A stretch of DNA of 64,000 bases. Origin: Gammaproteobacteria bacterium (lineage in GTDB: Bacteria > Pseudomonadota > Gammaproteobacteria > JAKEHO01). The stretch covers positions 10,559 to 74,558 of the forward strand of contig JAPUIX010000170.1 in assembly GCA_027296625.1 (NCBI GenBank), given 5' to 3'. Shown in pieces: positions 1 to 64,000 of the stretch (within the stretch, counting starts at the first letter, position 1; each line of letters opens with the position of its first letter). The notes under the pieces are model-generated. The model had not been told where the DNA came from. It worked only from the letters and a program-made list of their open reading frames with translations, and searched no databases. Made by a program: the position numbers and the translations under genes.

Positions 1-123
1 TAGACGTATCCACCTCCTTATCATTTCGACCTGGAGATAACCCGTCTGTTGAATTTCGTTGGGTAACCCAGTACGGGTTAGCAGCCAGAGTTGGCTTTTG
101 CCCCAATCGACGAAATAGGAGCC

Positions 124-1518
124 ATGCCGATGATTGAAAAAGATTATCGTACTGAGAGGGACAGCATGGGTGAGATTAAAGTCCCTTTGGAGGCTTTGTA
201 CGGGGCCCATACGCAGCGCGCTGTGGAGAACTTTCCAGTCAGTGGGCTAAGAATGCCTCGGGCGTTTATCCGTGCATTGGGGGTTATCAAGGCGGCGGCG
301 GCGAATGCCAACGAGGAACTTAGTCTGTTGGAGACTGATATGGCGGAAGCCATCGTGAACGCTGCGGCCGAAGTGGAGCACGGCGAGCACGACCAACATT
401 TCCCGATAGATGTATTTCAGACTGGGTCGGGAACCAGTACGAATATGAACGCAAATGAAGTGATCGCTTGCCTAGCCGCGGAGCGTCTAGGAAATCCAGT
501 ACACCCGAATGATCACGTTAATATGGGTCAGAGTAGTAACGATGTCATACCCACGGCGATTCATGTCAGTGTAATCTTGGAGATCGAAGATTTATTATTA
601 CCTGCGCTTGGTCATCTTGCCGATACCATCGCGGGGCGTGCTCGGGAGCTGGATAGTATTGTGAAGACCGGGCGCACCCACTTGATGGACGCCATGCCGG
701 TGCGCGTTGGGCAGGAGCTCAGCGCTTGGGAGGCGCAGGTTGGGCATGGACGCGAGCGCATCGATTCAGCACTGGAGCGCTTACGAGCGTTGGCGATTGG
801 TGGATCCGCTGTGGGTACCGGCATCAACGCGCATCCGGAATTCGGTCAAAGGGTAGTAGCTAATCTTACGGCTGCAACAGGCGCGCACTTTGCCACTATG
901 CCAAATTATTTTGAGGGCCTAAGTTCTCAGGACGCAGCTGTGGAAATGAGCGGCCAGTTAAAGACCGTCGCGGTGAGTCTAATGAAGATCGCCAATGATC
1001 TGCGCTGGATGAATAGTGGGCCGCTGGCGGGTCTGGCAGAAATTAGCTTGCCAGCCTTGCAGCCAGGCAGCAGCATTATGCCGGGAAAGGTGAATCCTGT
1101 GATCCCAGAAGCAGTCATGATGGCCTCTGCTCAGGTCATAGGGAACGACGTAACGGTTACCATCGGTGGTCAAGCCGGAAATTTTCAGCTGAACGTGATG
1201 TTACCGGTTATTGCGTACAATTTACTGCAGAGTGTTGAACTATTATCAAACTCTGCGCGGCTCATTGCTGATAAGGCTATTGCAGGATTCACAGTCAACG
1301 TGGAAAAGCTGCACGAGGCCCTTGAGAAGAATCCAATCCTTGTTACAGCGTTAAATGCGGTAATTGGTTATGAGAAGGGTGCTCAGATTGCAAAGAAGGC
1401 GTACGCAGAAGGGCGTCCAATTTGGGAGGTGGCAATGGAAATGACCGACCTTTCGAAAGAGGAACTTGTCCGGCTACTCGACCCTAAAGAGTTGACTAAG
1501 GGAGGGATCCGGAAATAA
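124..1518 (+). CDS. fumC: class II fumarate hydratase
   Basis: Part of ORF 91..1518. Carries the lyase-1 signature GSSIMPGKVNP. The blocks FQTGSGTSTNMNANEV, GQSSNDVIPTAIHV, KTGRTHLMDAMP, LMKIANDLRWMNSGP and LVTALNAVIGYEKGAQIAKKAY match FumC better than aspartase. Start placed at the ATG after GGAG; ATG 130 is equally possible. Confidence 0.85.
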   Translation: MPMIEKDYRTERDSMGEIKVPLEALYGAHTQRAVENFPVSGLRMPRAFIRALGVIKAAAANANEELSLLETDMAEAIVNAAAEVEHGEHDQHFPIDVFQTGSGTSTNMNANEVIACLAAERLGNPVHPNDHVNMGQSSNDVIPTAIHVSVILEIEDLLLPALGHLADTIAGRARELDSIVKTGRTHLMDAMPVRVGQELSAWEAQVGHGRERIDSALERLRALAIGGSAVGTGINAHPEFGQRVVANLTAATGAHFATMPNYFEGLSSQDAAVEMSGQLKTVAVSLMKIANDLRWMNSGPLAGLAEISLPALQPGSSIMPGKVNPVIPEAVMMASAQVIGNDVTVTIGGQAGNFQLNVMLPVIAYNLLQSVELLSNSARLIADKAIAGFTVNVEKLHEALEKNPILVTALNAVIGYEKGAQIAKKAYAEGRPIWEVAMEMTDLSKEELVRLLDPKELTKGGIRK

Positions 1519-1602
1519 CTTTGTATTATTTAGATCGACCTGCATTCCTACGCTTATTTAGCCGAGCAAATCGGTGCTTTGGGCTCTTTCGAAGACTCAA
1601 TG

Positions 1603-2260
1603 CTACCGCTTTTTTGCGAGTACGATGAGTGTGCGGCCATAAAGAGCTGTTTTTGAGTTTTGGTGTGCCGCCGTTTCAGATCGCCCATACTTCATGCGTG
1701 CGCTGAGCCAAATGAATGGAGTTAGAAATACCAAGAGCATCGATGTTCGCTGGAATTTATCTGTCCGAACGTGAGTGATATCCAGCCCACTTTGCGCTAA
1801 ACGCCACCGATATCTATCAAGCGTAAATGGTGTGATGTGTTGCGACACTGGATCCAACTGATTTGGATCCAATGTTGGGAATGAGTAGAAATAGCCTAGT
1901 GAATAAGAATGCGAGTTTGGACTTCAATGAAATGATATTTGGCGTACTGAATGCAAGTGTGCCACCCGGTCTTAAAATCCGCGATACTTCGTTGAACAGA
2001 CCGCAGTGGTCTTCGAGATGTTCTATTAGCTCGACTGCCAAGACTAGATCGACCGAGCCATCAGAATAAGGTAAATGCCCGGTAGCATCCACGCGTCGGC
2101 ACTCCACGCCAGGAACATCAAAGTTATCAGGAAATAGATCACAGCCCTGTACGGAATAGCCGGCGTTGAGTAGCCTTCGAGAAAGTCCCCCACGACCTGC
2201 TCCAACGTCTAAGATCTGAATATCCCCTGAGGGCGGGATTTCTGTTTCCACAATTCGCAC
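1603..2260 (-). pseudogene. class I SAM-dependent methyltransferase with its reading frame broken near 1873
   Basis: ORF 1817..2260 carries SAM motif I (ILDVGAGRGGLSRRL) and the post-I/II blocks. ORF 1603..1872, in another frame, continues with a typical C-terminus (QHITPFTLDRYRWRLAQSGLDI). The two overlap by 56 nt, so a 1-nt shift joins them. Confidence 0.6.
1849..1872. repeat. 9-bp direct repeat TGGATCCAA x2 with a 15-nt period, each copy containing the GGATCC palindrome
   Basis: Read directly: copies at 1849-1857 and 1864-1872, sitting at the frame break of the methyltransferase. Confidence 0.9.
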
Positions 2261-2448
2261 GACTGATTCGTGAATCCGCGCACGGCCATCGCATCATATG
2301 GCTCAACGTCTGTCATTGGCTCGCTCTTAACTAACGACGTGACTCACGATCCCGTGTCGGCCGCGCTTATGTCAGTCATTCAATATTTGAATAGACTTAC
2401 CCCGTGGCTGCGGCTGTCAGGAGCATCGATGAGCCGTGCTGAATGCAC

Positions 2449-3606
2449 TTAGTTGTTGACCGCCTCTTTTATCACAGCCACGATCTCTTCGATCGCTTCA
2501 TCTTTGAGTTCTGGATACATCGGTAAGGATAAGCACTGTTGCGCAACTTGCTCGGTTGTGGTCAGATCCATAGCCCTATACGTGTCTATAAATGCCTTCT
2601 GTTTGTGCAACGGAATAGGATAGTAAATTGCACTTGCAATACCAGCATCTCTTAATCGATCCATGATTCTATCGCGGTCCGGTACTAGTACAGTGTACTG
2701 GTGATACACGTGATAACGGGTAGTTTCCTCATACGGGATCGTTACATTGACATCAGACAATAAGCGATTATAGAAATGCGCTGCTCGCCGTCGGCCCTCG
2801 TTGTAGGTATCCACGTATTGCAGTTTGGTACGTAGTACCACTGCTTGGATCTCATCTAAGCGGCTATTAAGTCCAATGACACCGTGATGATGTTGTTCGT
2901 TACAACCGTGGTTTCGCAGCGTGCGGAGCCGCTCAGCGAGTTTACCCGAACGCGTGCTGACCATGCCGCCATCCCCATAGCAACCCAGGTTTTTACTCGG
3001 GAAGAAACTGAAACAGCCCATGGTCCCAAGGGTGCCTGTTTGATGTCCATTGATATGCGCGCCAAATGACTGGGCACAGTCTTCGATCAAATCAAGGCCA
3101 TGCTTTTTGCAGAGTGCAGTGATCGCTTCCATGTCCGCCGGTTGACCAAATAGATGGACCGGCAGTATTGCCTTGGTTTTTTCAGTAACTGCTTGTTGAA
3201 TCTTGTTAGGGTCTATGTTGAAGGTCTGCCGATCGATGTCAACAAAAACAGGTGTGGCGCCAACGTAACGAATGGCTTCGGCAGTGGCAATAAAGGTAAA
3301 CGCTGTGGTGATGACTTCGTCGCCAGGCCCAATTCCCGCGGCTCTGAGTGCAAGATGGAGTGCATCAGTTCCTGAGGCACACGATACTGCGTAGTCGACA
3401 TTCAGGTAATTAGCCACTTCCTGCTCGAAGGCTGAAACATTTGGTCCAAGGATGTACTGACCACTCTCCAGAACCGCCCGTATTTTTGGAACAATATCAG
3501 GTTTAAGCTGTTGATACTGTTGTTTGAGATCAAGCATCGGGATCATGTGTGGTCTGGCCTCGTACGTTTTCTTAAATTTCAAGGAACCCGTTACCCCGCG
3601 TGGCAT
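2449..3606 (-). CDS. DegT/DnrJ/EryC1/StrS-family PLP aminotransferase for nucleotide sugars (GnnB/WbpE-like)
   Basis: 385-aa ORF. IPMLDLKQQY N-terminus, GTDALHLALRA, and SFFPSKNLG with the PLP lysine context. A TGATG 1-nt overlap with the upstream oxidoreductase (3604-3608) supports the long start; ATG 3546 (MIPMLDL) is the alternative. Confidence 0.85.
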   Translation of the reverse strand: MPRGVTGSLKFKKTYEARPHMIPMLDLKQQYQQLKPDIVPKIRAVLESGQYILGPNVSAFEQEVANYLNVDYAVSCASGTDALHLALRAAGIGPGDEVITTAFTFIATAEAIRYVGATPVFVDIDRQTFNIDPNKIQQAVTEKTKAILPVHLFGQPADMEAITALCKKHGLDLIEDCAQSFGAHINGHQTGTLGTMGCFSFFPSKNLGCYGDGGMVSTRSGKLAERLRTLRNHGCNEQHHHGVIGLNSRLDEIQAVVLRTKLQYVDTYNEGRRRAAHFYNRLLSDVNVTIPYEETTRYHVYHQYTVLVPDRDRIMDRLRDAGIASAIYYPIPLHKQKAFIDTYRAMDLTTTEQVAQQCLSLPMYPELKDEAIEEIVAVIKEAVNN

Positions 3607-4583
3607 CAGGGGGCTGTCAAGGGAGATTTATTCAATAGTTCAGTTATTTTAATTGCGGTCTCCAACGCGCGCTTACCATCTTCGCCTGAGACGATCGGCT
3701 GCCCCCCACTGCGTATTGCGTTGAGGAAGAGCGCGATTTCCGTGTTTAGTGCGTCTCCATCCTCGAAAGTCGTTTGCTCGCTGTCGATATTAGGGATTCC
3801 GGGAAACATCTCACCAGCACCTTTTCGATGAACGGTCAGCACTCTATTCTGAAAATCTATAGAGACATAAGAATTTTTCTGGAATAAACGCATCTTACGC
3901 TCGGTCTTCATGCTGACACGACTCGCAGTCACATTAGCAACACAACCGCTCGCAAAGAGTAGGCGAGTGTTCGCGATATCAACAGCATCTGAAAGAATGG
4001 ACGCACCCGTGGCATCGATTCGTACCAAATCGGAATCAACTAGATTAAGAATGATGTCGATATCATGGATCATCAAATCCAACACCACACTGACGTCTGT
4101 ACCCCGTGGATCAAAGCGCGCTAGTCGATGTGTTTCAATGAACACTGGTTGATCCCGCAGCTTGTCGAGATTGAGGAGTGCTGCATTAAATCGTTCTAGG
4201 TGCCCGACTTGAAGAATCTTACCGTGGGCCTTCGCTAGCGTTATCAGGTCCTCTGCCTGTGAGACGGTCGTCGTGATAGGTTTCTCCACTAACACGTGAC
4301 TGCCATGCTCTATAAATGCCTTAGCGATCTCGAAGTGAAAGCTGGTGGGCACAACGATGCTCACAGCTTCGACCCGGTCGAGTAATGCCCGATAATCAGT
4401 CAAAGCTTCAACGTTATACCGGGTTGCGACTTCTTCAGCGACGTCGCGGTCGACATCCACAACTGCAACAAGTTCACTGTCTTCTAGTTGAGCATACTTT
4501 TCAGCGTGGAACCTGCCCAAGTAACCAACGCCGATAACTGCTGTGTGGATTTTTGACATAAATGATTCCATGGTATTTTGCAT
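3606..4583 (-). CDS. Gfo/Idh/MocA-family NAD-dependent oxidoreductase for UDP-sugars (GnnA/WbpB-like)
   Basis: 325-aa ORF with an N-terminal Rossmann fold (TAVIGVGYLGRFHAEKY) and EKP motif (LVEKPIT). Translationally coupled to the aminotransferase. Confidence 0.8.
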   Translation of the reverse strand: MQNTMESFMSKIHTAVIGVGYLGRFHAEKYAQLEDSELVAVVDVDRDVAEEVATRYNVEALTDYRALLDRVEAVSIVVPTSFHFEIAKAFIEHGSHVLVEKPITTTVSQAEDLITLAKAHGKILQVGHLERFNAALLNLDKLRDQPVFIETHRLARFDPRGTDVSVVLDLMIHDIDIILNLVDSDLVRIDATGASILSDAVDIANTRLLFASGCVANVTASRVSMKTERKMRLFQKNSYVSIDFQNRVLTVHRKGAGEMFPGIPNIDSEQTTFEDGDALNTEIALFLNAIRSGGQPIVSGEDGKRALETAIKITELLNKSPLTAP

Positions 4584-4813
4584 CCGGCCGTGTGATTATC
4601 AAGTCAGCCGATCATTGCACTGTCTGACGAACGCGCTAGAGAGTTTGGCACGGTAGTTCAGCAATCTATGTTTACTTGTTTTTATCGCTTTCGTAATAGG
4701 AACTCGAAGTCGTATCCAAAATCAATGCCCAAGGTGGCAAAACTCGGCCACGCACCCATTCTCTCTTGAATACGCCGGAAATAAAAGTATGGATGCCAGG
4801 TTCGAAGTCGCGA

Positions 4814-5395
4814 TCAATGCGTTGCCAATCCATGTCTTATCTTTTTGACAAGGCCCTCCGTCTTGGGATCGTCTGAAATCGCAATGACCTTCTGCATCCG
4901 TGAAGACAAGTCTAGCTCGTCTCGCGACTGACGGGCCGGTACAGCCCGCAGCGTCTTTCTCATCGCTGGCAGATAGCCGAGAGCGTGCGGATCCCTTTTG
5001 ATATGTATGTTTCGGAACCTGACGCATTCGAACCCATACTCCGAGAACAGTCGTAACAAATGCGGCTTTGAAAAGAAAGCGAGGTGGATCTGGCCTAGGA
5101 GGGCCAATAAGCTTTTTGACGATCGCTGAAGGGTGTCCGACATTTTCTTGATTACTTCAAGATCTGCGTTGCCGTTGGGAGTGATCAACTGAAGGCATCC
5201 ACCTACACGCAAAACCCGATGGGTTTCCAGTAGGTGATCACGCGGGCGAAGAACGTGTTCGAGCAGATCTTTCTGAGGGATATAGTCGAATGCGTTATCC
5301 GGAAACTATGCATCTTTGAGGGTAACGCATCGCACGTCCAGTTCAAACTGCTGATGGGCGAAATAGGCAGCAAACCCTGACACATCGATTCCCAT
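4814..5395 (-). pseudogene. methyltransferase remnant, N-terminally truncated and with an in-frame TAG
   Basis: Own translation: MGIDVSGFAAYFAHQQFELDVRCVTLKDA*FPDNAFDYIPQKDLLEHVLRPRDHLLETHRVLRVGGCLQLITPNG... This holds the post-motif-I to motif-III blocks of a type-11 methyltransferase. The stop is at 5306-5308. SAM motif I is absent. Confidence 0.6.
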
Positions 5396-5899
5396 GACAT
5401 TCCTCCAAGCCGCTCGCCATGTTCAAGACCATCAACACAATGTGGCCTTTGTATTGGTCGGCGGAGGGAAAGATGAAGACACTGTAAAGGCAAAAGCAGA
5501 GGAGCTCGGTTTGAAAAACATCTTCCTTGAAGGTTATCAGACAGATCCCTATTCGTATTACAAAGTGTTTGACGTATTTGTACTGACTTCGAAGTCTGAA
5601 GGCCTAGGCTCGGCGATCCTGGATGCCTTCGCATATCGCGTACCGGTGGCGGCAACTGCCGCTGTTGGATAGGCGAATTAGTACAAGATGGACAGACGGG
5701 TTATCTAGCGCCTGTAAGTGATCCTCACGCGGTAGCCGAGAAGATCCTGGATGTGCTGTTGGATTGCAATAGCGCTGCTGGATACGTCGAGGATGCGTTT
5801 TCATTGCTCCAGGCACGTCACACCATTGATGCAATGGCGGGATGTTACGCAAAGTTATACCAAGATCTCATTGAGACAGACGATGCAAATGGGCACTAG
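5394..5899 (+). pseudogene. GT4 (GT-B) glycosyltransferase C-terminal remnant, N-terminally truncated and frameshifted at about 5670
   Basis: ORF 5394..5672 reads VAFVLVGGGKDED...FDVFVLTSKSEGLGSAILDAFAYRVPVAAT. Shifted by +1 from 5672 it continues GELVQDGQTGYLAPVSDPHAVAEKILDVL... to TAG 5897-5899. Restoring one A (GGA-ATA-GGC) gives the family-typical VGGIGELV. Confidence 0.6.
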
Positions 5900-6084
5900 T
5901 TTATAGGCTTCGTGACTGATTTGTGGACCACGTTGGCTCCACGTGGTGATCTGAAGCAGGGAACGTTCGTATTTGTGCCTAGCTGGCTGAAGCATTCTTT
6001 ACAAAAGAGTTTTCATATCATATTTGTTGCAATCTGTTGACTTGGCGTACAATGTCGCTTCATTTTTTGCGGGAGCTTATCTGA

Positions 6085-6510
6085 ATGAGCCACATAACTG
6101 TACCGATTTCCATCGGTGAGCTTATCGACAAAATCACTATCCTGGAAACGAAGTCGTAGCGAATCGGTGATGTCAACAAACGCAGGAACGTCAGAACAGA
6201 ATTGGATCTGTTAAATCGAACATGGGAAAATTCTCCTTATGCTATAGATGATATTAATAAGGAGAGGAATGAGATCAAGTCGATAAACGAAGCGCTCTGG
6301 GATATTAAGGATAAGATTAGGCTCAAAGAGGCCGAAGGTCAGTTTGATTCAGAATTCGTTGAGTTAGCTCGCGCAGTATACAAAAATAATGATAAGCGGG
6401 CGGCTATTAAACGTCAGATCAATATCCTTTTTCACTCTGACATCGTTGAAGAAAAATCCTATGCTGATTACACTCAAAAAAATGTGCAATCTCCGCGCGG
6501 CCGTATTTAG
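6085..6510 (+). pseudogene. small conserved hypothetical (resembles the family annotated DUF6165) with an in-frame TAG
   Basis: ATG 6085 gives MSHITVPISIGELIDKITILETKS, then TAG at 6157-6159. The same frame continues into ORF 6202..6510 (LWDIKDKIRLKEAEGQFDSEFVELARAVYKNNDKRAAIKRQIN). Confidence 0.5.
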
Positions 6511-6671
6511 TATGGCTTTCCTATTTAATTTCCCTCAAATCAACGCCCTCGCCCTTCGAGATACAACTGTGTCTTAGGAGATACCATTTTTAAATGGGAA
6601 ACTATGGGGTACGCCGATTGGTCGGGGCCAATTCTGGATGCCCCTTGTTGGCAAGCAGTAATTGATGGCAG

Positions 6672-7388
6672 ATGCTGATGAACGCGCGCGAACAATCGCT
6701 TGATCGTGGCTATATTATTTATGACCGGGATGTCGTTCAGAGTGGTGAGGATATTAGTTTCGATCCCAAGCAGTTGGCTGATGTTGGCTCCGTGGTCGGC
6801 AAAGTTCAGGGGCGGGGCGTGACCTACTTTATCAAATTGAAAGGCCAGGATTGCGTGTTGCGCCACTACTACCGGGGCGGCGCTATAGCACGGGTCATAC
6901 GTGATAAGTACTTCTGGACAGGAATTCGTCGCACGCGAGCATGGCGGGAATGGTGCATGTTAGAGAAGCTTTGTGAAATGGGATTGCCAGTGCCGCAGCC
7001 AGTGGCAGCCCGGGTTTTGAGGCGCGGCCCATTCTACACGGCAGATATAATAATCGAGCGCCTGATCGGCGCTTGCTCTCTAACTGAATTACTCAGACAA
7101 CACAAACTAGGCGAGGATTTATGGAGATCTATTGGCACCTGTATACGACGTTTTCATGATGCTGGCGTATACCACGCAGATTTAAATGCACACAATATTT
7201 TACTAAAGGGAAAAGATGCGATATATGTTGTTGATTTTGATCGAAGCAAACTGTGTAATCAGTCCGACCGTTGGCGCCTTAGGAATCTGACGCGGTTGTA
7301 TCGATCCTTAATAAAACTTAGAAAATACACAGATGCTTATTATTTTTCGGATCGGGATTGGCAGGCGCTTTGTGAAGGCTACGGCTAA
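6672..7388 (+). CDS. kdkA: 3-deoxy-D-manno-octulosonic acid (Kdo) kinase
   Basis: 238-aa ORF. YYRGG...RDKYFWTG...RAWREW...GLPVPQPVAARV plus the kinase catalytic loop YHADLNAHNILL and VVDFDR. Confidence 0.75.
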   Translation: MLMNAREQSLDRGYIIYDRDVVQSGEDISFDPKQLADVGSVVGKVQGRGVTYFIKLKGQDCVLRHYYRGGAIARVIRDKYFWTGIRRTRAWREWCMLEKLCEMGLPVPQPVAARVLRRGPFYTADIIIERLIGACSLTELLRQHKLGEDLWRSIGTCIRRFHDAGVYHADLNAHNILLKGKDAIYVVDFDRSKLCNQSDRWRLRNLTRLYRSLIKLRKYTDAYYFSDRDWQALCEGYG

Positions 7389-7737
7389 GAGATCTTCCAT
7401 AGAAGTACAAGGGGAAGAGCACGAGTTACGAACGTAATGCGCCCCACGCTCGCCGAGTGACTTGATGGACTTGTCGGCACAAAAACATTGTCTTATTCTT
7501 CAGAGCACTGTCCACACGTGCCTGTTTGGCATAAGTTGATGCTGTCCGATTGACTCCAATCGAGGTACGAGAGTGAATAACGTTTGTCGTCGCAGCGCTA
7601 AATACCCGAATGTAGGGTACACATTAAGAGGTTTGTTGAGTCGGACAAAATGGCAATAAACTATCGGGTGCTTTTGGGTGATATCGGAGTGGCGCAAGCT
7701 GAGCTATTGTGCCTTGTGTGTCGGGCGAAAGTGACCT

Positions 7738-8559
7738 ATGCCGCCTAAGCTCGGTATCATCGCGGGCGGCGGCGACCTGCCTGCTTCTCTCATCTCCGTT
7801 TGCCGCGCCATCGGGCGCGAATTTTTCGTCCTTGCCGTTGAGGGGTACACCGATCCGAAACTGGTTGCCGACGTGCCGCATGCCTGGACACGCTTAGGCG
7901 CTTTTGAAACCAGTATTCAGCTGCTGCGCGAAGCAGGCGTTGAAGAACTCGTCCTGGCCGGCCATGCGCGCCGACCGTCCTTTACCGGGATGAAGCCGGA
8001 CCGACGGCTGCGCCGTTTGCTGTTTAAAATAGGAGCCGCTGCGTTTGGGGATGACGGGCTACTTTCAGGTGTGATCAAGGAGTTTGAAGAAGAGGGATTT
8101 CGGGTGGTGGGACTGGATAACATACTCGGAGATGTGTTGGCTGTTGAAGGTATATATACAGAGTCCGCACCTGATGAACAGGCAAGGCTGGACATCGAAC
8201 GTGGCGTCGAAGTGGCACGGGCACTGGGCAATGTGGATGTTGGCCAGAGTGTCGTGGTGCAGCACGGCATTGTCCTTGGTGTTGAGGCGATCGAGGGCAC
8301 GGACGCACTGCTGACCCGCTGCGCTGCGCTGGGCCGCGACGGACCCGGGGGAGTTCTCGTGAAAGTGAAGAAGCCTGCGCAAGAGCATCGTGTCGATCTG
8401 CCGACGATCGGCGTCAGTACGGTTCAAGCGGCGGCTGCTGCGGGCCTTCGAGGCATTGCCATTGAAGCCGGAGTGTCTCTGGTCGTTGATCAGCCTGCTG
8501 TAACCCGCGCAGCCGATGAAGCCGGCTTGTTTCTTATCGGAATCACGATCAAGGCGTGA
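7738..8559 (+). CDS. lpxI: UDP-2,3-diacylglucosamine diphosphatase LpxI (DUF1009 family)
   Basis: 273-aa ORF. KLGIIAGGGDLP N-terminus and the GVEAIEGTDALL block. GTGA start/stop overlap with lpxB. Confidence 0.75.
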   Translation: MPPKLGIIAGGGDLPASLISVCRAIGREFFVLAVEGYTDPKLVADVPHAWTRLGAFETSIQLLREAGVEELVLAGHARRPSFTGMKPDRRLRRLLFKIGAAAFGDDGLLSGVIKEFEEEGFRVVGLDNILGDVLAVEGIYTESAPDEQARLDIERGVEVARALGNVDVGQSVVVQHGIVLGVEAIEGTDALLTRCAALGRDGPGGVLVKVKKPAQEHRVDLPTIGVSTVQAAAAAGLRGIAIEAGVSLVVDQPAVTRAADEAGLFLIGITIKA

Positions 8560-9737
8560 GCGCGCCAGCCCACTCTGAAGCGGGAGAGCTGATTTTTCTC
8601 GTTGCAGGTGAGCCATCGGGCGATCAACTTGGGGCACGCCTGATGGCAGCGCTGAAGGACGAGGGAGGCCCCGCGATTCAGTTTGCGGGTATCGGTGGGG
8701 AGCAGATGGCCGAGCAGGGGCTCAAGAGTCTCTTTCCGATGACGGAGCTCTCTGTGACGGGTATCGTCGAGGTGATGCTGCACTTACCGCGTATCTTTCG
8801 CCGCATCGGTGATACCGTTCAAGCGGTTCTGAAATGTCAACCCGATGTCGTCGTGACCATCGACTCACCGGATTTCTCGCTCAAGGTGGCCGAACGCCTG
8901 AAGGGTCATGGAATTCCACTCATCCATTATGTGGCACCGACGGTATGGGCCTGGAAGCCCTGGCGGGCAAGGAAGATGACGGGTTTTCTGGACCGCGTGT
9001 TGGCTCTATTGCCATTCGAGCCACCCTATTTTGAGGTGCACGGGCTCCGTTGTGATTTCGTGGGTCACCCGGCCGTGGAGGGCGCCTCCGGAGGCGATGG
9101 ACAGGGGTTCCGCGAGCGCTACGGGATCCCGATGACCGCGCCACTCATCTGCGCACTACCTGGGAGCCGTCGAGGCGAGACAGCACGCCTGCTGCCCGTG
9201 TTCATAAAGGCCCTTACCCAGCTTAATGAGCGTGTACCGGGACTTCGCGTAGCGCTCCCAACGGTGTCCACTGTCGCCGATCTCATTGAGGAGGCGGTTT
9301 CAGCTTTGCCGATGCCCGTCATAGTCGTTCGGCGCCGAGATGAAAAATATGACGTGTATGCGGCGGCAGATGTTGCGCTGGCTAAATCGGGTACGGCGCT
9401 GATCGAACTCGCGGCGGCGGGCGTGCCTACTGTCGTAACCCACCGTGTCAATCCGCTAACAGCATTCATGATGCGGCGGATGATTAAACTGGACTATGTA
9501 AGCTTCGTTAACATTCTGCTCGGGCGCCCTATGCAGCCGGAGCTGTTACAGGAAAACTGCAGGCCAGAAAAGCTCGTACCTGCCGTGGAACGCATGCTGA
9601 GTGATTCTGAGTGGCGCGCTGAACAAATCGAAGGCGAGCGCCATGTAGCTGAGATGCTGGGTATGGGCGGTGAGCCACCAAGCCTTCGAGCTGCGCGGGT
9701 GGTGCTGGATGTCATGCGGTCGAGAAGAGATGGTTAG
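8556..9737 (+). CDS. lpxB: lipid-A-disaccharide synthase
   Basis: 393-aa ORF. IFLVAGEPSGDQLGARLM, VVTIDSPDFSL, YVAPTVWAWKPWR, LPGSRRGE. Confidence 0.9.
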   Translation: MSAPAHSEAGELIFLVAGEPSGDQLGARLMAALKDEGGPAIQFAGIGGEQMAEQGLKSLFPMTELSVTGIVEVMLHLPRIFRRIGDTVQAVLKCQPDVVVTIDSPDFSLKVAERLKGHGIPLIHYVAPTVWAWKPWRARKMTGFLDRVLALLPFEPPYFEVHGLRCDFVGHPAVEGASGGDGQGFRERYGIPMTAPLICALPGSRRGETARLLPVFIKALTQLNERVPGLRVALPTVSTVADLIEEAVSALPMPVIVVRRRDEKYDVYAAADVALAKSGTALIELAAAGVPTVVTHRVNPLTAFMMRRMIKLDYVSFVNILLGRPMQPELLQENCRPEKLVPAVERMLSDSEWRAEQIEGERHVAEMLGMGGEPPSLRAARVVLDVMRSRRDG

Positions 9738-9848
9738 GTGGTTCGATGTTAGAAAAGGGTGGGTGACTCGGCACGGCAGTGTCGATCGCCGTAGACCAAT
9801 AACACGAGGATGCGCGCGGGCCTCACAGTTTCACGCTTCTCATATTAA

Positions 9849-10752
9849 ATGAAGGCATTGAGCAACTTCCTTGTCTATATTGGCGCCACGGTCGTCTTCG
9901 GCGCGCTGCTATCGTATCTCCTGTTTCTGTTGATCCATCATAGTCTGTTTGAGCAGTCGGCGTTGTTGCAAATTCCTTTTCATAAGGTTGCGCCTCGCGC
10001 ATTCCTGCTCGTTGCCTTGGTTGCTCTCTGGCCTCTATTGAAAATCGCTTGGATTGTCAACAGGCAGCAACCTGGGATTTGGTATCCCGCCGAGGGCATT
10101 TTTGGCAGCTGTCGGTCGTGGCATGATTGTTGGGATCACGATTATGGCATCCCTTGCGATCGTGTTGGTAATCCTTGGGGTGAGAGTCGTCAATTTACAC
10201 ATATCACTCTTTTCACTCGAGTTCATGGGCATTTTAGTAAAGGCGCTGTTTGCAGGGCTTTTAATTGGACTAATCGAAGAGACATTGTTCCGCGGCGCCT
10301 TATTTAGTGTCCTACAAGAGGCGCTTAACGTTACAGGAACAATCGTGTTTACAGCATTCCTTTATGCTGCGGTTCATTTCATTCGCCCCCAAATCGAAAT
10401 TCCCTTCGATGATGTAGGTTGGTTCAGCGGCTTTACGGTGCTGTCGGATTCCTTCAGCAGTTACTGGAACCTTGGGTTTCTGGGTTCTTTCTTAGCGCTA
10501 CTCGCAGCAGGGATATTTCTTGCTCTGGTCCGCTTCAAGACAGGTCATATTGGGTACTGTATTGGAATCCATGCCGGTTGGGTGCTATCGCTCAAAATGA
10601 CGAAAAAGCTTACGGGATTGGATTATCAGTCGGACTGGGGATTCTTGGTCGGAAATTATGACGGAATTATTGGATACCTGGCGCTTGGGTGGCTTGCCGT
10701 TGCTTCCCTAATGTATTACTTCCTCTATGTCCGAAGGGTGGCCGTGTCATAG
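9849..10752 (+). pseudogene. CPBP-family (CAAX/Abi) intramembrane metalloprotease with its frame broken in an A4 run at 10041-10044
   Basis: ORF 9849..10307 supplies the N-terminal TM helices. ORF 10054..10752 supplies the EETLFRG, AAVHF and HAGW motifs. Removing one A gives ...WPLLKSLGLSTGSNLGFGIPPRAFL..., a continuous family-like sequence. Confidence 0.65.
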
Positions 10753-10862
10753 CGACGAGTTGCAGTTCGCAGTACTAAATTATTAAGTCCCTCATGAGCC
10801 TACTGCGCAGTGGGTCTGTGCTGAATACGGAGAGAAACATCAGATCTGTATCCGATAATGCA

Positions 10863-11675
10863 TTACAAATCCAAGTTTACGTCGATATCGTTTTCCTCAA
10901 TATTCTTTCTGCAAACGCCGCGTTTGGATGCCTCGATAAACTCACACAACTCAATGGCGGGACCGTCGTTAAATTCATCGCGAACACGTTGTGTGGCCTG
11001 TGGGACATTGAGGCCCGATCCGTAAATAAGGGTAAAGGCGTGTTTGACCTCTTGACGTTCTACCGGTGACATGCCTGCGCGGCGCATGCCGATGACATTC
11101 AGCCCGAGAATCTTATTGGGTTGAAGGGGTTGTGTGGTGCAAAATGGCGGAACGTCTAGGCTGATTGCGCTGCCGCCACCCAGCATGGCGAGTCGCCCCA
11201 CGCGGCAGAACTGGTGCACCAGACAGTTGCCACTGATGAAAGCCCCATCGCCGACTTCACTGTAACCACCCAGTAACGCCCCGTTGGCAAGGATGACACC
11301 CTTGCCCAACTTTACGTTATGTGCAACGTGAGAACAGCTCATCAGATAGCATTCGTCGCCAACGATACTCGAGCTACCCGCTTTCGTGCCGCGGTGGACC
11401 GTCACACCCTCTCTGACCACACAGTTGGCGCCGATCTTGACGTAGGTTTCGTCATTCTTATGGGTGAGATCTTGTGGCAGGTCCCCCAGCACTGCACCGG
11501 CGTGGACCCGGCAGCCGGGTCCCAGTGTCGTGTTTCGGTAGATGACTGCCTGAGGTCCGATGGCACACCCATCGCCGAGGCACGCCCCCCGTTCGATGTA
11601 AGCAAAGGGGCCGACAATGACATCGTGGCCTAGGACTGCTCCGTCTTCCACGACTGCTGTGGGATGAATACTCAT
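10863..11675 (-). CDS. lpxA: acyl-ACP--UDP-N-acetylglucosamine O-acyltransferase
   Basis: MSIHPTAVVEDGAVLG start, left-handed beta-helix hexapeptide repeats, then the LGLNVIGMRRAG helical domain. The tracked ORF extends to 11726. Confidence 0.85.
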   Translation of the reverse strand: MSIHPTAVVEDGAVLGHDVIVGPFAYIERGACLGDGCAIGPQAVIYRNTTLGPGCRVHAGAVLGDLPQDLTHKNDETYVKIGANCVVREGVTVHRGTKAGSSSIVGDECYLMSCSHVAHNVKLGKGVILANGALLGGYSEVGDGAFISGNCLVHQFCRVGRLAMLGGGSAISLDVPPFCTTQPLQPNKILGLNVIGMRRAGMSPVERQEVKHAFTLIYGSGLNVPQATQRVRDEFNDGPAIELCEFIEASKRGVCRKNIEENDIDVNLDL

Positions 11676-11793
11676 GGACTTGCGGTGACTGATCGAAGGG
11701 AGTTCAAGACGACTCTGTGGCGCCAATTACAGAATCTGATCCAGCACAGTGGTCACCCAGCGGGGGCGAACAGCGTGTTTCCATCCATAAGGC

Positions 11794-14532
11794 CTAGGCC
11801 GCGAGTTGCCGCAGTACATAGGGTAGGATGCCGCCGTTCGTGAAGTAGTCCCACTCCTTGGGTGTGTCGATGCGAACCTTGACAGTAAAGCGTATGGGCT
11901 CGCTGTCATCGGCTGTTGCAAGCACGGTGACTTCCTTGGCCTGAGGCTTAAGCCCCTCGATATCGTAGACCTCCGTGCCAGCGAGCCCTAGGCTTTCCGC
12001 GTTTTCCCCGTCTTGGAAGGTGAGGGGCAGAACCCCCATACCCACGAGATTCGATCGGTGAATGCGCTCAAAGCTTTGGGCAATGACGGCCTTCACGCCC
12101 AACAGCGCGACACCCTTGGCGGCCCAGTCGCGTGAGGATCCGGTGCCATATTCTTTACCGGCTAAGACCAATAGCGGCACGCTGTCCGTCTGATACTTCA
12201 TGGCAGCATCATAAATACTCATCTGCTTTTCGGAGGGAAAATGGACTGTCCATCCGCCCTCGGTACCTGGCGCCAGTTGGTTACGCAAGCGGATGTTCGC
12301 GAATGTGCCGCGCATCATCACTTCGTGGTTTCCACGTCGTGACCCGTAAGAATTGAAGTCCTTGGGTTGAACACCGTGCGCGATCAGGTATTGACCGGCG
12401 GGACTGTCGGGTTTGATGGCACCGGCGGGGGAGATGTGGTCCGTGGTGATGCTATCGCTAAGCAGGGCCAAAACGCGAGCGCCGCGGATGGCCGCGATGC
12501 TATCGGGGTTAGCGTGCATGTCATCAAAGTACGGAGGACTCTTGACATAGGTAGAACGTTGGTCCCAGTCAAACTGGTCGGCTTGTGGTATCGTCATGCT
12601 GGTCCAACGACTATCACCTGAGAAAACATTCTCGTAACTTGCGCGGAACATTGCGGGATCGATACTGCTTGCTATCGTTTCATGGATAGCCTGCTGGTTG
12701 GGCCAGATGTCCTTCAAAAAAGTGGGTTTTCCTTGTTTGTCGATGCCTAGGGGTTCCTTGTAGAGGTTGATGTCCATCGTGCCCGCTATGGCATACGCTA
12801 CCACCAGGGGGGGTGAAGCAAGAAAATTCATCTTTACCTCAGCATGCACGCGTCCCTCGAAGTTGCGGTTACCTGATAAGATCGCACACACCGCCAGATC
12901 ACGCGCTTGGATGGCCTGGCTTACGGCCTCGGGCAATGGGCCTGAGTTTCCGATGCAGGTGGTGCAGCCGTAGCCCACGAGGTTAAACCCCATCGCCTCA
13001 AGGTGGGGCATCAGCTTTGCTTTTTCCAGATAGTCACTCACGACCTTTGATCCTGGGGCAAGGCTCGTCTTTACCCAAGGTTTTACCTTGAGGCCTCGCT
13101 CGTGTGCCGCCTTCGCCAGTAGGCCAGCCGCCACCATGACGGACGGGTTGGAGGTGTTGGTGCACGACGTGATTGCGGCAATGACGACGGCGCCGTCTGC
13201 AATCGGGAATGCACTGTCATCTAAGACGATGGGCGCGCTATTCGCGGGGCCGGAGTTTTTTATCCCGGCGGCTGTGCCGCCACCTTCATTTTCAAAACGC
13301 GCCATGTCGCCGTTTCTAGATGCCGCTCGTTCATGATGATGTTCGCGCAGTGCTTGGTTGACGACCTGCTTGGCCTCGCGCAGCGAGACTCGGTCCTGCG
13401 GTCGCTTTGGGCCGGCGAGGCTAGGTTCGACGCTGCGCATATCCAGTTCCAGCACATCGGAATACACCGCTTCATCGCTGCTGGCTGTTCGGAAAAGGCC
13501 CTGGGCCTTAGTGTAGGCTTCCACCAATGCGATTTGCTCTGCTGTACGGCCGGAGAGTTCCAGGTAGCGCAGGGTTTCGCCGTCGATGGGGAAGATCCCG
13601 CAGGTAGCCCCGTATTCCGGGGCCATATTCGCGATGGTCGCGCGATCGGCGAGTGGTAAGTGGTCGAGACCCTCGCCGAAGAATTCGACAAACTTGTCCA
13701 CCACGCCCCGCTCTCGAAGTAGGTGGGTGACCGTGAGTACGAGGTCTGTGGCGGTGGCGCCTTCGGGCAGTTGGCCTGTGAGTTTGAAACCGACCACTTG
13801 GGGGATCAGCATGCTGATGGGTTGGCCGAGCATGACGGCCTCGGCTTCGATCCCCCCAACCCCCCAGCCCAATACGCCTAAGCCGTTAATCATGGTGGTA
13901 TGGGAATCGGTGCCGACCAATGTGTCGGGATAGGCCTGTTCAATCCCATTGTCTTTTTTGGTGAACACTACACGGGCGAGATATTCCAAATTGACTTGAT
14001 GTACGATGCCGGTACCGGGGGGTACCACCTTGAAGTTGGAAAACGCCTGTTGGCCCCATCGCAAGAATGCATAACGTTCTTTGTTGCGATCGAATTCGAT
14101 TGCAGCATTTTGTGCGATCGCATCCGCGCGCCCGAACACATCCACCTGAACCGAGTGGTCAATCACCAGTTCTGCTGGAGAAATGGGATTAATGCGAGCG
14201 GGATCGCCACCGAGTTTGCCCAAGGCATCACGCATGGCGGCAAGGTCGACAACGGCGGGCACACCAGTGAAGTCCTGCATCAGTACGCGGGCCGGCGTAA
14301 ACGCAATCTCACGGGTCGGCTCGCTTTGGGGATCCCACGATGCAAGGGCTTCAATGTCGTCGACTGTCACATTGACTCCGTCTTCACAGCGCAAAAGGTT
14401 TTCGAGCAGGATCTTCAGTGAGAAGGGTAGGCGCTGGATATCAAAGCGCTTATCAAGGCACTTAAGCGCAAATAGCTCATACGTTGATTTCCCAACATTG
14501 AGCGTCGAGCGCGCTTGGAAACTGTTTTTCAT
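11794..14532 (-). CDS. acnA: aconitate hydratase A
   Basis: About 912 aa with full-length similarity to AcnA/IRP. Fe-S cysteine blocks [10 protein letters not shown] and [12 protein letters not shown]. Confidence 0.95.
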
Positions 14533-14659
14533 TTTTCCCTCCAAATTGGTAAGGGGAGATTTTACCTATTGTGCGGGTGTTCGGCGAGTTCGCGGAGATC
14601 TTTGTCGCTGGCCGTGCCTAGATCCGCGATCACGGCGTGCTTGAAAGTGGCCGGTGGTG

Positions 14660-15778
14660 CTATCGATACGTTTTGTCTATGGTGCCTCCGCCGAGACAGG
14701 TATCGCCCTGATAAAACACTACTGATTGACCGGGTGTCACGGCGCGCTGAGGCCGGTCAAAATCCACGTGACATTGATCGTTGTCAAGCGACGTAATGGT
14801 GCAATCCTGATCAGGCTGCCGATAGCGGGTTTTCAACTTGCATTTGAACGGGAGCTCAGGTGGCGGGCTGAGGATCCAGTGGAGTCCCGACGCCACAACA
14901 CGATGACTGAAGAGTAGGGGATGATCATTTCCCTGGACGGCAACGAGCACGTTTTTTTTGAGGTCTTTCGCTACAACGTACCAGGGTTTACTACGGGCGT
15001 CTGTGCGGCCACCGATGCCAAGCCCTTTGCGCTGACCCAAGGTGTAGTACATCACTCCGTCATGATGCCCGATCGTCTTCCCGTCCGGCGTCTGGATCTC
15101 GCCTGGTTGCGCTGGCAGATAACGCATTAGAAATGTCTTGAAGTGGCGCTCACCGATGAAACAGATCCCAGTGCTGTCCTTTTTATCGTGTGTTACAAGG
15201 CCTGCGTCTGCAGCGAGTTTTCGAACTGCTGGTTTTCTCATCTCGCCAATCGGAAAGAGCGAGTGCTTGAGTTGTTTTTGCCCTAGCGCGTACAGAAAGT
15301 AGCTCTGGTCCTTGTTGCTATCTGAGCCTTTGAGTAGCTGAAAGCGGTCATCTGCCGAACGGACCCGTGCGTAATGGCCCATTGCGATCATTTCGGCACC
15401 TAAACTTAGTGCGTGCTCGAGAAAAGCCTTGAACTTGATCTCACGGTTGCAAAGGATGTCCGGATTAGGCGTGCGACCGCATCTGTATTCATTGAGAAAA
15501 TGCATAAAGACATTTTTCCAATAATCAGTCGATAGATTTACCGTATGGAGTGGAATGTCCAGATCATCGCAGACACGTTTGGCATCCTGTACGTCTTCAG
15601 CTGCGGCACAGAAGTATTCAGTGTCGTCTTCTTCCCAGTTTTTCATGAAAAGACCTTCGACTGTATATCCCTGTTGCTTCAACAGCATGGCACTAACAGA
15701 TGAGTCGACACCACCAGAAAGACCGATGATGACCTTGCTGCAGGCAAGCGTGGTTGGAGCTATTTGTGTTGCGACCAT
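14660..15778 (-). CDS. mnmA: tRNA 2-thiouridine(34) synthase
   Basis: PP-loop [17 protein letters not shown], and DQSYFLY blocks. Confidence 0.95.
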
Positions 15779-16278
15779 GCTGTCTCCTCTGGGCCCGTCG
15801 AGGCCGCCAACCTTTTCCCCGGTATGTAGTGATTGAGGATGTCTAGGGGGTAATGTCTTCTCTTCATATGATCGTCAATGCACCGCAGTACCATTGGACT
15901 GCGAAGTTTCTCGCGCATTGAGATAAGCTCGTCACGCGAGAGCCATCTGACCCGGATAATACCCTCATCGAGCGGACGCTCAGGCTCATGCTTTTGGCAG
16001 CGACCACAAAAACACATGCGAAGGTATGTAACATCCTCTTCGGCGTTTGAACAAAGATAAACACCAACCAGCGCCTCTGGTTCAAAGTGCCAACCCGTCT
16101 CTTCCAGCACCTCCCGTTTCACCGCGTCGAACAAGGTTTCTCCCGGTTCAAGATGGCCGGCCGGTTGATTGAACACCACCCGACCGTCATTGGCGGTTTC
16201 TTCAACCAAGAGAAAGCGTCGATCCCGCTCTATGATGGCAGCGACAGTCACATTGGGTTTCCAAACCATAAGGGCCAT
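15760..16278 (-). CDS. NUDIX hydrolase (NudJ-like)
   Basis: Nudix box [22 protein letters not shown]. Overlaps the mnmA start by 19 nt, which is the common nudix-mnmA arrangement. Confidence 0.8.
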
Positions 16279-16479
16279 TGTAACCCAAACCTCAGCATCC
16301 CGGGTTTGGATTGATGTGATTGGCCAGGATTAGTCGCTGAGGTATTGCTGAACTGATGCACAGATATCATGCGTGGGTGACCTCGATCGATTGCACGCTG
16401 GCTGTCGATACGATGGTGACATTCCGTGGCATAGCGGGCATGGGCTAACACTGATGATGAACTTGCGGTTAAAGTAGCG

Positions 16480-18066
16480 TTGTGGGGGCTTCCTGTCGTG
16501 TCGTTGGCGCCACCGTTGGAGGGGGTTGCCCGTATGACTAGGTTGAATGGTGTTTCAACAAGATGGATCAGTTGGAGGGGAAAAATGATTAAGTTGGGCT
16601 CGATACACAGTGTCATCCTGAGCCGATTGCGGCGAATGGCAATCCCAAGCGTAGCGTTCTGTCTGCCGGGAGCAGCGCATGCGACAAGCGATGCAGGGCT
16701 TGTCTTAGATCTTACCGGCGAATGGATGGGTATTGCGGCAATTGCGATCTTTGTGCTCGCGTATACCCTGGTCATTGCCGAGGAGACGCTGCACCTCAGG
16801 AAATCAAAACCTGTCATGGTCGCGGCGGGCATCATTTGGGCCCTAGTTGCCCTCGCCTATTTACAAGTGGGTGACATGCACACGGCGGAAGAGGCGGTAC
16901 TCCACAATCTACTGGAATTTGCCCAGATCTTTCTATTTCTCCTTGCAGCGATGACCTACATCAACACGATGGAAGAAGTCGGTCTCTTCAATGCCCTTAG
17001 GGTTTGGCTCGTGTCCCGGGGCTTTTCGCTTAGAACGATCTTCTGGATAACGGGAGTGCTCGCGTTCTGTATATCGCCACTTGCAGATAATCTGACGACG
17101 GCGTTGTTGATGGCGACGGTGGTGATGGCGGTGGGCGGTACGAATGTCCGCTTTGTTACCGTGGCCTGTGTGAACATTGTGGTTGCCGCGAACGCGGGCG
17201 GGGCGTTCAGCCCCTTTGGCGATATCACCACCTTGATGGTTTGGCAAAAGGGCATCGTCAAAATTCATGAATTCTTGGCACTGTTTACGCCATCGTTCAT
17301 CAACTGGATTATCCCGGCTGTCATCATGTCCTTTACAGTGCCCAAGGGGCAACCCGATGCCGTCGCTGAGAAGGCAGAGCTGCAGAAAGGGGCCTGGGGA
17401 GTGCTTGGCCTCTTTTTGTTGACGATCACCATGGCCATATCGGCACGCTATTTCCTGAATCTGCCGCCTGTGATGGGGATGATGACGGGCTTAGGGCTTT
17501 TGAAGTTCTATGGGTATTACCTAAAGACCCGCGGGGCGTTGGCCTTGCGGCGGCCGACCGAAGGGCCTGAGGAGGCAAGGCTTGAGGTGGATGAAGCGCT
17601 AATCACATCACCACCTAAAACGCCGTTTGATGTCTTCAAGGCCCTGGAGCGGGCGGAATGGGATACCTTGATGTTTTTCTACGGGGTCATCCTGTGTGTG
17701 GGGGGGCTTGCGCAGATAGGCTACCTCGCAATGGGTGCCCAGGTGCTGTATGTCGATCTGGGACCCACTACGGCCAACATACTTGTCGGGATCCTGTCCG
17801 CTATCATCGATAATATCCCGGTGATGTTCGCCGTCCTGTCGATGTCACCTGATATGAGCCACGGCCAATGGCTGCTGGTGACACTCACCACAGGTGTCGG
17901 CGGATCGTTGCTGTCGATTGGATCGGCGGCGGGTGTGGCCGTGATGGGGCAAGCGCGCGGCATCTATACCTTCTTCTCTCATCTCAAATGGAGCTGGGCT
18001 ATCGGATTGGGGTATGCCGCCAGCATCTGGGTCCATCTTACGGTGAACGCGAACTTGTTTCATTAG
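16480..18066 (+). CDS. nhaD: NhaD-type Na+/H+ antiporter (ArsB/NhaD permease superfamily)
   Basis: Polytopic membrane ORF with the paired blocks PLADNLTTALLM and SAIIDNIPVMFAVL. The true start is probably internal (MTRLNG or MIKLGS). Confidence 0.65.
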   Translation: MWGLPVVSLAPPLEGVARMTRLNGVSTRWISWRGKMIKLGSIHSVILSRLRRMAIPSVAFCLPGAAHATSDAGLVLDLTGEWMGIAAIAIFVLAYTLVIAEETLHLRKSKPVMVAAGIIWALVALAYLQVGDMHTAEEAVLHNLLEFAQIFLFLLAAMTYINTMEEVGLFNALRVWLVSRGFSLRTIFWITGVLAFCISPLADNLTTALLMATVVMAVGGTNVRFVTVACVNIVVAANAGGAFSPFGDITTLMVWQKGIVKIHEFLALFTPSFINWIIPAVIMSFTVPKGQPDAVAEKAELQKGAWGVLGLFLLTITMAISARYFLNLPPVMGMMTGLGLLKFYGYYLKTRGALALRRPTEGPEEARLEVDEALITSPPKTPFDVFKALERAEWDTLMFFYGVILCVGGLAQIGYLAMGAQVLYVDLGPTTANILVGILSAIIDNIPVMFAVLSMSPDMSHGQWLLVTLTTGVGGSLLSIGSAAGVAVMGQARGIYTFFSHLKWSWAIGLGYAASIWVHLTVNANLFH

Positions 18067-18070
18067 AAAG

Positions 18071-18096
18071 GCGCTGAAAAAATACTTTATCAGCGC
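18071..18096. terminator. hairpin between the convergent nhaD and yhdP genes
   Basis: GCGCTGA (18071-77), a 12-nt loop, then TCAGCGC (18090-96), followed by a T-rich tract. Confidence 0.4.
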
Positions 18097-18100
18097 GCTG

Positions 18101-21100
18101 TTATTTTTTAAGCCCATCGATGAATCGAGGCGGTGTGCTGGCGGTGTCCTGATTTTTGCCGTTCACTCGCTCGATCGTTGGATCGTCCCAACTGCCCGTG
18201 ATCGTGTACTCATGGCTGAGTACGTTGTCTATTTGATCGGGCAAGGATTTAAACATCTGCCCCGCTAACAGGATGGCGGCGCCAACGCCAAGACCGACCG
18301 GTCCGAAAAAGGCACTGGCAACGGGCAAGCTGCTTGCGAACTCCGGCGTGACCAGGATGACCTGGTCGTAATCTTCGGTTGCCAGACCGGTGCGACCGGT
18401 TATGGTCATGCGTGCAGAAGGGCCTTCCAGGACGAGGTTATTGGTGTAGGCATTGCCGTTTTCAAAGTTGAACGTGCCTTCGATGCGATCAAAGGCAAAA
18501 CCTTCTTGATAGAGGTCATCAAAATCGAGCTTCAAGCGGCGCGCGAGGGTCTGAAAGCTCAGCAGGCCGAATACGCGACCGACACCCTGATCAATATCGA
18601 GAAAGCGTCCTTTACCGATGTTCATGTACAGGACGCCGTCCATGGTTGCCAGCGAAAAATCCCCTGGCGCCCCTTCCCACTGTGCACCGATATTTAATTG
18701 CGTCTCGCCGCCTTCAATTGAAGTCACGTCGTATTCGAATTGCTTAAGCAATTCCCCAAGCGCCTCTGCCTGAACGGCTATATCAAACTGCGATCGTTGT
18801 TCTTTATTGTTTATTAGCCAGTCTCCCTGGGCGGAGATATTGACGCCCGGTGAGGTCAACACGAGTTCATCCAATCGTTGTCCATCGTTGACAGGCGATG
18901 TCTTGAGGCGAGCCTCACCCAGCTCGATGGTCCCATAGGTCAGTGCTTCGCAATGGGCGTTGAGCGCAGGGAGTTGCCTTGGATCGACGCGCCTTCTGCC
19001 TTCGTCTGACGTGACACGGTCAAGCTTCAGATAGTCAAATGCCACATGGACGGGTGCGACGGATGGATCTGGAGGCACCGTAATCGACCCACTCGCCTCG
19101 GGCCCTCGGATGTCGGCGACCCATTGCTGTCGATCATGGTTAATCTTTAGGCTAACGTCATTGAACCACTGATTGAAAACTTCCAGTTTGGAAGCCCCGA
19201 TCTCGATGTCAATCGTTTCCGGCTGGAGGCTGATTGTTGACAGTTTCGCATTGCGCGCATGGCTGTGTAGGAAATCCAGCCACGGGCTCAAGGCGAGTTC
19301 GGCGAGTTCACCGCGAACAAGAAGTCCTGGGTTATCGGGTAGGCGCGGTGTACCTTGGCCGAGTTGTATGCTGATGCGATTCTGGGCGGGGCCGCTGGGT
19401 CCCTCGTGAAGCTCAAGCTTGCCGCTTACGATTGTGCTGTAATGGAAGGTGAAGTCATGTCGTGTCAAGTCAGAAATTTGGGTAACGATGGTGGAGTTTC
19501 GCGTTTCGTAGGGGGCCTTACCAAGCGGTGCAGGCATGTTAATCCCCATACCCTCAAGCGCTGAAGTGATCCGAATCTGCCCAGGGTTCTCCGGGTTACA
19601 GCAGTCAGTCGGCAGACGCACCCGAGCTTGCCAATTCGTCTGTCCGTCAACCCAGCGTTCGTCAAAGAGTGCAAGCCTTGATTCAAGCTGAATGAGCTGA
19701 TCCGCGATGAAGGCACCATCGGCCGTGCCAATCAGCAGCAGTTCGGTATCCGCTTTCCCACCGGCATAATTTGTGCTGATGTCAATTTGGATGGGCCGCC
19801 CGAAGAGCTGGCCTTCAAGCCCTTCTGCGAACAAACGTTTCTCCGTAAACTCCAACTGGCCGGCAAGGTCCGTAATTGTGATACCCAACCGCTCGGAGGA
19901 TACGGAGTTCCCGGTCCCTTGCACCTGCCCCTGTACGGTGTAATCGCCCCGGCTATTCAAGGGGACCTCCATGGTGATGTCTACCGTGATTGCGCCATCG
20001 AAGGCCATCGTGCTGAACTGCCTTCCAACGGCCTTCGATGCTAATGGACTTTGTACTATCAATGTCTGCACATCCTTAGCAGGCCCTATTATTGTGCTGT
20101 GTCCTTTGAATAGCATCTTCGCTGCGTTGACATCAGCAATCTCGCCATGTACGTTCACAATTTCAGAGTTAAGTATTCTCGCGTGTGTCGCATCGAAGCT
20201 GACGCTCTGGCCTTTGAAGGTGATGTTCGCCTCAATATCGTTAACTTGAGGCCAACCTGACGCAAAGTTCAAGACCCCATCGCTAATGCTTGCCCGTACT
20301 TCAAAACGCCCTTGACCCTCAGTGAACGGGAACTCGTCAAGCTGGCCGCGCAATACACCTTGGCCTTCCGTGATCCATCCAGCAGCGATCGTATCTTTGA
20401 CCCATTGCTTATCTGATTCCGATACGGTGTTCGGGAGATATCGGGCAATGTGTTCTAGCCTCACATCTTCAAATCTCACGACAAGATCGGCTGTTGGAAT
20501 CCAATTTTTTCCCGGCCAAGCGAGTCGTCCGCCGAGTGTCGCATTGATTTCTTCGCTGTCTATGGTTAACAGATCGGATGTCACCATCCAGCCGTCCTCA
20601 TCATGCGTCCAGTGTATCTTCCCCTCTAGCCGATCAAGCCACAGCGGCACCTTAAACCATTTAGGAAATTCCAGCTGGAGTGAATCTGCATCCAAAAGCA
20701 ATTCGCCACCACCAAACGTACCGCTGACACTGCCACGTAATCCGTTGATTCCCGGTAGATCGGCAGCTGCATCGGCGATCAGATCATCAAAGTGTGCCCT
20801 GAGAAAAAGTCGCTCATCGAATTTCCGCTCCGGGCGGTAATCAAATCGGATACGCCGAAGCTCACCGCGTGGTGCGGCATTCAAAACGTACCGGCGGAGT
20901 ATTGGTGGTAGGACAGGCAACCTCGCCAAGAACGGCGCAATATCATCGAGTTGGAGAAACCGAAGACTACCTGTGAATCGGTGTTGACCTGTCTCTGGCA
21001 GTGGCGTGATACGGAGCTGGATGTCATCTTCCGGCCAGGCTCCATGGGGCGTCTTAACCCAGAGTCGAGTTACATTAATCAGCCAACCATCATTCGTTGT

Positions 21101-22021
21101 CCGCAAAGCGGCAACTTGCGCCTTGGCCTCTTGAAAAGATATACCCGCACTGTCAAATAACAGTTCGAAAGATCCAATCGCAAATTGTCCCTCGATCGTC
21201 CTGAGCTTGGCACCGGCCCATCTGGTCCAAACTTGGAGATCAATTTCGCCATGTGCTATATCAAGGTTGGTCTTGACGATGTCGCGGAGCCATGGCCCCG
21301 GATGAATTCCGTGTCCTTCTATGTAAAGTTCCCCGGACCAATCGGAGGTTGTGAGGTCGCCTTGAGCATCTAGGGCGAAATCAAGCCCCTCACCCATGGA
21401 GTGAGGTAGACGGGCAGATCCTTCCAATTGCAGGCGGTCGCCTGCACTTCGAAGTTGCAGTGACACGTCCGTAAAGGACAGTGGTTCGGCCATGGTTTGC
21501 AGGTCGACCCAGGTCACACGCGCCTGTTGGATAGCGAGTTGATTCTGCTGTTGCAGCCAGGTACCCAGGTCGCTGATGGCACCGTCCGGGTCGCTCCAAT
21601 CACCCTCACCCAACCCTTCAACCACGACCGACCTGTCAAGGTTTCGCGTCAGTGACAGCTGCAATCCGGTTATTGTCAGGTGTCCAGGGACCAACTCTTT
21701 TCTAAGCACGCTGTTGATGGGATCGATACTGATGCGGGCATGGTCAAAGTGTGCCATCCGTCCTGTGCCGTCTGCATCCAATAGGCTGATGTTCTTTAGG
21801 TAGAGCTGCGGGCGCCAGCCGCGCCATTCGGCTTCGATGGATTCTATTTCCACCGGCTGGCCCATATAGGCGCTTACCCACTGTTGAATTTGGTCTTGAT
21901 ATTCGCCGATTCCGGGCAGCATAAGCCGCACCGCAGTGACGGTTACGGCTGCCAACAGGGTGACCCCGGCGAATACATACCAGGCGATAGCGAGTGTTGA
22001 TTTAATTAGGCGGATGAGCAT
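18101..22021 (-). CDS. yhdP: YhdP-family (AsmA-like, DUF3971) envelope-spanning lipid transport protein
   Basis: 1306 aa with a single N-terminal TM helix, large size, and the conserved position immediately downstream of rng. Confidence 0.8.
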   Translation of the reverse strand: MLIRLIKSTLAIAWYVFAGVTLLAAVTVTAVRLMLPGIGEYQDQIQQWVSAYMGQPVEIESIEAEWRGWRPQLYLKNISLLDADGTGRMAHFDHARISIDPINSVLRKELVPGHLTITGLQLSLTRNLDRSVVVEGLGEGDWSDPDGAISDLGTWLQQQNQLAIQQARVTWVDLQTMAEPLSFTDVSLQLRSAGDRLQLEGSARLPHSMGEGLDFALDAQGDLTTSDWSGELYIEGHGIHPGPWLRDIVKTNLDIAHGEIDLQVWTRWAGAKLRTIEGQFAIGSFELLFDSAGISFQEAKAQVAALRTTNDGWLINVTRLWVKTPHGAWPEDDIQLRITPLPETGQHRFTGSLRFLQLDDIAPFLARLPVLPPILRRYVLNAAPRGELRRIRFDYRPERKFDERLFLRAHFDDLIADAAADLPGINGLRGSVSGTFGGGELLLDADSLQLEFPKWFKVPLWLDRLEGKIHWTHDEDGWMVTSDLLTIDSEEINATLGGRLAWPGKNWIPTADLVVRFEDVRLEHIARYLPNTVSESDKQWVKDTIAAGWITEGQGVLRGQLDEFPFTEGQGRFEVRASISDGVLNFASGWPQVNDIEANITFKGQSVSFDATHARILNSEIVNVHGEIADVNAAKMLFKGHSTIIGPAKDVQTLIVQSPLASKAVGRQFSTMAFDGAITVDITMEVPLNSRGDYTVQGQVQGTGNSVSSERLGITITDLAGQLEFTEKRLFAEGLEGQLFGRPIQIDISTNYAGGKADTELLLIGTADGAFIADQLIQLESRLALFDERWVDGQTNWQARVRLPTDCCNPENPGQIRITSALEGMGINMPAPLGKAPYETRNSTIVTQISDLTRHDFTFHYSTIVSGKLELHEGPSGPAQNRISIQLGQGTPRLPDNPGLLVRGELAELALSPWLDFLHSHARNAKLSTISLQPETIDIEIGASKLEVFNQWFNDVSLKINHDRQQWVADIRGPEASGSITVPPDPSVAPVHVAFDYLKLDRVTSDEGRRRVDPRQLPALNAHCEALTYGTIELGEARLKTSPVNDGQRLDELVLTSPGVNISAQGDWLINNKEQRSQFDIAVQAEALGELLKQFEYDVTSIEGGETQLNIGAQWEGAPGDFSLATMDGVLYMNIGKGRFLDIDQGVGRVFGLLSFQTLARRLKLDFDDLYQEGFAFDRIEGTFNFENGNAYTNNLVLEGPSARMTITGRTGLATEDYDQVILVTPEFASSLPVASAFFGPVGLGVGAAILLAGQMFKSLPDQIDNVLSHEYTITGSWDDPTIERVNGKNQDTASTPPRFIDGLKK

Positions 22022-22037
22022 CTACGATGCTGTAGCG

Positions 22038-23582
22038 TCACAGTAGAACAATGTCATATTGTTCCTGGGTGTAGAGGGTCTCTACCTGGAATGTAATGGG
22101 CCTGCCGATAAATTCTTCCAGTTCGGCGACACTGGTTGACTCATCGTCAAGGAGCCGATCGACGACTGTCTGTGAGGCTACAACAAGCAATTTCTGTGCA
22201 TCAAATTGACGCACCTCACGAACAATTTCGCGGAAGATCTCATAGCACACAGTTTCTGCCGTCTTGATAGAACTTCGGCCGTTACAGGTAGGGCAGGTCT
22301 CGCACAGGATATGTTCAAGACTTTCACGTGTGCGCTTGCGCGTAATCTGAACAAGTCCTAGTGAGGTGATTTCGCTTATCGTAACATTTGAATGATCTCG
22401 CTCTAGATTTTTCTCCAGCGCGCGCAAAACTTGCCGTCGGTGTCCCGGCTCAGACATATCAATAAAATCAACAATGATAATGCCACCTAAATTCCGTAGT
22501 CGCAGTTGACGTATGACCGCCTGCGAGGCTTCGAGATTAGTCTTAAATATCGTTTCTTCAAGATTACGATGCCCAACGAATGCGCCAGTGTTGATATCAA
22601 TCGTTGTCATCGCTTCGGTTTGATCTATGATGAGATGTCCCCCGGATTTAAGTTGCACTTTACGTTCTAACGCCTTCTGAACTTCGTCCTCTACCATATA
22701 CAGGTCCAAGATGGGAGGTTCGCCGGCGTAATGTTCGATCCGGTCGACAAAATCCGGAATAAATTGCTTCGCGAATTCAAGCACGCGTTGATAGGCTTCT
22801 TGGGAGTCAATGCGCACTTTCTCTATGTCGGAGTCGACCAAGTCACGCATCGTTCGCATGACCAACGGTAGATCTTCATATACGATGCCCGGCGCGAACG
22901 TATTTTCGGCGCGTACCATTACAGAATCCCAAAGCCTTCGTAGAAATTCCATGTCTTTGCACAACTTGTCCTCGCTAACACCTTCTGCGGCAGTCCGAAC
23001 AATGTAACCACCGGCGTTCGGGCCGCTTACTTGTTCTGTGCTTGTCGTCACAATTTGCGTGTCGTCACCTACGACTGCAATCTTCCGTAGCCCAGGATGG
23101 TTGCGAAGCACGATATGCCGAAGCCGATCACGCTCCAAGTCGTCTTCGATCTTCTGGGAAACGCCAACTGTGTGAAACGCTGGCACAAAAACGATGTAGC
23201 GCGACGGAATTGAAAGGTGTGTGGTCAATCGTGCCCCCTTACTACCAAGCGGGTCCTTGATGACCTGGACCAGCACTTCCTGGCCCTCCCGGAGCAACAT
23301 ATCGATCCCAGGAGTGGAAATCCTCGTGCGATTCTCGCCATCTATGTTTGCGGAACCGTCAACCATATCCGAGGTGTGCAAGAATCCCGTCCGGTCAAGT
23401 CCGACGTCTATAAAGGCTGCCTGCATCCCGGGTAGGACCCTGGACACGCCGCCCTTATAGATATTGCCCACTAGACCGCGTCGACTGGATCGCTCGATCA
23501 GGATTTCCTGGAGGACGCCATTCTCTAAGACTGCAACGCGCGTCTCCTGGGGAGTCACGTTAATTAGGATTTCTTCGCTCAT
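22038..23582 (-). CDS. rng: ribonuclease G
   Basis: MSEEILINVTPQETRVAV start, S1 domain (GNIYKGGVSRVLPGMQAAFIDVG), and the RNase E/G catalytic core. Confidence 0.9.
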   Translation of the reverse strand: MSEEILINVTPQETRVAVLENGVLQEILIERSSRRGLVGNIYKGGVSRVLPGMQAAFIDVGLDRTGFLHTSDMVDGSANIDGENRTRISTPGIDMLLREGQEVLVQVIKDPLGSKGARLTTHLSIPSRYIVFVPAFHTVGVSQKIEDDLERDRLRHIVLRNHPGLRKIAVVGDDTQIVTTSTEQVSGPNAGGYIVRTAAEGVSEDKLCKDMEFLRRLWDSVMVRAENTFAPGIVYEDLPLVMRTMRDLVDSDIEKVRIDSQEAYQRVLEFAKQFIPDFVDRIEHYAGEPPILDLYMVEDEVQKALERKVQLKSGGHLIIDQTEAMTTIDINTGAFVGHRNLEETIFKTNLEASQAVIRQLRLRNLGGIIIVDFIDMSEPGHRRQVLRALEKNLERDHSNVTISEITSLGLVQITRKRTRESLEHILCETCPTCNGRSSIKTAETVCYEIFREIVREVRQFDAQKLLVVASQTVVDRLLDDESTSVAELEEFIGRPITFQVETLYTQEQYDIVLL

Positions 23583-23843
23583 TCGTTGGGCGCGCTTATT
23601 CTCGCCTAGGTAAGAAAAACCGACTGCCAATCAAACCCACCTGGCGCCCATTTAACCAAGATGCGGGTTTCTTGGCTAGATGTGGCGAGTGGAGCCCTGC
23701 ATGGGTCAGACCCGATCTCGGCATCTGGGCTTTAGCGAAACTTCGCTCCTCTGGAGTTAGACACTGATCGAACCTACAATTCAGTGTTTACTGGGTACGC
23801 AGGCGTTGCATGCCGAAATATCAGCGCTTAAGCCCAGGGCAGG

Positions 23844-25310
23844 ATGAAGGGATCGACAGTGGAAGCGCGTTTACTGGACCAGCTCCGTCGGATATTACCC
23901 GCCGAGGCCGTGATCGCGGATGAGGAGTCGCTCCGGGCCTACGAATGCGATGGCCTCTCGGCGTATCGCGCGTTACCGGGAGTCGTGGTTCTGCCGGATA
24001 CCATTGCCCAGGTGCAACAGATCCTGTGCCTTTGTCACCAACGACACATCCCGGTAGTCGCACGGGGGGCGGGTACGGGTCTATCGGGTGGTGCGCTGCC
24101 GATACCTGACGGACTGGTACTGAGCCTCACCAAGTTCACGAGCGTCCTGAATGTCGACCCGGTTAATCGGACGGTCAGGGTTCAGCCGGGGGTGCGGAAC
24201 ATCACCATTTCCGACGTGGCTGCGCCATATGGTTTGTTCTATGCGCCGGATCCCTCTTCTCAGATCGCCTGTACCATCGGTGGCAACGTAGCAGAGAATT
24301 CCGGCGGCGTGCACTGTTTGAAATACGGCCTAACGGTTCACAACATTCTCGCATTGAAGATTGTGACGATCGAAGGCGATTTGCTCTCTATTGGAAACAA
24401 TGCGCTGGATGCGCCGGGCTATGATCTGCTTGCAATTCTAACCGGCTCAGAAGGCATGTTGGGCGTGATTGTTGAGGTTACAGTGAAGCTCCGACCCAAA
24501 CCGCAAGATGCCCGGGTCGCATTGGCGGCTTTCGATCAAGTTGACACGGCAGGCACAGCAGTAGCCGATATCATTGCAAGCGGAATCATCCCAGCGGGCC
24601 TTGAGATGATGGACAAGGCAGCGGTACATGCCGCTGAAGCTTTCGTCCAGGCTGGATATCCTACCGAAGCCGAGGCGATCTTACTGTGTGAACTGGACGG
24701 CGCGCCCGATGAAGTGACGGAAGAAATGCAGCATGTTCAGGAGGTGCTGATGCGATCAGGTGCGACCCACATTCAGGTCGCCCGTGATGAGGAAGAACGT
24801 CAAAGATTCTGGGCTGGTCGCAAAGCCGCGTTTCCCGCACTCGGCCGTATCGCTCGGGATTATTATTGTATGGACGGCACGATCCCGAGACGCTGTCTTT
24901 CGGAGGTACTCACGCGCATCAGTGAGCTCTCGGCTGAGTATGGGCTCCGGGTCGTCAATGTCTTCCACGCCGGGGACGGCAATCTTCATCCGGTGATTCT
25001 CTATGACGTCAATGCCCCCGGTGAACTACAAAAGACTGAGGCGCTTGGCGGGAAGATCTTGGAGGCCTGCGTCGCAGCCGGTGGCACCGTGACGGGAGAA
25101 CACGGGGTCGGTGTTGAGAAGTTGAATCAGATGTGCGTGCAATTTAGTGCCGATGAATTGACCCAATTTCACGCCATCAAACGGGCCTTCGATCCACCGG
25201 GGCTACTTAATCCGGGCAAAGCTGTGCCGACCTTACGGCGCTGCGCTGAGTTTGGCGCGATGCACGTACATGACGGCGAGCTCCCGTTTCCTGAGCTCGA
25301 GCGGTTTTAG
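23844..25310 (+). CDS. glcD: glycolate oxidase subunit GlcD (FAD-linked)
   Basis: FAD-binding PCMH domain (VVARGAGTGLSGGALP), followed by glcE and glcF. Confidence 0.9.
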   Translation: MKGSTVEARLLDQLRRILPAEAVIADEESLRAYECDGLSAYRALPGVVVLPDTIAQVQQILCLCHQRHIPVVARGAGTGLSGGALPIPDGLVLSLTKFTSVLNVDPVNRTVRVQPGVRNITISDVAAPYGLFYAPDPSSQIACTIGGNVAENSGGVHCLKYGLTVHNILALKIVTIEGDLLSIGNNALDAPGYDLLAILTGSEGMLGVIVEVTVKLRPKPQDARVALAAFDQVDTAGTAVADIIASGIIPAGLEMMDKAAVHAAEAFVQAGYPTEAEAILLCELDGAPDEVTEEMQHVQEVLMRSGATHIQVARDEEERQRFWAGRKAAFPALGRIARDYYCMDGTIPRRCLSEVLTRISELSAEYGLRVVNVFHAGDGNLHPVILYDVNAPGELQKTEALGGKILEACVAAGGTVTGEHGVGVEKLNQMCVQFSADELTQFHAIKRAFDPPGLLNPGKAVPTLRRCAEFGAMHVHDGELPFPELERF

Positions 25311-25324
25311 TCCAAAACTAGGCG

Positions 25325-26419
25325 TTGCGCCGCCTAAAAGCCGTACCCTTGCCAAAAGCCGATCAGAGCCTCCAGGACCTTGCCGAGGTTGTCAGTGAAG
25401 CCTATGTTGCGGGTAAACCGCTTAGGATCAGCGGTGGGGGGACCAAGACGTTCTATGGGCGGGAAGGCGGGTCTGGCGAGGTCCTTGATGTCAGACCCCA
25501 TAAGGGCATCATCTCCTACGAGCCCAGTGAGCTGGTGATTACGGCCCGAGCCGGGACGCCGCTCAATGAGATTGAGGAGGCCCTTGCCGAAGGCGGTCAG
25601 ATGTTGGCCTTCGAGCCCCCCCATTTTGGTGAGGGGGCTACCTTAGGGGGGACCGTTGCCTGCGCCCTATCCGGCCCTCGGCGCCCCTACGCAGGGCCGC
25701 TGAGGGACTTTGTACTGGGTATCCGGTGCCTGACAGGGACGGGGAAGGCCACGCACTTCGGTGGGCAGGTGATGAAAAACGTCGCCGGTTATGACGTCTC
25801 GCGGCTCTTTGCTGGTGCGCTGGGGACGCTAGGAGTGTTGCTCGAGGTCTCCCTCAAGGTGGTGCCTACGCCGAAGGTCGAGCGGACGCTCCGATGTCAG
25901 GCGTCGATGAAAGAGGCCATCACCTGGATGAATCGCTGGGCAGGCGAGGCACTGCCGCTGTCGGGTGCCGCTTGCGACGGCACCCATCTCACGATACGCT
26001 TGTCTGGTAACGCCAGCGCCGTCGAATCCGCCCATCAGCGGCTGGGTTTGCCGGAAATGCCGGATTCCGGGGGCTACTGGCAGGCGCTCAGAGAGCTGGC
26101 GCTGCCTTTTTTTGCTGATGATGCCCCGTTGTGGCGCTTGTCTGTACCGCCCGCAACCAGCCCCCTGGATCTGCCAGGCCGATGGCTCTTGGATTGGGGT
26201 GGGGCGCAGCGCTGGCTGGTGACGTCGGCGCCGGCTGAGTCAGTGCGTACCCTGGCGCACAAGGTCGGCGGGCATGCCACGCTATTTCGTGGTGGTGACC
26301 GAGCCGGTGAGGTGTTTCAGCCGCTGGCGCCTCCGTTAGCTGTGCTGCATCGCCGTCTCAAGACGGCATTTGACCCCCGTGGGATCTTAAATCCCGGGCG
26401 TATGTACCGCGACATGTAG
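25325..26419 (+). CDS. glcE: glycolate oxidase subunit GlcE
   Basis: FAD-binding type 4 domain, MKNVAGYDVSRL block, and position between glcD and glcF. Confidence 0.85.
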   Translation: MRRLKAVPLPKADQSLQDLAEVVSEAYVAGKPLRISGGGTKTFYGREGGSGEVLDVRPHKGIISYEPSELVITARAGTPLNEIEEALAEGGQMLAFEPPHFGEGATLGGTVACALSGPRRPYAGPLRDFVLGIRCLTGTGKATHFGGQVMKNVAGYDVSRLFAGALGTLGVLLEVSLKVVPTPKVERTLRCQASMKEAITWMNRWAGEALPLSGAACDGTHLTIRLSGNASAVESAHQRLGLPEMPDSGGYWQALRELALPFFADDAPLWRLSVPPATSPLDLPGRWLLDWGGAQRWLVTSAPAESVRTLAHKVGGHATLFRGGDRAGEVFQPLAPPLAVLHRRLKTAFDPRGILNPGRMYRDM

Positions 26420-26448
26420 GACATCGCAATTGCACGATCCCAGTTGAC

Positions 26449-27666
26449 ATGCAGACGGCACTCGCAAGCGAGTTCAAAGACACGCCCGATGGGTGGGAAG
26501 CGGACACGATATTGCGAACCTGTGTCCACTGCGGGTTTTGCACGGCAACCTGCCCAACCTACCAGTTACTTGGGGACGAGCTGGATGGACCGCGAGGACG
26601 TATCTACCTCATCAAGGGCTTGTTGGAAGGCAAAGAAGCGGGCCGCGCCACCCAGGTTCACCTGGACCGCTGCCTGACCTGCCGAGCCTGTGAGACGACC
26701 TGTCCATCGGGTGTTGCGTTCTCGCGTCTCCTTGACATCGGTCGAAAGCACATCGAAGCGAAGGTCCAACGACCACCCTTAGAGCGGCTCACGCGCTACC
26801 TTTTGCGAAAGACCCTTCCCTATCCGGGGCGCTTTGACTCCGTGTTACGCCTTGCTCAGTGGCTCCGCCCGCTGATGCCTTCAAGCCTCAAACGCGCCAT
26901 CCCGGCAAAGACGCGTGCACTTCCTTGGCCACAAGGCGATCATCGCCGAAAGATGCTGCTGTTTGAGGGTTGTGTGCAGCCGGCCCTTGCGCCCAATACC
27001 AACAGAGCCGCCGCGCGCGTCCTTGATCGGCTTGGGATTCTTGCGGTCAGGGCAACCGCCGCCGGCTGCTGTGGGGCGATTAGCCACCATATGGCAGCGG
27101 GCGACGAGGCACAGGGGTTAGCGCGTCGAAACATCGACGCGTGGTGGCCCCATATCCAGGAAGGGGCCGAGGCGATTGTGTGCACGGCGAGTGGCTGTGG
27201 CGCGATGATTAAAGACTATGCACAGATCTTGCGCAAGGACCCAAATTATGCGGATAAGGCCGCACAGATCGCCACGATGGCAATGGATCCCTGTGAGGTA
27301 TTGGGCGAGCTTGATCTCAATGCCCTGACGATTCGCCCGGATATCCCGAAGCGCCTCGCCTTTCATTCCCCCTGTACACTGCAGCACGCGCAACAGCTAA
27401 ACGGCATAACTGAGGCGCTCTTGAGGCGGCTCGGTTTTGAACTGACGCGGGTTCCCGACAGCCATCTCTGCTGTGGTTCGGCCGGAGTATACTCGCTGCT
27501 GCAAAGGCCCTTGGCCCGAAGACTCCTACACAACAAGGTTGAGGCGCTGCAGGCTGATCAACCTGCGCTCATTGCAACCGCCAACATCGGTTGTCAGATG
27601 TATATACAGCAGGCGGCAGACGTGCCGATCCGTCACTGGATCGAATTACTGGACCCGCAGCAGTAG
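26449..27666 (+). CDS. glcF: glycolate oxidase iron-sulfur subunit GlcF
   Basis: Two ferredoxin-type clusters (CVHCGFCTATCP, CLTCRACETTCP) plus CCG domains. Confidence 0.9.
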   Translation: MQTALASEFKDTPDGWEADTILRTCVHCGFCTATCPTYQLLGDELDGPRGRIYLIKGLLEGKEAGRATQVHLDRCLTCRACETTCPSGVAFSRLLDIGRKHIEAKVQRPPLERLTRYLLRKTLPYPGRFDSVLRLAQWLRPLMPSSLKRAIPAKTRALPWPQGDHRRKMLLFEGCVQPALAPNTNRAAARVLDRLGILAVRATAAGCCGAISHHMAAGDEAQGLARRNIDAWWPHIQEGAEAIVCTASGCGAMIKDYAQILRKDPNYADKAAQIATMAMDPCEVLGELDLNALTIRPDIPKRLAFHSPCTLQHAQQLNGITEALLRRLGFELTRVPDSHLCCGSAGVYSLLQRPLARRLLHNKVEALQADQPALIATANIGCQMYIQQAADVPIRHWIELLDPQQ

Positions 27667-27786
27667 CGGCGCTGCCTGCTAAAGTACACGGGATATGGCT
27701 GGTTCGGATACTGCCCGGGCGCCCGTTCGGGGGAGTGGGTATCAAGGTGCATGTTGATCCGTAGGCAAACGCCTGGGCTGGGCGCA

Positions 27787-28656
27787 CTATTCAATCAGAA
27801 GAATATCGTCAAATTCCTCGTCTTCTAGCTCTAGTTCGTCGTCGATGAATTTCTCAATATCATAATCTTCCGCTGGCGGGTGACCATCGTAGATCAAGAA
27901 AGTGCGGCGCTGACGATAGGCTTCTCGCGTGAAGGTATAGGGATCAATCGCGGCCTGATCGCGCAGGCGGGTGGCGTCCAGAAGGTTCGCCCGTTTGTTG
28001 ATGATGCCCACTGCGGCGACGGGGATCAGAATAACGTTGGCAATGGAAAAGTAGAATAACGGGTTGGTTAGGAGGCTCGTGCCATAGTCCGGCACGTCAC
28101 GGGGCGTACTTGGACCGAGAAATGGGATCACGAGATAGTCCCCTTCGCCCGAACCCCATTTGGCCAGGGTTTGCCCAAAGTCCTCTTCGTGCCTTGGCAG
28201 CCCGATGGCCGTTCCAACGTCAACGATCCCGCCAATGCCCAGCGTCGTATTAAAGATAAAGCGTGCTACATCGCTGCCCGTCTGATCGACCTTGCCCTGA
28301 AGGATGTCATTGAGGATAACGTTAAGATAGGCAAAATTCTCGTAGACGTTGGTTATGCCGGTGCGGAGCAGCTGGGGCGTGATCGCGACATAACCCTTGG
28401 CGATGGGTTTAAGAATGGCTCTATCGAGGGCATCATTAAAATTGTACGATGGCCTGTTGAACGAATATTCGAGCGGATCGTTGCTTGAAGCAGCGTCTTC
28501 TTCTGTCGCTTCCACGTCCATCGCTGCGGCTTTCGGCATATCTGCCTCCGCCGCTTCGGAAGCGGTGGATTCGGCACTTGCCCCGCTTCCAAGCAGGAAG
28601 AGGATCATGAGCCAAAGACAGATCGTAACGCTTCGGGGTCCTTGTTGGCCGTTCAT
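27787..28656 (-). CDS. MlaA/VacJ-family outer-membrane lipoprotein
   Basis: Signal/lipobox-like N-terminus, NDPLEYSFNRPSYNFND and FGQTLAKWG blocks. Confidence 0.8.
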   Translation of the reverse strand: MNGQQGPRSVTICLWLMILFLLGSGASAESTASEAAEADMPKAAAMDVEATEEDAASSNDPLEYSFNRPSYNFNDALDRAILKPIAKGYVAITPQLLRTGITNVYENFAYLNVILNDILQGKVDQTGSDVARFIFNTTLGIGGIVDVGTAIGLPRHEEDFGQTLAKWGSGEGDYLVIPFLGPSTPRDVPDYGTSLLTNPLFYFSIANVILIPVAAVGIINKRANLLDATRLRDQAAIDPYTFTREAYRQRRTFLIYDGHPPAEDYDIEKFIDDELELEDEEFDDILLIE

Positions 28657-28740
28657 AGGGCCTCTTTGTTATTGATGATTGGTTATTGAACGTAACTTGT
28701 CGCAACGATGGCACTGCATGCTGCAACAGGATCGCTCGCT

Positions 28741-29361
28741 TCAGTTTGCCGCAATTTTATCGTACTCGGCTGTCTTCTCCCTTATCTCGGCTAAGAGCGC
28801 ATCAAAACCCTGATCTCTTATGACGGCGGTGTATTCGGCGCGCTTCAATGACAGGTCGCTTACGCCGTTGGCAATCACATTGAGGATGTACCACCGCCCG
28901 TTTTTTTCGTGGAGGAGATAATCGAGATGCACGATCTCTCCGTCCGCCTTCACTAGTTCGGTTCTTATAACGACACGCCCGCTCTCTAGTCGTTCTACAT
29001 TCGCGGGCCGGAATGTTTCTTCGTTGTATTCATCGAATAGGGAGGCCGCTGCAGCGATACCGTAACCAATGAAGGTCTTTATGAATTCGGTCTTTTGGTC
29101 ACGATCGAGTGTCTTCCAGTACCTGCCCAAGACCAGTCTGCTGATGTACGGCACGTCGAAGCTTGAGATGAAAACCGGCTTAAGCTGCTCATAACGTCCG
29201 CTATAGCCGAGCTGGTCAGCATTCTGCATGACATCGAGTAGGGTGGACTGGAACCGGTCGACGAGCTCACTGGCCCCCGACTCAGGAGCAGCCTTCGATG
29301 ATGCGGATACCAACGACATCGAGAGAAGCACAACCAGCAGAGCATTGAACACGTGTCTCAT
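28741..29361 (-). CDS. hpnM: hopanoid-associated MlaC/Ttg2D-family periplasmic lipid-binding protein
   Basis: Signal peptide, MlaC-like FDVPYISRLVLGRYW block, and location beside hpnB and hpnH. Confidence 0.65.
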   Translation of the reverse strand: MRHVFNALLVVLLSMSLVSASSKAAPESGASELVDRFQSTLLDVMQNADQLGYSGRYEQLKPVFISSFDVPYISRLVLGRYWKTLDRDQKTEFIKTFIGYGIAAAASLFDEYNEETFRPANVERLESGRVVIRTELVKADGEIVHLDYLLHEKNGRWYILNVIANGVSDLSLKRAEYTAVIRDQGFDALLAEIREKTAEYDKIAAN

Positions 29362-29485
29362 CGTCGCATTAACACCCTGATTCCATCATATTGATTGGGA
29401 CCTTAGGCAACATAGCATATTTTTTTTTGGTGTGCCGGGATCTGTCTAAGATCCCGATTCCGGCTTATTTGCTCGCGTGGCCAAG

Positions 29486-30613
29486 TCATCCATTATCGGC
29501 AGCGTCTGCATAGGTGCGGCCTTTCCAACGGGATCCTTCGCCAGCCCAGTGGCGAATCGCTGAAGTCCAGGTCATCGCCAGGTAGAGCATGCCAATCACG
29601 GGCAACCAAACGGCCCACGCGCTGGACAAGCCGTAATACTTGAGCGTCGGCACATAGCTCAACGCCATGGCGGCCAATGTGAGGGCGGAAAGCGCTCGTA
29701 CGCCGTCTGAGGCAAAAAACACGCCCGCCATGGGGAGGGTGAAGGCCGCCAGGAGCATCAGGGTACATAATACCAGCAGCCCATTGGAATAGCGGAGCTG
29801 GGTAAAGGCGGTGCGGGCTACGGTATTCCAGACGCTCCGAAGGCGCTCATAGGAACGAATGCTCCGGACCGAATGGGTAAGCCCTATCCAGGTGTGACCT
29901 CCTTGCGCCTTGATGCATTGCGCCAGAGCACAATCATCGATCAATTGATCTTTTAGCGCATGAAACCCGCCAATCTTATCGAGCATGCTTGTGCGAAGCA
30001 GTATGCATCCACCTGCTGCGGCGGCAACGGCGTGTGCCGGAGAGTTTGACAAACGGAAGGGATACAACAGTTTGAAAAAGTAGATGAAGGCCGGCATCAA
30101 GAGCTTTTCCCAGAATCCCACCATTCGTAATTGTGCCATGAGCGAAATGGCCTGTAGATCCTCTGCCTCCAGTTTTTGTTGAAGTGTTGCGAGAATGCCG
30201 GGTTTCAGTTCAATATCGGCATCCAATAGCAGCGTCACGTCCGTGTTGACGTACGCCCGTCCTTGCTCCAGCGCCCAGAGCTTGCCACTCCAGCCGGATG
30301 GCATCGGCTTTCCGGAAACAACTTCGAGATTCTCCAGATGAAGCCTGCGCGCGACGTTGGCGGTACTGTCGTTGGACTGATCGTCGATCAGAATGATCCG
30401 GAGATTGTTTCCTTGCCGGGCGAGCGCAGGCAGTGTGGCCTCAATGACGCTGGCCTCATTCCGTGCCGGGATGAGTGCGGTGATGCGACTTAGATCAGGT
30501 TTGCCTTCGGGATTTGCATCCAATGACTCTTTAGTGCTCCATGGTCGCCATGGCAACGCCAGGATGCCTAACCAGATCAGCGCCCCCGGTAATACCAGGT
30601 AGAGCCACGTCAT
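29486..30613 (-). CDS. hpnB: hopanoid-associated family-2 glycosyltransferase (HpnB type)
   Basis: N-terminal TM helix, ALIPARNEA, IDDQSNDST, and the PSGWSGKLWALEQG block typical of HpnB. The start abuts the hpnH stop (TGAATG). Confidence 0.65.
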   Translation of the reverse strand: MTWLYLVLPGALIWLGILALPWRPWSTKESLDANPEGKPDLSRITALIPARNEASVIEATLPALARQGNNLRIILIDDQSNDSTANVARRLHLENLEVVSGKPMPSGWSGKLWALEQGRAYVNTDVTLLLDADIELKPGILATLQQKLEAEDLQAISLMAQLRMVGFWEKLLMPAFIYFFKLLYPFRLSNSPAHAVAAAAGGCILLRTSMLDKIGGFHALKDQLIDDCALAQCIKAQGGHTWIGLTHSVRSIRSYERLRSVWNTVARTAFTQLRYSNGLLVLCTLMLLAAFTLPMAGVFFASDGVRALSALTLAAMALSYVPTLKYYGLSSAWAVWLPVIGMLYLAMTWTSAIRHWAGEGSRWKGRTYADAADNG

Positions 30614-31744
30614 TCACGCGACCTGCCGATTCGTGCAGGTCTTGCTTGACTCGCGTTCTGCGATCAATATCGGTTGGGGTAAGGGGGCGTCGTTGTAGGT
30701 GACCAGAGGCTCTGGAGCCAAGGGCCCTTCAGTACGTGGCCCACGAAGAGCGATCCATAGTGCCTTCAAGGGGCTAGCAAAAGTATCGTTGACCGCTGTA
30801 GGTTCATAGCCGCAGTGGACCATGCAATCTGCGCACTTCGGGTTGCGGCCCGTGCCGTAGTGTTCCCAGTCCGTCTCTTCCATTAGTTTCTCAAACGTTG
30901 GCGCATAGCCTTCGCCTACCAGTAAGTAACACGGCTTCTGCCAGCCAAATACATTGCGCGTCGGGTTGCCCCATGGTGTGCACTGATAGGCTTGGTTACC
31001 CGCAAGAAAATCGAGATACAGGGATGACTGGTTGAAACGCCATTTGCGACCCTTGCCAAGCCGGAAGATATCGCGAAAAAGTTGGTTGCTGGTCTTTCGT
31101 TTTAGAAACACATCCTGTTTTGGCGCACGCTCGTAACTATAACCAGGTGAAATGGTTACGCCTTCCACCCCGAGACCCATAGCGAAGTCAAGAAATTCTG
31201 CGACCTCGTCAGCTTGTTCCCTTTGAAATAGCGTGCAGTTTATGGTCACTCGAAAGCCTTTTTCACTTACCTTTCTAATTGCTTCTATAACCTTGTCAAA
31301 AACGCCTTCTCGACATACAGATGTGTCGTGCCGTTCGCGATTGCCATCGAGATGGATCGAGAACGTGAGATAAGGAGACGGGGTGTAGTCATCTATGCGC
31401 TTCTCAAGAAGCAACGCGTTAGTGCAGAGATAGACGAATTTTTTGCGCTTAATGCAACCTTCTACAATCTTAGGCATCTCCTTGTGAATAAGTGGTTCAC
31501 CGCCGGGAATCGACACAATAGGGGCACCGCACTCATCCACAGCGTCCATACATTCTTCATAGCTCAGACGCTTGTTCAGGATCTCGTCGGGGTAATCGAT
31601 CTTTCCACAACCTGCGCATGCGAGATTGCAGCGAAAAAGAGGTTCAAGCATAAGCACTAGGGGATAGCGCTTTACCCCACGGAGCTTTTGCCAAACGATG
31701 TATTTGCCTACACGATACTGCTGGAATAATGGGACACTCATCAC
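30614..31744 (-). CDS. hpnH: adenosyl-hopene transferase (radical SAM)
   Basis: YPLVLMLEPLFRCNLACAGCGKIDYP (CxxxCxxC) with full-length HpnH-like sequence. Confidence 0.9.
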   Translation of the reverse strand: MMSVPLFQQYRVGKYIVWQKLRGVKRYPLVLMLEPLFRCNLACAGCGKIDYPDEILNKRLSYEECMDAVDECGAPIVSIPGGEPLIHKEMPKIVEGCIKRKKFVYLCTNALLLEKRIDDYTPSPYLTFSIHLDGNRERHDTSVCREGVFDKVIEAIRKVSEKGFRVTINCTLFQREQADEVAEFLDFAMGLGVEGVTISPGYSYERAPKQDVFLKRKTSNQLFRDIFRLGKGRKWRFNQSSLYLDFLAGNQAYQCTPWGNPTRNVFGWQKPCYLLVGEGYAPTFEKLMEETDWEHYGTGRNPKCADCMVHCGYEPTAVNDTFASPLKALWIALRGPRTEGPLAPEPLVTYNDAPLPQPILIAERESSKTCTNRQVA

Positions 31745-31972
31745 TTCCCCCTCGTTTTTCGGGAAACTACCACCTCATCGTCCGACCGGTGGGAGAATTT
31801 CTTAGTGGCGGAGTAAGATAATGTAAGTACACGGAAATGTACAGGCTGTCTATTAGGCTGGGATCCGTCCCGACGGGCCAAAGTAGGGGTGCCGGGGATA
31901 ACCAGCCACATTTTCTTGCAACCGCTGGGTGGCCTATCCATAATGTGGGCTCGATTGCGCCCAGTTGAGCCT

Positions 31973-33886
31973 ATGAGCAACGACCATCAGTATAAGATGC
32001 TTGATTCAATCAAGGGTCCCGAGGATCTCCGTCGCCTTTCTGAATCTGAACTCGTGCCTCTGGCGGATGAACTGCGTAATTTTCTGCTCGCGTCTGTAAG
32101 CCAAAGTGGCGGGCATTTTGCTGCCGGCCTCGGTACAGTAGAGCTGACCATTGCGTTGCACTATGTCTTTAATACCCCGGAGGATCGGCTGGTCTGGGAT
32201 GTAGGCCACCAAGCTTATCCGCATAAGGTTTTGACGGGACGGCGCGAGCGTATGCACACAATACGGAAGTGGGGAGGACTGGCCCCATTTCCAAAACGAA
32301 ACGAAAGCCACTTCGATACTTTTGGCACCGGCCATTCCAGCACCTCGATTAGCGCTGCCTTGGGCATGGCCATTGCGGCGGCACGTCTAGATGTTGACCG
32401 CAAAGTCGTGGCCGTAATCGGCGATGGCGGTATGACTGCCGGAATGGCCTTTGAGGCGCTCAACCATGCTGGCGATCTTGGAACGAACTTGCTCGTCGTC
32501 CTCAATGACAATGACATGTCGATCTCTCCTAATGTTGGCGCGCTGTCTAATTACTTCGCGAAAGTGCTGTCAGGCAAACTCTACTCGACTGTCCGTGAAG
32601 GCAGTAAGAAAGCGCTAGCCAAGATGCCTTCTGTTTGGGAACTCGCGCGGCGGGCCGAAGAGCATTTCAAAGGCTTAATTATTCCAGGGACGCTATTTGA
32701 AGAGTTGGGATTCAATTATATCGGTCCGATCGATGGGCACGATTTGCCTACGCTTGTGACCACACTGAAGAATCTCAGTTCCCTGAAAGGACCGCAAATG
32801 CTTCACGTTGTCACACGCAAGGGTAAAGGTTACGCGCCGGCTGAAGCGGATCCCGTTAAATATCATGGCGTCACTCCATTTGATCCGAAAACGGGTATTG
32901 TCCCCTCAAAGTCCAAGTCTAAGCCCACGTACAGCAAGATCTTTGGTGATTGGATTTGCGATATGGCGCGAATTGATGAGCGTTTAGTGGCGATTACGCC
33001 CGCCATGCGCGAGGGTTCGGGGCTGGTAAGATTCGCTAAAGAATTTCCGGAGCGTTACTTTGATGTCGGGATTGCCGAACAGCATAGTGTGACCGTTGCA
33101 GCCGGGATGGTGTGTGACGGCCTGAAGCCCGTCGTGGCCATTTATTCAACGTTCCTGCAGCGCGCTTACGATCAGGTCATACATGACATCATAAATCAGA
33201 AGCTGCCTGTCATGTTTGCGATCGACCGGGCGGGCCTGGTCGGTGCCGATGGGCCAACCCACAACGGCAGCTTTGATCTGACGTATCTACGTTGCTTGCC
33301 TGACATGGTGGTCATGGCGCCTTCCGATGAGAACGAGTGTCGCCAGATGCTGTACACGGCCTTTCTGCTGGACCAGCCGAGTGCGGTACGCTATCCTCGC
33401 GGTAGCGGCCCGGGCGCTTCTGTGGAGTGGGATATGACGGCGCTACCCATCGGCAAGGCGGAGTTACGTCGCGAGGGCAGCGGCATTGCGATCCTTGCCT
33501 TCGGCACGATGGTGAGTCCCGCACTCGAAGTTGCCGAGGAACTGGATGCGACGGTGGTCAACATGCGGTTTGTCAAGCCGCTGGACGAAGACATGATCTT
33601 GAACATGACCGCGCGGCATGATTTGTTGGTGACGATAGAAGAAAATGTCATAGCAGGGGGCGCCGGTAGCGGGGTTAACGAGTGCCTAGCCGCCCACGGT
33701 GCCTGCCATCCGGTGATTAACTATGGTCTACCCGATCGCCTCATCCAGCACGGATCACGTGACGATATGTTGGCGAATGCGGAACTGACCTCCGAGGCGA
33801 TCTTACGTTTCATACAGGATTGTGTGCATAAAGACGAAAAACGCCGTCCGGCACGAAGCGCCAGAGTTGCCCGCTTCGTCCGCTAG
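31973..33886 (+). CDS. dxs: 1-deoxy-D-xylulose-5-phosphate synthase
   Basis: [13 protein letters not shown] start, [16 protein letters not shown] motif [15 protein letters not shown]. Divergent from hpnH. Confidence 0.95.
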
Positions 33887-33908
33887 CGTTAACCGCTTTT
33901 CTTAATGT

Positions 33909-35033
33909 TCAATCGGCGGCGGCATCGACTGCGCCCGGCTTTCCAAGAGGCCCCCCATGTTCTGCCATCGCGCATTCAACGGCCGAGAGAAAACGTCCCA
34001 TGTCCTCGTGGGTGATTGCACCCATCGGGGAGACGCGGAATATACGGCGAGCGAATTCTCCTTGGCCAGCATAGACGACAAAACCGCGCTCTTTTAAGGC
34101 ATCGTGAAAAGTGTCGTAGTCTATTCCTTCGGGGAGATAAAAGGCATTTAGGACAACCGATGAGACCTTTTCAGGTAAGAGGGGGACTATTCCTAAGTCC
34201 TCAAGGCCGCTGCGGACCGTCTCTGCGAGCGTTTTGTACCTAGCGTGTCTGGCGCGCCATCCCCCTTCGTCTTCGAACTCGCCGAGCGCCTCGGCCAGTG
34301 CATAGAACGCCTGTACCGATTGGGTGTAGGGTGTGTCGCCTGTATCCTGTGCCCGGCAGTAGCGTTCCAGATCGAGATAGAGGCTGCGCCGGGGGCCATT
34401 CACACCAAGCAACGCATTCCGGCGCACGATCACAAACGACGCGCCCGGGACGCCGTGGAGGCATTTGTTCGCTGTTGCCGCGCAGCCTGCGATATCCAAC
34501 GCCTCGAAGTCCAACGCCTCCGCGCCAAAGCTGCTGACGGCATCCACAAGTAATGGGATGCCCCGCCCGCGACACAATTCGCCTATCGCGGTGAGGTTAT
34601 TCAACCGCCCCGTGGTTGTCTCGTGATGGACGACCGCCACGTGCGTGAACCCGTTGGTCTCGGCGAGGCCTCGCGAAAGCGCAGCAAGGTCAATGCTCTC
34701 GCCCCACGGATGGGCGAAGCGCATGTGGTCAATCTGATGGATCGAAGCGATCTCACAAAGCCGCTCACCGTAGACACCGTTCTCCAGGATCAGGACCCGG
34801 CCCTCTTGTGGAACCAAGCTCGTTATCATCGCCTCCATTGCCGCCGTGCCGGAGCCTGTTAAGAGGACTGTTGCAAATGCCTGGGGCGAGAGCCCATAGA
34901 CCCGCAGCAGGGCTTGGCGGATCTGGTCCTGCAATGCGAAGAACTCCGATTCCCGGTGAGACAGATCAGGACGCTGTAAGGCCTGGCGAACACGCTCGCT
35001 GAGGTTCACTGGGCCCGGTGTCAACAGGATCAT
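33909..35033 (-). CDS. phnW: 2-aminoethylphosphonate--pyruvate transaminase (class V, PhnW/AepZ type)
   Basis: LLTPGPVNLS, VHHETTTGRLN, SSFG, and ANKCLHGVPGASFVI (PLP lysine). ATGA overlap with the phosphonopyruvate decarboxylase stop at 35030-35033. Confidence 0.8.
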   Translation of the reverse strand: MILLTPGPVNLSERVRQALQRPDLSHRESEFFALQDQIRQALLRVYGLSPQAFATVLLTGSGTAAMEAMITSLVPQEGRVLILENGVYGERLCEIASIHQIDHMRFAHPWGESIDLAALSRGLAETNGFTHVAVVHHETTTGRLNNLTAIGELCRGRGIPLLVDAVSSFGAEALDFEALDIAGCAATANKCLHGVPGASFVIVRRNALLGVNGPRRSLYLDLERYCRAQDTGDTPYTQSVQAFYALAEALGEFEDEGGWRARHARYKTLAETVRSGLEDLGIVPLLPEKVSSVVLNAFYLPEGIDYDTFHDALKERGFVVYAGQGEFARRIFRVSPMGAITHEDMGRFLSAVECAMAEHGGPLGKPGAVDAAAD

Positions 35034-36217
35034 GCCCGGCGCTGGGATGGCTGGGTTGCACTGCGGATATGGCTCATCAGGCGCTGGCAAACGGCATCGG
35101 GCGAAAGGGCCGGCCGTGGCAGGTCCTTCGGCCTGCCTGTCTGGATCTTGAGGTGCCCAAATCGAGGTCCGTCTCCTGCATCTTCAGCAAGCAGTCGATC
35201 GACCAGCGCTAAATCATCGCCGTCCATGGCCAGTGTGTAACCGCAGGCCAGCGCCACGTCGGCAAAGGACACGCTAGCGGAAACGGTGGCCTGCGCCCCG
35301 GTCGAGTCGTGTGCATGGTTGTCCAGTACCAAGTGCGTTAGATTCGGACCACCGTAGGCCCCGATGGTGGCGAAGTTGCCCATGCGCATGAGTGCCGCAC
35401 CATCGCCGTCAATCACGACGACCCTCATATCTGGGCGCGCCATGGCGAGCCCGAGACCCAAAGAGGAGGCACAACCCATCGATCCGACCATGTAGATGTG
35501 GTTGCTTCGATCTGCCAGGGCAAAGAGCTCCCGACCGGTATAACCGGTTGTTGCAATGAGCACCGTGTCGTGTTCCGGCGTGAGCTCGATGACGCGCTCT
35601 AAGACCTGACTGCGTGTGAGAAGCTCGCCAGCTCTTCGCTTAAAAAACCGGTGCCGTCGCCTCTTCGGCGCCTCTTTCGGGGTGATGGCCGTTTTCCGGT
35701 TTAGGTGGTGGGGTCCGACCGTGCCCTTGCGCATCACCAGCGCATAGGGCCTGCGCTCGGAGGACGTGTACGCCTCAACGCGACTCAGCACTGGTTCGAT
35801 CTGTTCCGCATCGGTAGGAAAAAACTCCCAGGGCACTGCCATCGTTTCGAAAAGGTTACCTGTGATCCGCCCCATCAACTCGTGCTGCGGCTCATCCTCG
35901 CGGTCGGGATCACCCCGCAGTGTGCAGATGATGAGCACCGGTATGCGAAACACATGGGAAAGCGAAGTCAGGGGGTTAATCGCGTTACCCAGCCCGGAGT
36001 TCTGCATCATGACCACGGCTTGTTGGCCGCCGATGACGGCACCAGCTGAGGCGGCGAGGGCATCGCCCTCATTGGACGATGACACATAGGTAAGGCTGTC
36101 GTCGTCGATGACATAGTTGATGAAGGGTGTAAGGAAGGAACAGGGGACGCCGGCGTACCATTGGTAGCCACAACGCCGTGCGGATTCGACGAATTGCTCA
36201 GCACTAATCACGGTCAC
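35030..36217 (-). CDS. phosphonopyruvate decarboxylase (TPP-dependent)
   Basis: [15 protein letters not shown]-terminus and TPP-binding [18 protein letters not shown] overlap with the PEP mutase stop. Confidence 0.85.
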
Positions 36218-37899
36218 CGATTCCTTGGGCGATCGTATGTTAAGGTCCCATGTGTGAAATCGCCCGCACGGTCGATATCGTCCAGTGTGTTCACGTCAAG
36301 CCAGTGCCCATTGATGTAATGCACTGTGATTGTGTTGCCGTTTTGAACAAGATGGTTCAAAAGATCTGGCATGCCCATGCGGTTGAAGTGAGGATGCTGC
36401 ATTAGTTTGTCAAGTGCCTTGGTTAACCATTGTCTACCCAGTCTGCGTGTACGCAGCATGCCGATCCAGCGGCCATTTGGTTGCCCGAAGTCATCGTTTT
36501 TGGTCTTTTCTGATACATGCAGGAGTTCGACGTCCTGGCTAAACAACGAACGATCATCTGGCGCTGAGCAATAGGCAAAATCCGGTGAACCGGAGAGGGG
36601 AGTGCTAGGCGTTGCCGAATCGACGACTGCAACGATTTCACCTTGGCAATCCAGTAAGTCCCTTAAGATGTAGCTACGAAACAGGAGATCTCCATACAGG
36701 ATCAGCATGTCGTCATGGAATGACCCTTGAGCACAGGCCAGCGAGGCTAACTCACCCGTGGATTCATGGTCGGGATTAATCATCACCTTGACGCCTTTGA
36801 TATTAGTGATAGCCTCCGCCTTGTAACCGGCCACAATAGCTATATCGTTAATCTCTTGTTTCTTGAATTCACTTACGAGTCGACTGAGAAGTGGCTGGCC
36901 TCCGATCGGCAGCATACCCTTGGGCCGATCATGTGTCAGTCCCGCCAACTCTTGCCCCCGCGTTGCCGCAAGAACAATTGCATGGGTCTGGTGTTCATTT
37001 GGCCTCGCGTAACGCTGTGCTGCGTCGAGCAATTCGTCGGCACCCTGCAGGCGGAATAGTTCTTGGACTGGGGCGATGCGATCTTCGATATTGACTAGAG
37101 TCTGACTTGACTGGATCTCCTGAGCGATGGACGACATGCTCGACACAGAAGTGCGTATCATTTGATTTGCCCAGATCACAAGACTAATTTTTTCTTTGCG
37201 AAAGACATCTGTTGGCGTACTACAATAGGTTGTGGGCACAATGATGAGTGGTGATCGGCCGGACCACTCTCGTGTAAACGTCAGCACTTCATCGGGACGT
37301 GGCAGCCTGCTGTGAATTAAAATCGCGTCGGCCCCTGCTTTATAATAGGCGCTGGCCCGACGTAGCGCTTCGCTCATATCCCAACCGGTAATTAACGCCT
37401 CGACTCTCGCGACGATTCTGAAATCCGGATCGGTCTGGCTATCCTTCCCTGCCTTGATCTTGCCGCAAAATTCATCCACATTTGCTAAGGGTTGGCGGTT
37501 TGGGTTGATGAAACTGTTCGATTTTGGGAACAATTTGTCTTCAATACAAACACCGGCTACTCCCCTTTGTTCAAGTTTTCTTACAAGCCGACGCATATTG
37601 TTGAAGTCGCCGTAGCCGGTATCCCCATCAAGTAAGATTGGGATCCGCGTTGCGTCTGCCATAAACTCAAGCATTTCCACTACCTGAGTCCAGCTTGCCT
37701 CATTGTTGTCCCGTACGCCGAATTGAGCAGAGATGGCCAAGCCACTGGCCCAGATCCCCTTAAAACCGGCTTCCTCCACAATTCGGGCACTGATTCCGTT
37801 ATGCGCCTCCATGATAAATTCGAGTTCCGGCGATTCAAGCAATGCTCGTAACTGAGCACATTTGCTTGGTGAGCAGGCGGGTGTTTGGGGCTTTGCCAT
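36214..37899 (-). CDS. phosphoenolpyruvate phosphomutase fused to a C-terminal nucleotidyltransferase domain
   Basis: Residues 1-295 or so form an isocitrate-lyase/PEP-mutase fold with the PepM-diagnostic EDK-x5-NS ([11 protein letters not shown]). Residues 310-561 or so form an NTP-transferase fold ([32 protein letters not shown]). Confidence 0.85.
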
Positions 37900-38652
37900 T
37901 TAGTGAGCCGAATTCATGATCTTGGGGAGTATGTGGCGTTGAGCGCGGCCGATATCGGCTGGAAAGTCGATCTCGATCCAGGGCAAGCCGGTAATGTCTT
38001 CGTAGGCAAATTCGTGGGGAGAAGCAAGTAATACATCCCGAATGACTTCCTCGTAGGGTTCCTCATCGAGGCCTGCACTGGCATAGTATTCAGCCCTGGC
38101 GGCTATGCGGTTAGCAATGTCTCTGGAAAAGCGGAAGAATCCAACGGCTTCGCCGCACATATCAAATTCGAGCGTTTCATCAATCTGCTTGCGAAACTCG
38201 ACCAGGCGCTTATTGTGGAGACACAACTTAACGGGTTCGTCTCCAGGCTCAAAATCTCGATCTAACAAGAAACAATTGTGCCATCGGCTATCCATCAGCC
38301 GCCGAATCAACCGATGATCGTATAGTACATCGGCATCGGTTAATAGCGCACCGTCGCCCGAGGCCAAGTGTTCCCGTACAACCCAGAGACTGATAACGCT
38401 GCCTTTTCTGTAGTCTGGATTGTGGATGACGCTGACAAAGCCATCGGGCGCAACCTTTTGTATCTCGTCTTCAATTAATTCGTGCCGATAGCCGACCGCG
38501 ATGATGACATGCTCGACGCCACACTGGCGAAGCGTTTCCAAGTGTCGAGCCAAAAGTGTGGCACCATCGAATTTGATCAGGCATTTTGGGCCATCGTGCA
38601 CTTCTTTACCAAGACGCTGGCCGATCCCGGCTGCGAGGATTATCGCCTTCAT
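37900..38652 (-). CDS. stand-alone nucleotidyltransferase (LicC/PntC-like cytidylyltransferase family)
   Basis: MKAIILAAGIGQRLG...PKCLIKF signature. Its TAA stop is immediately followed by the PepM ATG. Confidence 0.7.
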   Translation of the reverse strand: MKAIILAAGIGQRLGKEVHDGPKCLIKFDGATLLARHLETLRQCGVEHVIIAVGYRHELIEDEIQKVAPDGFVSVIHNPDYRKGSVISLWVVREHLASGDGALLTDADVLYDHRLIRRLMDSRWHNCFLLDRDFEPGDEPVKLCLHNKRLVEFRKQIDETLEFDMCGEAVGFFRFSRDIANRIAARAEYYASAGLDEEPYEEVIRDVLLASPHEFAYEDITGLPWIEIDFPADIGRAQRHILPKIMNSAH

Positions 38653-38741
38653 GTCGTGTCACACACAGCGACCAGGGGTATTAATGCGGAATAAAAACGA
38701 GATGAATTGCTCGAAAACGTGTCTCGCATTGGGGCCTTTGC

Positions 38742-39749
38742 TTAGTTGTCTGCACTTGGGGACGTATCTTTGGACGGCTTTTCACGGCGTAGCCACAGAC
38801 GCTTCCCCTCCGCAATTTGCCAGGATAGCAGGCCCGGCAATCCTAACAGTAGTTCGCGTACCCGCTTTGTCAATGACAGTGCCAGTGAGATATCAGGTGT
38901 GATCCCGAGCAAGCTGCCAAGAAAAATGTAACCGCCTTCCTGCACGCCCAGAGCCCCCGGGATTGCGAACCCGGCTGCTCGGATGGCTTGACCAAGGCTT
39001 TCCAGCAACAGCGCTTCCATCAATGATACCGGTCTGCCGAGGAAATACATTGCCAGCCAAACTTCGCCCACACCGAGAAACCAGCCTAACAATCGCCAGA
39101 TGCAAACGGTGAGAATCGTTCGGTCTTGTCGATAGAGGTCGACGATCGCGCTATCGAGTGCCTTCGGATCCCCAAGCGACGATATCCAGTCGCGATCACC
39201 GACGACTACTTTCAATACGCGTACCAGGACTGTAAAGAGACCCCGCTGTTGCGCGTAGAAAAATCCCCAGGTTGCAAGTAATGAGATGAGTAGTGCGCCA
39301 AGTACAGCGTTGACAGCCAGCTGCTCACTAAATATTGTCAGCAACATACCAAGACCAACGCCCGTGAATATGATTTGAGTTAAGATCGCTGCGGTGAGAT
39401 CCACCACGACGCTGGCACCTGCCGTAACACCTGGGACACCAAAGTGCATAAGCAGTCGTGCCTTGAGCACATCGCCCCCTATCTGGGCGGCCGGTAGCAA
39501 GCCGTTGACTGATTCACCCACCCAACGAGCCCATAGCAGCCTGTGAAACCGTGGCCGTGTCGGTTCAATCAGGCGGCTCCATGCGACCGCATCCGCCCAC
39601 ATCGGCACCAGGTGAAAGAGTGTCACGACAAGAAGCCCCCAGCCGGCAACCGCAAGCGTAGCAGCAACCTCTGACACACCCTGGTAGCTGATAATGCCAA
39701 CGAATAGTGCAAGTCCCGCAATCCAGGCGATATAGGCGGTGATTTTCAC
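38742..39749 (-). CDS. hpnL: HpnL-type membrane protein (UPF0104 / lysyl-PG-synthase TM, flippase-like family)
   Basis: 335 aa with about 8 TM helices and the LLPAAQIGGDVLKARLL block. Lies between hpnA and the phosphonate genes. Confidence 0.55.
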   Translation of the reverse strand: MKITAYIAWIAGLALFVGIISYQGVSEVAATLAVAGWGLLVVTLFHLVPMWADAVAWSRLIEPTRPRFHRLLWARWVGESVNGLLPAAQIGGDVLKARLLMHFGVPGVTAGASVVVDLTAAILTQIIFTGVGLGMLLTIFSEQLAVNAVLGALLISLLATWGFFYAQQRGLFTVLVRVLKVVVGDRDWISSLGDPKALDSAIVDLYRQDRTILTVCIWRLLGWFLGVGEVWLAMYFLGRPVSLMEALLLESLGQAIRAAGFAIPGALGVQEGGYIFLGSLLGITPDISLALSLTKRVRELLLGLPGLLSWQIAEGKRLWLRREKPSKDTSPSADN

Positions 39750-39955
39750 GGATCGTTATCCAACGTTAAGACACGAGCAGAAACAATGGTGGCGTGCTTT
39801 CGATTGACACATTGGACCTTAGCTGCTCTTAGTATGCTTACTCTGACTCCAGCAACTTAAAATACCATGCTCGCGGTTTTTCTTATCCAGTGCAAACCGC
39901 TGGGCAGTATACGTAGCCGTGATTCGACTTATGAGTGATGTGGCCGGTGATGTAA

Positions 39956-40945
39956 TCAGCAGTAACCGTGACTGCGAAACCATTCCATGGCGTCTCGCAG
40001 GGCTTCTCTGATCGGTCGTGGTTGATACCCGAGCTCCCGCTGTGCTTTATCACTGCTGAAGAACATCATTTTTCTAGACATCCGCACACCATCAACTGTC
40101 ACGCGCGGCTCGCTGCCGCCTGTTACCTTTGCCCATGCTTCCGAGAAATATGCGATGGGCAACAATGCAGTATGGGGCAACCGGATTCTGGGCGGGGCGT
40201 GTCCAGTCAACGAGGCGATTTCGTGCAGGATTTCTTTAAGCGTCATATTGTATCCGCCCAAGATGTAACGCTCGCCTGTTTTCCCGTGCTGGTAGGCCAA
40301 GAGATGGCCCGCAGCAACATCATCGACATGCGCGAGGTTAAGTCCTGTATCAACATAGGCCGGCATACGATCGGTTACTGCATCCAGAATCATTCGACCT
40401 GTCGGCGTTGGTTTGATGTCCCTCGGTCCTACAGGCGCCGATGGATTTACAACGACCGCCGGCAGCCCCTCATCTTTCACTAATCGATGCACCTCCGCCT
40501 CAGCCAGAAACTTAGAGCGTTTGTAGTGACCAATCATGTCTTCGACAGACACAGGTGTTGTTTCATCGGCGGGACTGCCATCTGGATTGAGACCTAAAGT
40601 TGCCACGCTGCTCGTGTACACAATTCGCTCGATGCCGGCGTTGAGGGCGGCAAGCATGACGTTGCGTGTGCCAGTGACGTTCGCCTCATACAATTCTTCT
40701 GGCCTGCTTGCCCAGAGGCGGTAGTCAGCTGCCACATGGAACAGGACGGTGCATGTTAAAAGGGCACGCTCTAGTGATGGGCGATCGGTGAGATCGCCTT
40801 CCGCCACATCGATGCGCAGACCGTTAAGATTTCTCAGATCGCTGGTGGGGCGTACGAGTGCTCGCACCTGGTGCCCGGCATCTGACAGGGCGCGTACGAC
40901 GGCTGAGCCGACAAAACCGGTTGCTCCCGTGATTAGGGTTGTCAT
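39956..40945 (-). CDS. hpnA: hopanoid-associated NAD-dependent sugar epimerase/reductase
   Basis: MTTLITGATGFVGSAVVRAL Rossmann fold and YxxxK (YKRSK). The start lies 1 nt after the hpnN stop. Confidence 0.8.
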   Translation of the reverse strand: MTTLITGATGFVGSAVVRALSDAGHQVRALVRPTSDLRNLNGLRIDVAEGDLTDRPSLERALLTCTVLFHVAADYRLWASRPEELYEANVTGTRNVMLAALNAGIERIVYTSSVATLGLNPDGSPADETTPVSVEDMIGHYKRSKFLAEAEVHRLVKDEGLPAVVVNPSAPVGPRDIKPTPTGRMILDAVTDRMPAYVDTGLNLAHVDDVAAGHLLAYQHGKTGERYILGGYNMTLKEILHEIASLTGHAPPRIRLPHTALLPIAYFSEAWAKVTGGSEPRVTVDGVRMSRKMMFFSSDKAQRELGYQPRPIREALRDAMEWFRSHGYC

Positions 40946-40946
40946 G

Positions 40947-43616
40947 CTACAGACTCGTGGGTTCAGATACGGCCCCGGTGCGGCCGGTAGCGAGCAGAGC
41001 AGGAAGTACCACGAGCGTGCAGACAAGGGTGAAGGCTACGCCTAACGCAAGCAGTTTTCCCATGCTGGCCATTCCTTGATGAGGCGCAAAGGCCAGGTTG
41101 CTAAAGCCAACAATGGTGGTCAAGGCACTGAAGAATACGGCACGCGCTGAGCTGGTCGCAAGTAACACGCCGTCTTTGGGCGGTGCAGTGCGGAAACGGT
41201 GCACCATGTGGATACCGCTATCCACGCCGATCCCCAAAAGCAGCGGCAGCGCGATGATATTGGCGAAATTAAACGGTATATCAAGCACCACGCTCGCCGC
41301 GGCGGTGAAGACGCCTGCGAGTAGGAGCGGGAGCAGGACGAAAACTGCATCAATCTTTCTATCCAATAGCAGGACCAGTAATAACGCGATGACAAAAAGC
41401 GCAGATAGAAATGCCTGCTGGAACGCGGACACGACCGCATCCCCGGCTTCCAGATTGATAACCGGTGGTCCGGTAAAGTCCGGAGCGATTGTCCGCAATT
41501 CGCTAACAAATCGTCTCAGAGCGCCATTGTCCTCTAAGTTCTCCCTAGGAAATACCTCAATTAGATACTGTCCACCGGGTGTAACCCAGCGCTCAATGAA
41601 TTCCAGTGGCAGATCCCGGAAAGCCACGGGCTTAGCACGGAGTGCCTCTTGCAATGCCTGTAAGCGTCCGGGAAGGGTGCTGACAAGACTTTCCTGTAAT
41701 CGCGCCAAGAGTTGAGTACGTGCATCCGCGTCTAGGTCTTCTAACCGTTCGAAAAAGCGCTGCAGGGTGTCATTGAGTGATTTCGCTTGACGGGTGATGG
41801 ATTCGTCAGGGCGGGCCTCAATGAGCTTATTGAGCGTGTGATGAAACTCGCGTAATGCTTCTGCTTGCTCGATAGCACTGGGTAACTCTTGGTTGTCTGT
41901 GGGCTGCAGTGTGGGACCAAGAATCAGCGTCATATCATCTATAAGGAGCAATTTCTCATCCTGATCCGTCGGAATGAAACTATCCACTGTGACAACCTTA
42001 TCGACGACCGACAGTTTTTTGAGTTTATCTTTGGTGCGTTTCGCATCACGATGATTCTTTGCCAACAACACACTCCGCCAAGGAGACGTGTCTTTGTCTT
42101 TCAACAACTCTCGATAGGTGATGACTGACTCGGTCTCGGGATCCTTAAGGTTCAACGTATTGGGATCGAATGTCACATATGGAAGTAAAAATAGAGACCC
42201 CAGGCCCAAGAATAAGGTGATGCTCACGATTATCCGCGCGTGCCTTACGGGGAAATTCAACAGTTTGGGATGTGCTGATGAGAACGTACGCCGTGGCTGT
42301 TGCGGCGCGAGTGAGAGCCGCGTAAGGCTCAGCAAGGCGGGGAGTAAACTAAGACACAAACCTAAGCTGATGAACATGCCTGTGCCTGCGATCAAGCCGA
42401 GTTCCGCCACGCCGACATAGCCTGTGGGAATGAAGGCGTAGAACCCAACCGCCGTAGTCAGCGCAGCAAGCAGCAGCGCGCTGCCGATCTGGCGTACCAC
42501 GGTATGCAATGCGGCGGCATGATCCCCGTGTTCTTGCAATAGCCCTCGGTAGCGGAGATTGAAGTGGATGCAGAAATCGACCCCTAAACTGGGATAGAGC
42601 ACGGCAAATGCGATGGATATGAGGTTTAATTCGCCGACAGCCACTGTCGCAAAGCCGGCTGTATAGATAAGGCCACAGATAAGCGTGTACAGCGTGATCA
42701 GTACAAGTCGCATTGAGCCGAGGCCAATCCACAGTACGATGGTAATCATGGCAAGCGCCAGAACGGCCGCCACTGCAGTCGCGCGGATTGCACTCATCAG
42801 CTCCTCGTGAGCTAGAGGTGTATCCCCAGTCAGGCGTACGCGGATGCCGTTCTCCGGGGTCATTCCCAAGTCTGCACTGAGGGCCCGTATGGCATTGACT
42901 GCCGGCTCTGCAGGGAGCAGTTGGCTGAAATCGAGCTCAGGTTGAACGATGATGAATTGCCGGTATTCTCTTGGGTCAGTGTCCCCCCCTGTCATCACGT
43001 CTTGCCAGGATAATCGATATCGTCGTGTTTGAAGTGCTGCATCCAAGGCATCGCGAATGCGCTCGTATACCGTACCAAGTTCAACGTGTATGCCATCAAC
43101 TAGCGCGCGGGTTGCATCATTGAGCATCGAAAACAGGCCACGCAGGCTCTGATCATTACTGAGATTCGAAAGGAACGGTTGTACCATCGCAAGGTTGTCA
43201 GTGAGGTCTTCAAGTTCTGAAGATTCTAAGTACAAGAGCCCATTGGCTCGAAAGAACGACAGCCCATTGCGGTAATAAACGGATTTAAACAGGCCGGATT
43301 CTTGTTTTAGCCGCTCTGTAATTAAGACAGCAGCATCATGGGCCTCGTCCGCCGTGTCCGCATCGACCACAATGAGGATTGTGTCGACCTGTTGGGGGAA
43401 CTCGCGTTTGTACGCCGAGTATGTCTGTCGCCATGGCAGTTCTTCAGCCAGCAACTCGGCAGTATCTGTGTTAATGGCAAGGTGTTCGACCGTGTAGCCT
43501 AAAATGTAGATTGCAGCAACTGTCGCCACCGTCACAACCCAGATCGCCCCGCGCTGGACGCTGTTCACCCAGAAGGTAAGTGCGTCGTTTGCGTATCGGT
43601 GAAGGGGGGCGCGCAT
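40947..43616 (-). CDS. hpnN: RND/MMPL-family hopanoid transporter
   Basis: 889 aa with two 6-TM bundles and two periplasmic loops, HpnN-like throughout. Confidence 0.8.
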   Translation of the reverse strand: MRAPLHRYANDALTFWVNSVQRGAIWVVTVATVAAIYILGYTVEHLAINTDTAELLAEELPWRQTYSAYKREFPQQVDTILIVVDADTADEAHDAAVLITERLKQESGLFKSVYYRNGLSFFRANGLLYLESSELEDLTDNLAMVQPFLSNLSNDQSLRGLFSMLNDATRALVDGIHVELGTVYERIRDALDAALQTRRYRLSWQDVMTGGDTDPREYRQFIIVQPELDFSQLLPAEPAVNAIRALSADLGMTPENGIRVRLTGDTPLAHEELMSAIRATAVAAVLALAMITIVLWIGLGSMRLVLITLYTLICGLIYTAGFATVAVGELNLISIAFAVLYPSLGVDFCIHFNLRYRGLLQEHGDHAAALHTVVRQIGSALLLAALTTAVGFYAFIPTGYVGVAELGLIAGTGMFISLGLCLSLLPALLSLTRLSLAPQQPRRTFSSAHPKLLNFPVRHARIIVSITLFLGLGSLFLLPYVTFDPNTLNLKDPETESVITYRELLKDKDTSPWRSVLLAKNHRDAKRTKDKLKKLSVVDKVVTVDSFIPTDQDEKLLLIDDMTLILGPTLQPTDNQELPSAIEQAEALREFHHTLNKLIEARPDESITRQAKSLNDTLQRFFERLEDLDADARTQLLARLQESLVSTLPGRLQALQEALRAKPVAFRDLPLEFIERWVTPGGQYLIEVFPRENLEDNGALRRFVSELRTIAPDFTGPPVINLEAGDAVVSAFQQAFLSALFVIALLLVLLLDRKIDAVFVLLPLLLAGVFTAAASVVLDIPFNFANIIALPLLLGIGVDSGIHMVHRFRTAPPKDGVLLATSSARAVFFSALTTIVGFSNLAFAPHQGMASMGKLLALGVAFTLVCTLVVLPALLATGRTGAVSEPTSL

Positions 43617-43844
43617 ATTTAATTTTGCCCTGTCAAGAACTCTCGGGTTCTGAATATTTTAAATTTGTGCAGGAATTATCACTGCAGCCGAAAGGTTAAG
43701 GTATTAAATAAAGCGAAGGGATGGCGCTGTCGTATATTCACGGCCGTGGTTAGCGCAGTGCAAATTCGCAGAATAGCTGCAATCCGGCCAGCTGTGGTCA
43801 TTGGATTTTTCGCGTATCCGATGGGCCATCGTGTAGAGGATTGT

Positions 43845-44606
43845 TTAAACGCGAAAGACGTAGGTTTTACCCGGTTCTCTCTCGCAATCGGGGGGATAGC
43901 TTCTTCGTTTGTCCGCATAGTAGATGGCCCGGTGTTCACCTTCAGACAAACGGTTGTAAGTAACATACAGAACGCGTCTCGGTTTGTCCGTAAGGTTAGG
44001 ACCCGATCGGTGTGGCGTATAGGAATCAAAGAAGACGGCATCGCCTGGACTCATCGGATATGGAACGTAGCGCACTTCATTGTCGTCTTCCAAAGGATGC
44101 CACTTTTCACCAATGAGGCCCTTTTTGTGGTGGCCTGCAGCCAATTCTAAACAACCATTTTCGGGCGTTGATTCATCGATACTGACAAGCGCGGTAATGT
44201 GGAGCTTTGCATAGGTGTCCCATCCGGCCTGAATGTCCTGGTGAGCCTTGAAGCCATCACCGCCGGACATCTTGAAATTGATCTTATCTTTAAATAGCAC
44301 GGCTGGTTCTCCAAACAGTTCGGAGACGATGCCGAACATCTTGTCCATATTGAACAGTTTCTCGAACCCAGCGTGATACGGGACAAAATCTTCGACCCGC
44401 GAGAGGATACGCTTGTGAGGTTCAAGCTTGCTCTGTTCGAAATACATCATGTATTTACCAGGGACTTCAGGGAAGGACGCCACTTCTTCAGTCCATTGCG
44501 TTATGTTGTGTAACTCCTCAAGCTCACAGAGCCTCCTGATAATCAGGAAGCCATCGCGATCAAAATCATTCAATTGTTTGTCTGATAAGTAGCCACTCTT
44601 TTGCAT
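43845..44606 (-). CDS. phytanoyl-CoA dioxygenase (PhyH)-family Fe(II)/2-oxoglutarate oxygenase
   Basis: 253 aa. FDRDGFLIIRR N-terminus, HxD (KAHQD), and distal His/Arg (YTPHRSGPN). Confidence 0.75.
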   Translation of the reverse strand: MQKSGYLSDKQLNDFDRDGFLIIRRLCELEELHNITQWTEEVASFPEVPGKYMMYFEQSKLEPHKRILSRVEDFVPYHAGFEKLFNMDKMFGIVSELFGEPAVLFKDKINFKMSGGDGFKAHQDIQAGWDTYAKLHITALVSIDESTPENGCLELAAGHHKKGLIGEKWHPLEDDNEVRYVPYPMSPGDAVFFDSYTPHRSGPNLTDKPRRVLYVTYNRLSEGEHRAIYYADKRRSYPPDCEREPGKTYVFRV

Positions 44607-44767
44607 GATGCACCCCTATCGGGTTTTGTGAATGTATGACATCATTCCGTTCATATCTTGGACGGTTTTTACATGTGGCTTTGAGGCGTTTTCGTGGACC
44701 AATTTTACCAATCTTGTGAAGACGAATGTTTTGATGTATCGCCCCTCATCAAAGTCTTGCGCGATCG

Positions 44768-45478
44768 CTAAATGTTGAGCAACGAAGGACCTGCAAGGCG
44801 AGCGACTTTGCCTAAAGTCATTTGCGCTTGGCGGAAACAGTTCCCTAGGCGGATAACCGGCAATAACTCTGTGGGGCGTCTCAGGAGCCCGGCAAGGAGC
44901 CTCAGTCGTTGCACCTGGCCATCCTGATCGATTGCCGCGGTGACACAGTCGGGTATCGTGATATCGGCTGTGTCAACGATGGCTCGGATCACGATGCAAG
45001 GGACGCCGGCGCTGCGGGCCGCTTCGGCCACCGCAGCACTTTCCATGTCAGTGGCGACGGCGCTGCTCCGCACGAAGAGAGCCGATTTCTCAGCTGGTGT
45101 TGCCAGTACTTTGGTGCTTTCAATGAGCGTTCCCACCTGGATGCAAAGCTCGTCCTGCAAGCACTTAGAGAGACGCGCGTGCCAATCGGCATCAACAGCG
45201 TATTTTTTATTGTCCTCTGCCAAAATCATTTCCGGTAGCACGAGCGCACCCGGGGACAGATCGCTGGCGAGCCCGCCGGCGCTGCCCCAGCTTGCCAATG
45301 CCGTTGCGCCGAGTGCCAGTAATCGTTCCGCGCCACGGCGCGTTCGCTCAGCGCCTAGGCCAGCGACTTGGACTAAGACATCACCTCCAAGTTTGGCCGG
45401 ATCCCCGGTGGGTATGGGTCGGCCGGTGAGACAGCAGGCCTCGTCGGGCAAGGCCGCGATGACGCCCAGACAGGTCAA
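44768..45478 (-). CDS. hpnG: adenosylhopane nucleosidase (PNP/UDP phosphorylase family)
   Basis: GVIAALPDEA, GLGAERT, and ATDMESAAVA blocks. Immediately downstream of shc. Confidence 0.8.
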   Translation of the reverse strand: MTCLGVIAALPDEACCLTGRPIPTGDPAKLGGDVLVQVAGLGAERTRRGAERLLALGATALASWGSAGGLASDLSPGALVLPEMILAEDNKKYAVDADWHARLSKCLQDELCIQVGTLIESTKVLATPAEKSALFVRSSAVATDMESAAVAEAARSAGVPCIVIRAIVDTADITIPDCVTAAIDQDGQVQRLRLLAGLLRRPTELLPVIRLGNCFRQAQMTLGKVARLAGPSLLNI

Positions 45479-45483
45479 GCTCG

Positions 45484-47460
45484 TTATCGTTGTTTCAGAT
45501 TACGGTAGCGCGCGAGCGCCCAGAGTGGAAAGTACTTGGTATAACCGTGGTATCTCAGGAAAAACACCCGCGGAAAGCCGGGGGCGGTGGAACACGGGTC
45601 ATGCCACAGACCGTCCGCTCCCTGGGTCCGCATAAGGCATTCAACGCCGCGCCGCACAGCGCCTGAGTGCACCTGTCCTGCAGCCATCAGCGCGAGCAGG
45701 GCCCAGGCCGTCTGGAAAGGCGTACTGGCGTGATCCCTGCCGGCCTTGGCAGGATCAAAATAGGTGTCATTGCCCTCACCCCAACCGCCGTCGGGGTGCT
45801 GAACGCTGGTGAGCCACGCTGCAGCACGCTGGATGTAGGGCTCGCGCGGGGAAACGCCCGCGATCTCCAGTGCTGCCAGCACGGACCACGTACCATAGAT
45901 GTAATTGGTTCCCCAGCGGCCGAACCACGAACCGTCGGGCTCCTGTTCTTCCCGCAAGTAGCGGAGCGCCTTATCGCGTGCAGCACGGTGTTCCGGCTTG
46001 TTTGCCAACGACAGCAGAACCAGACAGCGCCCCGTGATGTCGCTGGTCGGCGGGTCTAACAGCGCCCCGTGGTCAGCGAATGGAATGGCATTGAGGTAGT
46101 AGCAGGTATTGTCTGAGTCAAAGGAACCGAAGCCGCCGTTTGCAGACTGCATGCCCGCGGTCCAGTCAGCGGCCCGTTCAATGGCCTCCTGGTAACGGAG
46201 CGGGTCAGCCCGGTGCATGGCCCAGGCGACCATCGGGGTGTCGTCGAGATCCGGGTAATACGTGTTCTGAAATTGAAAGGCCCATCCGCCCCCTTCAAGC
46301 TCCGGATGATTTTCACGCCAGTCCCCTGGTTCATCAGCCAGTTGGTGCTCGGCAAGCCAGTCCAGTGCTTGCGTAAGCTCCTCTGGGGGGTCGCCGGGGG
46401 ACGTTTCTGCCACCGCATAGGCAGCAAGGGCCGTATCCCAGATGGGCGATACACAGGGCTGGCAGTAGGCCGACGTGTCGCCGATGACCAGCAAGTTTCT
46501 AATCGCTTGTTTGGTCTCGACCCGATACGGATGATCCTCGGGGTAGCCCAAGAGTGCGAGCACCTCGTAGGCGTTGACGATGGCGGGAAATATCCCGCCC
46601 AGACCCCCCGTGCCGTTAAGCCGGGCTGTGACCCATGTCTCTGCTCTTTTAATGGCGCGCTTGCGAATCCAGCTTGGGATGAGCGGCTCGAGCGCCCGGG
46701 GCACGCGATCCAAAATGAGAAACACAGAGCCAAGTGCCGAGTTCGCCCGAAAATAGTGCCTCTCTTCAAAAGGTGGTGTGGTGAAGAGTTCCGGAATGTC
46801 CACACCTTTAGGATTCGCGGCCCGTGGCTTCAGGCTGCAAAGGATAGAAAGCGGCACCATGACCGTGCGGGACCAATAGGAAATCTTGCTAATGTGAAAT
46901 GGAGCCCAGCGTGGCAGCAGCATGTGCTCCACCGGGACAAACGGTACACCCCGCCAGGGGATCTGACCAAACAACGCCAACGCAATACGGGTGAAGACGT
47001 TGCTATGGGCGGCACCGCCATGGTCCAATATCGCCTGCTGGGCCTTTTCCATATGCGGTGCGTTGGGATCATCCCCAGCGAGTTTTAAGGCGTAGTACGC
47101 CTTGACCGAACAACTCAAATCAAAGTCAGCATCAAGATAGAGTGGCCAGCCGCCGTGATCGGCCTGATGGGCGCGAAGATAGTTAGCAATCTTACTCTCG
47201 AGCCCCTCATCGACCTCATCCATGAAATGTGTCATTAAGATATATTCGGCAGGTATCGTACAGTCTGCCTCTAGTTCATAACACCAGTAACCTTTGGCGT
47301 GCTGGTGTGCCAACAAAGCATCTCTTGCCCGGGCAACGGCCAAATCCAGCTCGTCCACTGCCGATCTGAAGGCGATTTCAGCCGGGTAGCTGCTCGCCTC
47401 AGCATCAGTGAGTTTATATCGTGGTTGCATCAGCATCGACATCATCCCCTCATTAAGCAC
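45484..47460 (-). CDS. shc: squalene-hopene cyclase
   Basis: DxDD motif (YYPDLDDTPMV), repeated QW motifs, and GGWGE blocks. Confidence 0.95.
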   Translation of the reverse strand: MLNEGMMSMLMQPRYKLTDAEASSYPAEIAFRSAVDELDLAVARARDALLAHQHAKGYWCYELEADCTIPAEYILMTHFMDEVDEGLESKIANYLRAHQADHGGWPLYLDADFDLSCSVKAYYALKLAGDDPNAPHMEKAQQAILDHGGAAHSNVFTRIALALFGQIPWRGVPFVPVEHMLLPRWAPFHISKISYWSRTVMVPLSILCSLKPRAANPKGVDIPELFTTPPFEERHYFRANSALGSVFLILDRVPRALEPLIPSWIRKRAIKRAETWVTARLNGTGGLGGIFPAIVNAYEVLALLGYPEDHPYRVETKQAIRNLLVIGDTSAYCQPCVSPIWDTALAAYAVAETSPGDPPEELTQALDWLAEHQLADEPGDWRENHPELEGGGWAFQFQNTYYPDLDDTPMVAWAMHRADPLRYQEAIERAADWTAGMQSANGGFGSFDSDNTCYYLNAIPFADHGALLDPPTSDITGRCLVLLSLANKPEHRAARDKALRYLREEQEPDGSWFGRWGTNYIYGTWSVLAALEIAGVSPREPYIQRAAAWLTSVQHPDGGWGEGNDTYFDPAKAGRDHASTPFQTAWALLALMAAGQVHSGAVRRGVECLMRTQGADGLWHDPCSTAPGFPRVFFLRYHGYTKYFPLWALARYRNLKQR

Positions 47461-47598
47461 GCAAAATACCGTTAAGTGGTCAAAACTCTCTGTTAGTGAC
47501 CTGCTTGCGGGCTTTCAGTGTTAGCTGGATTTGTTATGTTTCCCGGGCGGATTGGACGACAGGTATAAAGCATTCGTCTGCGTCCTCCGCTGCGCTCA

Positions 47599-48675
47599 TC
47601 ATACTTGGATCCGGGCATTGTTTAGTATTCCGCTGAGTTTCTCATGAATGGCACCCACGGGTAAACCCTTTGACGTCAAGGAAAACAAAAGTTTCAGGAG
47701 TTTGTCACTGCCCGCAGTAAGGTTCGTTACCACAATGGTGCCTTTCACACTGCGTCGAGAGATTTTGACCTCTTGACCCGCGCTGAAGTTGCGGTGGCGG
47801 TTAATCTTTTGCAACGTCAGGATGGCCATCCCAAGCGCCCACAGGCAGAAACGCCTTATACCTCGCTCGTGTTGTGGAATGACCAAGGTATACGTCAGTG
47901 CATTGTGCAAATGGGCGCGGGCCAGGCCGATGAGCTGCGCAAGGCCCTCAATAAAGCCGTCATCTCCCTTGCCCGGGGTAAGGTCTGTAAGATCAAATCC
48001 CAAATTATAGAAGACATCCCGCGGCAACCAGCAGGCACCACGTTTGCGATCTTCCCAGATGTCTTTAAGAATGTTCGTCATCTGCAAACCCTGCCCGAAA
48101 GAAACAGCGAGTGGTATCAATTGTTCTCGATTTTTATTGATTTCATCGGAATAATCGCAAAACAGCTCCGTCAACATTTCACCGACCACACCCGCAACGT
48201 AATAGCAATACGTGTCCATATCGGACAGGTCTTTCAGGCCGTCCAACGTTTCGTGTTCTTGGTAACGTGCCATGCCTTCCGCCATGATGCGAATACAGCG
48301 CTCAAGGGCCCTGTGTTGATTCGTATTAAAGCTGTGGGTTATCCGGATGACGCGCGTCGTATTCTTGACAAGATCCCGTTCAGCATCCAAGGCCTTCTCA
48401 GATAAAAGCGGCTTTAGTTCTTGGGCAAAATCGTTTGCGGACGCATTGCCGGCGACGACGTTAATAAATCGATCTGACCACTGCCGCTTCTGTTTCGATG
48501 TCAAAGCATTGTCGTCTTCGATGGTGTCAGCAATGCGACAGAGCAGGTAAGCGTTGCTAACGATCCGGGAGAGTTCTGGAGGCAATTGTGGAATGGTGAG
48601 CGCAAAGGTCCGTGAGACACCCTGAAGAACGTACTCTTGGTAGGTTTCATCCTGCGCGCTCGGCTGCGTAGTCAT
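47599..48675 (-). CDS. sqs: squalene synthase (single-enzyme farnesyl-diphosphate farnesyltransferase type)
   Basis: SRTFALTIPQLP, Asp-rich CRIADTIEDD, YCYYVAGVVGEMLTELF, and NILKDIWED. The tracked ORF extends to 48726; MTTQPSA is the preferred start. Confidence 0.8.
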   Translation of the reverse strand: MTTQPSAQDETYQEYVLQGVSRTFALTIPQLPPELSRIVSNAYLLCRIADTIEDDNALTSKQKRQWSDRFINVVAGNASANDFAQELKPLLSEKALDAERDLVKNTTRVIRITHSFNTNQHRALERCIRIMAEGMARYQEHETLDGLKDLSDMDTYCYYVAGVVGEMLTELFCDYSDEINKNREQLIPLAVSFGQGLQMTNILKDIWEDRKRGACWLPRDVFYNLGFDLTDLTPGKGDDGFIEGLAQLIGLARAHLHNALTYTLVIPQHERGIRRFCLWALGMAILTLQKINRHRNFSAGQEVKISRRSVKGTIVVTNLTAGSDKLLKLLFSLTSKGLPVGAIHEKLSGILNNARIQV

Positions 48676-48888
48676 TTCGCGAATTACTCCCCTATAAGAC
48701 ACTGTATCGCCCGCGGCTTGCAGCAATAGATTAGCACGGTATCGTAAAGTTCAGGCCTTAGCTCTGAGCGCGAAGCTCTTATTATCAGGATAAAAAAGAC
48801 CAAAGCAATCAAACCAGAGGGGCATTCCCCATTTTCAGTGATATTTAGTGGACTTCGATGTGCGACAATATGGGACTTAGCTTAGGGA

Positions 48889-50034
48889 GTGATGAGAATG
48901 AAAAAGATTAAGGTAGCATTAGTTGGTGTCGGTAACTGTGCAAGTTCCCTCATTCAGGGCCTCGAGTTTTACAAGGGCAGTAAAGCAAAAGAATTTTCCG
49001 GCCTCATGCACCCCAGGATCGGATTGTGGGGTGTCAGCGACATTGAAATTGTGGCCGCTTTTGACATCGATCACCGTAAGGTCGGCAAGCCAGTGGAAGA
49101 AGCCATCTTTGCTAAACCGAACTGTACCCTGGTTTTCCAGAAAGCCTTGCCGGTCTCCGGGGTCAAGGTGCAGATGGGACCGATCCTCGATGGGGTGGCG
49201 GGGCACATGGCTGATTATCCGGACGATTTAGCTTTCCGCCCTGCTGACATCGAGCCTGTAGACATTGTCGATGCCCTCAGGGGGAGTAAAGCCGAGGTGT
49301 TGGTTTGCTATCTGCCGGTCGGCTCGGAGGAGGCGGTGCGCCACTACGCACAGGCCTGCCTGGATGCCGGTGTGGCCATGATCAACTGTATGCCGGTGTT
49401 CATTGCCTCCAATCCTGAATGGGCCAAGAAGTTCCAGGCAGCGGGGCTACCGATCGTGGGGGACGATATCAAGAGCCAGGTCGGCGCTACCATCGTTCAT
49501 CGCACATTGACGCGCTTGTTCGGCGACCGTGGTGTCAGTCTCGATCGGACGTATCAACTGAATACGGGAGGCAATACAGACTTCCTCAATATGTTGGCGC
49601 TTGAACGCTTGAAGTCCAAGAAAATATCCAAGACCGAGTCCGTGCAGTCGCAACTCGACGAACGGCTGGCTACCGGTGATATCCATATCGGTCCGTCGGA
49701 TTATGTGCAGTGGCAGGGAGATAATAAGGTGGCCTTCATACGCATGGAGGGGCGTGGCTTCGGCAATGCACCGATTGAACTTGAACTCAGGCTGTCGGTG
49801 CAGGATTCTCCTAACAGCGCCGGTGTCGTCATCGATGCAATCCGCTGTGCCAAACTGGGGTTGCAGCGTGGCCTTAGCGGACCGCTGGAGGCGGTTTCCG
49901 CCTACTACATGAAGAGCCCACCACGGCAAATGCGTGATTCGGTGGCCTATGAGGCATGTAATGCTTTTATTAATGGTACTGATAGCAACGAAAAGGTATC
50001 CGGACAAGACGATCAAGCCGGTATGATCGAATAA
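48889..50034 (+). CDS. ino1: inositol-3-phosphate synthase (MIPS)
   Basis: KIKVALVGVGNCASSLIQGLEFYK Rossmann fold and archaeal/bacterial short MIPS architecture (SKKISKTESV, DSPNSAGVVIDAIRC). Confidence 0.85.
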   Translation: MMRMKKIKVALVGVGNCASSLIQGLEFYKGSKAKEFSGLMHPRIGLWGVSDIEIVAAFDIDHRKVGKPVEEAIFAKPNCTLVFQKALPVSGVKVQMGPILDGVAGHMADYPDDLAFRPADIEPVDIVDALRGSKAEVLVCYLPVGSEEAVRHYAQACLDAGVAMINCMPVFIASNPEWAKKFQAAGLPIVGDDIKSQVGATIVHRTLTRLFGDRGVSLDRTYQLNTGGNTDFLNMLALERLKSKKISKTESVQSQLDERLATGDIHIGPSDYVQWQGDNKVAFIRMEGRGFGNAPIELELRLSVQDSPNSAGVVIDAIRCAKLGLQRGLSGPLEAVSAYYMKSPPRQMRDSVAYEACNAFINGTDSNEKVSGQDDQAGMIE

Positions 50035-50086
50035 ACTTTCTCACCGGTAAATGCAACGGGGACCATGCGATCAAGCTATCTGAACC

Positions 50087-50899
50087 ATGGACCACGCTTG
50101 GACAGAACAGCTGATCGAGCTCCACCGCCTGGTACGTTTGGCGGTCATCACTCGCAGTCGGGAGGGAACCTGTGGAACGAACGCCAAAGGGGATGTGGTC
50201 AAGGTTTTCGATCTGGTCGCAAATGATGCTGCGCTGAAATACCTGCAAACATCAGCAGTATCGCTTCTTGTTGAATCTGAAGAGTCCGAGCCACAAACAG
50301 TTGGTACCGGCACACCTGCTCACCGTCTGATCCTGGATCCTGTCGATGGTTCTGACAACTGGTCACGGCGATTGCCGTTATCTGCATTGTCCTGCGCGGT
50401 GTTGCCTATTGATGCACCATTAAAGCCTGAGTCCGTTATCGCATCGATTGTTGGTCCGCTCGATCAGGAAGTCCCACTGGTCGCGCAACAAAGATCTGGC
50501 GCATGGTCTGACATGATCCGGCTTCAGACCTCAGACGTGCATTGTCTTACGGATGCCGTGATCTCAATTGAACTCAACCACTATGCACCTGCCATGAATC
50601 TGGCACGCATGATGGCTGATGCCAGAGGTATACGCTGCTACGGTAGCGCAGCCTGTGCAATTACCTTCGTTGCCTCGGGAATAACGGATGCCCATATCGA
50701 TATACGCAGCAGACTGACCCCGGAAAGCTATCTTGCCGCAGCATGTTTGCTGCTGGAAGCTGGGGGATGCATCACCGGTCTCGATGGTGCGTCGTTACCA
50801 GCCGCATCTGGCTTGACTGATGGCATCAGTTTAATCGCTGCGGCGAACCAGGCACTGTGTGACGAAATTGTAGAACGCTTGGGCAATGATGGAGGTTGA
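50087..50899 (+). CDS. inositol-monophosphatase-family phosphatase
   Basis: ESEESE metal site, LDPVDGSDNW motif, and the C-terminal GSAACAITFVASGITDA block. Confidence 0.75.
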   Translation: MDHAWTEQLIELHRLVRLAVITRSREGTCGTNAKGDVVKVFDLVANDAALKYLQTSAVSLLVESEESEPQTVGTGTPAHRLILDPVDGSDNWSRRLPLSALSCAVLPIDAPLKPESVIASIVGPLDQEVPLVAQQRSGAWSDMIRLQTSDVHCLTDAVISIELNHYAPAMNLARMMADARGIRCYGSAACAITFVASGITDAHIDIRSRLTPESYLAAACLLLEAGGCITGLDGASLPAASGLTDGISLIAAANQALCDEIVERLGNDGG

Positions 50900-52253
50900 C
50901 AGTCAAATGGAGGCACCCCAGGTTGCAGTCATTCTTGCCGCCGGCTCAGGATCACGGCTGTACCCGACTGCAAACACACCGAAACCCTTGATAAAAGTGT
51001 TGGGCCTGTCACTTGCCGAGCGCGTCATCAGCACCTTGTGTCAAGCAGTCAACATTCGGCATTTTATTGTCGTCCTTGGCTTTGAAGCCGAGCTAGTCAA
51101 GGAACATTTTATTGATATTGCTCGTCGTCGTGGTGTGACGATTGAATTTTGTATGGCAGAGAACTGGCTGCGTGGTAATGGTTCTAGTGCACTTGCAGCC
51201 AAGGGACATACTGGCGCTGCCCCGTTCTTTCTGGTCATGAGTGATCACCTGTTTGATCCAGCTATCCCGCAGGCGCTAGCCCAAAATCCACCTGCCCCAG
51301 GCACAATCTGCCTGGCAGTGGATCATGACAAGACTGGCATATTCGATCTCGATGACGTGACACGGGTACGGATCACGAACAATCGCATCAAAGCGATCTA
51401 CAAACACCTTGAGCAATGGGATGCCGGTGATACGGGGGTTTTTCTTTGTACGCTTGGTCTGTTTGACGGGCTTGAGGCGGCCGTCTCAAGGGGCAGGTAT
51501 GGACTCTCCGATGCCCTGCATGAATTAGCGCAAGAGGGCCGGGCAGGTACTGTCGATGTGACCGGACAATCATGGCTCGATGTTGACACACCGGAAGCCT
51601 TTCATGAGGCAGAGCACCGACTATTGCAGGAGTTGGGTGGTAAGCCCAGCGATGGTCCGGTTGCACGCCATCTCAACCGACCGCTTTCCCGCTGGATAAC
51701 AGGATACCTGGTCCGCACCCCTGTGACACCAAACCTGATTTCTTTCGCTTCCTGGTTGTTGTCATGCTTTGCCGCGATCTTGTTTATGATCGGTGGCTAT
51801 CCGGCATTGGCACTCGGCGGGCTCGTCGCACAATTTGCCTCGATCATTGATGGTTCTGATGGCGAAGTTGCGCGGCTAAAACATTCGGAGAGTAAAGCGG
51901 GTGCCTGGTTTGACGCGGTCCTCGATCGCTATGCCGACGCTTTCTTGTTGTTCGGTCTGACATGGCACGAGTTTTCTGCGAACAACACGCACCTATCCCT
52001 GGTGATTGGTTTTGCTGCGATCATCGGTTCCTATATGATCAGTTATACTGCGGATAAATATGATGGGTTAATGGCCAGGAGACTTCGGGGCGCTGTTTAT
52101 TTCAGATTGGGCCGCGACATCAGGGTATTCATAATCTTCCTTGGGGCGCTCTTCAACCAGCCACTGTTCACTTTGATTGTCATCGCACTGATCATGAATA
52201 TTGAAGTTGTCCGCCGCGTCACCGTCTGTATGCTAGAGAAACTGCCTGAATAA
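50886..52253 (+). CDS. bifunctional nucleotidyltransferase / CDP-alcohol phosphotransferase (IPCT/DIPPS type)
   Basis: N-terminal VAVILAAGSGSRLYP NTP-transferase fold. C-terminal multi-TM domain with the complete DxxDGxxAR-x8-G-xxxD-xxxD motif (DGSDGEVARLKHSESKAGAWFDAVLDRYAD). Confidence 0.75.
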   Translation: MMEVDSQMEAPQVAVILAAGSGSRLYPTANTPKPLIKVLGLSLAERVISTLCQAVNIRHFIVVLGFEAELVKEHFIDIARRRGVTIEFCMAENWLRGNGSSALAAKGHTGAAPFFLVMSDHLFDPAIPQALAQNPPAPGTICLAVDHDKTGIFDLDDVTRVRITNNRIKAIYKHLEQWDAGDTGVFLCTLGLFDGLEAAVSRGRYGLSDALHELAQEGRAGTVDVTGQSWLDVDTPEAFHEAEHRLLQELGGKPSDGPVARHLNRPLSRWITGYLVRTPVTPNLISFASWLLSCFAAILFMIGGYPALALGGLVAQFASIIDGSDGEVARLKHSESKAGAWFDAVLDRYADAFLLFGLTWHEFSANNTHLSLVIGFAAIIGSYMISYTADKYDGLMARRLRGAVYFRLGRDIRVFIIFLGALFNQPLFTLIVIALIMNIEVVRRVTVCMLEKLPE

Positions 52254-52623
52254 ACTCCGATAATCATCAAATAAGGCAAAAACTAAAAGCCTTATCGGAG
52301 CTACCCATAATGCTGGCCTGTCAACAATAACTCAAACTTCGGAGTACGTGATTGTCTACCAATTCGAAAGATCTGAAGAAAAGACTTCTATCAAAAAACT
52401 GTTTCATCAGGCGCGAAGGGGAGGCGATCATGAAATCTGGTATAGCCCTATTCTTAGGGATACATTTTATTGTCGAGGATGAAATCAAATCTAGCCATAC
52501 GGCAGAGGCTGTCCTAAAATTTGCTGGCTTAGATAAGGCGTTTTAGTTAGTAATGTCCAAGCGATTAAACAAGGTTCTCTAAGAAGGAAGGGGATGTGAC
52601 GACCGCAAAGAGAGTGTGTCCAA

Positions 52624-52794
52624 TCAATCTCGCACGGTCCGTGTGATGACGAGACCACAACGTTGACACTGTATCTTCTCGATATTGCCAGTAGTGCCAA
52701 AAGCAAAGGTGATGTCAATCACACGAAAATCGTGAATCCCTAGCCGGCAATAAAGCTGGCCAAGGAGATTCAGCAATTTGCCCTTACCCATCAT
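52624..52794 (-). other. 56-codon ORF, possibly an IS (ISL3-like) transposase N-terminal remnant
   Basis: Own translation: MMGKGKLLNLLGQLYCRLGIHDFRVIDITF...IQCQRCGLVITRTVRD*. This is only loosely reminiscent of the ISL3 zinc-ribbon N-terminus. No inverted repeats were seen. Confidence 0.2.
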
Positions 52795-53014
52795 TTAACA
52801 CTTACTTCGCTTCTGGCCCTCTCCCGTCACTGTCAACTCACCACGTGAGCTGCCTGATTATGTTGCTCCCCCTAAGGGCTGAATGCCATAGGTAAATTAA
52901 ATTTTAGTACCATTGTCAGGGTGATTGACTTTTAACAAGTGCCCTGCGCAACATTCAATCTTGACTATGTAGAAGCAAGACACGTAATAGAAAGATGTCA
53001 CACCAGGAAGAAAA

Positions 53015-53677
53015 TTGAGGGATCTGTTGACTGAGTTACCCAACAAAGAAAGCTGCAGCGCCATCCGGGCACTTGACCTGATTCCGATGGTCATAGAGGT
53101 TTCTGCCCGGGGGGAACGCACCTATGATATTTACTCTCGCCTGTTGAAGGAAAGAGTCATATTCCTGGTGGGTCCGCTTTTGGACGAGGTCGCCAATCTG
53201 GTAGTTGCACAGTTGCTTTACCTTGAATCTGAAAATCCTGACAAAGACATTCATTTTTATCTTAATTCTGCTGTCGGCTCGGTAAGTGCAGGAATGGCGG
53301 TCTATGACACCATGCAGTTCATCAGTCCAGACATCAGTACCCTGTGCATCGGTGAAGTTGCTGGCATGGGATCATTACTACTTGCGGGAGGTGCACCGGG
53401 GAAACGATATTGTCAGCCACATTCGCGGATCGTGCTGCATCAACCCCTTGGAGATATCGAGGGACAAGCCACGGACATGGCAATTCATGCAAAAGAGATC
53501 TTGAGGAACCGAAAGCAGTTAGACAAAATTCTAGCCAAACATACAGGACAAACAACGAAGCGGATCCATGCCGACACAGAGCGGGATCATTTCATGGATG
53601 GGCAAGAGGCTGTGGCGTATGGACTAATTGATGAGGTGCTTATGCAACGTATAGTTAAGGAGATAGAGAACCGATAG
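53015..53677 (+). CDS. ClpP-family protein lacking the catalytic serine (ClpR-like orphan paralog)
   Basis: Collinear with ClpP ([25 protein letters not shown]). The nucleophile motif AASMG reads VAGMG here (Gly codon GGC at 53363-53365), and SPGG reads SAVG. The catalytic His (LHQPLG) and Asp (TERDHF) are retained. Confidence 0.8.
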
Positions 53678-53720
53678 TCTTTTTCTGTCCCCTAATCGCA
53701 ACATTTATAAAAATGCCGGA

Positions 53721-54128
53721 TTACGACTCAATGCGACCCCTCATTGCGGTGTTACCTCGAACCCAACCGGTAGCGGCATGCGTTCTAATCGTTTTGTTAA
53801 GGCTTGATGCGACTAAACCAGCTAATTCCGAAGCAGATGTCCAGATCCTGACAAGTCCATTTTCGCTGACTTTTTCGCGGAACCGGTTGAGTTTAGCCCT
53901 CGCATCGGGTTCAAGCTCGGATTTACCGGTTGGTATTTCCTTGGGTTTGCCATGACAGAACGCGAGGACAGGGATGCCTTTCTCTATCGCGTAATCGTAT
54001 TCTTTTTCTGTATACCTGATTCCTTCTGCTGAGAGTGAGCCAAATCTGCCGCTGATGATGAGAATATAGTAGTCGCTGTCATCGATTACCTTCTTGATAA
54101 ATTGAAATTGCTCCTCTGTAGATCCCAC
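53721..54128 (-). pseudogene. DUF4062-like (TIR-like fold) domain protein, apparently truncated at the N-terminus
   Basis: EEQFQFIKKVIDDSDYYILIISGRFGS...YTEKEYDYAIEKGIPVLAF...KLNRFREKV matches the central and C-terminal DUF4062 pattern. The conserved N-terminal VFISST..DL..ER block is missing, and the frame is closed by a TGA just upstream. Confidence 0.4.
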
Positions 54129-54440
54129 AAGCTGCCTTTCGACACTGCCACTGTGGATGGGTATCCATGAGATGCTGAACGATCAGGATGCGATGCGCAT
54201 CTGGCTCTGGGGCCTGTGAGTTCCGGAGCGGCGTGCGCAATCGCGTCTCTAGGGCGATCCCACTCTCTTTGGCTCCTGCTAGGCCCAACAGCTCAAACAT
54301 CCTGATGTTTCCTCTCTCCCCGTCCCCTGAGAAAAAACTGTTTAGAGATCTCACAGTAGGCCTGAGCGGCATTTTTGCACTGACGACGTACTTACGGATT
54401 TGCCATGGGAATAGGGCTGGAATGTAACTCTTTGAATTAA

Positions 54441-54517
54441 TGGTCGGGGTGACTGGATTCGAACCAGCGACCCCTGCCTCCCGAAGGCAGTGCTCTACCA
54501 GGCTGAGCTACACCCCG
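54441..54517 (-). tRNA. tRNA-Pro (anticodon CGG)
   Basis: The reverse complement folds as a cloverleaf: acceptor CGGGGTG/CACCCCG, anticodon stem CTGCC/GGCAG, loop TTCGGGA, T-loop TTCGAAT, and an encoded CCA. Confidence 0.9.
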
Positions 54518-54527
54518 ACAATGCTCG

Positions 54528-55580
54528 TCAGTTAGTCCGATCGACGGCGAATTCGGCGAGGGCGTAGAGCGCGTCTTTGTAAGGCGAGGCAGGCACGTTG
54601 CTCAAACATTGTACGGCGCTATCCGCCTCGTTTCTCGCCAGGCCGGCAGTGTAAGCGATGGCACCTGTCGACTCAATGGCATCGGTTACCTCATGGATGC
54701 GATTGAGTCCGCCATTGACGATTGCCTTCCGAATCGTCGCGGCCTGTTTTGCGGTGCCATGCAACAGGGTATATAAGAGCGGTAGCGTGGGCTTGCCCTC
54801 GGCAAGATCATCACCGATGTTCTTACCCAGCTCCGCAGTTGAAGCGCTGTAGTCCAACACATCGTCAATGAGTTGAAAAGCTGTACCGACATGCATGCCG
54901 TAGGCCGCCATTGCTTCTTCATCTTCTATAGAACGTCCGGTAATCACCGCACCCAGCTGACCGGCTGCCGCAAACAGCTTGGCCGTTTTGTTACGAATCA
55001 CTTCCAGATACCGCGACTCAGTTGTTTCGGGGTCATGACGGTTGAGTAACTGTAAAACTTCCCCTTCAGCGATGGTATTGGTGGCGTCGGACAGGATCTC
55101 CATCACGCGCATGTTGTGGATACCCATCATCATTTGAAAGGCGCGCGAGTAAAGAAAATCGCCGACTAGGACGCTGGCTTCATTTCCCCACAGCAGGTTG
55201 GCGGTCTCTCTTCCCCGTCGCATCGTCGAGTCATCCACGACATCATCATGTAATAAGGTCGCTGTATGAATAAACTCGATGACTGCTGCAAGATCGATAT
55301 GGTGGCTCCCGGTATAACCCAGTGCCCGCGCACACAAAAGTAAGAGCGCCGGGCGCAACCGTTTGCCCCCGCTATCCACAATATAGTGGCCCAGTTGATT
55401 GATCAGCTCGACTTCAGAGTGCAGTTGTTTCTGGATAAACTGATCAACGCTCTTCATATCATCCGCGATGAGGTGCCGCAATTCATCGATATGGGTACCG
55501 GTGTCTATAGGGGCAGTGGGCTTTGCAGTTTGCACGATTCGTAAGCCGGCGGTGCGGGGGCTGGATGAGGAAGAAGTAGT
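54528..55580 (-). CDS. ispB: octaprenyl-diphosphate synthase
   Basis: GGKRLRPALLLL, DDxxD motifs (LLHDDVVDDS and QLIDDVLD). Conserved divergent partner of rplU. Confidence 0.85.
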   Translation of the reverse strand, partial: TTSSSSSPRTAGLRIVQTAKPTAPIDTGTHIDELRHLIADDMKSVDQFIQKQLHSEVELINQLGHYIVDSGGKRLRPALLLLCARALGYTGSHHIDLAAVIEFIHTATLLHDDVVDDSTMRRGRETANLLWGNEASVLVGDFLYSRAFQMMMGIHNMRVMEILSDATNTIAEGEVLQLLNRHDPETTESRYLEVIRNKTAKLFAAAGQLGAVITGRSIEDEEAMAAYGMHVGTAFQLIDDVLDYSASTAELGKNIGDDLAEGKPTLPLLYTLLHGTAKQAATIRKAIVNGGLNRIHEVTDAIESTGAIAYTAGLARNEADSAVQCLSNVPASPYKDALYALAEFAVDRTN

Positions 55581-55731
55581 CATTTTGCCAAGACAGAGAC
55601 AAAATTGCCATGCATTCAAGGTGGTTGTGCCTAGTACGCTTGTATCGAGGTGCCGAATTCCTTAGAATTTGGCCCCTCGCGAGGTTCGTCTTTCGCCATA
55701 CCATGTACTGAGGAACTGGTGGAGTGCAGGC

Positions 55732-56073
55732 ATGTACGCTGTGATTCAAACTGGTGGCAAACAATACAAGGTCAGCGAAGGGGATACCCTGAAGGTCGAG
55801 AAACTCGACATTGAGGAAGGCGCCTCGGTCGACATTGATCGCGTACTGATGCTGGTCGATGGCGAAAAGGTGACTGTGGGCACACCCTATGTGGAGGGAG
55901 CCAAGGTGCGTGCTATGGTAAAATCACATGGGCGCGGACCGAAGGTGAAGATCATCAAATTCCAGCGGCGTAAGCATCATCGCAAGCAAATGGGACACCG
56001 CCAAGCCTATACTGAACTTGCGATTACCAAAGTCGCCGGCAAAGCAACAAGACGCAAGAAGACATCGGCTTAA
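55732..56073 (+). CDS. rplU: 50S ribosomal protein L21
   Basis: [18 protein letters not shown] start. Has a short basic C-terminal tail. Confidence 0.95.
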
Positions 56074-56091
56074 GTGAAGAATTGATCAGTA

Positions 56092-56349
56092 ATGGCACAT
56101 AAAAAAGCAGGCGGAAGTACACGAAACGGGCGTGATTCTCAGTCCAAACGACTTGGCGTGAAACGCTTTGGCGGTCAGATCGTCGTTGCAGGCAACATAC
56201 TCGTCAGACAGCGAGGCACCAAGTTCCATCCTGGCGTGAACGTAGGCTGTGGCCATGACCACACGCTATATGCCAAGGCGAATGGTAAGGTGCAGTTCAA
56301 AACGAAAGGCCCAAAGAACCGAACATATGTCAACGTGATTGCAAATTGA
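56092..56349 (+). CDS. rpmA: 50S ribosomal protein L27
   Basis: [24 protein letters not shown]. Confidence 0.95.
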
Positions 56350-56375
56350 CGGCGAGTACGGAACTCTGGCATAGC

Positions 56376-56405
56376 AAAACCCCGTCTGTGACGGGGTTTT
56401 TTGTT
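56376..56405 (+). terminator. rho-independent terminator after rpmA
   Basis: CCCCGT (56380-85), loop CTGTG, ACGGGG (56391-96), followed by TTTTTTGTTT. Confidence 0.8.
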
Positions 56406-56472
56406 TATAGACCCATATTGGCGGCAACAGGCTGGTTATGCCTCAACGGACGACAGTGGTAATGTTCTGATT

Positions 56473-57522
56473 ATGAAGTTTGTCGATGAAGCGATTATTT
56501 GGGTTGAAGCCGGGAATGGCGGCGATGGGTGCTTGAGTTTTCGCCGTGAGAAGTTCCTGCCCCGTGGCGGACCGGATGGGGGTGATGGTGGAGACGGGGG
56601 CAGCGTGTACCTTGTTGTGGATAAAGGGCTGAATACGCTTGCGGATTTTCGTTGCGCGCGAAGATTCCACGGGGAAAATGGTCGACGCGGCATGGGGGGT
56701 CAATGCACCGGCAGGCGTGGCAAGGATCAGCGGATCAAGGTGCCGCTTGGGACACTGGTGTTCGATGCCGACATGGATGAGTTCATCGGGGATCTCATCT
56801 CCCGGGAAGACACGCTGCTCGTGGCAAAAGGCGGCTCCCACGGGCTTGGCAATGCCCATTTCAAAAGCAGTACCAACCGGGCACCACGCAAAACCACCCA
56901 GGGGACCGAGGGAGAGAGACGTAATCTCCACCTGGAGCTCCAGGTACTCGCGGATGTTGGGCTCTTGGGCACGCCCAACGCAGGCAAATCGACCTTACTT
57001 CGCGCAGTCACTGCCGCCCGTCCTCGGGTCGCTGATTATCCCTTCACGACCCTGTACCCAAACCTTGGCCTGGTCCGAACGGATGATGAGCGCAGTTTTG
57101 TGATTGCAGATATTCCGGGATTGATCGAGGGCGCTTCCAAAGGAGCAGGTCTCGGGATCCATTTTCTCAAGCACCTGGCCCGTACCCGACTATTGTTACA
57201 CGTCGTCGATATCGGCAGTGGAGATGATGCGGCGCGTCCTGTGAATGAAGTGCAGACGCTTGAACAGGAATTGAAGCAATACAGCGAGCAGTTGGTGACC
57301 GGAGTGCGATGGCTGGTGCTGAATAAGATAGACCTTCTGGACAGTGACGAGCGAGAACAGCGTGCTCATGTGCTTGTGGAGGAGCTTCGCTGGCGCGGTC
57401 CCGTTTTTCGGATCTCCGCGCTGACCGGCGAAGGGTGTGAAGCGCTTATCGATGCTGTCGACGCGTGGTTTCAAGGATATGAAGAACGCCAGGCTGCAGA
57501 AGGGGGAGGGGGCAATGGCTGA
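56473..57522 (+). CDS. obgE: GTPase Obg/CgtA
   Basis: [19 protein letters not shown] start, Gly-rich Obg fold, and G1 motif GTPNAGKST. Confidence 0.95.
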
Positions 57523-58635
57523 TCGGGGGACACTGCGCCACGCAAATCGTTGGGTGATTAAGATCGGCAGTGCGCTCGTGACCGACAATGGCCGCGGCCT
57601 ACGTGCGGATTCCTTGAAGAATTGGGTTGCGCAAATGGCGAGCCTCCGTCAGCAAGACAAAGAGGTCGCCTTGGTGTCGTCCGGGTCGATTGCTGAAGGT
57701 ATCTCCCGTCTCGGTTGGACTCGTCGGCCCCGCGCCATTCACGAGCTACAGGCAGCGGCGGCGATTGGGCAAATGGGCCTTGTCCAGGCTTGGGAATCGT
57801 GCTTTCAGCGCTATGGCATGCACACGGCTCAAGTTTTGTTGACACACGATGACCTGTCCGAACGCCAGCGTTATCTAAATGCACGCAGCACGCTCCGCAG
57901 CCTTTTGGATCTGGGTGTCATTCCCGTGGTGAATGAGAACGATACGGTGGCAACCAACGAGATCCGATTGGGTGATAACGATACGCTGGCAGGACTCGTG
58001 GCGAACCTCATCGAGGCGGACGTGCTCGTGATCTTGACCGATCAGGAGGGTCTCTTTGAGCGTGACCCGCGTAAATATCCTCAGGCCAAGCTCGTCAGGG
58101 AAGGGCGTGCCGGGGATCCGAGCCTTGAGACGATGGCAGCCGAGGGGGGTGCCTGGGGCAAGGGGGGATGCGGACCAAGCTTGCGGCGGCAGCGCTCGCC
58201 GCCCGCTCGGGTACGTCGACCGTCATCGCATCGGGCCTGAGGTTAGGCGTCCTTGAGGCGTTATCAGCGGGGGAGGCCGTTGGCACCTTCCTTGAGCCCG
58301 GCCAGACACCGCTTGCTGCCCGCAAGCAGTGGTTGGCCGGGCATATGAAATTGCGTGGGCGAGTGGTATTGGACGCCGGTGCCGTCGAGGTACTGAACAA
58401 GCGAGGCAAGAGCCTGCTGGCGGTGGGCGTCACCGCCGTTGAAGGTGAATTTAAACGTGGGGAAGTCGTTGCTTGTATCGGACCGGACGGGCGCGAGGTC
58501 GCTCGGGGGCTGGCAAATTACAACGCCGAGGAGACCCGCCGCATCATGGGGCAGCCGAGCGACCGGATCGAAGCGCTGCTGGGGTATGTGGATCAAGCAG
58601 AGTTGATCCACCGGGACAACCTGGTGCTGGTCTAA
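57515..58635 (+). pseudogene. proB: glutamate 5-kinase with its frame broken in the G6 run at 58162-58167 (true frameshift or homopolymer sequencing error)
   Basis: ORF 57437..58240 gives the AAK kinase domain up to ...[14 protein letters not shown] 58168..58635, in another frame, starts [23 protein letters not shown] and carries the PUA domain. One extra G restores the conserved GxGGMxTKL. Confidence 0.85.
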
Positions 58636-58680
58636 CCATTGGGTATCTGGGCGGCGATGAGAAGACGCGTGATGCGTCGT

Positions 58681-58941
58681 CTATAGCGCACGAATGTGCG
58701 CTGATAAGCGCCGCTTATGTCTCGCCGCCTTGTTTTTGTGTAGCAGACCTGTTCGGGCCATTCGGTCAATGATTGGCATGGCATCCTGATAGGCCTTATT
58801 TGCAGCTTTCTTATCCTTAGCCCCGATCGCCTGCACGATCCTTTTTATGTAGGTGCGCACCATGGAACGTCGGCTTGCGTTGTGCCTGCGTCGCTTTTCA
58901 GCCTGACGGGCACGTTTTCGTGCTGAGGCAATGTTTGCCAA
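58681..58941 (-). CDS. rpsT: 30S ribosomal protein S20
   Basis: [21 protein letters not shown]. Confidence 0.95.
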
Positions 58942-59159
58942 TGCAATGGCTCCGTCTATCTATGAAAGGCGCGTCACTATGCTGATATCAAGGTGATTTG
59001 TCAATCCTGGCGGGTGAATATGCTATTCTGAGATGCGTTTGCGCAGCAATTTACAAGCAGAATTCTTGACGACACTACGCATTCGCCGCCTTCCACCGAT
59101 CCTGAAGGGTCGCCACGCTGACTAAGCAGCTCCTTCAATCGACCGCTACTGTCGGCGGG

Positions 59160-60665
59160 ATGACTTTAATCTCCCGCGTACTGGGATTATTGCGCGATAT
59201 GGCGATCGCACAATTATTTGGCGCGACTGCCGGGACGGATGCATTTTTTGTCGCGTTCAAGATCCCTAACTTTCTCCGGCGGCTCTTTGCCGAGGGTGCA
59301 TTTTCCCAGGCGTTTGTCCCGGTGCTAATGGAGTACAAGACGAAGCAGGCATCAGAGGACGTGCGACAACTTGTCGATCGGGTGTCCGGGACACTCGGCA
59401 TTGTCCTGTTTGGTGTGACTGCGCTGGGCATTGTTGCGGCGCCCGTTCTCGTTGCGGTGTTTGCGCCTGGGTTTATCGGCAGCGAGGATAGATATGACCT
59501 CAGCGTCTACATGCTGCGGATCACGTTTCCGTATCTGTTGTTTATCTCGCTTGCTGCCTTCGCGGGTGCGATTCTAAATTCCTACAGACAGTTCGGGGTG
59601 CCTGCATTTACGCCGGTCTTGCTGAACATCTCATTAATTCTCTGCGCTATCTTTCTTGCGCCGAGATTGGACAAGCCCATCACAGCCTTGGCCTGGGGTG
59701 TCTTTATTGGGGGCGCGGCGCAATTGCTTTTTCAATTGCCCTTTCTGCTACGCATAAAGCTCCTGCCGCGCCCGAAGATTAAACCGCATGATGAGGGCGT
59801 GAGACGGATCGTTAAACTTATGCTCCCTGCTCTATTCGGCGTGTCCGTCTCCCAGATCAATCTGATGGTCGACACTCTCATTGCATCGTTTCTAGTAACA
59901 GGCAGTGTCACCTGGTTGTATTACTCCGATAGGCTGGTTGAGTTTCCGTTGGGCGCGTTTGGCATCGCCTTGGCGACCGTGATCTTGCCAAGCTTGTCTG
60001 AAAAACACGCGCAAGGCTCTGTGGAAACGTTTTCCCATACATTGGACTGGGCCTTGCGGTGGGTCATTGTGCTCGGCGCACCGGCTACGTTGGGGTTGGT
60101 GATGCTCGCCGGCCCCATCTTAACGACTTTGTTTCAGTACAAAGAATTCAGTGGCTTTGATGTTGAGATGGCGAGTCGGAGTTTAATAGCCTATGCGTTT
60201 GGGTTGCTTGGCTTTATTTTCATCAAAGTACTTGCACCGGGATTCTTCGCGCGACAGAACACCCGAACCCCGGTGCGCATTGGCATTATCGCAATGCTCG
60301 TGAATATCGTATTAAACCTTATTTTTGTGGTCCCCCTTGCGCACGCGGGCCTCGCGCTGGCGACCTCACTGGCTGCGTTTCTAAATGCCGGACTCTTGTA
60401 TCGGGCACTCCGCGCCGAGGGCGTGTATCGACCCGTGCCCGGGTGGGCCTCACTACTGCTGCGCGTCGCCATCGCTTGCGGGGTCATGGGGGCTGTGTTA
60501 ACTGTGGGTGTGGGGGAGACCGTGACGTGGCTGTCTTGGGGGGTTTCTGCACGGCTTACGCATCTTGCACTGTGGATCGCAGTCGCTGTAGCCGCCTATT
60601 TGTTCTCTCTTTGGCTTGTAGGACTTCGCTGGCGCGACATGACAGTAAAGACCCGGCAGGTATAA
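59160..60665 (+). CDS. murJ: lipid II flippase MurJ (MviN)
   Basis: SRVLGLLRDMAIAQLFGA..TDAFFVAFKIPNFLRRLFAEGAFSQAFVPVL and about 14 TM helices. Homology continues upstream of the first ATG (see findings). Confidence 0.9.
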   Translation: MTLISRVLGLLRDMAIAQLFGATAGTDAFFVAFKIPNFLRRLFAEGAFSQAFVPVLMEYKTKQASEDVRQLVDRVSGTLGIVLFGVTALGIVAAPVLVAVFAPGFIGSEDRYDLSVYMLRITFPYLLFISLAAFAGAILNSYRQFGVPAFTPVLLNISLILCAIFLAPRLDKPITALAWGVFIGGAAQLLFQLPFLLRIKLLPRPKIKPHDEGVRRIVKLMLPALFGVSVSQINLMVDTLIASFLVTGSVTWLYYSDRLVEFPLGAFGIALATVILPSLSEKHAQGSVETFSHTLDWALRWVIVLGAPATLGLVMLAGPILTTLFQYKEFSGFDVEMASRSLIAYAFGLLGFIFIKVLAPGFFARQNTRTPVRIGIIAMLVNIVLNLIFVVPLAHAGLALATSLAAFLNAGLLYRALRAEGVYRPVPGWASLLLRVAIACGVMGAVLTVGVGETVTWLSWGVSARLTHLALWIAVAVAAYLFSLWLVGLRWRDMTVKTRQV

Positions 60666-60696
60666 TTACGCCTTTTGTTTTCTACGGTTACACCGC

Positions 60697-61656
60697 ATGG
60701 AGCTGATCCGTGGTTTATACAATCTCAGATCGCAACATAAGGGCTGCGTTGCGACCATCGGGAGCTTTGATGGTGTGCATTTGGGCCATCAGGTTGTTTT
60801 GAGTGCGTTAAAGGAAAGTGCGGCAAGTAAATCATTGCCTTCGGTGGTCATGACGTTTGAACCTCAGCCCCAGGAATTTTTTTCTCCCGCCGATGCGCCC
60901 GCAAGAATAACGCGCTTGCGCGAAAAGTCTGAGGCAATTGCAGAGTATGGAGTAACGTACTTGGTTTGCGTGCGATTTGATCAAGCATTGGCGTGGCTCT
61001 CGGCGGAGGAGTTCGTGCAGAAACTGTTAGTGGTTGGTATGGGCGTACGGCATCTGGTGGTAGGTGATGATTTTCGCTTTGGCAAGGGTCGCAAGGGCGA
61101 TTTTGCGAAACTTAGCGCCATGGGGGAGACGCTGGGATTTGGCGTCAGTGCGAGTTCAACTTGCACCGTCAATGGCGAACGCGTCAGCAGTACCCGCGTG
61201 CGCCAGGCGCTGGCAGACGGGGATCTCGAACTCGCCCGGCGGTTGCTTGGTAGGGATTACAGCATCAGCGGGCGGGTCGCCCATGGCGACAAGCGCGGAC
61301 GCACGCTTGGTTTTGCAACCGCCAATATTGAATTGCATCGCTTGCGCTCACCGGTGCGCGGCGTCTTTGCCGCAAGCGTCTCCGGTATTAGGCAAGACGC
61401 GCTTGCCGCCGTCGCGTACATCGGCACGCGTCCCGTGATCGACGGTAAGCGACAGTTGCTGGAAGTGCATATCTTTGACTTCGATCAAGAAATTTACGGG
61501 CGCTATTTGCGGGTCGCCTTGCTTAAGCAATTACGTGGAGAGTGGGAATTTAAATCGCTTGCCGCGCTTCAAAAACAGATTGCCGAGGATGCTGAGGAGG
61601 CGAAGGCGTTTTTTGCGTCAAAGCGCGACGGCAAAGAGGTTGAAAGCGTCCCGTGA
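60697..61656 (+). CDS. ribF: bifunctional riboflavin kinase / FMN adenylyltransferase
   Basis: ATIGSFDGVHLGHQ and GRTLGFATANI blocks. Confidence 0.95.
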   Translation: MELIRGLYNLRSQHKGCVATIGSFDGVHLGHQVVLSALKESAASKSLPSVVMTFEPQPQEFFSPADAPARITRLREKSEAIAEYGVTYLVCVRFDQALAWLSAEEFVQKLLVVGMGVRHLVVGDDFRFGKGRKGDFAKLSAMGETLGFGVSASSTCTVNGERVSSTRVRQALADGDLELARRLLGRDYSISGRVAHGDKRGRTLGFATANIELHRLRSPVRGVFAASVSGIRQDALAAVAYIGTRPVIDGKRQLLEVHIFDFDQEIYGRYLRVALLKQLRGEWEFKSLAALQKQIAEDAEEAKAFFASKRDGKEVESVP

Positions 61657-61707
61657 TCACAATCACCGCGCTAACTTGCCGCAAGATTTTTTTCTCGAGG
61701 TCTTTGC

Positions 61708-64000
61708 ATGGGTGATTACAAAGACACGCTGAACCTGCCTAAGACGGAGTTTCCCATGCGCGCCAATTTGGCCAAGCGCGAACCGGCGTTACTCGCCCGC
61801 TGGCAGGCGATGGATCTCTATCAAAAGATCCGCGAGCAAAGAGCCGAGTGTCCGAAATTTGTGCTTCACGACGGACCACCTTATGCCAATGGGGATATCC
61901 ATATTGGTCACGTGGTCAATAAGGTGCTCAAGGACATTGTGGTTAAAGCGCGCACCCTCATCGGGTTTGATGCTCCCTTTGTCCCCGGCTGGGATTGCCA
62001 TGGACTGCCCATCGAGCTCATGGTGGAGAAGGAGGTCGGTCAACCCGGTGTCGACGTGGATGCCAAGACCTTTCGACACGCCTGCCGCGCGTTTGCTCAA
62101 GAACAGGTCACACGCCAGCGCGCCGATTTTGAACGGCTCGGGGTGCTGGGCGACTGGTCGCGACCTTATCTGACCATGGACTTCGAGATCGAAGCCCATA
62201 TCGTCCGTTCCCTTGGCAGGATCATGGCGGCAGGCCACGTGCAGCGGGGCGCCAAGCCCGTGCACTGGTGCGCCGCGTGTGGCTCGGCGCTGGCTGAGGC
62301 CGAGGTGGACTACGAAGAGCGGCAATCACCGGCCATTGATGTCCGCTTTCGGGTAGTGGAAGACGATGCCGTATTCAAGCGCTGTCTATCGGTATCGCCT
62401 TGCGCGGGTGAGGGACCCATCTCGGTGGTGATCTGGACGACCACCCCCTGGACCTTACCGGCCAACCAGGCGGTGGCACTCCATCCAGAGGTCCCCTATG
62501 CCATCGTCCAGGGTCAGACACCCCAAGGCGCTGAGCGTCTGGTGGTGGCGGAACCGCTCGTGGAAACATTAATGATGCGTTACGGGGTGGCCAACTATGC
62601 CGTTATTGCGAGGTGTCCAGGCAAAGACCTGGAAGGGGTCAAACTCGCCCATCCGTTTTATGCGCGCACGGTGCCGCTGATCTTGGGTGAGCACGTGACG
62701 CTGGAGGCGGGCACCGGGGCAGTGCATACCGCGCCGGGCCATGGTCTTGATGATTATGTGGTGGGGGAGCGTTATGGGTTAGTAGTGGATAACCCGGTGG
62801 GTGGCGATGGTCGCTTTCTGTCGGACACGGAATTCTTTGCAGGCGAAGAGGTCTTTGCAGCCAATGCGGCGGTCATCAAGGTACTCCGCGATAAGGGCAC
62901 GTTGGTCTTTGAGGAGACCATCACCCACAGCTATCCGCATTGCTGGCGTCACAAGACCCCGATCATCTTTCGCGCCACGCCCCAGTGGTTTATCAGCATG
63001 GATGCCCATGGGTTGCGGGGCCAGGCACTGGCCGAGATTACCCGGATCACTTGGAACCCGGAGTGGGGTCAGCAGCGCATCGAAGGCATGGTGAAGAACC
63101 GGCCCGACTGGTGCATCTCACGGCAGCGGGCCTGGGGCACCCCGTTTCCTTTCCTGGTTCACCGGGAGACCGGTGAATTGCACCCCGAGACCCTGAGATT
63201 GATTGAAGACGTGGCTGAACGGATCGAAGTCGGCGGCATCGATGCCTGGTTTGATCTGGAACCGGCCGATCTGCTGGGTGAGGAGGCGGAACATTATGAG
63301 AAGGTGCCGGATACACTCGATGTCTGGTTTGACTCGGGCGTCACCCATGCCTCTGTGCTGGCACGGGATGACAGGCTCCGCTATCCGGCCGATCTTTATT
63401 TAGAAGGATCCGATCAGCATCGCGGTTGGTTCCAGTCTTCGCTCTTGACCTCGGTGGCGATGAATCAGATCGCGCCCTACCGGGCGGTGTTGACCCATGG
63501 GTTTACCGTGGATGCTGAGGGCATGAAGATGTCCAAGTCCCGGGGTAATGTTGTGGCGCCGCAAGCGGTGATCGACTCGCTGGGCGCCGATATTCTGCGC
63601 CTGTGGGTGGCGGCCACCGATTACCGGGGTGAGATGCGGGTCTCCGATGAGATCTTGAAACGCATGGCGGATGCCTATCGGCGGCTCCGCAACACGGCAC
63701 GCTTTCTGCTCGCCAATTTCAACGGCTTTGATTTCGCACGCGACCAGGTTGCGCCTGATGACATGATTAAGCTCGACCGGTGGGCTGTTGATCACGCCGC
63801 CCGGCTGCAGGAAGAGATCCTAGCGGCGTATGATGCCTGCCAATTCCACCTCATCTACCAGAAGCTACACCGGTTCTGCACGGTGGAGATGGGAAGCTTC
63901 TATCTCGATATCATCAAAGACCGCCAGTACACCACCCAACGGGATAGTTTTGCTAGGCGCTCGGCCCAGACAGCGATGTATCACATTGCCGAGGCCCTGG
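61708..64000 (+). CDS. ileS: isoleucine--tRNA ligase, 5' part only (runs off the window)
   Basis: Own translation from ATG 61708: [26 protein letters not shown]...[23 protein letters not shown] (HIGH motif). The KMSKS motif (MKMSKSRGN) sits near 63525. The ORF is absent from the supplied track because it has no stop in the window. Confidence 0.95.

Follow-up and report, generated by a model that had tools for sequence, protein, structure and literature searches.

The analysed region is a chromosomal hopanoid operon (sqs-shc-hpnG-hpnN-hpnA-hpnL) with an integrated head-group module of the "Group 1 phosphonolipid" (Burkholderiales_CDP-OH) type. Hopanoids are sterol-like membrane lipids of bacteria. 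Gene identities, an operon-like layout and a linkage of phosphonate to hopanoid genes that crosses phyla are what we observe. On this genomic basis we propose, with about an even chance of being right, that a CMP-activated, probably 1-hydroxylated, 2-aminoethylphosphonate (AEP) head group would be attached to a membrane lipid, plausibly a C35 hopanoid, which would then be flipped and exported.

In the 64-kb window (the whole stretch of DNA that was analysed), 11 minus-strand genes run from 48726 to 33909 in the order sqs-shc-hpnG-phyH-hpnN-hpnA-hpnL-NTase-pepM::NTase-ppd-aepZ (Table 1). Scores above curated HMM cut-offs back the hpn, PepM, Ppd and AEP-transaminase calls, and those for the two nucleotidyltransferases (NTases), PhyH and sqs are based on Pfam or below-cut-off matches. 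This order and its junctions had been described in a sequence-only reading of the same DNA, and all were confirmed on the minus strand, save that the hpnL-NTase gap is 89 nt and not 90. The flanks it named were also found, with sqs, shc, hpnG and PhyH on the upstream side and dxs, hpnH, hpnB, hpnM and an MlaA-like gene beyond the other end. The hpnN stop lies 1 nt from the hpnA ATG at 40945, which is the true start, the TIGR03466 alignment beginning at codon 28 of the ORF. The NTase stop TAA abuts the pepM ATG, pepM and ppd overlap by GTGA, and ppd and aepZ by ATGA. Tight coupling is limited to NTase-pepM-ppd-aepZ and hpnN-hpnA; the idea that the module is translationally wired into the hpn operon is overstated, since the 206-nt hpnA-hpnL gap and the 89-nt gap on the other side of hpnL could leave room for promoters or separate transcription.

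Table 1. Features of the hopanoid-phosphonate region and its flanks, with the matches on which each call is based.
Feature	Coordinates	Strand	Basis and remarks
sqs, SQS_PSY-family squalene synthase	47599..48726	-	First gene of the array; TIGR01559 121.6 bits (below 287-bit cut-off), HpnD 78 bits
shc, squalene-hopene cyclase	45484..47460	-	TIGR01507 833 bits vs cut-off 431; SQHop_cyclase_N and _C domains
hpnG, hopanoid-associated phosphorylase	44768..45478	-	TIGR03468 188.7 bits vs cut-off 187.1
PhyH-family Fe(II)/2-oxoglutarate oxygenase	43845..44606	-	PF05721 100 bits; HQD motif
hpnN, RND/MMPL hopanoid transporter	40947..43616	-	TIGR03480 1015 bits vs cut-off 752
hpnA, SDR / 3-beta-HSD-like "hopanoid-associated sugar epimerase"	39956..40945	-	TIGR03466 514 bits vs cut-off 368
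hpnL	38742..39749	-	TIGR03476 351 bits vs cut-off 196; PF03706 99 bits
Stand-alone MobA/LicC-type NTase	37900..38652	-	PF12804 65 bits
PEP mutase with C-terminal PF12804 NTase domain (fusion)	36214..37899	-	TIGR02320 381 bits vs cut-off 320
ppd, phosphonopyruvate decarboxylase	35030..36217	-	TIGR03297 432 bits vs cut-off 313
aepZ/phnW-type 2-aminoethylphosphonate aminotransferase	33909..35033	-	TIGR03301 417 bits vs cut-off 361; ATG at 35033
Terminator-like hairpin and T-run	33847..33865	-	Just past aepZ, between convergent aepZ and dxs; 8-bp stem, 5 GC pairs, tail ends TTTTT; consensus match only
dxs	31889..33886	+	Convergent with the operon; TIGR00204 909 bits
hpnH-hpnB-hpnM-mlaA-like (hpnS)	27787..31744	-	HpnH 567, HpnB 396, HpnM 192 bits (all above cut-off); MlaA 114 bits

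Terminator-like consensus sites such as the one listed are no more numerous in the region than in shuffled sequence. The backbone is that of plain hopanoid operons of Delta-, Zeta- and Gammaproteobacteria, which keep the order shc-hpnG-hpnN-hpnA-hpnL with all genes above TIGRFAM cut-offs, but which lack PhyH between hpnG and hpnN and lack NTase-pepM-ppd-aepZ downstream of hpnL, a slot often filled there by a radical-SAM gene, alone or together with a TPR gene. The sqs counterpart in the syntenic loci L001 and L003 is a PF00494 protein. The order AepZ, Dxs(-), HpnH is common to many gammaproteobacterial relatives (for example L031, L033, L039, L043, L044, L046, L047, L050, L057, L069 and L076). 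Putative roles in the far flank are side-chain initiation for hpnH, glycosyl transfer for hpnB, and periplasmic or outer-membrane hopanoid carriage for hpnM and the mlaA-like hpnS, as in the HpnM/HpnS transport hypothesis (bioRxiv 10.1101/2025.07.29.667474).

That the locus encodes AEP synthesis and nucleotidyl activation, as had been claimed, is supported by above-cut-off matches for PepM, Ppd and the AEP transaminase and by a PntC-like NTase. The diagnostic PepM motif reported earlier, [10 protein letters not shown], was confirmed at residue 120; the fusion protein also matches 1m1b at 402 bits, and its PF12804 domain spans residues 307-435. The closest solved relative of the stand-alone NTase is Treponema denticola PntC (6pd1; E 3e-12 over residues 2-247, the full length), with further similarity to sugar-1-phosphate and inositol-1-phosphate NTases, and in 74 of 80 relatives, hpn-free loci included, the gene directly precedes PepM::NT; it is the best candidate in the locus for a PntC (AEP cytidylyltransferase). 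The PhyH oxygenase scores 204 bits (E 3e-60) against NF052437, the PhnY*-type methylphosphonate hydroxylase model, which is below the 500-bit equivalog cut-off, and reaches only about E 1e-9 against other named hydroxylases. It occurs in five of six hpnG-hpnN operons with the phosphonate module versus none of seven plain operons, and in Nostocales it directly adjoins NTase-PepM. PhyH shows its best resemblance to phosphonate alpha-hydroxylases; it is probably part of the phosphonate module, in which it would probably be the C1-hydroxylase converting AEP to 1-hydroxy-AEP.

The module is a member of a known family and not a new invention. No known pepM neighbourhood family is more abundant than Group 1 phosphonolipid, or Burkholderiales_CDP-OH (Yu et al. 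2013; Li & Horsman 2022, PMC8942020). Its core comprises seven genes, for Ppm::PntC and a second PntC, Ppd, AEPT and a 2OG/Fe oxygenase, plus two labelled "phospholipid"; the predicted product is a 1-hydroxy-AEP lipid (PMC8942020). The window holds six of the seven: the Ppm::PF12804 NTase, Ppd, AEPT, a second PntC-like NTase, a 2OG/Fe oxygenase and a PF03706 membrane protein, the PepM::NT being 61-65% identical to Cupriavidus/Burkholderia members. It differs from Group 1 in having no CDP-OH phosphotransferase gene, in its oxygenase (PhyH-type and three genes away, rather than HalD-type and adjacent), in a PF03706 protein that groups with hpn-operon HpnL and not with the core type, and in being embedded in a hopanoid operon, whereas the Group 1 core stands alone. 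"Phosphonate-terpene" hybrid clusters have also been flagged in passing, in Nitrosococcus (GCF 731; PMC8942020, PMC7285500) and Roseomonas (PMC8776678). As in the window, pepM-ppd-AEPT are linked there to squalene synthase and hopene cyclase, and a "phosphonoterpene" was suspected; these are one-line genome-mining remarks with partners unanalysed, likened to the window by description. The one Nitrosococcus wardiae locus inspected, that of hpnL, shows no pepM within 10 kb. With the module inside so abundant a family, and the phosphonate-terpene linkage in three papers, the earlier suggestion of a new system is not supported.

Two further systems invite comparison. The Pnt pathway (PntC of T. 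denticola and Atopobium rimae; PMC6697681) shares the AEP core and a LicC/MobA-type cytidylyltransferase for CMP-AEP, and likewise has both a separate NTase and one fused to Ppm; of the two in the window, the stand-alone enzyme is the nearer to Tde-PntC. Pnt neighbours, however, are LicD-like phosphotransferases and glycan genes, whereas the window and its relatives have an MprF-like flippase, hopanoid genes and, in the relatives, CDP-alcohol phosphotransferases. The 1-hydroxy-2-aminoethylphosphonate sphingolipid of Bacteriovorax stolpii (cited in PMC8942020) is the sole bacterial lipid with the predicted head group to have been characterised; it has a sphingolipid backbone, and its gene cluster falls in GCF 761, a family at a greater distance. 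The literature that could be searched yielded no phosphonate-bearing hopanoid.

The association of the two gene sets was examined in 80 PepM::NT relatives, 39 of which have an hpn gene in the flanking DNA. Of the 38 loci with full 10-kb flanks, 22 had hpn genes, a median of 4.4 kb away (Gammaproteobacteria 10/16, Nostocales 12/17, Burkholderiales 0/5), and the other 16 had none. The neighbourhood survey proposed in the sequence-only reading thus found a pepM-hpn linkage that is conserved and not strain-specific. Against a generous 2% null this gives p about 1e-27, a value that overstates the evidence because the relatives share phylogenetic history; the number of independent arrangements is perhaps four to six. 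A MAG whose PepM is 81% identical is fully syntenic and, together with the 22 linked relatives, places the arrangement far beyond chance. The arrangement differs between Gammaproteobacteria and Nostocales, a locus of the latter encoding HpnJ, HpnI, an HpnP-type rSAM, CDP-OH transferase, PhyH, NT, PepM::NT, Ppd, AepZ, HpnH, HpnA and HpnG. In the cultured Salinisphaera aquimarina the whole seven-gene core lies within the hpn operon on a single strand (sqs::shc-hpnG-hpnN-CDPOH-hpnA-DUF2147-HalD-HpnL-NT-PepM::NT-Ppd-AepZ-hpnH-hpnB-hpnM), and linkage also occurs in an alphaproteobacterial MAG. Retention of the linkage across groups favours a functional link.

Choline/ethanolamine phosphotransferases transfer a CDP-activated head group to a lipid alcohol, and the expected head-group enzyme of the module is a CDP-alcohol phosphotransferase. 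The 64-kb window has no free-standing one, and a 76-gene CDP-OH profile built from relatives matched only an IPCT/DIPPS fusion (50886-52253). The module, previously called complete, is therefore not so for lipid decoration. The operon of the closest relative likewise lacks the gene, which was not found in the flanking DNA of 48 of the 80 relatives; where present, it adjoins hpnA, hpnL or the NTase. The relatives' free CDP-OH enzymes best match CHPT1/CEPT1, weakly (E 3e-5). They would share with Kennedy-type enzymes, and with eukaryotic AEP-lipid synthesis from CMP-AEP, the transfer of a small CDP/CMP-activated head group to a lipid alcohol, but unlike CHPT1/CEPT1 they are bacterial and only about 200 residues long. 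In one alphaproteobacterial MAG, an hpn locus (L164) contains a natural HpnL::CDP-OH_P_transf fusion beside PhyH, CDP-OH, NT and PagL, with no PepM in the DNA examined.

MprF is a lysyl-phosphatidylglycerol synthase joined to a flippase. The window protein, first called hpnL-like, belongs to the HpnL family outright, its TIGR03476 score lying well above cut-off. The top five PDB matches of its AF2 model (pLDDT 85) are all MprF (TM-score 0.58-0.62, prob 1.0), and further matches fall below 0.3; as modelled, HpnL is a membrane protein whose fold corresponds to the membrane (flippase) part of MprF only, without the aminoacyl-tRNA-dependent synthase domain. The fusion in L164 echoes MprF logic, with a head-group-adding enzyme coupled to a flippase, although head-group chemistry in HpnL systems would be of the CDP-alcohol type, unlike that of MprF. 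The Cupriavidus seven-gene core also encodes an HpnL (TIGR03476 349 bits). In a neighbour-joining tree the window HpnL groups with that of plain hpn operons (shc-hpnG-hpnN-hpnA-hpnL, without phosphonate genes), so its adjacency to the NTase may be secondary. A 2025 survey found hpnL confined to hpnH-positive alphaproteobacterial genomes (PMC12583986).

In the pathway that we propose, the PepM domain would convert PEP to phosphonopyruvate, Ppd would yield phosphonoacetaldehyde and so draw the PepM reaction forward, and AepZ would produce 2-AEP. We infer the later steps: hydroxylation at C1, probably by the PhnY*-like PhyH oxygenase, to 1-hydroxy-AEP; formation of the CMP conjugate by the stand-alone PntC-like NTase, the PepM-fused NTase domain, or both; and transfer of the phosphonyl head group to a membrane lipid alcohol by a CDP-alcohol phosphotransferase, necessarily encoded outside the window. 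The acceptor would most plausibly be the terminal hydroxyl of an extended C35 hopanoid (bacteriohopanetetrol type). HpnL, as an MprF-type flippase, may carry the zwitterionic lipid over the inner membrane, and HpnN, HpnM and the MlaA-like protein may deliver it to the outer membrane.

An ordinary phosphonolipid is a possible but distinctly less probable product. CMP-(hydroxy)AEP would then pass to a non-hopanoid lipid such as diacylglycerol, producing a phosphonate analogue of phosphatidylethanolamine, and hpn linkage would reflect shared envelope remodelling, co-regulation and maybe shared export machinery. The phosphonate field itself predicts a 1-hydroxy-AEP lipid for the family (PMC8942020), the enzymes of solved structure closest to the CDP-OH proteins have diacylglycerol as their acceptor, the Burkholderiales core lies apart from hpn genes, and the lipid flipped by MprF, which HpnL matches in structure, is a glycerophospholipid. 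Left unexplained are the interleaving with hpnH, hpnA, hpnG, hpnI/J and hpnP-type genes in varied orders in several phyla, and a flippase-like partner from a family reported only in hpnH-positive genomes; nor has a phosphonolipid been characterised from the family, prevalent as it is and with ppm expression detected.

Decoration of a polysaccharide, lipid A or core oligosaccharide with AEP, as in Bacteroides/Treponema phosphonoglycans, with HpnB or another glycosyltransferase supplying the acceptor, is improbable. Although most pepM clusters are believed to modify glycans or lipids of the cell surface (PMC6697681), hpnB is nearby and PagL is present in L164, no LicD-type, sulfatase/EptA-type transferase or polysaccharide genes adjoin the module in any locus inspected. 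The stand-alone NT-PepM-Ppd-AepZ loci have neither glycan nor LicD-type neighbours, and the genes that keep recurring beside the module encode a CDP-alcohol phosphotransferase and a lipid-flippase-like protein. It is very unlikely that the accessory genes act on hopanoid intermediates, PhyH hydroxylating the side chain (pentol/hexol) and the NTase activating HpnG-made ribosylhopane-1-phosphate, with AEP joined through other chemistry or made for a separate purpose. Isoprenoid lipids are substrates of PhyH enzymes, the stand-alone NTase has sugar- and inositol-phosphate relatives, L164 has the accessory genes without PepM, and the enzyme from ribosylhopane to BHT is yet to be identified; yet PhyH fits the phosphonate hydroxylase model far better than others and follows the module from operon to operon, and the NTase abuts pepM even where hpn genes are absent. 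Incidental juxtaposition of two functionally unlinked neighbouring operons is the least credible reading, despite the 89-nt and 206-nt gaps and the 16 relatives without nearby hpn genes, given that an hpn gene is expected in roughly 1-2% of random 20-kb stretches, that the linkage recurs in varied orders in Gammaproteobacteria, Nostocales, Salinisphaera, an alphaproteobacterial MAG and, per the literature, Roseomonas and Nitrosococcus, and that a taxon-congruent PepM tree argues against a single horizontally spread island.

While the phosphonate-terpene pairing itself has already been remarked upon in three papers, the pairing of hopanoid and phosphonate genes across several phyla points to an undiscovered phosphonate-bearing hopanoid or to a closely co-operating phosphonolipid.

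Eleven consecutive minus-strand genes, sqs through aepZ (48726 to 33909), join hopanoid (hpn) genes to a phosphonate pathway. The stop codon of hpnN lies 1 nt from the start of hpnA, the hpnA-hpnL gap is 206 nt and the gap between hpnL and the stand-alone nucleotidyltransferase (NTase) gene is 89 nt. The NTase and pepM genes abut (TAA followed directly by ATG), and 4-nt overlaps connect pepM to ppd (GTGA) and ppd to aepZ (ATGA). The sequence-only reading had described these junctions correctly, except that it gave the hpnL-NTase gap as 90 nt. A terminator-like hairpin is found 3' of aepZ, and the other flank carries dxs, hpnH (TIGR03470, 567 bits), hpnB, hpnM and an MlaA-like gene. The products of shc, hpnH, hpnG and hpnN all exceed curated cut-offs, which marks this as an hpn locus.

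Features of the locus and its surroundings (window positions)
Feature	Position	Strand	Profile match
sqs	47599-48726	-	
shc	45484-47460	-	TIGR01507, 833 bits, above curated cut-off
hpnG	44768-45478	-	TIGR03468, 188.7 bits (cut-off 187.1)
PhyH-family oxygenase	43845-44606	-	
hpnN	40947-43616	-	TIGR03480, 1015 bits, above curated cut-off
hpnA	39956-40945	-	TIGR03466, 514 bits
hpnL	38742-39749	-	TIGR03476, 351 bits (cut-off 196)
PF12804 nucleotidyltransferase, 250 aa	37900-38652	-	
PEP mutase::PF12804 fusion (pepM)	36214-37899	-	TIGR02320, 381 bits (cut-off 320)
Phosphonopyruvate decarboxylase (ppd)	35030-36217	-	TIGR03297, 432 bits (cut-off 313)
AEP aminotransferase (aepZ)	33909-35033	-	TIGR03301, 417 bits (cut-off 361)
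MIPS-IMPase-like-IPCT/DIPPS cassette	48889-52253	+	
IPCT/DIPPS fusion	50886-52253	+	
tRNA-Pro	54441-54517		
YhdP-family protein, 1306 aa	18101-22021	-	
DegT-type aminotransferase and GFO/IDH/MocA oxidoreductase beside Kdo kinase, lpxI, lpxB, lpxA	2449-4583 (-), 6672-11726		

The remainder of the window is ordinary chromosome, with lipid A genes, aconitase, yhdP, RNase G, glcDEF, clpP, ispB, obg, murJ and ribF. Rfam and tRNA scans returned a single tRNA-Pro, with no riboswitch or other RNA within the locus. Promoter and terminator scans over 33.5-49 kb gave counts equal to the shuffled expectation and are uninformative on hpnL-NTase co-transcription. GC content is 0.60 over ppd/aepZ (34001-36000) versus about 0.52-0.55 in the adjoining hpn genes; since glcDEF (24-28 kb) is comparably high, the rise gives no clear indication of recent transfer. 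A genomic island was rejected, as GC shows no island-like departure and housekeeping genes make up the flanks. The YhdP-family gene, encoding a putative intermembrane lipid transporter, is located about 6 kb away from the MlaA-like/hpnM end. The DegT and GFO/IDH/MocA genes form a GnnB/GnnA-like pair of the kind that serves GlcNAc3N-type lipid A, and Nitrosococcus wardiae has the same DegT/GFO/lpxB/lpxA set within 7 kb of hpnL.

[quoted passage not shown] The fusion aligns with 1m1b at 402 bits, and the genes for phosphonopyruvate decarboxylase (Ppd) and AEP aminotransferase (AepZ) adjoin it; the locus encodes a predicted pathway for synthesis of 2-aminoethylphosphonate (AEP). A PF12804 domain occupies aa 307-435 of the PepM fusion, and the separate NTase abuts the fusion. 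The closest solved relative of the separate NTase is Treponema denticola PntC (6pd1), matched end to end (residues 2-247, E 3e-12), whereas the fused domain reaches only E 1.7e-5 in the PntC comparison. By these alignments the stand-alone enzyme is the better PntC candidate, and NCBIfam also returns weak IPCT-like matches for it. The PhyH protein carries the HxD iron motif and scores E 3e-60, below the equivalog cut-off, on a PhnY*-type methylphosphonate hydroxylase model.

The phosphonate genes are a member of a described family and not an ad hoc assembly. Burkholderiales_CDP-OH neighbourhoods make up 318 of 882 pepM neighbourhoods in one inventory, where they are equated with the Group 1 phosphonolipids of Yu et al. 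(PMC8942020). Their seven-gene core consists of a Ppm::PntC fusion, Ppd, AEPT, a 2-oxoglutarate/Fe oxygenase, a second PntC and two "phospholipid biosynthesis" genes, and the predicted product, a 1-hydroxy-AEP lipid, has never been isolated (PMC8942020). The window holds six of these seven genes. The two NTase domains of the core are both found, PhyH supplies the 2-oxoglutarate/Fe(II) oxygenase, separated from the NTase by hpnN-hpnA-hpnL, and the PF03706 (LPG_synthase_TM) gene is hpnL itself, 89 nt upstream of the NTase. In Burkholderiales and Salinisphaera, by contrast, a HalD-type protein takes the oxygenase position. The seventh gene, a CDP-alcohol phosphotransferase (PF01066, CDP-OH), was not found within the 64 kb by tblastn or with a profile of 76 CDP-OH genes from relatives, nor is it present in the closest syntenic relative, a MAG whose PepM is 81% identical. 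Thus the claim of a complete module is fair for AEP synthesis and activation, but does not extend to a complete decoration system, because the CDP-alcohol phosphotransferase is absent.

The single match of both searches was the C-terminal domain of an IPCT/DIPPS fusion; the window has no other CDP-alcohol transferase domain, and the catalytic motif of this one is intact. The fusion belongs to a MIPS (inositol-3-phosphate synthase)-IMPase-like-IPCT/DIPPS cassette divergent from sqs. As the missing CMP-AEP transferase it was rejected as unlikely: it matches Archaeoglobus fulgidus IPCT/DIPPS (4mnd) over its full length (E 5e-46), and the cassette is self-contained in all three homologous contexts, two of them flanked by transposases or integrases, with no conserved linkage to hpn or phosphonate genes in these three. 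A 92%-identical relative keeps the clpP-ispB side and not the hpn side. Similar adjacency is seen in L085 alone, a metagenomic hpn operon with a MIPS/NTase/CDP-OH set directly after hpnL. The cassette was also considered as the source of a second, inositol-phosphate head group, but it probably encodes a di-myo-inositol-phosphate-type solute pathway in a presumably non-thermophilic host.

Identification of the core family's PF03706 gene as HpnL comes from Cupriavidus, where one of the "phospholipid" proteins encoded in a stand-alone seven-gene core matches TIGR03476 at 349 bits, on a par with the HpnL of the window. When metagenome contigs were searched with an alignment of HpnL, 29 of the loci had 2.5 kb or more on each side, with a single Burkholderiales-like clade predominating; a CDP-alcohol phosphotransferase was nearby in 25 of the 29, an NTase or PepM in 21 and classical hpn genes in 5. 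The AF2 model of the window HpnL (pLDDT 85, pTM 0.80) has a predicted MprF-type lipid flippase fold. Its top five PDB matches are all MprF, with TM-scores of 0.58-0.62 over only the membrane (flippase) region; a PDB search by sequence returned no match, and fold search was required. In a neighbor-joining tree the window HpnL clusters with proteins of plain hpn operons, apart from the core type, and so its adjacency to the NTase may be secondary. Plain shc-hpnG-hpnN-hpnA-hpnL operons lacking phosphonate genes were recovered from delta- and zetaproteobacterial genomes by HpnL protein search. A 2025 alphaproteobacterial survey found hpnL confined to hpnH-positive genomes, and listed the functions of hpnA, hpnB and hpnL and the ribosylhopane-to-bacteriohopanetetrol (BHT) enzyme as still unassigned (PMC12583986). 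A 2026 preprint calls HpnL function unclear and does not mention phosphonates.

Two further observations concern the surroundings of hpnL. In plain hopanoid operons without phosphonate genes (L085:9930-11643, L088:11035-12713, L167:11089-12045), a small, conserved radical-SAM gene of about 320-340 aa directly follows hpnL, usually with a TPR gene next. A divergent third HpnL-like paralogue, 27-33% identical and below the TIGR03476 cut-off at 162-170 bits, occurs in relatives (L028:6716-7717, L033:6783-7838, L007:7743-8741); in gammaproteobacterial MAGs it is encoded in opposite orientation, with hpnA on one side and the second CDP-OH gene on the other, and a similar paralogue adjoins PhyH in a Chroococcales MAG.

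Linkage of pepM to hpn genes proved to be conserved in relatives. Homologues of the PepM fusion number in the thousands; the 80 closest loci were taken, with one genome per species, and the window proteins, together with six encoded at a cyanobacterial locus, were mapped onto them under identity thresholds. Almost all loci keep the NTase-PepM::NT-Ppd-AepZ block (NTase in 74 of 80), and at least one hpn gene is present in 39 of 80. Where both flanks reach 9 kb or more (38 loci), 22 have an hpn gene, the nearest at a median distance of 4.4 kb, and 19 have two or more. The linked fractions are 10/16 for Gammaproteobacteria and others, 12/17 for Nostocales and 0/5 for Burkholderiales. An hpn gene is expected in perhaps 1-2% of random 20-kb stretches, and the formal p-value is too strong because the loci are not independent. 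The PepM::NT neighbor-joining tree follows taxonomy, with hpn-linked members in all three major clades, and gene order differs by lineage. Gammaproteobacterial MAGs have hpnG-phyH-hpnN-CDPOH-hpnA-(hpnL-like)-CDPOH-NT-PepM::NT-Ppd-AepZ, then dxs, then hpnH-hpnB-hpnM-mlaA. The Nostocales set comprises HpnJ, HpnI, an HpnP-type B12 radical-SAM protein, CDPOH, PhyH, NT, PepM::NT, Ppd, AepZ, HpnH, HpnA and HpnG, the Hpn identities exceeding NCBIfam cut-offs. These lineage-specific arrangements argue for selection rather than one inherited accident, and chance juxtaposition of the module and hpn genes is effectively excluded.

Two more informative contexts came from the HpnL protein search. In the cultured Salinisphaera aquimarina (L165:404-18837, GCA_042643355.1), the entire seven-gene core lies within a one-strand hopanoid operon ordered sqs::shc-hpnG-hpnN-CDPOH-hpnA-DUF2147-HalD-HpnL-NT-PepM::NT-Ppd-AepZ-hpnH-hpnB-hpnM; this species is an obvious model organism for lipid chemistry. 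Its sqs::shc fusion protein is 1001 aa long, and its DUF2147 gene is of the HpnT lipocalin type. An alphaproteobacterial MAG (GCA_046759785.1, L164:10001-11764, P0186) encodes a 587-aa fusion of HpnL (PF03706) to a CDP-alcohol phosphotransferase (PF01066). The fusion gene has hpnA on one side and a PntC-like NTase on the other, and the surrounding hpn locus further contains PhyH, PagL, a second CDP-OH gene and two MlaC-like genes; pepM was not found in the 14.7 kb of this locus. The best matches of the free CDP-OH enzymes of relatives are choline/ethanolamine phosphotransferases, and these are weak.

The fullest loci (L015, L018, L028, L033, L039) have two CDP-alcohol phosphotransferase paralogues, for example L028:3966-4553 and 8367-9128; one of them adjoins hpnA or the HpnP-like gene, the other the NTase. 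Together with the two NTase domains, this pairing hints at two successive head-group transfer steps. In Nostocales (L002:5910-8155; also L013, L015, L018, L021, L032, L040), a B12-binding radical-SAM gene with DUF4070, a Pfam architecture shared with the hopanoid C2-methylase HpnP, lies directly upstream of the CDP-alcohol transferase. Its best NCBIfam match is weak, to PhpK-type P-methyltransferases, and the substrate could be a hopanoid or a phosphonate.

A pathway can be proposed on this basis. The locus would synthesize AEP, which would probably be hydroxylated by PhyH and activated as a CMP conjugate. In the window organism, a CDP-alcohol phosphotransferase encoded elsewhere would transfer the head group to a membrane lipid alcohol, the MprF-type flippase would translocate the resulting lipid, and export would follow an HpnN/HpnM/MlaA-like route. 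Judged by comparative genomics alone, a C35 hopanoid is the likeliest acceptor, at about an even chance. The serious rival is a conventional, non-hopanoid phosphonolipid, the default expectation of the phosphonate field; the Burkholderiales module, kept apart from hpn genes, speaks for it, and the hpn linkage in the other lineages is what the hopanoid acceptor draws on. AEP is unlikely to decorate a glycan, since the module is never accompanied by glycan, LicD or EptA-type genes in the loci examined. The stand-alone NT-PepM-Ppd-AepZ loci of a Nostoc (L008) and a gammaproteobacterium (L053) have unrelated housekeeping genes as neighbors and give no hint of an alternative acceptor.

The hopanoid acceptor may be extended to the family. 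We suggest tentatively, and on the doubtful side of even, that the Group 1 phosphonolipid product is a phosphono-hopanoid and not a glycerolipid. The cluster CDP-alcohol phosphotransferase would move the CMP-(1-hydroxy)AEP head group onto the C-35 hydroxyl of BHT, perhaps generated by HpnA-dependent reduction of ribosylhopane, and the product would be flipped by HpnL and exported by HpnN, HpnM and HpnS. Such lipids would be a zwitterionic, phosphatase-resistant class in Burkholderiales, many Gammaproteobacteria, Salinisphaera and Nostocales. Because charged head groups are likely lost in the usual hopanoid work-ups by periodate cleavage and acetylation, this class would probably have been overlooked.

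The phosphonate-hopanoid/terpene linkage has already been remarked in passing three times: as antiSMASH "phosphonate-terpene" clusters in Nitrosococcus oceani (PMC7285500), as the "possible phosphonoterpene" of Nitrosococcus GCF 731 (PMC8942020), and as "an undiscovered terpene-phosphonate" for shc-pepM linkage in Roseomonas (PMC8776678). No phosphonate-bearing hopanoid was reported in the searchable literature on hopanoid or bacteriohopane-phosphonate and Burkholderia phosphonolipid topics. New here are the wide reach of the linkage, which extends to Nostocales and a cultured Salinisphaera, the recognition that the PF03706 gene of the core family encodes HpnL, the HpnL::CDP-OH fusion, and a window lineage with no CDP-alcohol transferase in the operon.

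Two fields hold parallel puzzles, namely the product of the commonest pepM family, and the roles of hpnA, hpnB and hpnL together with the ribosylhopane-to-bacteriohopanetetrol enzyme. They are tied together by the PF03706 gene being HpnL, by the CDP-alcohol transferase beside hpnA/hpnN and by the whole module in the Salinisphaera aquimarina hopanoid operon. If the acceptor is diacylglycerol, the loci described here would still give Group 1 phosphonolipids their first good model organisms and partner genes. If it is a hopanoid, the product would be a new lipid class with bearing on outer-membrane biology and hopanoid biomarker interpretation, and also on phosphorus cycling, where a recalcitrant C-P pool would be tied to a geologically persistent lipid.

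Follow-up and report, generated by a model that had tools for sequence, protein, structure and literature searches.

The bifunctional IPCT/DIPPS enzymes of hyperthermophiles belong to the route to di-myo-inositol phosphate (DIP), and in Archaeoglobus fulgidus and Thermotoga maritima the phosphatase that acts on the phosphorylated intermediate, DIPP, is supplied by the archaeal IMPase/FBPase class. In A. fulgidus and Aquifex, CDP-alcohol chemistry with a phosphorylated intermediate also yields glycero-phospho-inositol and diglycerol phosphate. Outside thermophiles, published IPCT/DIPPS genes come from deep-sea Thaumarchaeota and from Atribacteria; a hadal thaumarchaeal MAG carries an extra IMPase copy beside IPCT/DIPPS, transcripts were found at depths of 4000-10,500 m, and the genes were proposed to have been acquired horizontally and to yield an osmolyte or piezolyte (PMC7265257, PMC8397731, PMC10773090, bioRxiv 10.1101/536078). 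DIP itself, per published reports, has been measured in no non-thermophile (PMC7265257, PMC8397731). A similar gene set can also serve lipid synthesis: the MIPS-IPCT-BEPIS operon of Rhodothermus marinus converts CDP-inositol to dialkylether glycerophosphoinositol, according to the summary of Jorge et al. 2015 in PMC4587543, and a putative CDP-inositol lipid route has been proposed for a Bacteroides vulgatus-type cluster (PMC9246714).

Layout of the cassette and identity of its genes

We analyzed a window of 64,000 nucleotides from an uncultured gammaproteobacterium whose proteome composition is that of a non-hyperthermophile. Between positions 48889 and 52253 it contains three co-directional ORFs on the plus strand, encoding a myo-inositol-3-phosphate synthase (MIPS), an IMPase-family phosphatase and a fusion of an NTP-transferase to a CDP-alcohol phosphotransferase. 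An earlier note on this DNA had named the same three genes, and profile matches back each identity. The matches of the trio (E-values of 1e-13 to 1e-140), together with its retention in dozens of genomes, place it far beyond chance.

The MIPS gene (48889..50034, plus strand) likely starts at the ATG at 48898 chosen by the gene caller, giving a product of 378 amino acids. This protein matched PF01658 with 119 bits, and its full-length alignment with TIGR03450 scored 468 bits, short of the cutoff of 638. Its match to PDB 1gr0 reached 426 bits (E 1e-126), compared to 29 bits for the A. fulgidus enzyme (1u1i), and judged by these matches it is of the bacterial, Mycobacterium Ino1 type and not archaeal.

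The second gene (50087..50899, plus strand; PF00459, 66 bits) encodes a divergent member of the IMPase family and a predicted DIPP phosphatase, with the previously noted DPVDGSDNW motif at aa 84-92 (nt 50336-50362). Its best NCBIfam match was the archaeal bifunctional FBPase/IMPase model NF009321 (119 bits; cutoff 264), and its closest structures were MJ0109 (1dk4), PH1897 and AF2372 (1lbv); that these belong to the archaeal IMPase/FBPase class speaks for a DIP route. The protein keeps FD, SEE and DPVDGSDN and lacks the canonical WD-x-AA metal motif, in whose place it carries RLTPESYLAA (nt 50711-50740), a substitution that counts against a DIP route. Among 35 cassette homologues the phosphatase motifs are at least 95% conserved: the metal-binding motifs SEE and DPxDG(S/T) are invariant, and RLTxES(Y/W)LA replaces WD-x-AA in all 35.

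The stop codon of the phosphatase gene (TGA, 50897-50899) lies within the start of the fusion gene (ATG at 50886), so that the two overlap over 50886..50899 on the plus strand, exactly the 14 nt reported earlier. Such an overlap of 14 nt is usual where an IMPase-like gene precedes the fusion and recurs identically in 23 of 34 loci, with mostly 4-8 nt in the rest, and in the window's clade the fusion is translationally coupled to the IMPase-like gene.

The fusion gene itself occupies 50886-52253 on the plus strand. Its N-terminal nucleotidyltransferase (NTase) domain (50925..51635, aa 14-250; PF00483, PF12804) is a predicted CTP:inositol-1-phosphate cytidylyltransferase (IPCT), with the G-loop LAAGSGSRL at nt 50934-50960 and a match of 69.6 bits to A. 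fulgidus IPCT (2xme). The motifs AAGxGxRL, KPL, GNGxS, MxDH, DTGxF and WxDVD are common to the A. fulgidus domain and conserved across 79 family members, the catalytic ones to at least 95%. Over aa 13-432 the fusion aligned end to end with the A. fulgidus IPCT/DIPPS (4mnd, E 4.9e-46), and this full-length homology to a verified enzyme supports a DIP route, as does the JGI annotation of cluster members as CDP-L-myo-inositol myo-inositolphosphotransferase. The best NCBIfam model was IPCT/DIPPS NF041135, matched over profile positions 3-416 of 419; the score of 259 bits fell short of the curated cutoff of 580, which is evidence against a DIP route, while the A. fulgidus enzyme reached 629 bits and passes although it lies outside the model's named order. 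On its sequence, then, the fusion is a member of a divergent IPCT/DIPPS subfamily. The earlier description of the cassette as hyperthermophile-style holds only in part, given its MIPS of the Mycobacterium Ino1 type and its divergent fusion below the NF041135 cutoff.

The three genes supply a predicted enzyme for each step of the known way to DIP. In the proposed pathway, MIPS would convert glucose-6-phosphate to L-myo-inositol-1-phosphate, the N-terminal domain of the fusion would join this to CTP to form CDP-inositol, the six-helix membrane domain would move the inositol-phosphate group of CDP-inositol onto a second inositol-1-phosphate to give DIPP, and the IMPase-like enzyme would strip the terminal phosphate, releasing DIP. 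In the mainly marine and deep-sea MAGs that carry this subfamily, the solute would serve in osmotic, pressure or general stress protection, and not in heat protection. Synthesis of DIP, one of two possibilities named in the earlier note, best explains the evidence as a whole, and we consider it the probable function of the cassette.

The membrane domain and its predicted acceptor

The C-terminal part of the fusion (51678..52226, plus strand, aa 265-447) is a CDP-alcohol phosphotransferase domain with six transmembrane (TM) helices, matching PF01066 over aa 281-418, and a predicted DIPP synthase. The full DxxDGxxAR...G...D...D motif claimed for it was found at aa 322-347 (nt 51849-51926) in the form DGSDGEVAR-x8-G-x3-D-x3-D, invariant across the family and with all eight catalytic residues conserved. 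Intact catalytic motifs in this and the NTase domain argue for the DIP route.

Among CDP-alcohol phosphotransferases, enzymes with a soluble acceptor have six TM helices and those with a lipid acceptor three or four more (PMC4634129). Alignments of the membrane domain with 4mnd and 4o6m both took in the last helix; the one with 4o6m ended at residue 366 of 372, beyond which the window's protein has 8 more residues, and in none of 80 homologues does the extension past the sixth helix exceed 23 residues. Six TM helices without an extension represent the soluble-acceptor architecture.

In phosphatidylinositol-phosphate (PIP) synthases, S132, R152 and R155 of Mycobacterium tuberculosis PgsA1 bind the phosphate of inositol phosphate, and R94 is conserved among enzymes that use this substrate (PMC6506517). 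Residues R348, S386, R410 and R413 of the fusion align with R94, S132, R152 and R155, respectively, show at least 95% conservation across 79 family members and occur also in A. fulgidus DIPPS (AfDIPPS); the equivalent of R195 is presumably R443 or R444. The putative acceptor-phosphate residues fall in LDRYAD (51921-51938), SYTADKYDGLM (52041-52073), GRDIR (52110-52124) and NIEVVRR (52197-52217). Both the six-TM architecture and these pocket residues favor the DIP route.

The same acceptor, fold and need for a phosphatase would also suit a prokaryotic PIP route (PMC4634129, PMC9246714), in which CDP-diacylglycerol and inositol-1-phosphate would give PIP, the IMPase-like enzyme would dephosphorylate it and the NTase domain would have a structural or regulatory role, and the membrane domain indeed scores 65-98 bits with models of archaetidylinositol-phosphate (AIP) and PIP synthases. 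We consider this very unlikely, since the DIPPS model scores higher (130 bits, compared to 98, 79 and 65 for the AIPS and PIPS models), the fusion itself argues that the NTase product is the donor, and the conservation of the NTase motifs to at least 95% indicates a domain selected as an enzyme, unlike the reduced N-terminal domain of AF2299.

The affinities of the membrane domain within the DIPPS group also bear on the DIP reading. Scored alone against NF041135, the window's domain reached 130 bits, compared to 275 for AfDIPPS and 151 for AF2299, and it is 40.6% identical to AF2299 and 33.7% to AfDIPPS; being nearer to AF2299, it counts against DIP. A neighbor-joining tree built on 197 columns of the membrane domain placed the canonical clade (77%), together with AF2299 (63%), within the environmental family; its deep nodes have 14-28% bootstrap support and its outgroup is saturated, too little to resolve orthology to the verified enzymes, which likewise weighs against DIP.

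Related loci and the hopanoid cluster

Across 80 related loci, MIPS is adjacent to the fusion in 57, and a phosphohydrolase gene is linked to it in 64, as an IMPase-like gene in 40 and a DUF4202/HD-domain gene, directly downstream of the fusion, in 24. The two types are mutually exclusive, with no locus carrying both. Interchangeable phosphohydrolases imply a phosphorylated product, and their linkage agrees with DIPP being made first and then dephosphorylated to DIP, and is at odds with inositol phosphate passing straight to a lipid. The association with both MIPS and a phosphatase partner thus adds to the case for DIP.

These counts bear on a Kennedy-like route, in which the NTase domain would make CDP-inositol and the membrane domain would move inositol phosphate to diacylglycerol, dialkylglycerol or ceramide. 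CDP-inositol has precedent as a lipid head-group donor, with MIPS and IPCT in an operon (PMC4587543, PMC9246714), and the ether inositol lipid that R. marinus makes with a similar gene set does count against DIP; moreover, the window's neighborhood is rich in membrane-lipid genes (hopanoid, phosphonate) and the fusion belongs to a divergent subfamily. A direct lipid product, however, needs no phosphatase, and here one is linked in most loci and coupled in the window's clade; six TM helices with no extension (PMC4634129) and the conserved Arg/Ser cluster for a soluble inositol-phosphate acceptor point away from a lipid, and in the precedents IPCT and transferase are separate genes, with a HAD hydrolase and not an IMPase in the Bacteroides cluster. 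We therefore regard such a route as quite unlikely.

The phosphatase requirement and six-TM architecture would fit equally well another soluble phosphodiester, whether CDP-inositol were joined to, for example, glycerol-3-phosphate to give glycero-phospho-inositol after dephosphorylation, or the NTase domain activated a non-inositol alcohol phosphate. The glycero-phospho-inositol and diglycerol phosphate of A. fulgidus and Aquifex are a precedent. The closeness of the membrane domain to AF2299, which binds CDP-glycerol (PMC4634129), also speaks for such a product. Against this, MIPS is the cassette's sole gene for substrate supply and is linked in 57 of 80 loci, with a PfkB-type kinase, possibly an inositol kinase, found beside or instead of it in six; neither a glycerol-phosphate cytidylyltransferase nor any other supply gene is recurrent among the 80 loci, and the NTase motifs match those of IPCT. 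Such a product thus appears unlikely.

MAGs of Alpha- and Gammaproteobacteria, SAR324, Nitrospinota, Binatia, ANME-1 and others, mainly from marine and deep-sea sources, carry the cassette in abundance, and equivalent database searches returned 2966 matches for the window's subfamily and 751 for hyperthermophile IPCT/DIPPS. About ten loci have IS elements at the cassette's flanks, and copies with 98-100% identity turn up in MAGs assigned to different phyla. The subfamily is large and horizontally spread, and the earlier remark that DIP synthesis would be unusual outside hot environments has been overtaken by this distribution and by the published non-thermophile genes.

In the window, the cassette adjoins a long hopanoid cluster on the minus strand (sqs, shc, hpnG, hpnN, hpnA, hpnL), in which a phosphonate pathway is embedded. 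The divergent region between sqs and MIPS measures 162 bp by longest-ORF starts or 222 bp by gene-caller starts (48676..48897), sqs starting at 48726 (TTG) or at the gene caller's ATG at 48675, close to the roughly 160-210 bp given previously. No sigma-70-like or consensus promoter match was found in this region, which is uninformative either way.

This arrangement suggested that inositol phosphate is placed on the side chain of a bacteriohopanepolyol by a cassette co-regulated with sqs and shc through a shared divergent promoter, and adjacency to the hopanoid cluster in this lineage is what favors it. Neither sqs nor shc lies within 8 kb of the fusion in any of the 80 related loci. In the nearest relatives, at 77% and 83% identity, the cassette is found next to an IS21 element, or clpP and trkHA, and the window shares no flank genes with the related loci L040, L001 and L034. 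The adjacency is thus peculiar to the window's lineage. As every objection to a lipid acceptor applies here too, from the six TM helices and the acceptor phosphate residues to the phosphatase partner, decoration of hopanoids is extremely improbable, and the earlier suggestion of a hopanoid or other lipid acceptor finds no support.

Taken alone, the window mostly calls for this correction: the genes are as they seem, and the hopanoid link is unsupported. If the solute is really made, a complete, mobile-looking DIP cassette in many non-thermophilic marine bacterial lineages would extend the few archaeal and Atribacteria reports, and DIP could then be considered for a general role in the deep biosphere, as a stress or pressure solute. 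More tentatively, DIP or a very close inositol phosphodiester may not be specific to heat at all and may be a common compatible solute or piezolyte of bacteria and archaea in cold, deep-ocean and subsurface settings, made by a mobile cassette with a distinct subfamily of the fusion and a swappable phosphatase; on this reading DUF4202, an uncharacterized domain family, would gain its first function, as a DIPP phosphatase. The subfamily also offers tractable proteins from non-hyperthermophile hosts.

Comparison with described systems

Archaea of cold, high-pressure habitats and Atribacteria are already known from published work to carry DIP genes, and the cassette is widespread in marine MAGs; in the literature on non-thermophile IPCT/DIPPS we found no description of its breadth across bacteria. 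That DIP measurements are absent from non-thermophiles counts against the DIP reading. The hadal and deep-sea Thaumarchaeota and the Atribacteria of hydrate sediments (the latter with MIPS-IPCT/DIPPS) come from cold, high-pressure habitats; like the window they carry a fused IPCT/DIPPS, and they belong to another domain or other phyla.

The R. marinus and Bacteroides clusters likewise bring together MIPS, an IPCT-like NTase and a CDP-alcohol phosphotransferase, as described in PMC4587543 and PMC9246714. Compared by these descriptions, theirs are separate genes with a lipid product and without an IMPase or HD partner (a HAD hydrolase in Bacteroides), whereas the window has fused domains, a coupled phosphatase and soluble-acceptor features. 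The PIP synthases (M. tuberculosis PgsA1, 6h53; Renibacterium salmoninarum PIPS, 5d92) share the six-TM fold, catalytic motif and acceptor residues at ~26% identity, but have no NTase domain and use a lipidic donor, CDP-DAG.

Among solved membrane domains, that of A. fulgidus AF2299 (4o6m, 4q7c) comes closest (140 bits), and both proteins carry SYT-x-DK, RD-x-R and a C-terminal N-x-E-x-x-RR. The N-terminal domain of AF2299 is reduced and fails to align with the window's NTase domain; it was crystallized with CDP-glycerol, and its role is disputed (PMC4634129 vs PMC8633023).

The hyperthermophile IPCT/DIPPS (A. fulgidus AF0263, 4mnd; Thermococcales, NF041135) have the same two domains fused in the same order. 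The full catalytic motifs, the six TM helices, the conserved acceptor residues and the association with MIPS and a phosphatase are likewise common to both. The window's fusion is 32% identical to the A. fulgidus enzyme and below the model's cutoff (259 compared to 580 bits), and its cassette differs in its Mycobacterium-type MIPS, its phosphatase with an altered metal motif and its non-hyperthermophile gammaproteobacterial host.

The inositol cassette and its surroundings

The three plus-strand genes lie at the positions assigned by the earlier note, and domain matches upheld their identities: an inositol-3-phosphate synthase (MIPS, 48889-50034; PF01658 at 119 bits and a full-length alignment to TIGR03450 at 468 bits), an IMPase-family protein (50087-50899; PF00459, 66 bits) with DPVDGSDNW at amino acids 84-92, and a fusion protein (50886-52253) in which a nucleotidyltransferase (NTase) domain (PF00483/PF12804, amino acids 14-250) precedes a CDP-alcohol phosphotransferase domain (PF01066). 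The motif DGSDGEVAR-x8-G-x3-D-x3-D is complete in the fusion (amino acids 322-347), and the reported 14-nt overlap is real, with the TGA of the phosphatase gene ending 14 nt beyond the ATG of the fusion gene. In NCBI the fusion is called just 'sugar phosphate nucleotidyltransferase', and cluster members are named CDP-L-myo-inositol myo-inositolphosphotransferase by JGI.

The description of these genes as a hyperthermophile-style cassette held only in part. The MIPS belongs to the Mycobacterium Ino1 type (426 bits to 1gr0 versus 29 bits to the archaeal 1u1i), and the phosphatase, whose closest structures are the archaeal IMPase/FBPases MJ0109, PH1897 and AF2372, constitutes a subfamily of its own, in which FD, SEE and DPVDGSDN are invariant and an invariant RLTxES(Y/W)LA stands in place of WD-x-AA. 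The cassette is thus a mosaic rather than a block taken from a hyperthermophile. Proteins at least 90% identical to those of the window come from MAGs labelled Gammaproteobacteria, and the IVYWREL fraction of 0.406 (17 kaa) corresponds, by the temperature formula for this index, to growth at ~46 °C with an error of roughly 10 °C, a coarse index that argues against a hyperthermophilic host and is compatible with a moderate thermophile.

Divergence from a squalene synthase gene (sqs, PF00494) was confirmed, with a squalene-hopene cyclase gene (shc; TIGR01507, 833 bits) also upstream. The divergent gap, put at ~160-210 bp in the earlier note, measures 162-222 bp depending on the choice of start codons, and as for its promoter, promoter and terminator scans gave nothing above shuffled expectation. 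On the minus strand, sqs heads a co-directional run (33909-48726) of shc, hpnG, a PhyH-family dioxygenase gene (43845-44606, between hpnN and hpnG; best match methylphosphonate hydroxylase), hpnN, hpnA and hpnL, contiguous with a stand-alone NTP-transferase gene (37900-38652) and genes for a PEP mutase::NTase fusion (36214-37899), phosphonopyruvate decarboxylase (35030-36217) and 2-AEP aminotransferase (33909-35090). Together, these genes suggest that a nucleotide-activated phosphonate is attached as head group to a hopanoid or other membrane lipid. Among NCBIfam models, the stand-alone NTP-transferase (250 aa, adjoining hpnL) best matches the IPCT half of IPCT/DIPPS, at 76 bits, and it shares 26-28% identity with the N-domains of the cassette fusions; given its neighbours, it is more likely phosphonate-related.

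Downstream of the cassette come a 760-bp spacer (52254-53014), a clpP paralogue (53015-53677, plus strand), a DUF4062 ORF (53721-54128, minus strand; no NCBIfam match), tRNA-Pro(CGG) (54441-54517, minus strand), and the core block ispB-rplU-rpmA-obg-proB. The spacer (43% GC against a window average of 54%) holds no Rfam match, no ORF of at least 80 aa and no convincing terminator, and the tRNA was the sole RNA element that Rfam recovered at gathering thresholds from the whole window. Together, the spacer and the clpP/DUF4062 segment have a GC content of 43-49% (47-49% in the segment with the DUF4062 ORF and the tRNA), and the cassette one of 52-54%. A tRNA-anchored island was considered and is not supported, since no att-like direct repeats were found between 47400 and 54700 and the GC content of the cassette matches that of the window.

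The ClpP paralogue, near which no clpX was found, reads GEVAGMG where the catalytic GQAASMG is expected, a serine-to-glycine change, and keeps its histidine and aspartate. The same substitution occurs in a ClpP encoded beside the cassette of L085, the locus of an 83%-identity fusion relative (7831-8490, minus strand), and so is maintained. At the same position, ClpP is normal in a second locus (L025) and a truncated remnant in a third (L005).

Conservation of the neighbourhood and alternating phosphohydrolases

We collected 80 loci with fusion relatives at 46-83% identity and searched them with the window's proteins. MIPS adjoins the fusion in 57 of them, and an IMPase-like gene lies between the two in 40, essentially the clade at 60% identity or above, joined by a few loci at 52-54%. 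No sqs or shc homologue occurs within 8 kb of the fusion in any of the 80 loci, and the nearest relatives sit in other contexts, one (77% identity) directly after an IS21 transposase pair and one (83%) before clpP and trkH/trkA. Only in the window's own lineage, then, does the cassette adjoin sqs, which removes the sole evidence offered for a hopanoid as acceptor of the inositol phosphate and leaves that proposal of the earlier note barely credible.

Unbiased clustering of the ORFs around the fusion in all 80 loci brought out one further recurrent partner, a gene of ~200 aa that immediately follows the fusion, in the same orientation, in 24 loci (e.g., L049 7790-8401, L054 3275-3850 and L067 2541-3131). 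These loci belong to a more distant clade, represented among others by MAGs of ANME-1, Nitrospira, Acidobacteriota, Actinomycetota and Bacteroidota. The encoded protein is a DUF4202 member (PF13875, 67-76 bits) that also scores above threshold for an HD phosphohydrolase domain and displays an H...HD...D motif pattern; a search for solved relatives found none. Its 24 loci and the 40 with the IMPase-like gene do not overlap at all. Two unrelated phosphohydrolase families thus alternate at one operon position, suggesting that the product of the fusion carries a phosphate to be removed, and this alternation is the strongest contextual argument for a phosphorylated product. [quoted passage not shown]

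The predicted acceptor pocket and product

Both domains of the fusion are covered by sequence matches to solved homologues: amino acids 13-432 align with the crystallised Archaeoglobus fulgidus IPCT/DIPPS (4mnd, E = 4.9e-46) and the N-domain with the isolated A. fulgidus IPCT (2xme). The count of six transmembrane helices comes from alignment to solved structures, a Kyte-Doolittle scan giving merged segments from which helices are not countable by themselves. We aligned 79 family members with the A. fulgidus enzyme (AfDIPPS), the A. fulgidus CDP-alcohol phosphotransferase AF2299 and the Mycobacterium tuberculosis PIP synthase PgsA1. Conservation reaches at least 95% across the 79 members in the NTase and catalytic motifs, and likewise in LDRYAD, SYTADKYDGLM, GRD(V/I)R and a C-terminal N-x-E-x-x-RR. 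Across the 80 homologues, the extension past the sixth helix never exceeds 23 residues. Residue roles were taken from work on PIP synthases and mapped by alignment: in PgsA1, S132, R155, R195 and the R152 backbone hold the acceptor's phosphate, and R94 is conserved in inositol-phosphate-using enzymes (PMC6506517; PMC4634129). S132, R155, R152 and R94 correspond to S386, R413, R410 and R348 of the window protein, and the counterpart of R195 presumably lies within the C-terminal RR. These features point to a soluble, phosphorylated acceptor. As the NTase is fused and conserved, the likely donor is CDP-inositol, and the enzyme would convert CDP-inositol and inositol-1-phosphate to DIPP.

A PIP synthase could share such a pocket, yet on that reading the conserved NTase would have no function, and we regard it as very improbable. 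Transfer of inositol phosphate onto a lipid, the earlier note's alternative to DIP, has a genuine precedent in Rhodothermus marinus, where an ether inositol lipid is made by an operon encoding MIPS, IPCT and BEPIS, the last a transferase with a gene of its own (PMC4587543), and similar chemistry has been proposed in Bacteroides for a cluster whose NTase, transferase and HAD hydrolase are likewise encoded separately (PMC9246714). Such chemistry, however, has no step for a phosphatase and would presumably work without a pocket that binds the acceptor's phosphate, and with BEPIS compared by gene set rather than by sequence, we rank this route low and consider it improbable.

The architecture and the phosphatase would fit a different soluble phosphodiester equally well, for example one with glycerol-3-phosphate, and the similarity to AF2299 slightly favours it; but the only supply genes that recur are those for inositol phosphate, namely MIPS and, by its DPTGCGD motif only, a PfkB/ribokinase-like kinase in six loci, making such a product unlikely. 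The kinase gene lies just upstream of the fusion in L003 (7030-7938), L004 (6979-7938), L023 (6112-7197) and L075 (5481-6374 and 7045-7887) and downstream in L072 (3805-4719) and L074 (4539-5438). L003 has the kinase and no MIPS. The enzyme may be an inositol kinase that supplies inositol phosphate.

On homology and context, which form its whole basis, synthesis of DIP is the best-supported mechanism, and we consider it fairly probable. DIP is negatively charged, and K+ usually serves as its counterion. In L085, two genes for K+ uptake, trkH and trkA (9559-12407), lie ~1.8 kb downstream of the cassette, past clpP and genes for a TPR protein and a methyltransferase; their nearness, clear in this locus only, is suggestive of K+ balancing.

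Relation to verified enzymes and spread among genomes

The curated IPCT/DIPPS model has a cutoff of 580 bits. The verified A. fulgidus DIPPS scores 629 bits against it at full length and 275 bits for the membrane domain only, compared with 259 bits, below the cutoff, and 130 bits for the window fusion; the membrane domain of AF2299, whose role is unsettled across published sources, scores 151 bits. The membrane domain of the window protein is 40.6% identical to AF2299 and 33.7% to AfDIPPS. A bootstrapped neighbour-joining tree placed the canonical enzymes (77%) and AF2299 (63%) on a long branch among short-branched environmental sequences, with deep nodes at 14-28% and a saturated outgroup, and for these reasons we make no claim of orthology with the verified enzymes. 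The window protein thus falls in a divergent and as yet uncharacterised subfamily that has the IPCT/DIPPS architecture.

A search with the window protein gave 2966 matches among the best 8000 candidates, the top 120 at 67% identity or above, and one with the A. fulgidus enzyme gave 751 among its best 8000. The hosts of the fusion family span many bacterial phyla and include closed chromosomes. Transposase-like ORFs were noted by eye beside the cassette in about ten loci (L004, 10030-11274; L005, L018, L022, L026-L028, L029, L041, L049 and L083), with a Pfam assignment only for the IS21 pair of L083 (3613-5900) and the others classed by eye only as IS3-, IS256- and IS1595-type; their presence within a few kb is consistent with horizontal spread. 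The fusions of L024 and L026/L027 (fusion gene 8001-9341) are 98-100% identical, with identical flanking gene coordinates, under Alphaproteobacteria and Thermodesulfobacteriota labels (one Thermodesulfobacteriota-labelled MAG being a closed 1.7-Mb chromosome), reflecting either very recent transfer or taxonomic mislabelling.

The DIP pathway and its fused enzyme are textbook features of hyperthermophiles. The earlier note's view that DIP would be unusual outside hot environments is weakened by the wide distribution of the cassette and by prior literature on non-thermophiles: fused IPCT/DIPPS has been described at the gene level in deep-sea and hadal Thaumarchaeota and hydrate-sediment Atribacteria, and a hadal thaumarchaeal MAG carries an extra IMPase gene nearby, with transcripts at 4-10.5 km depth (PMC7265257; PMC8397731; PMC10773090; bioRxiv 10.1101/536078). 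To these reports, the present analysis adds the breadth of the cassette's distribution.
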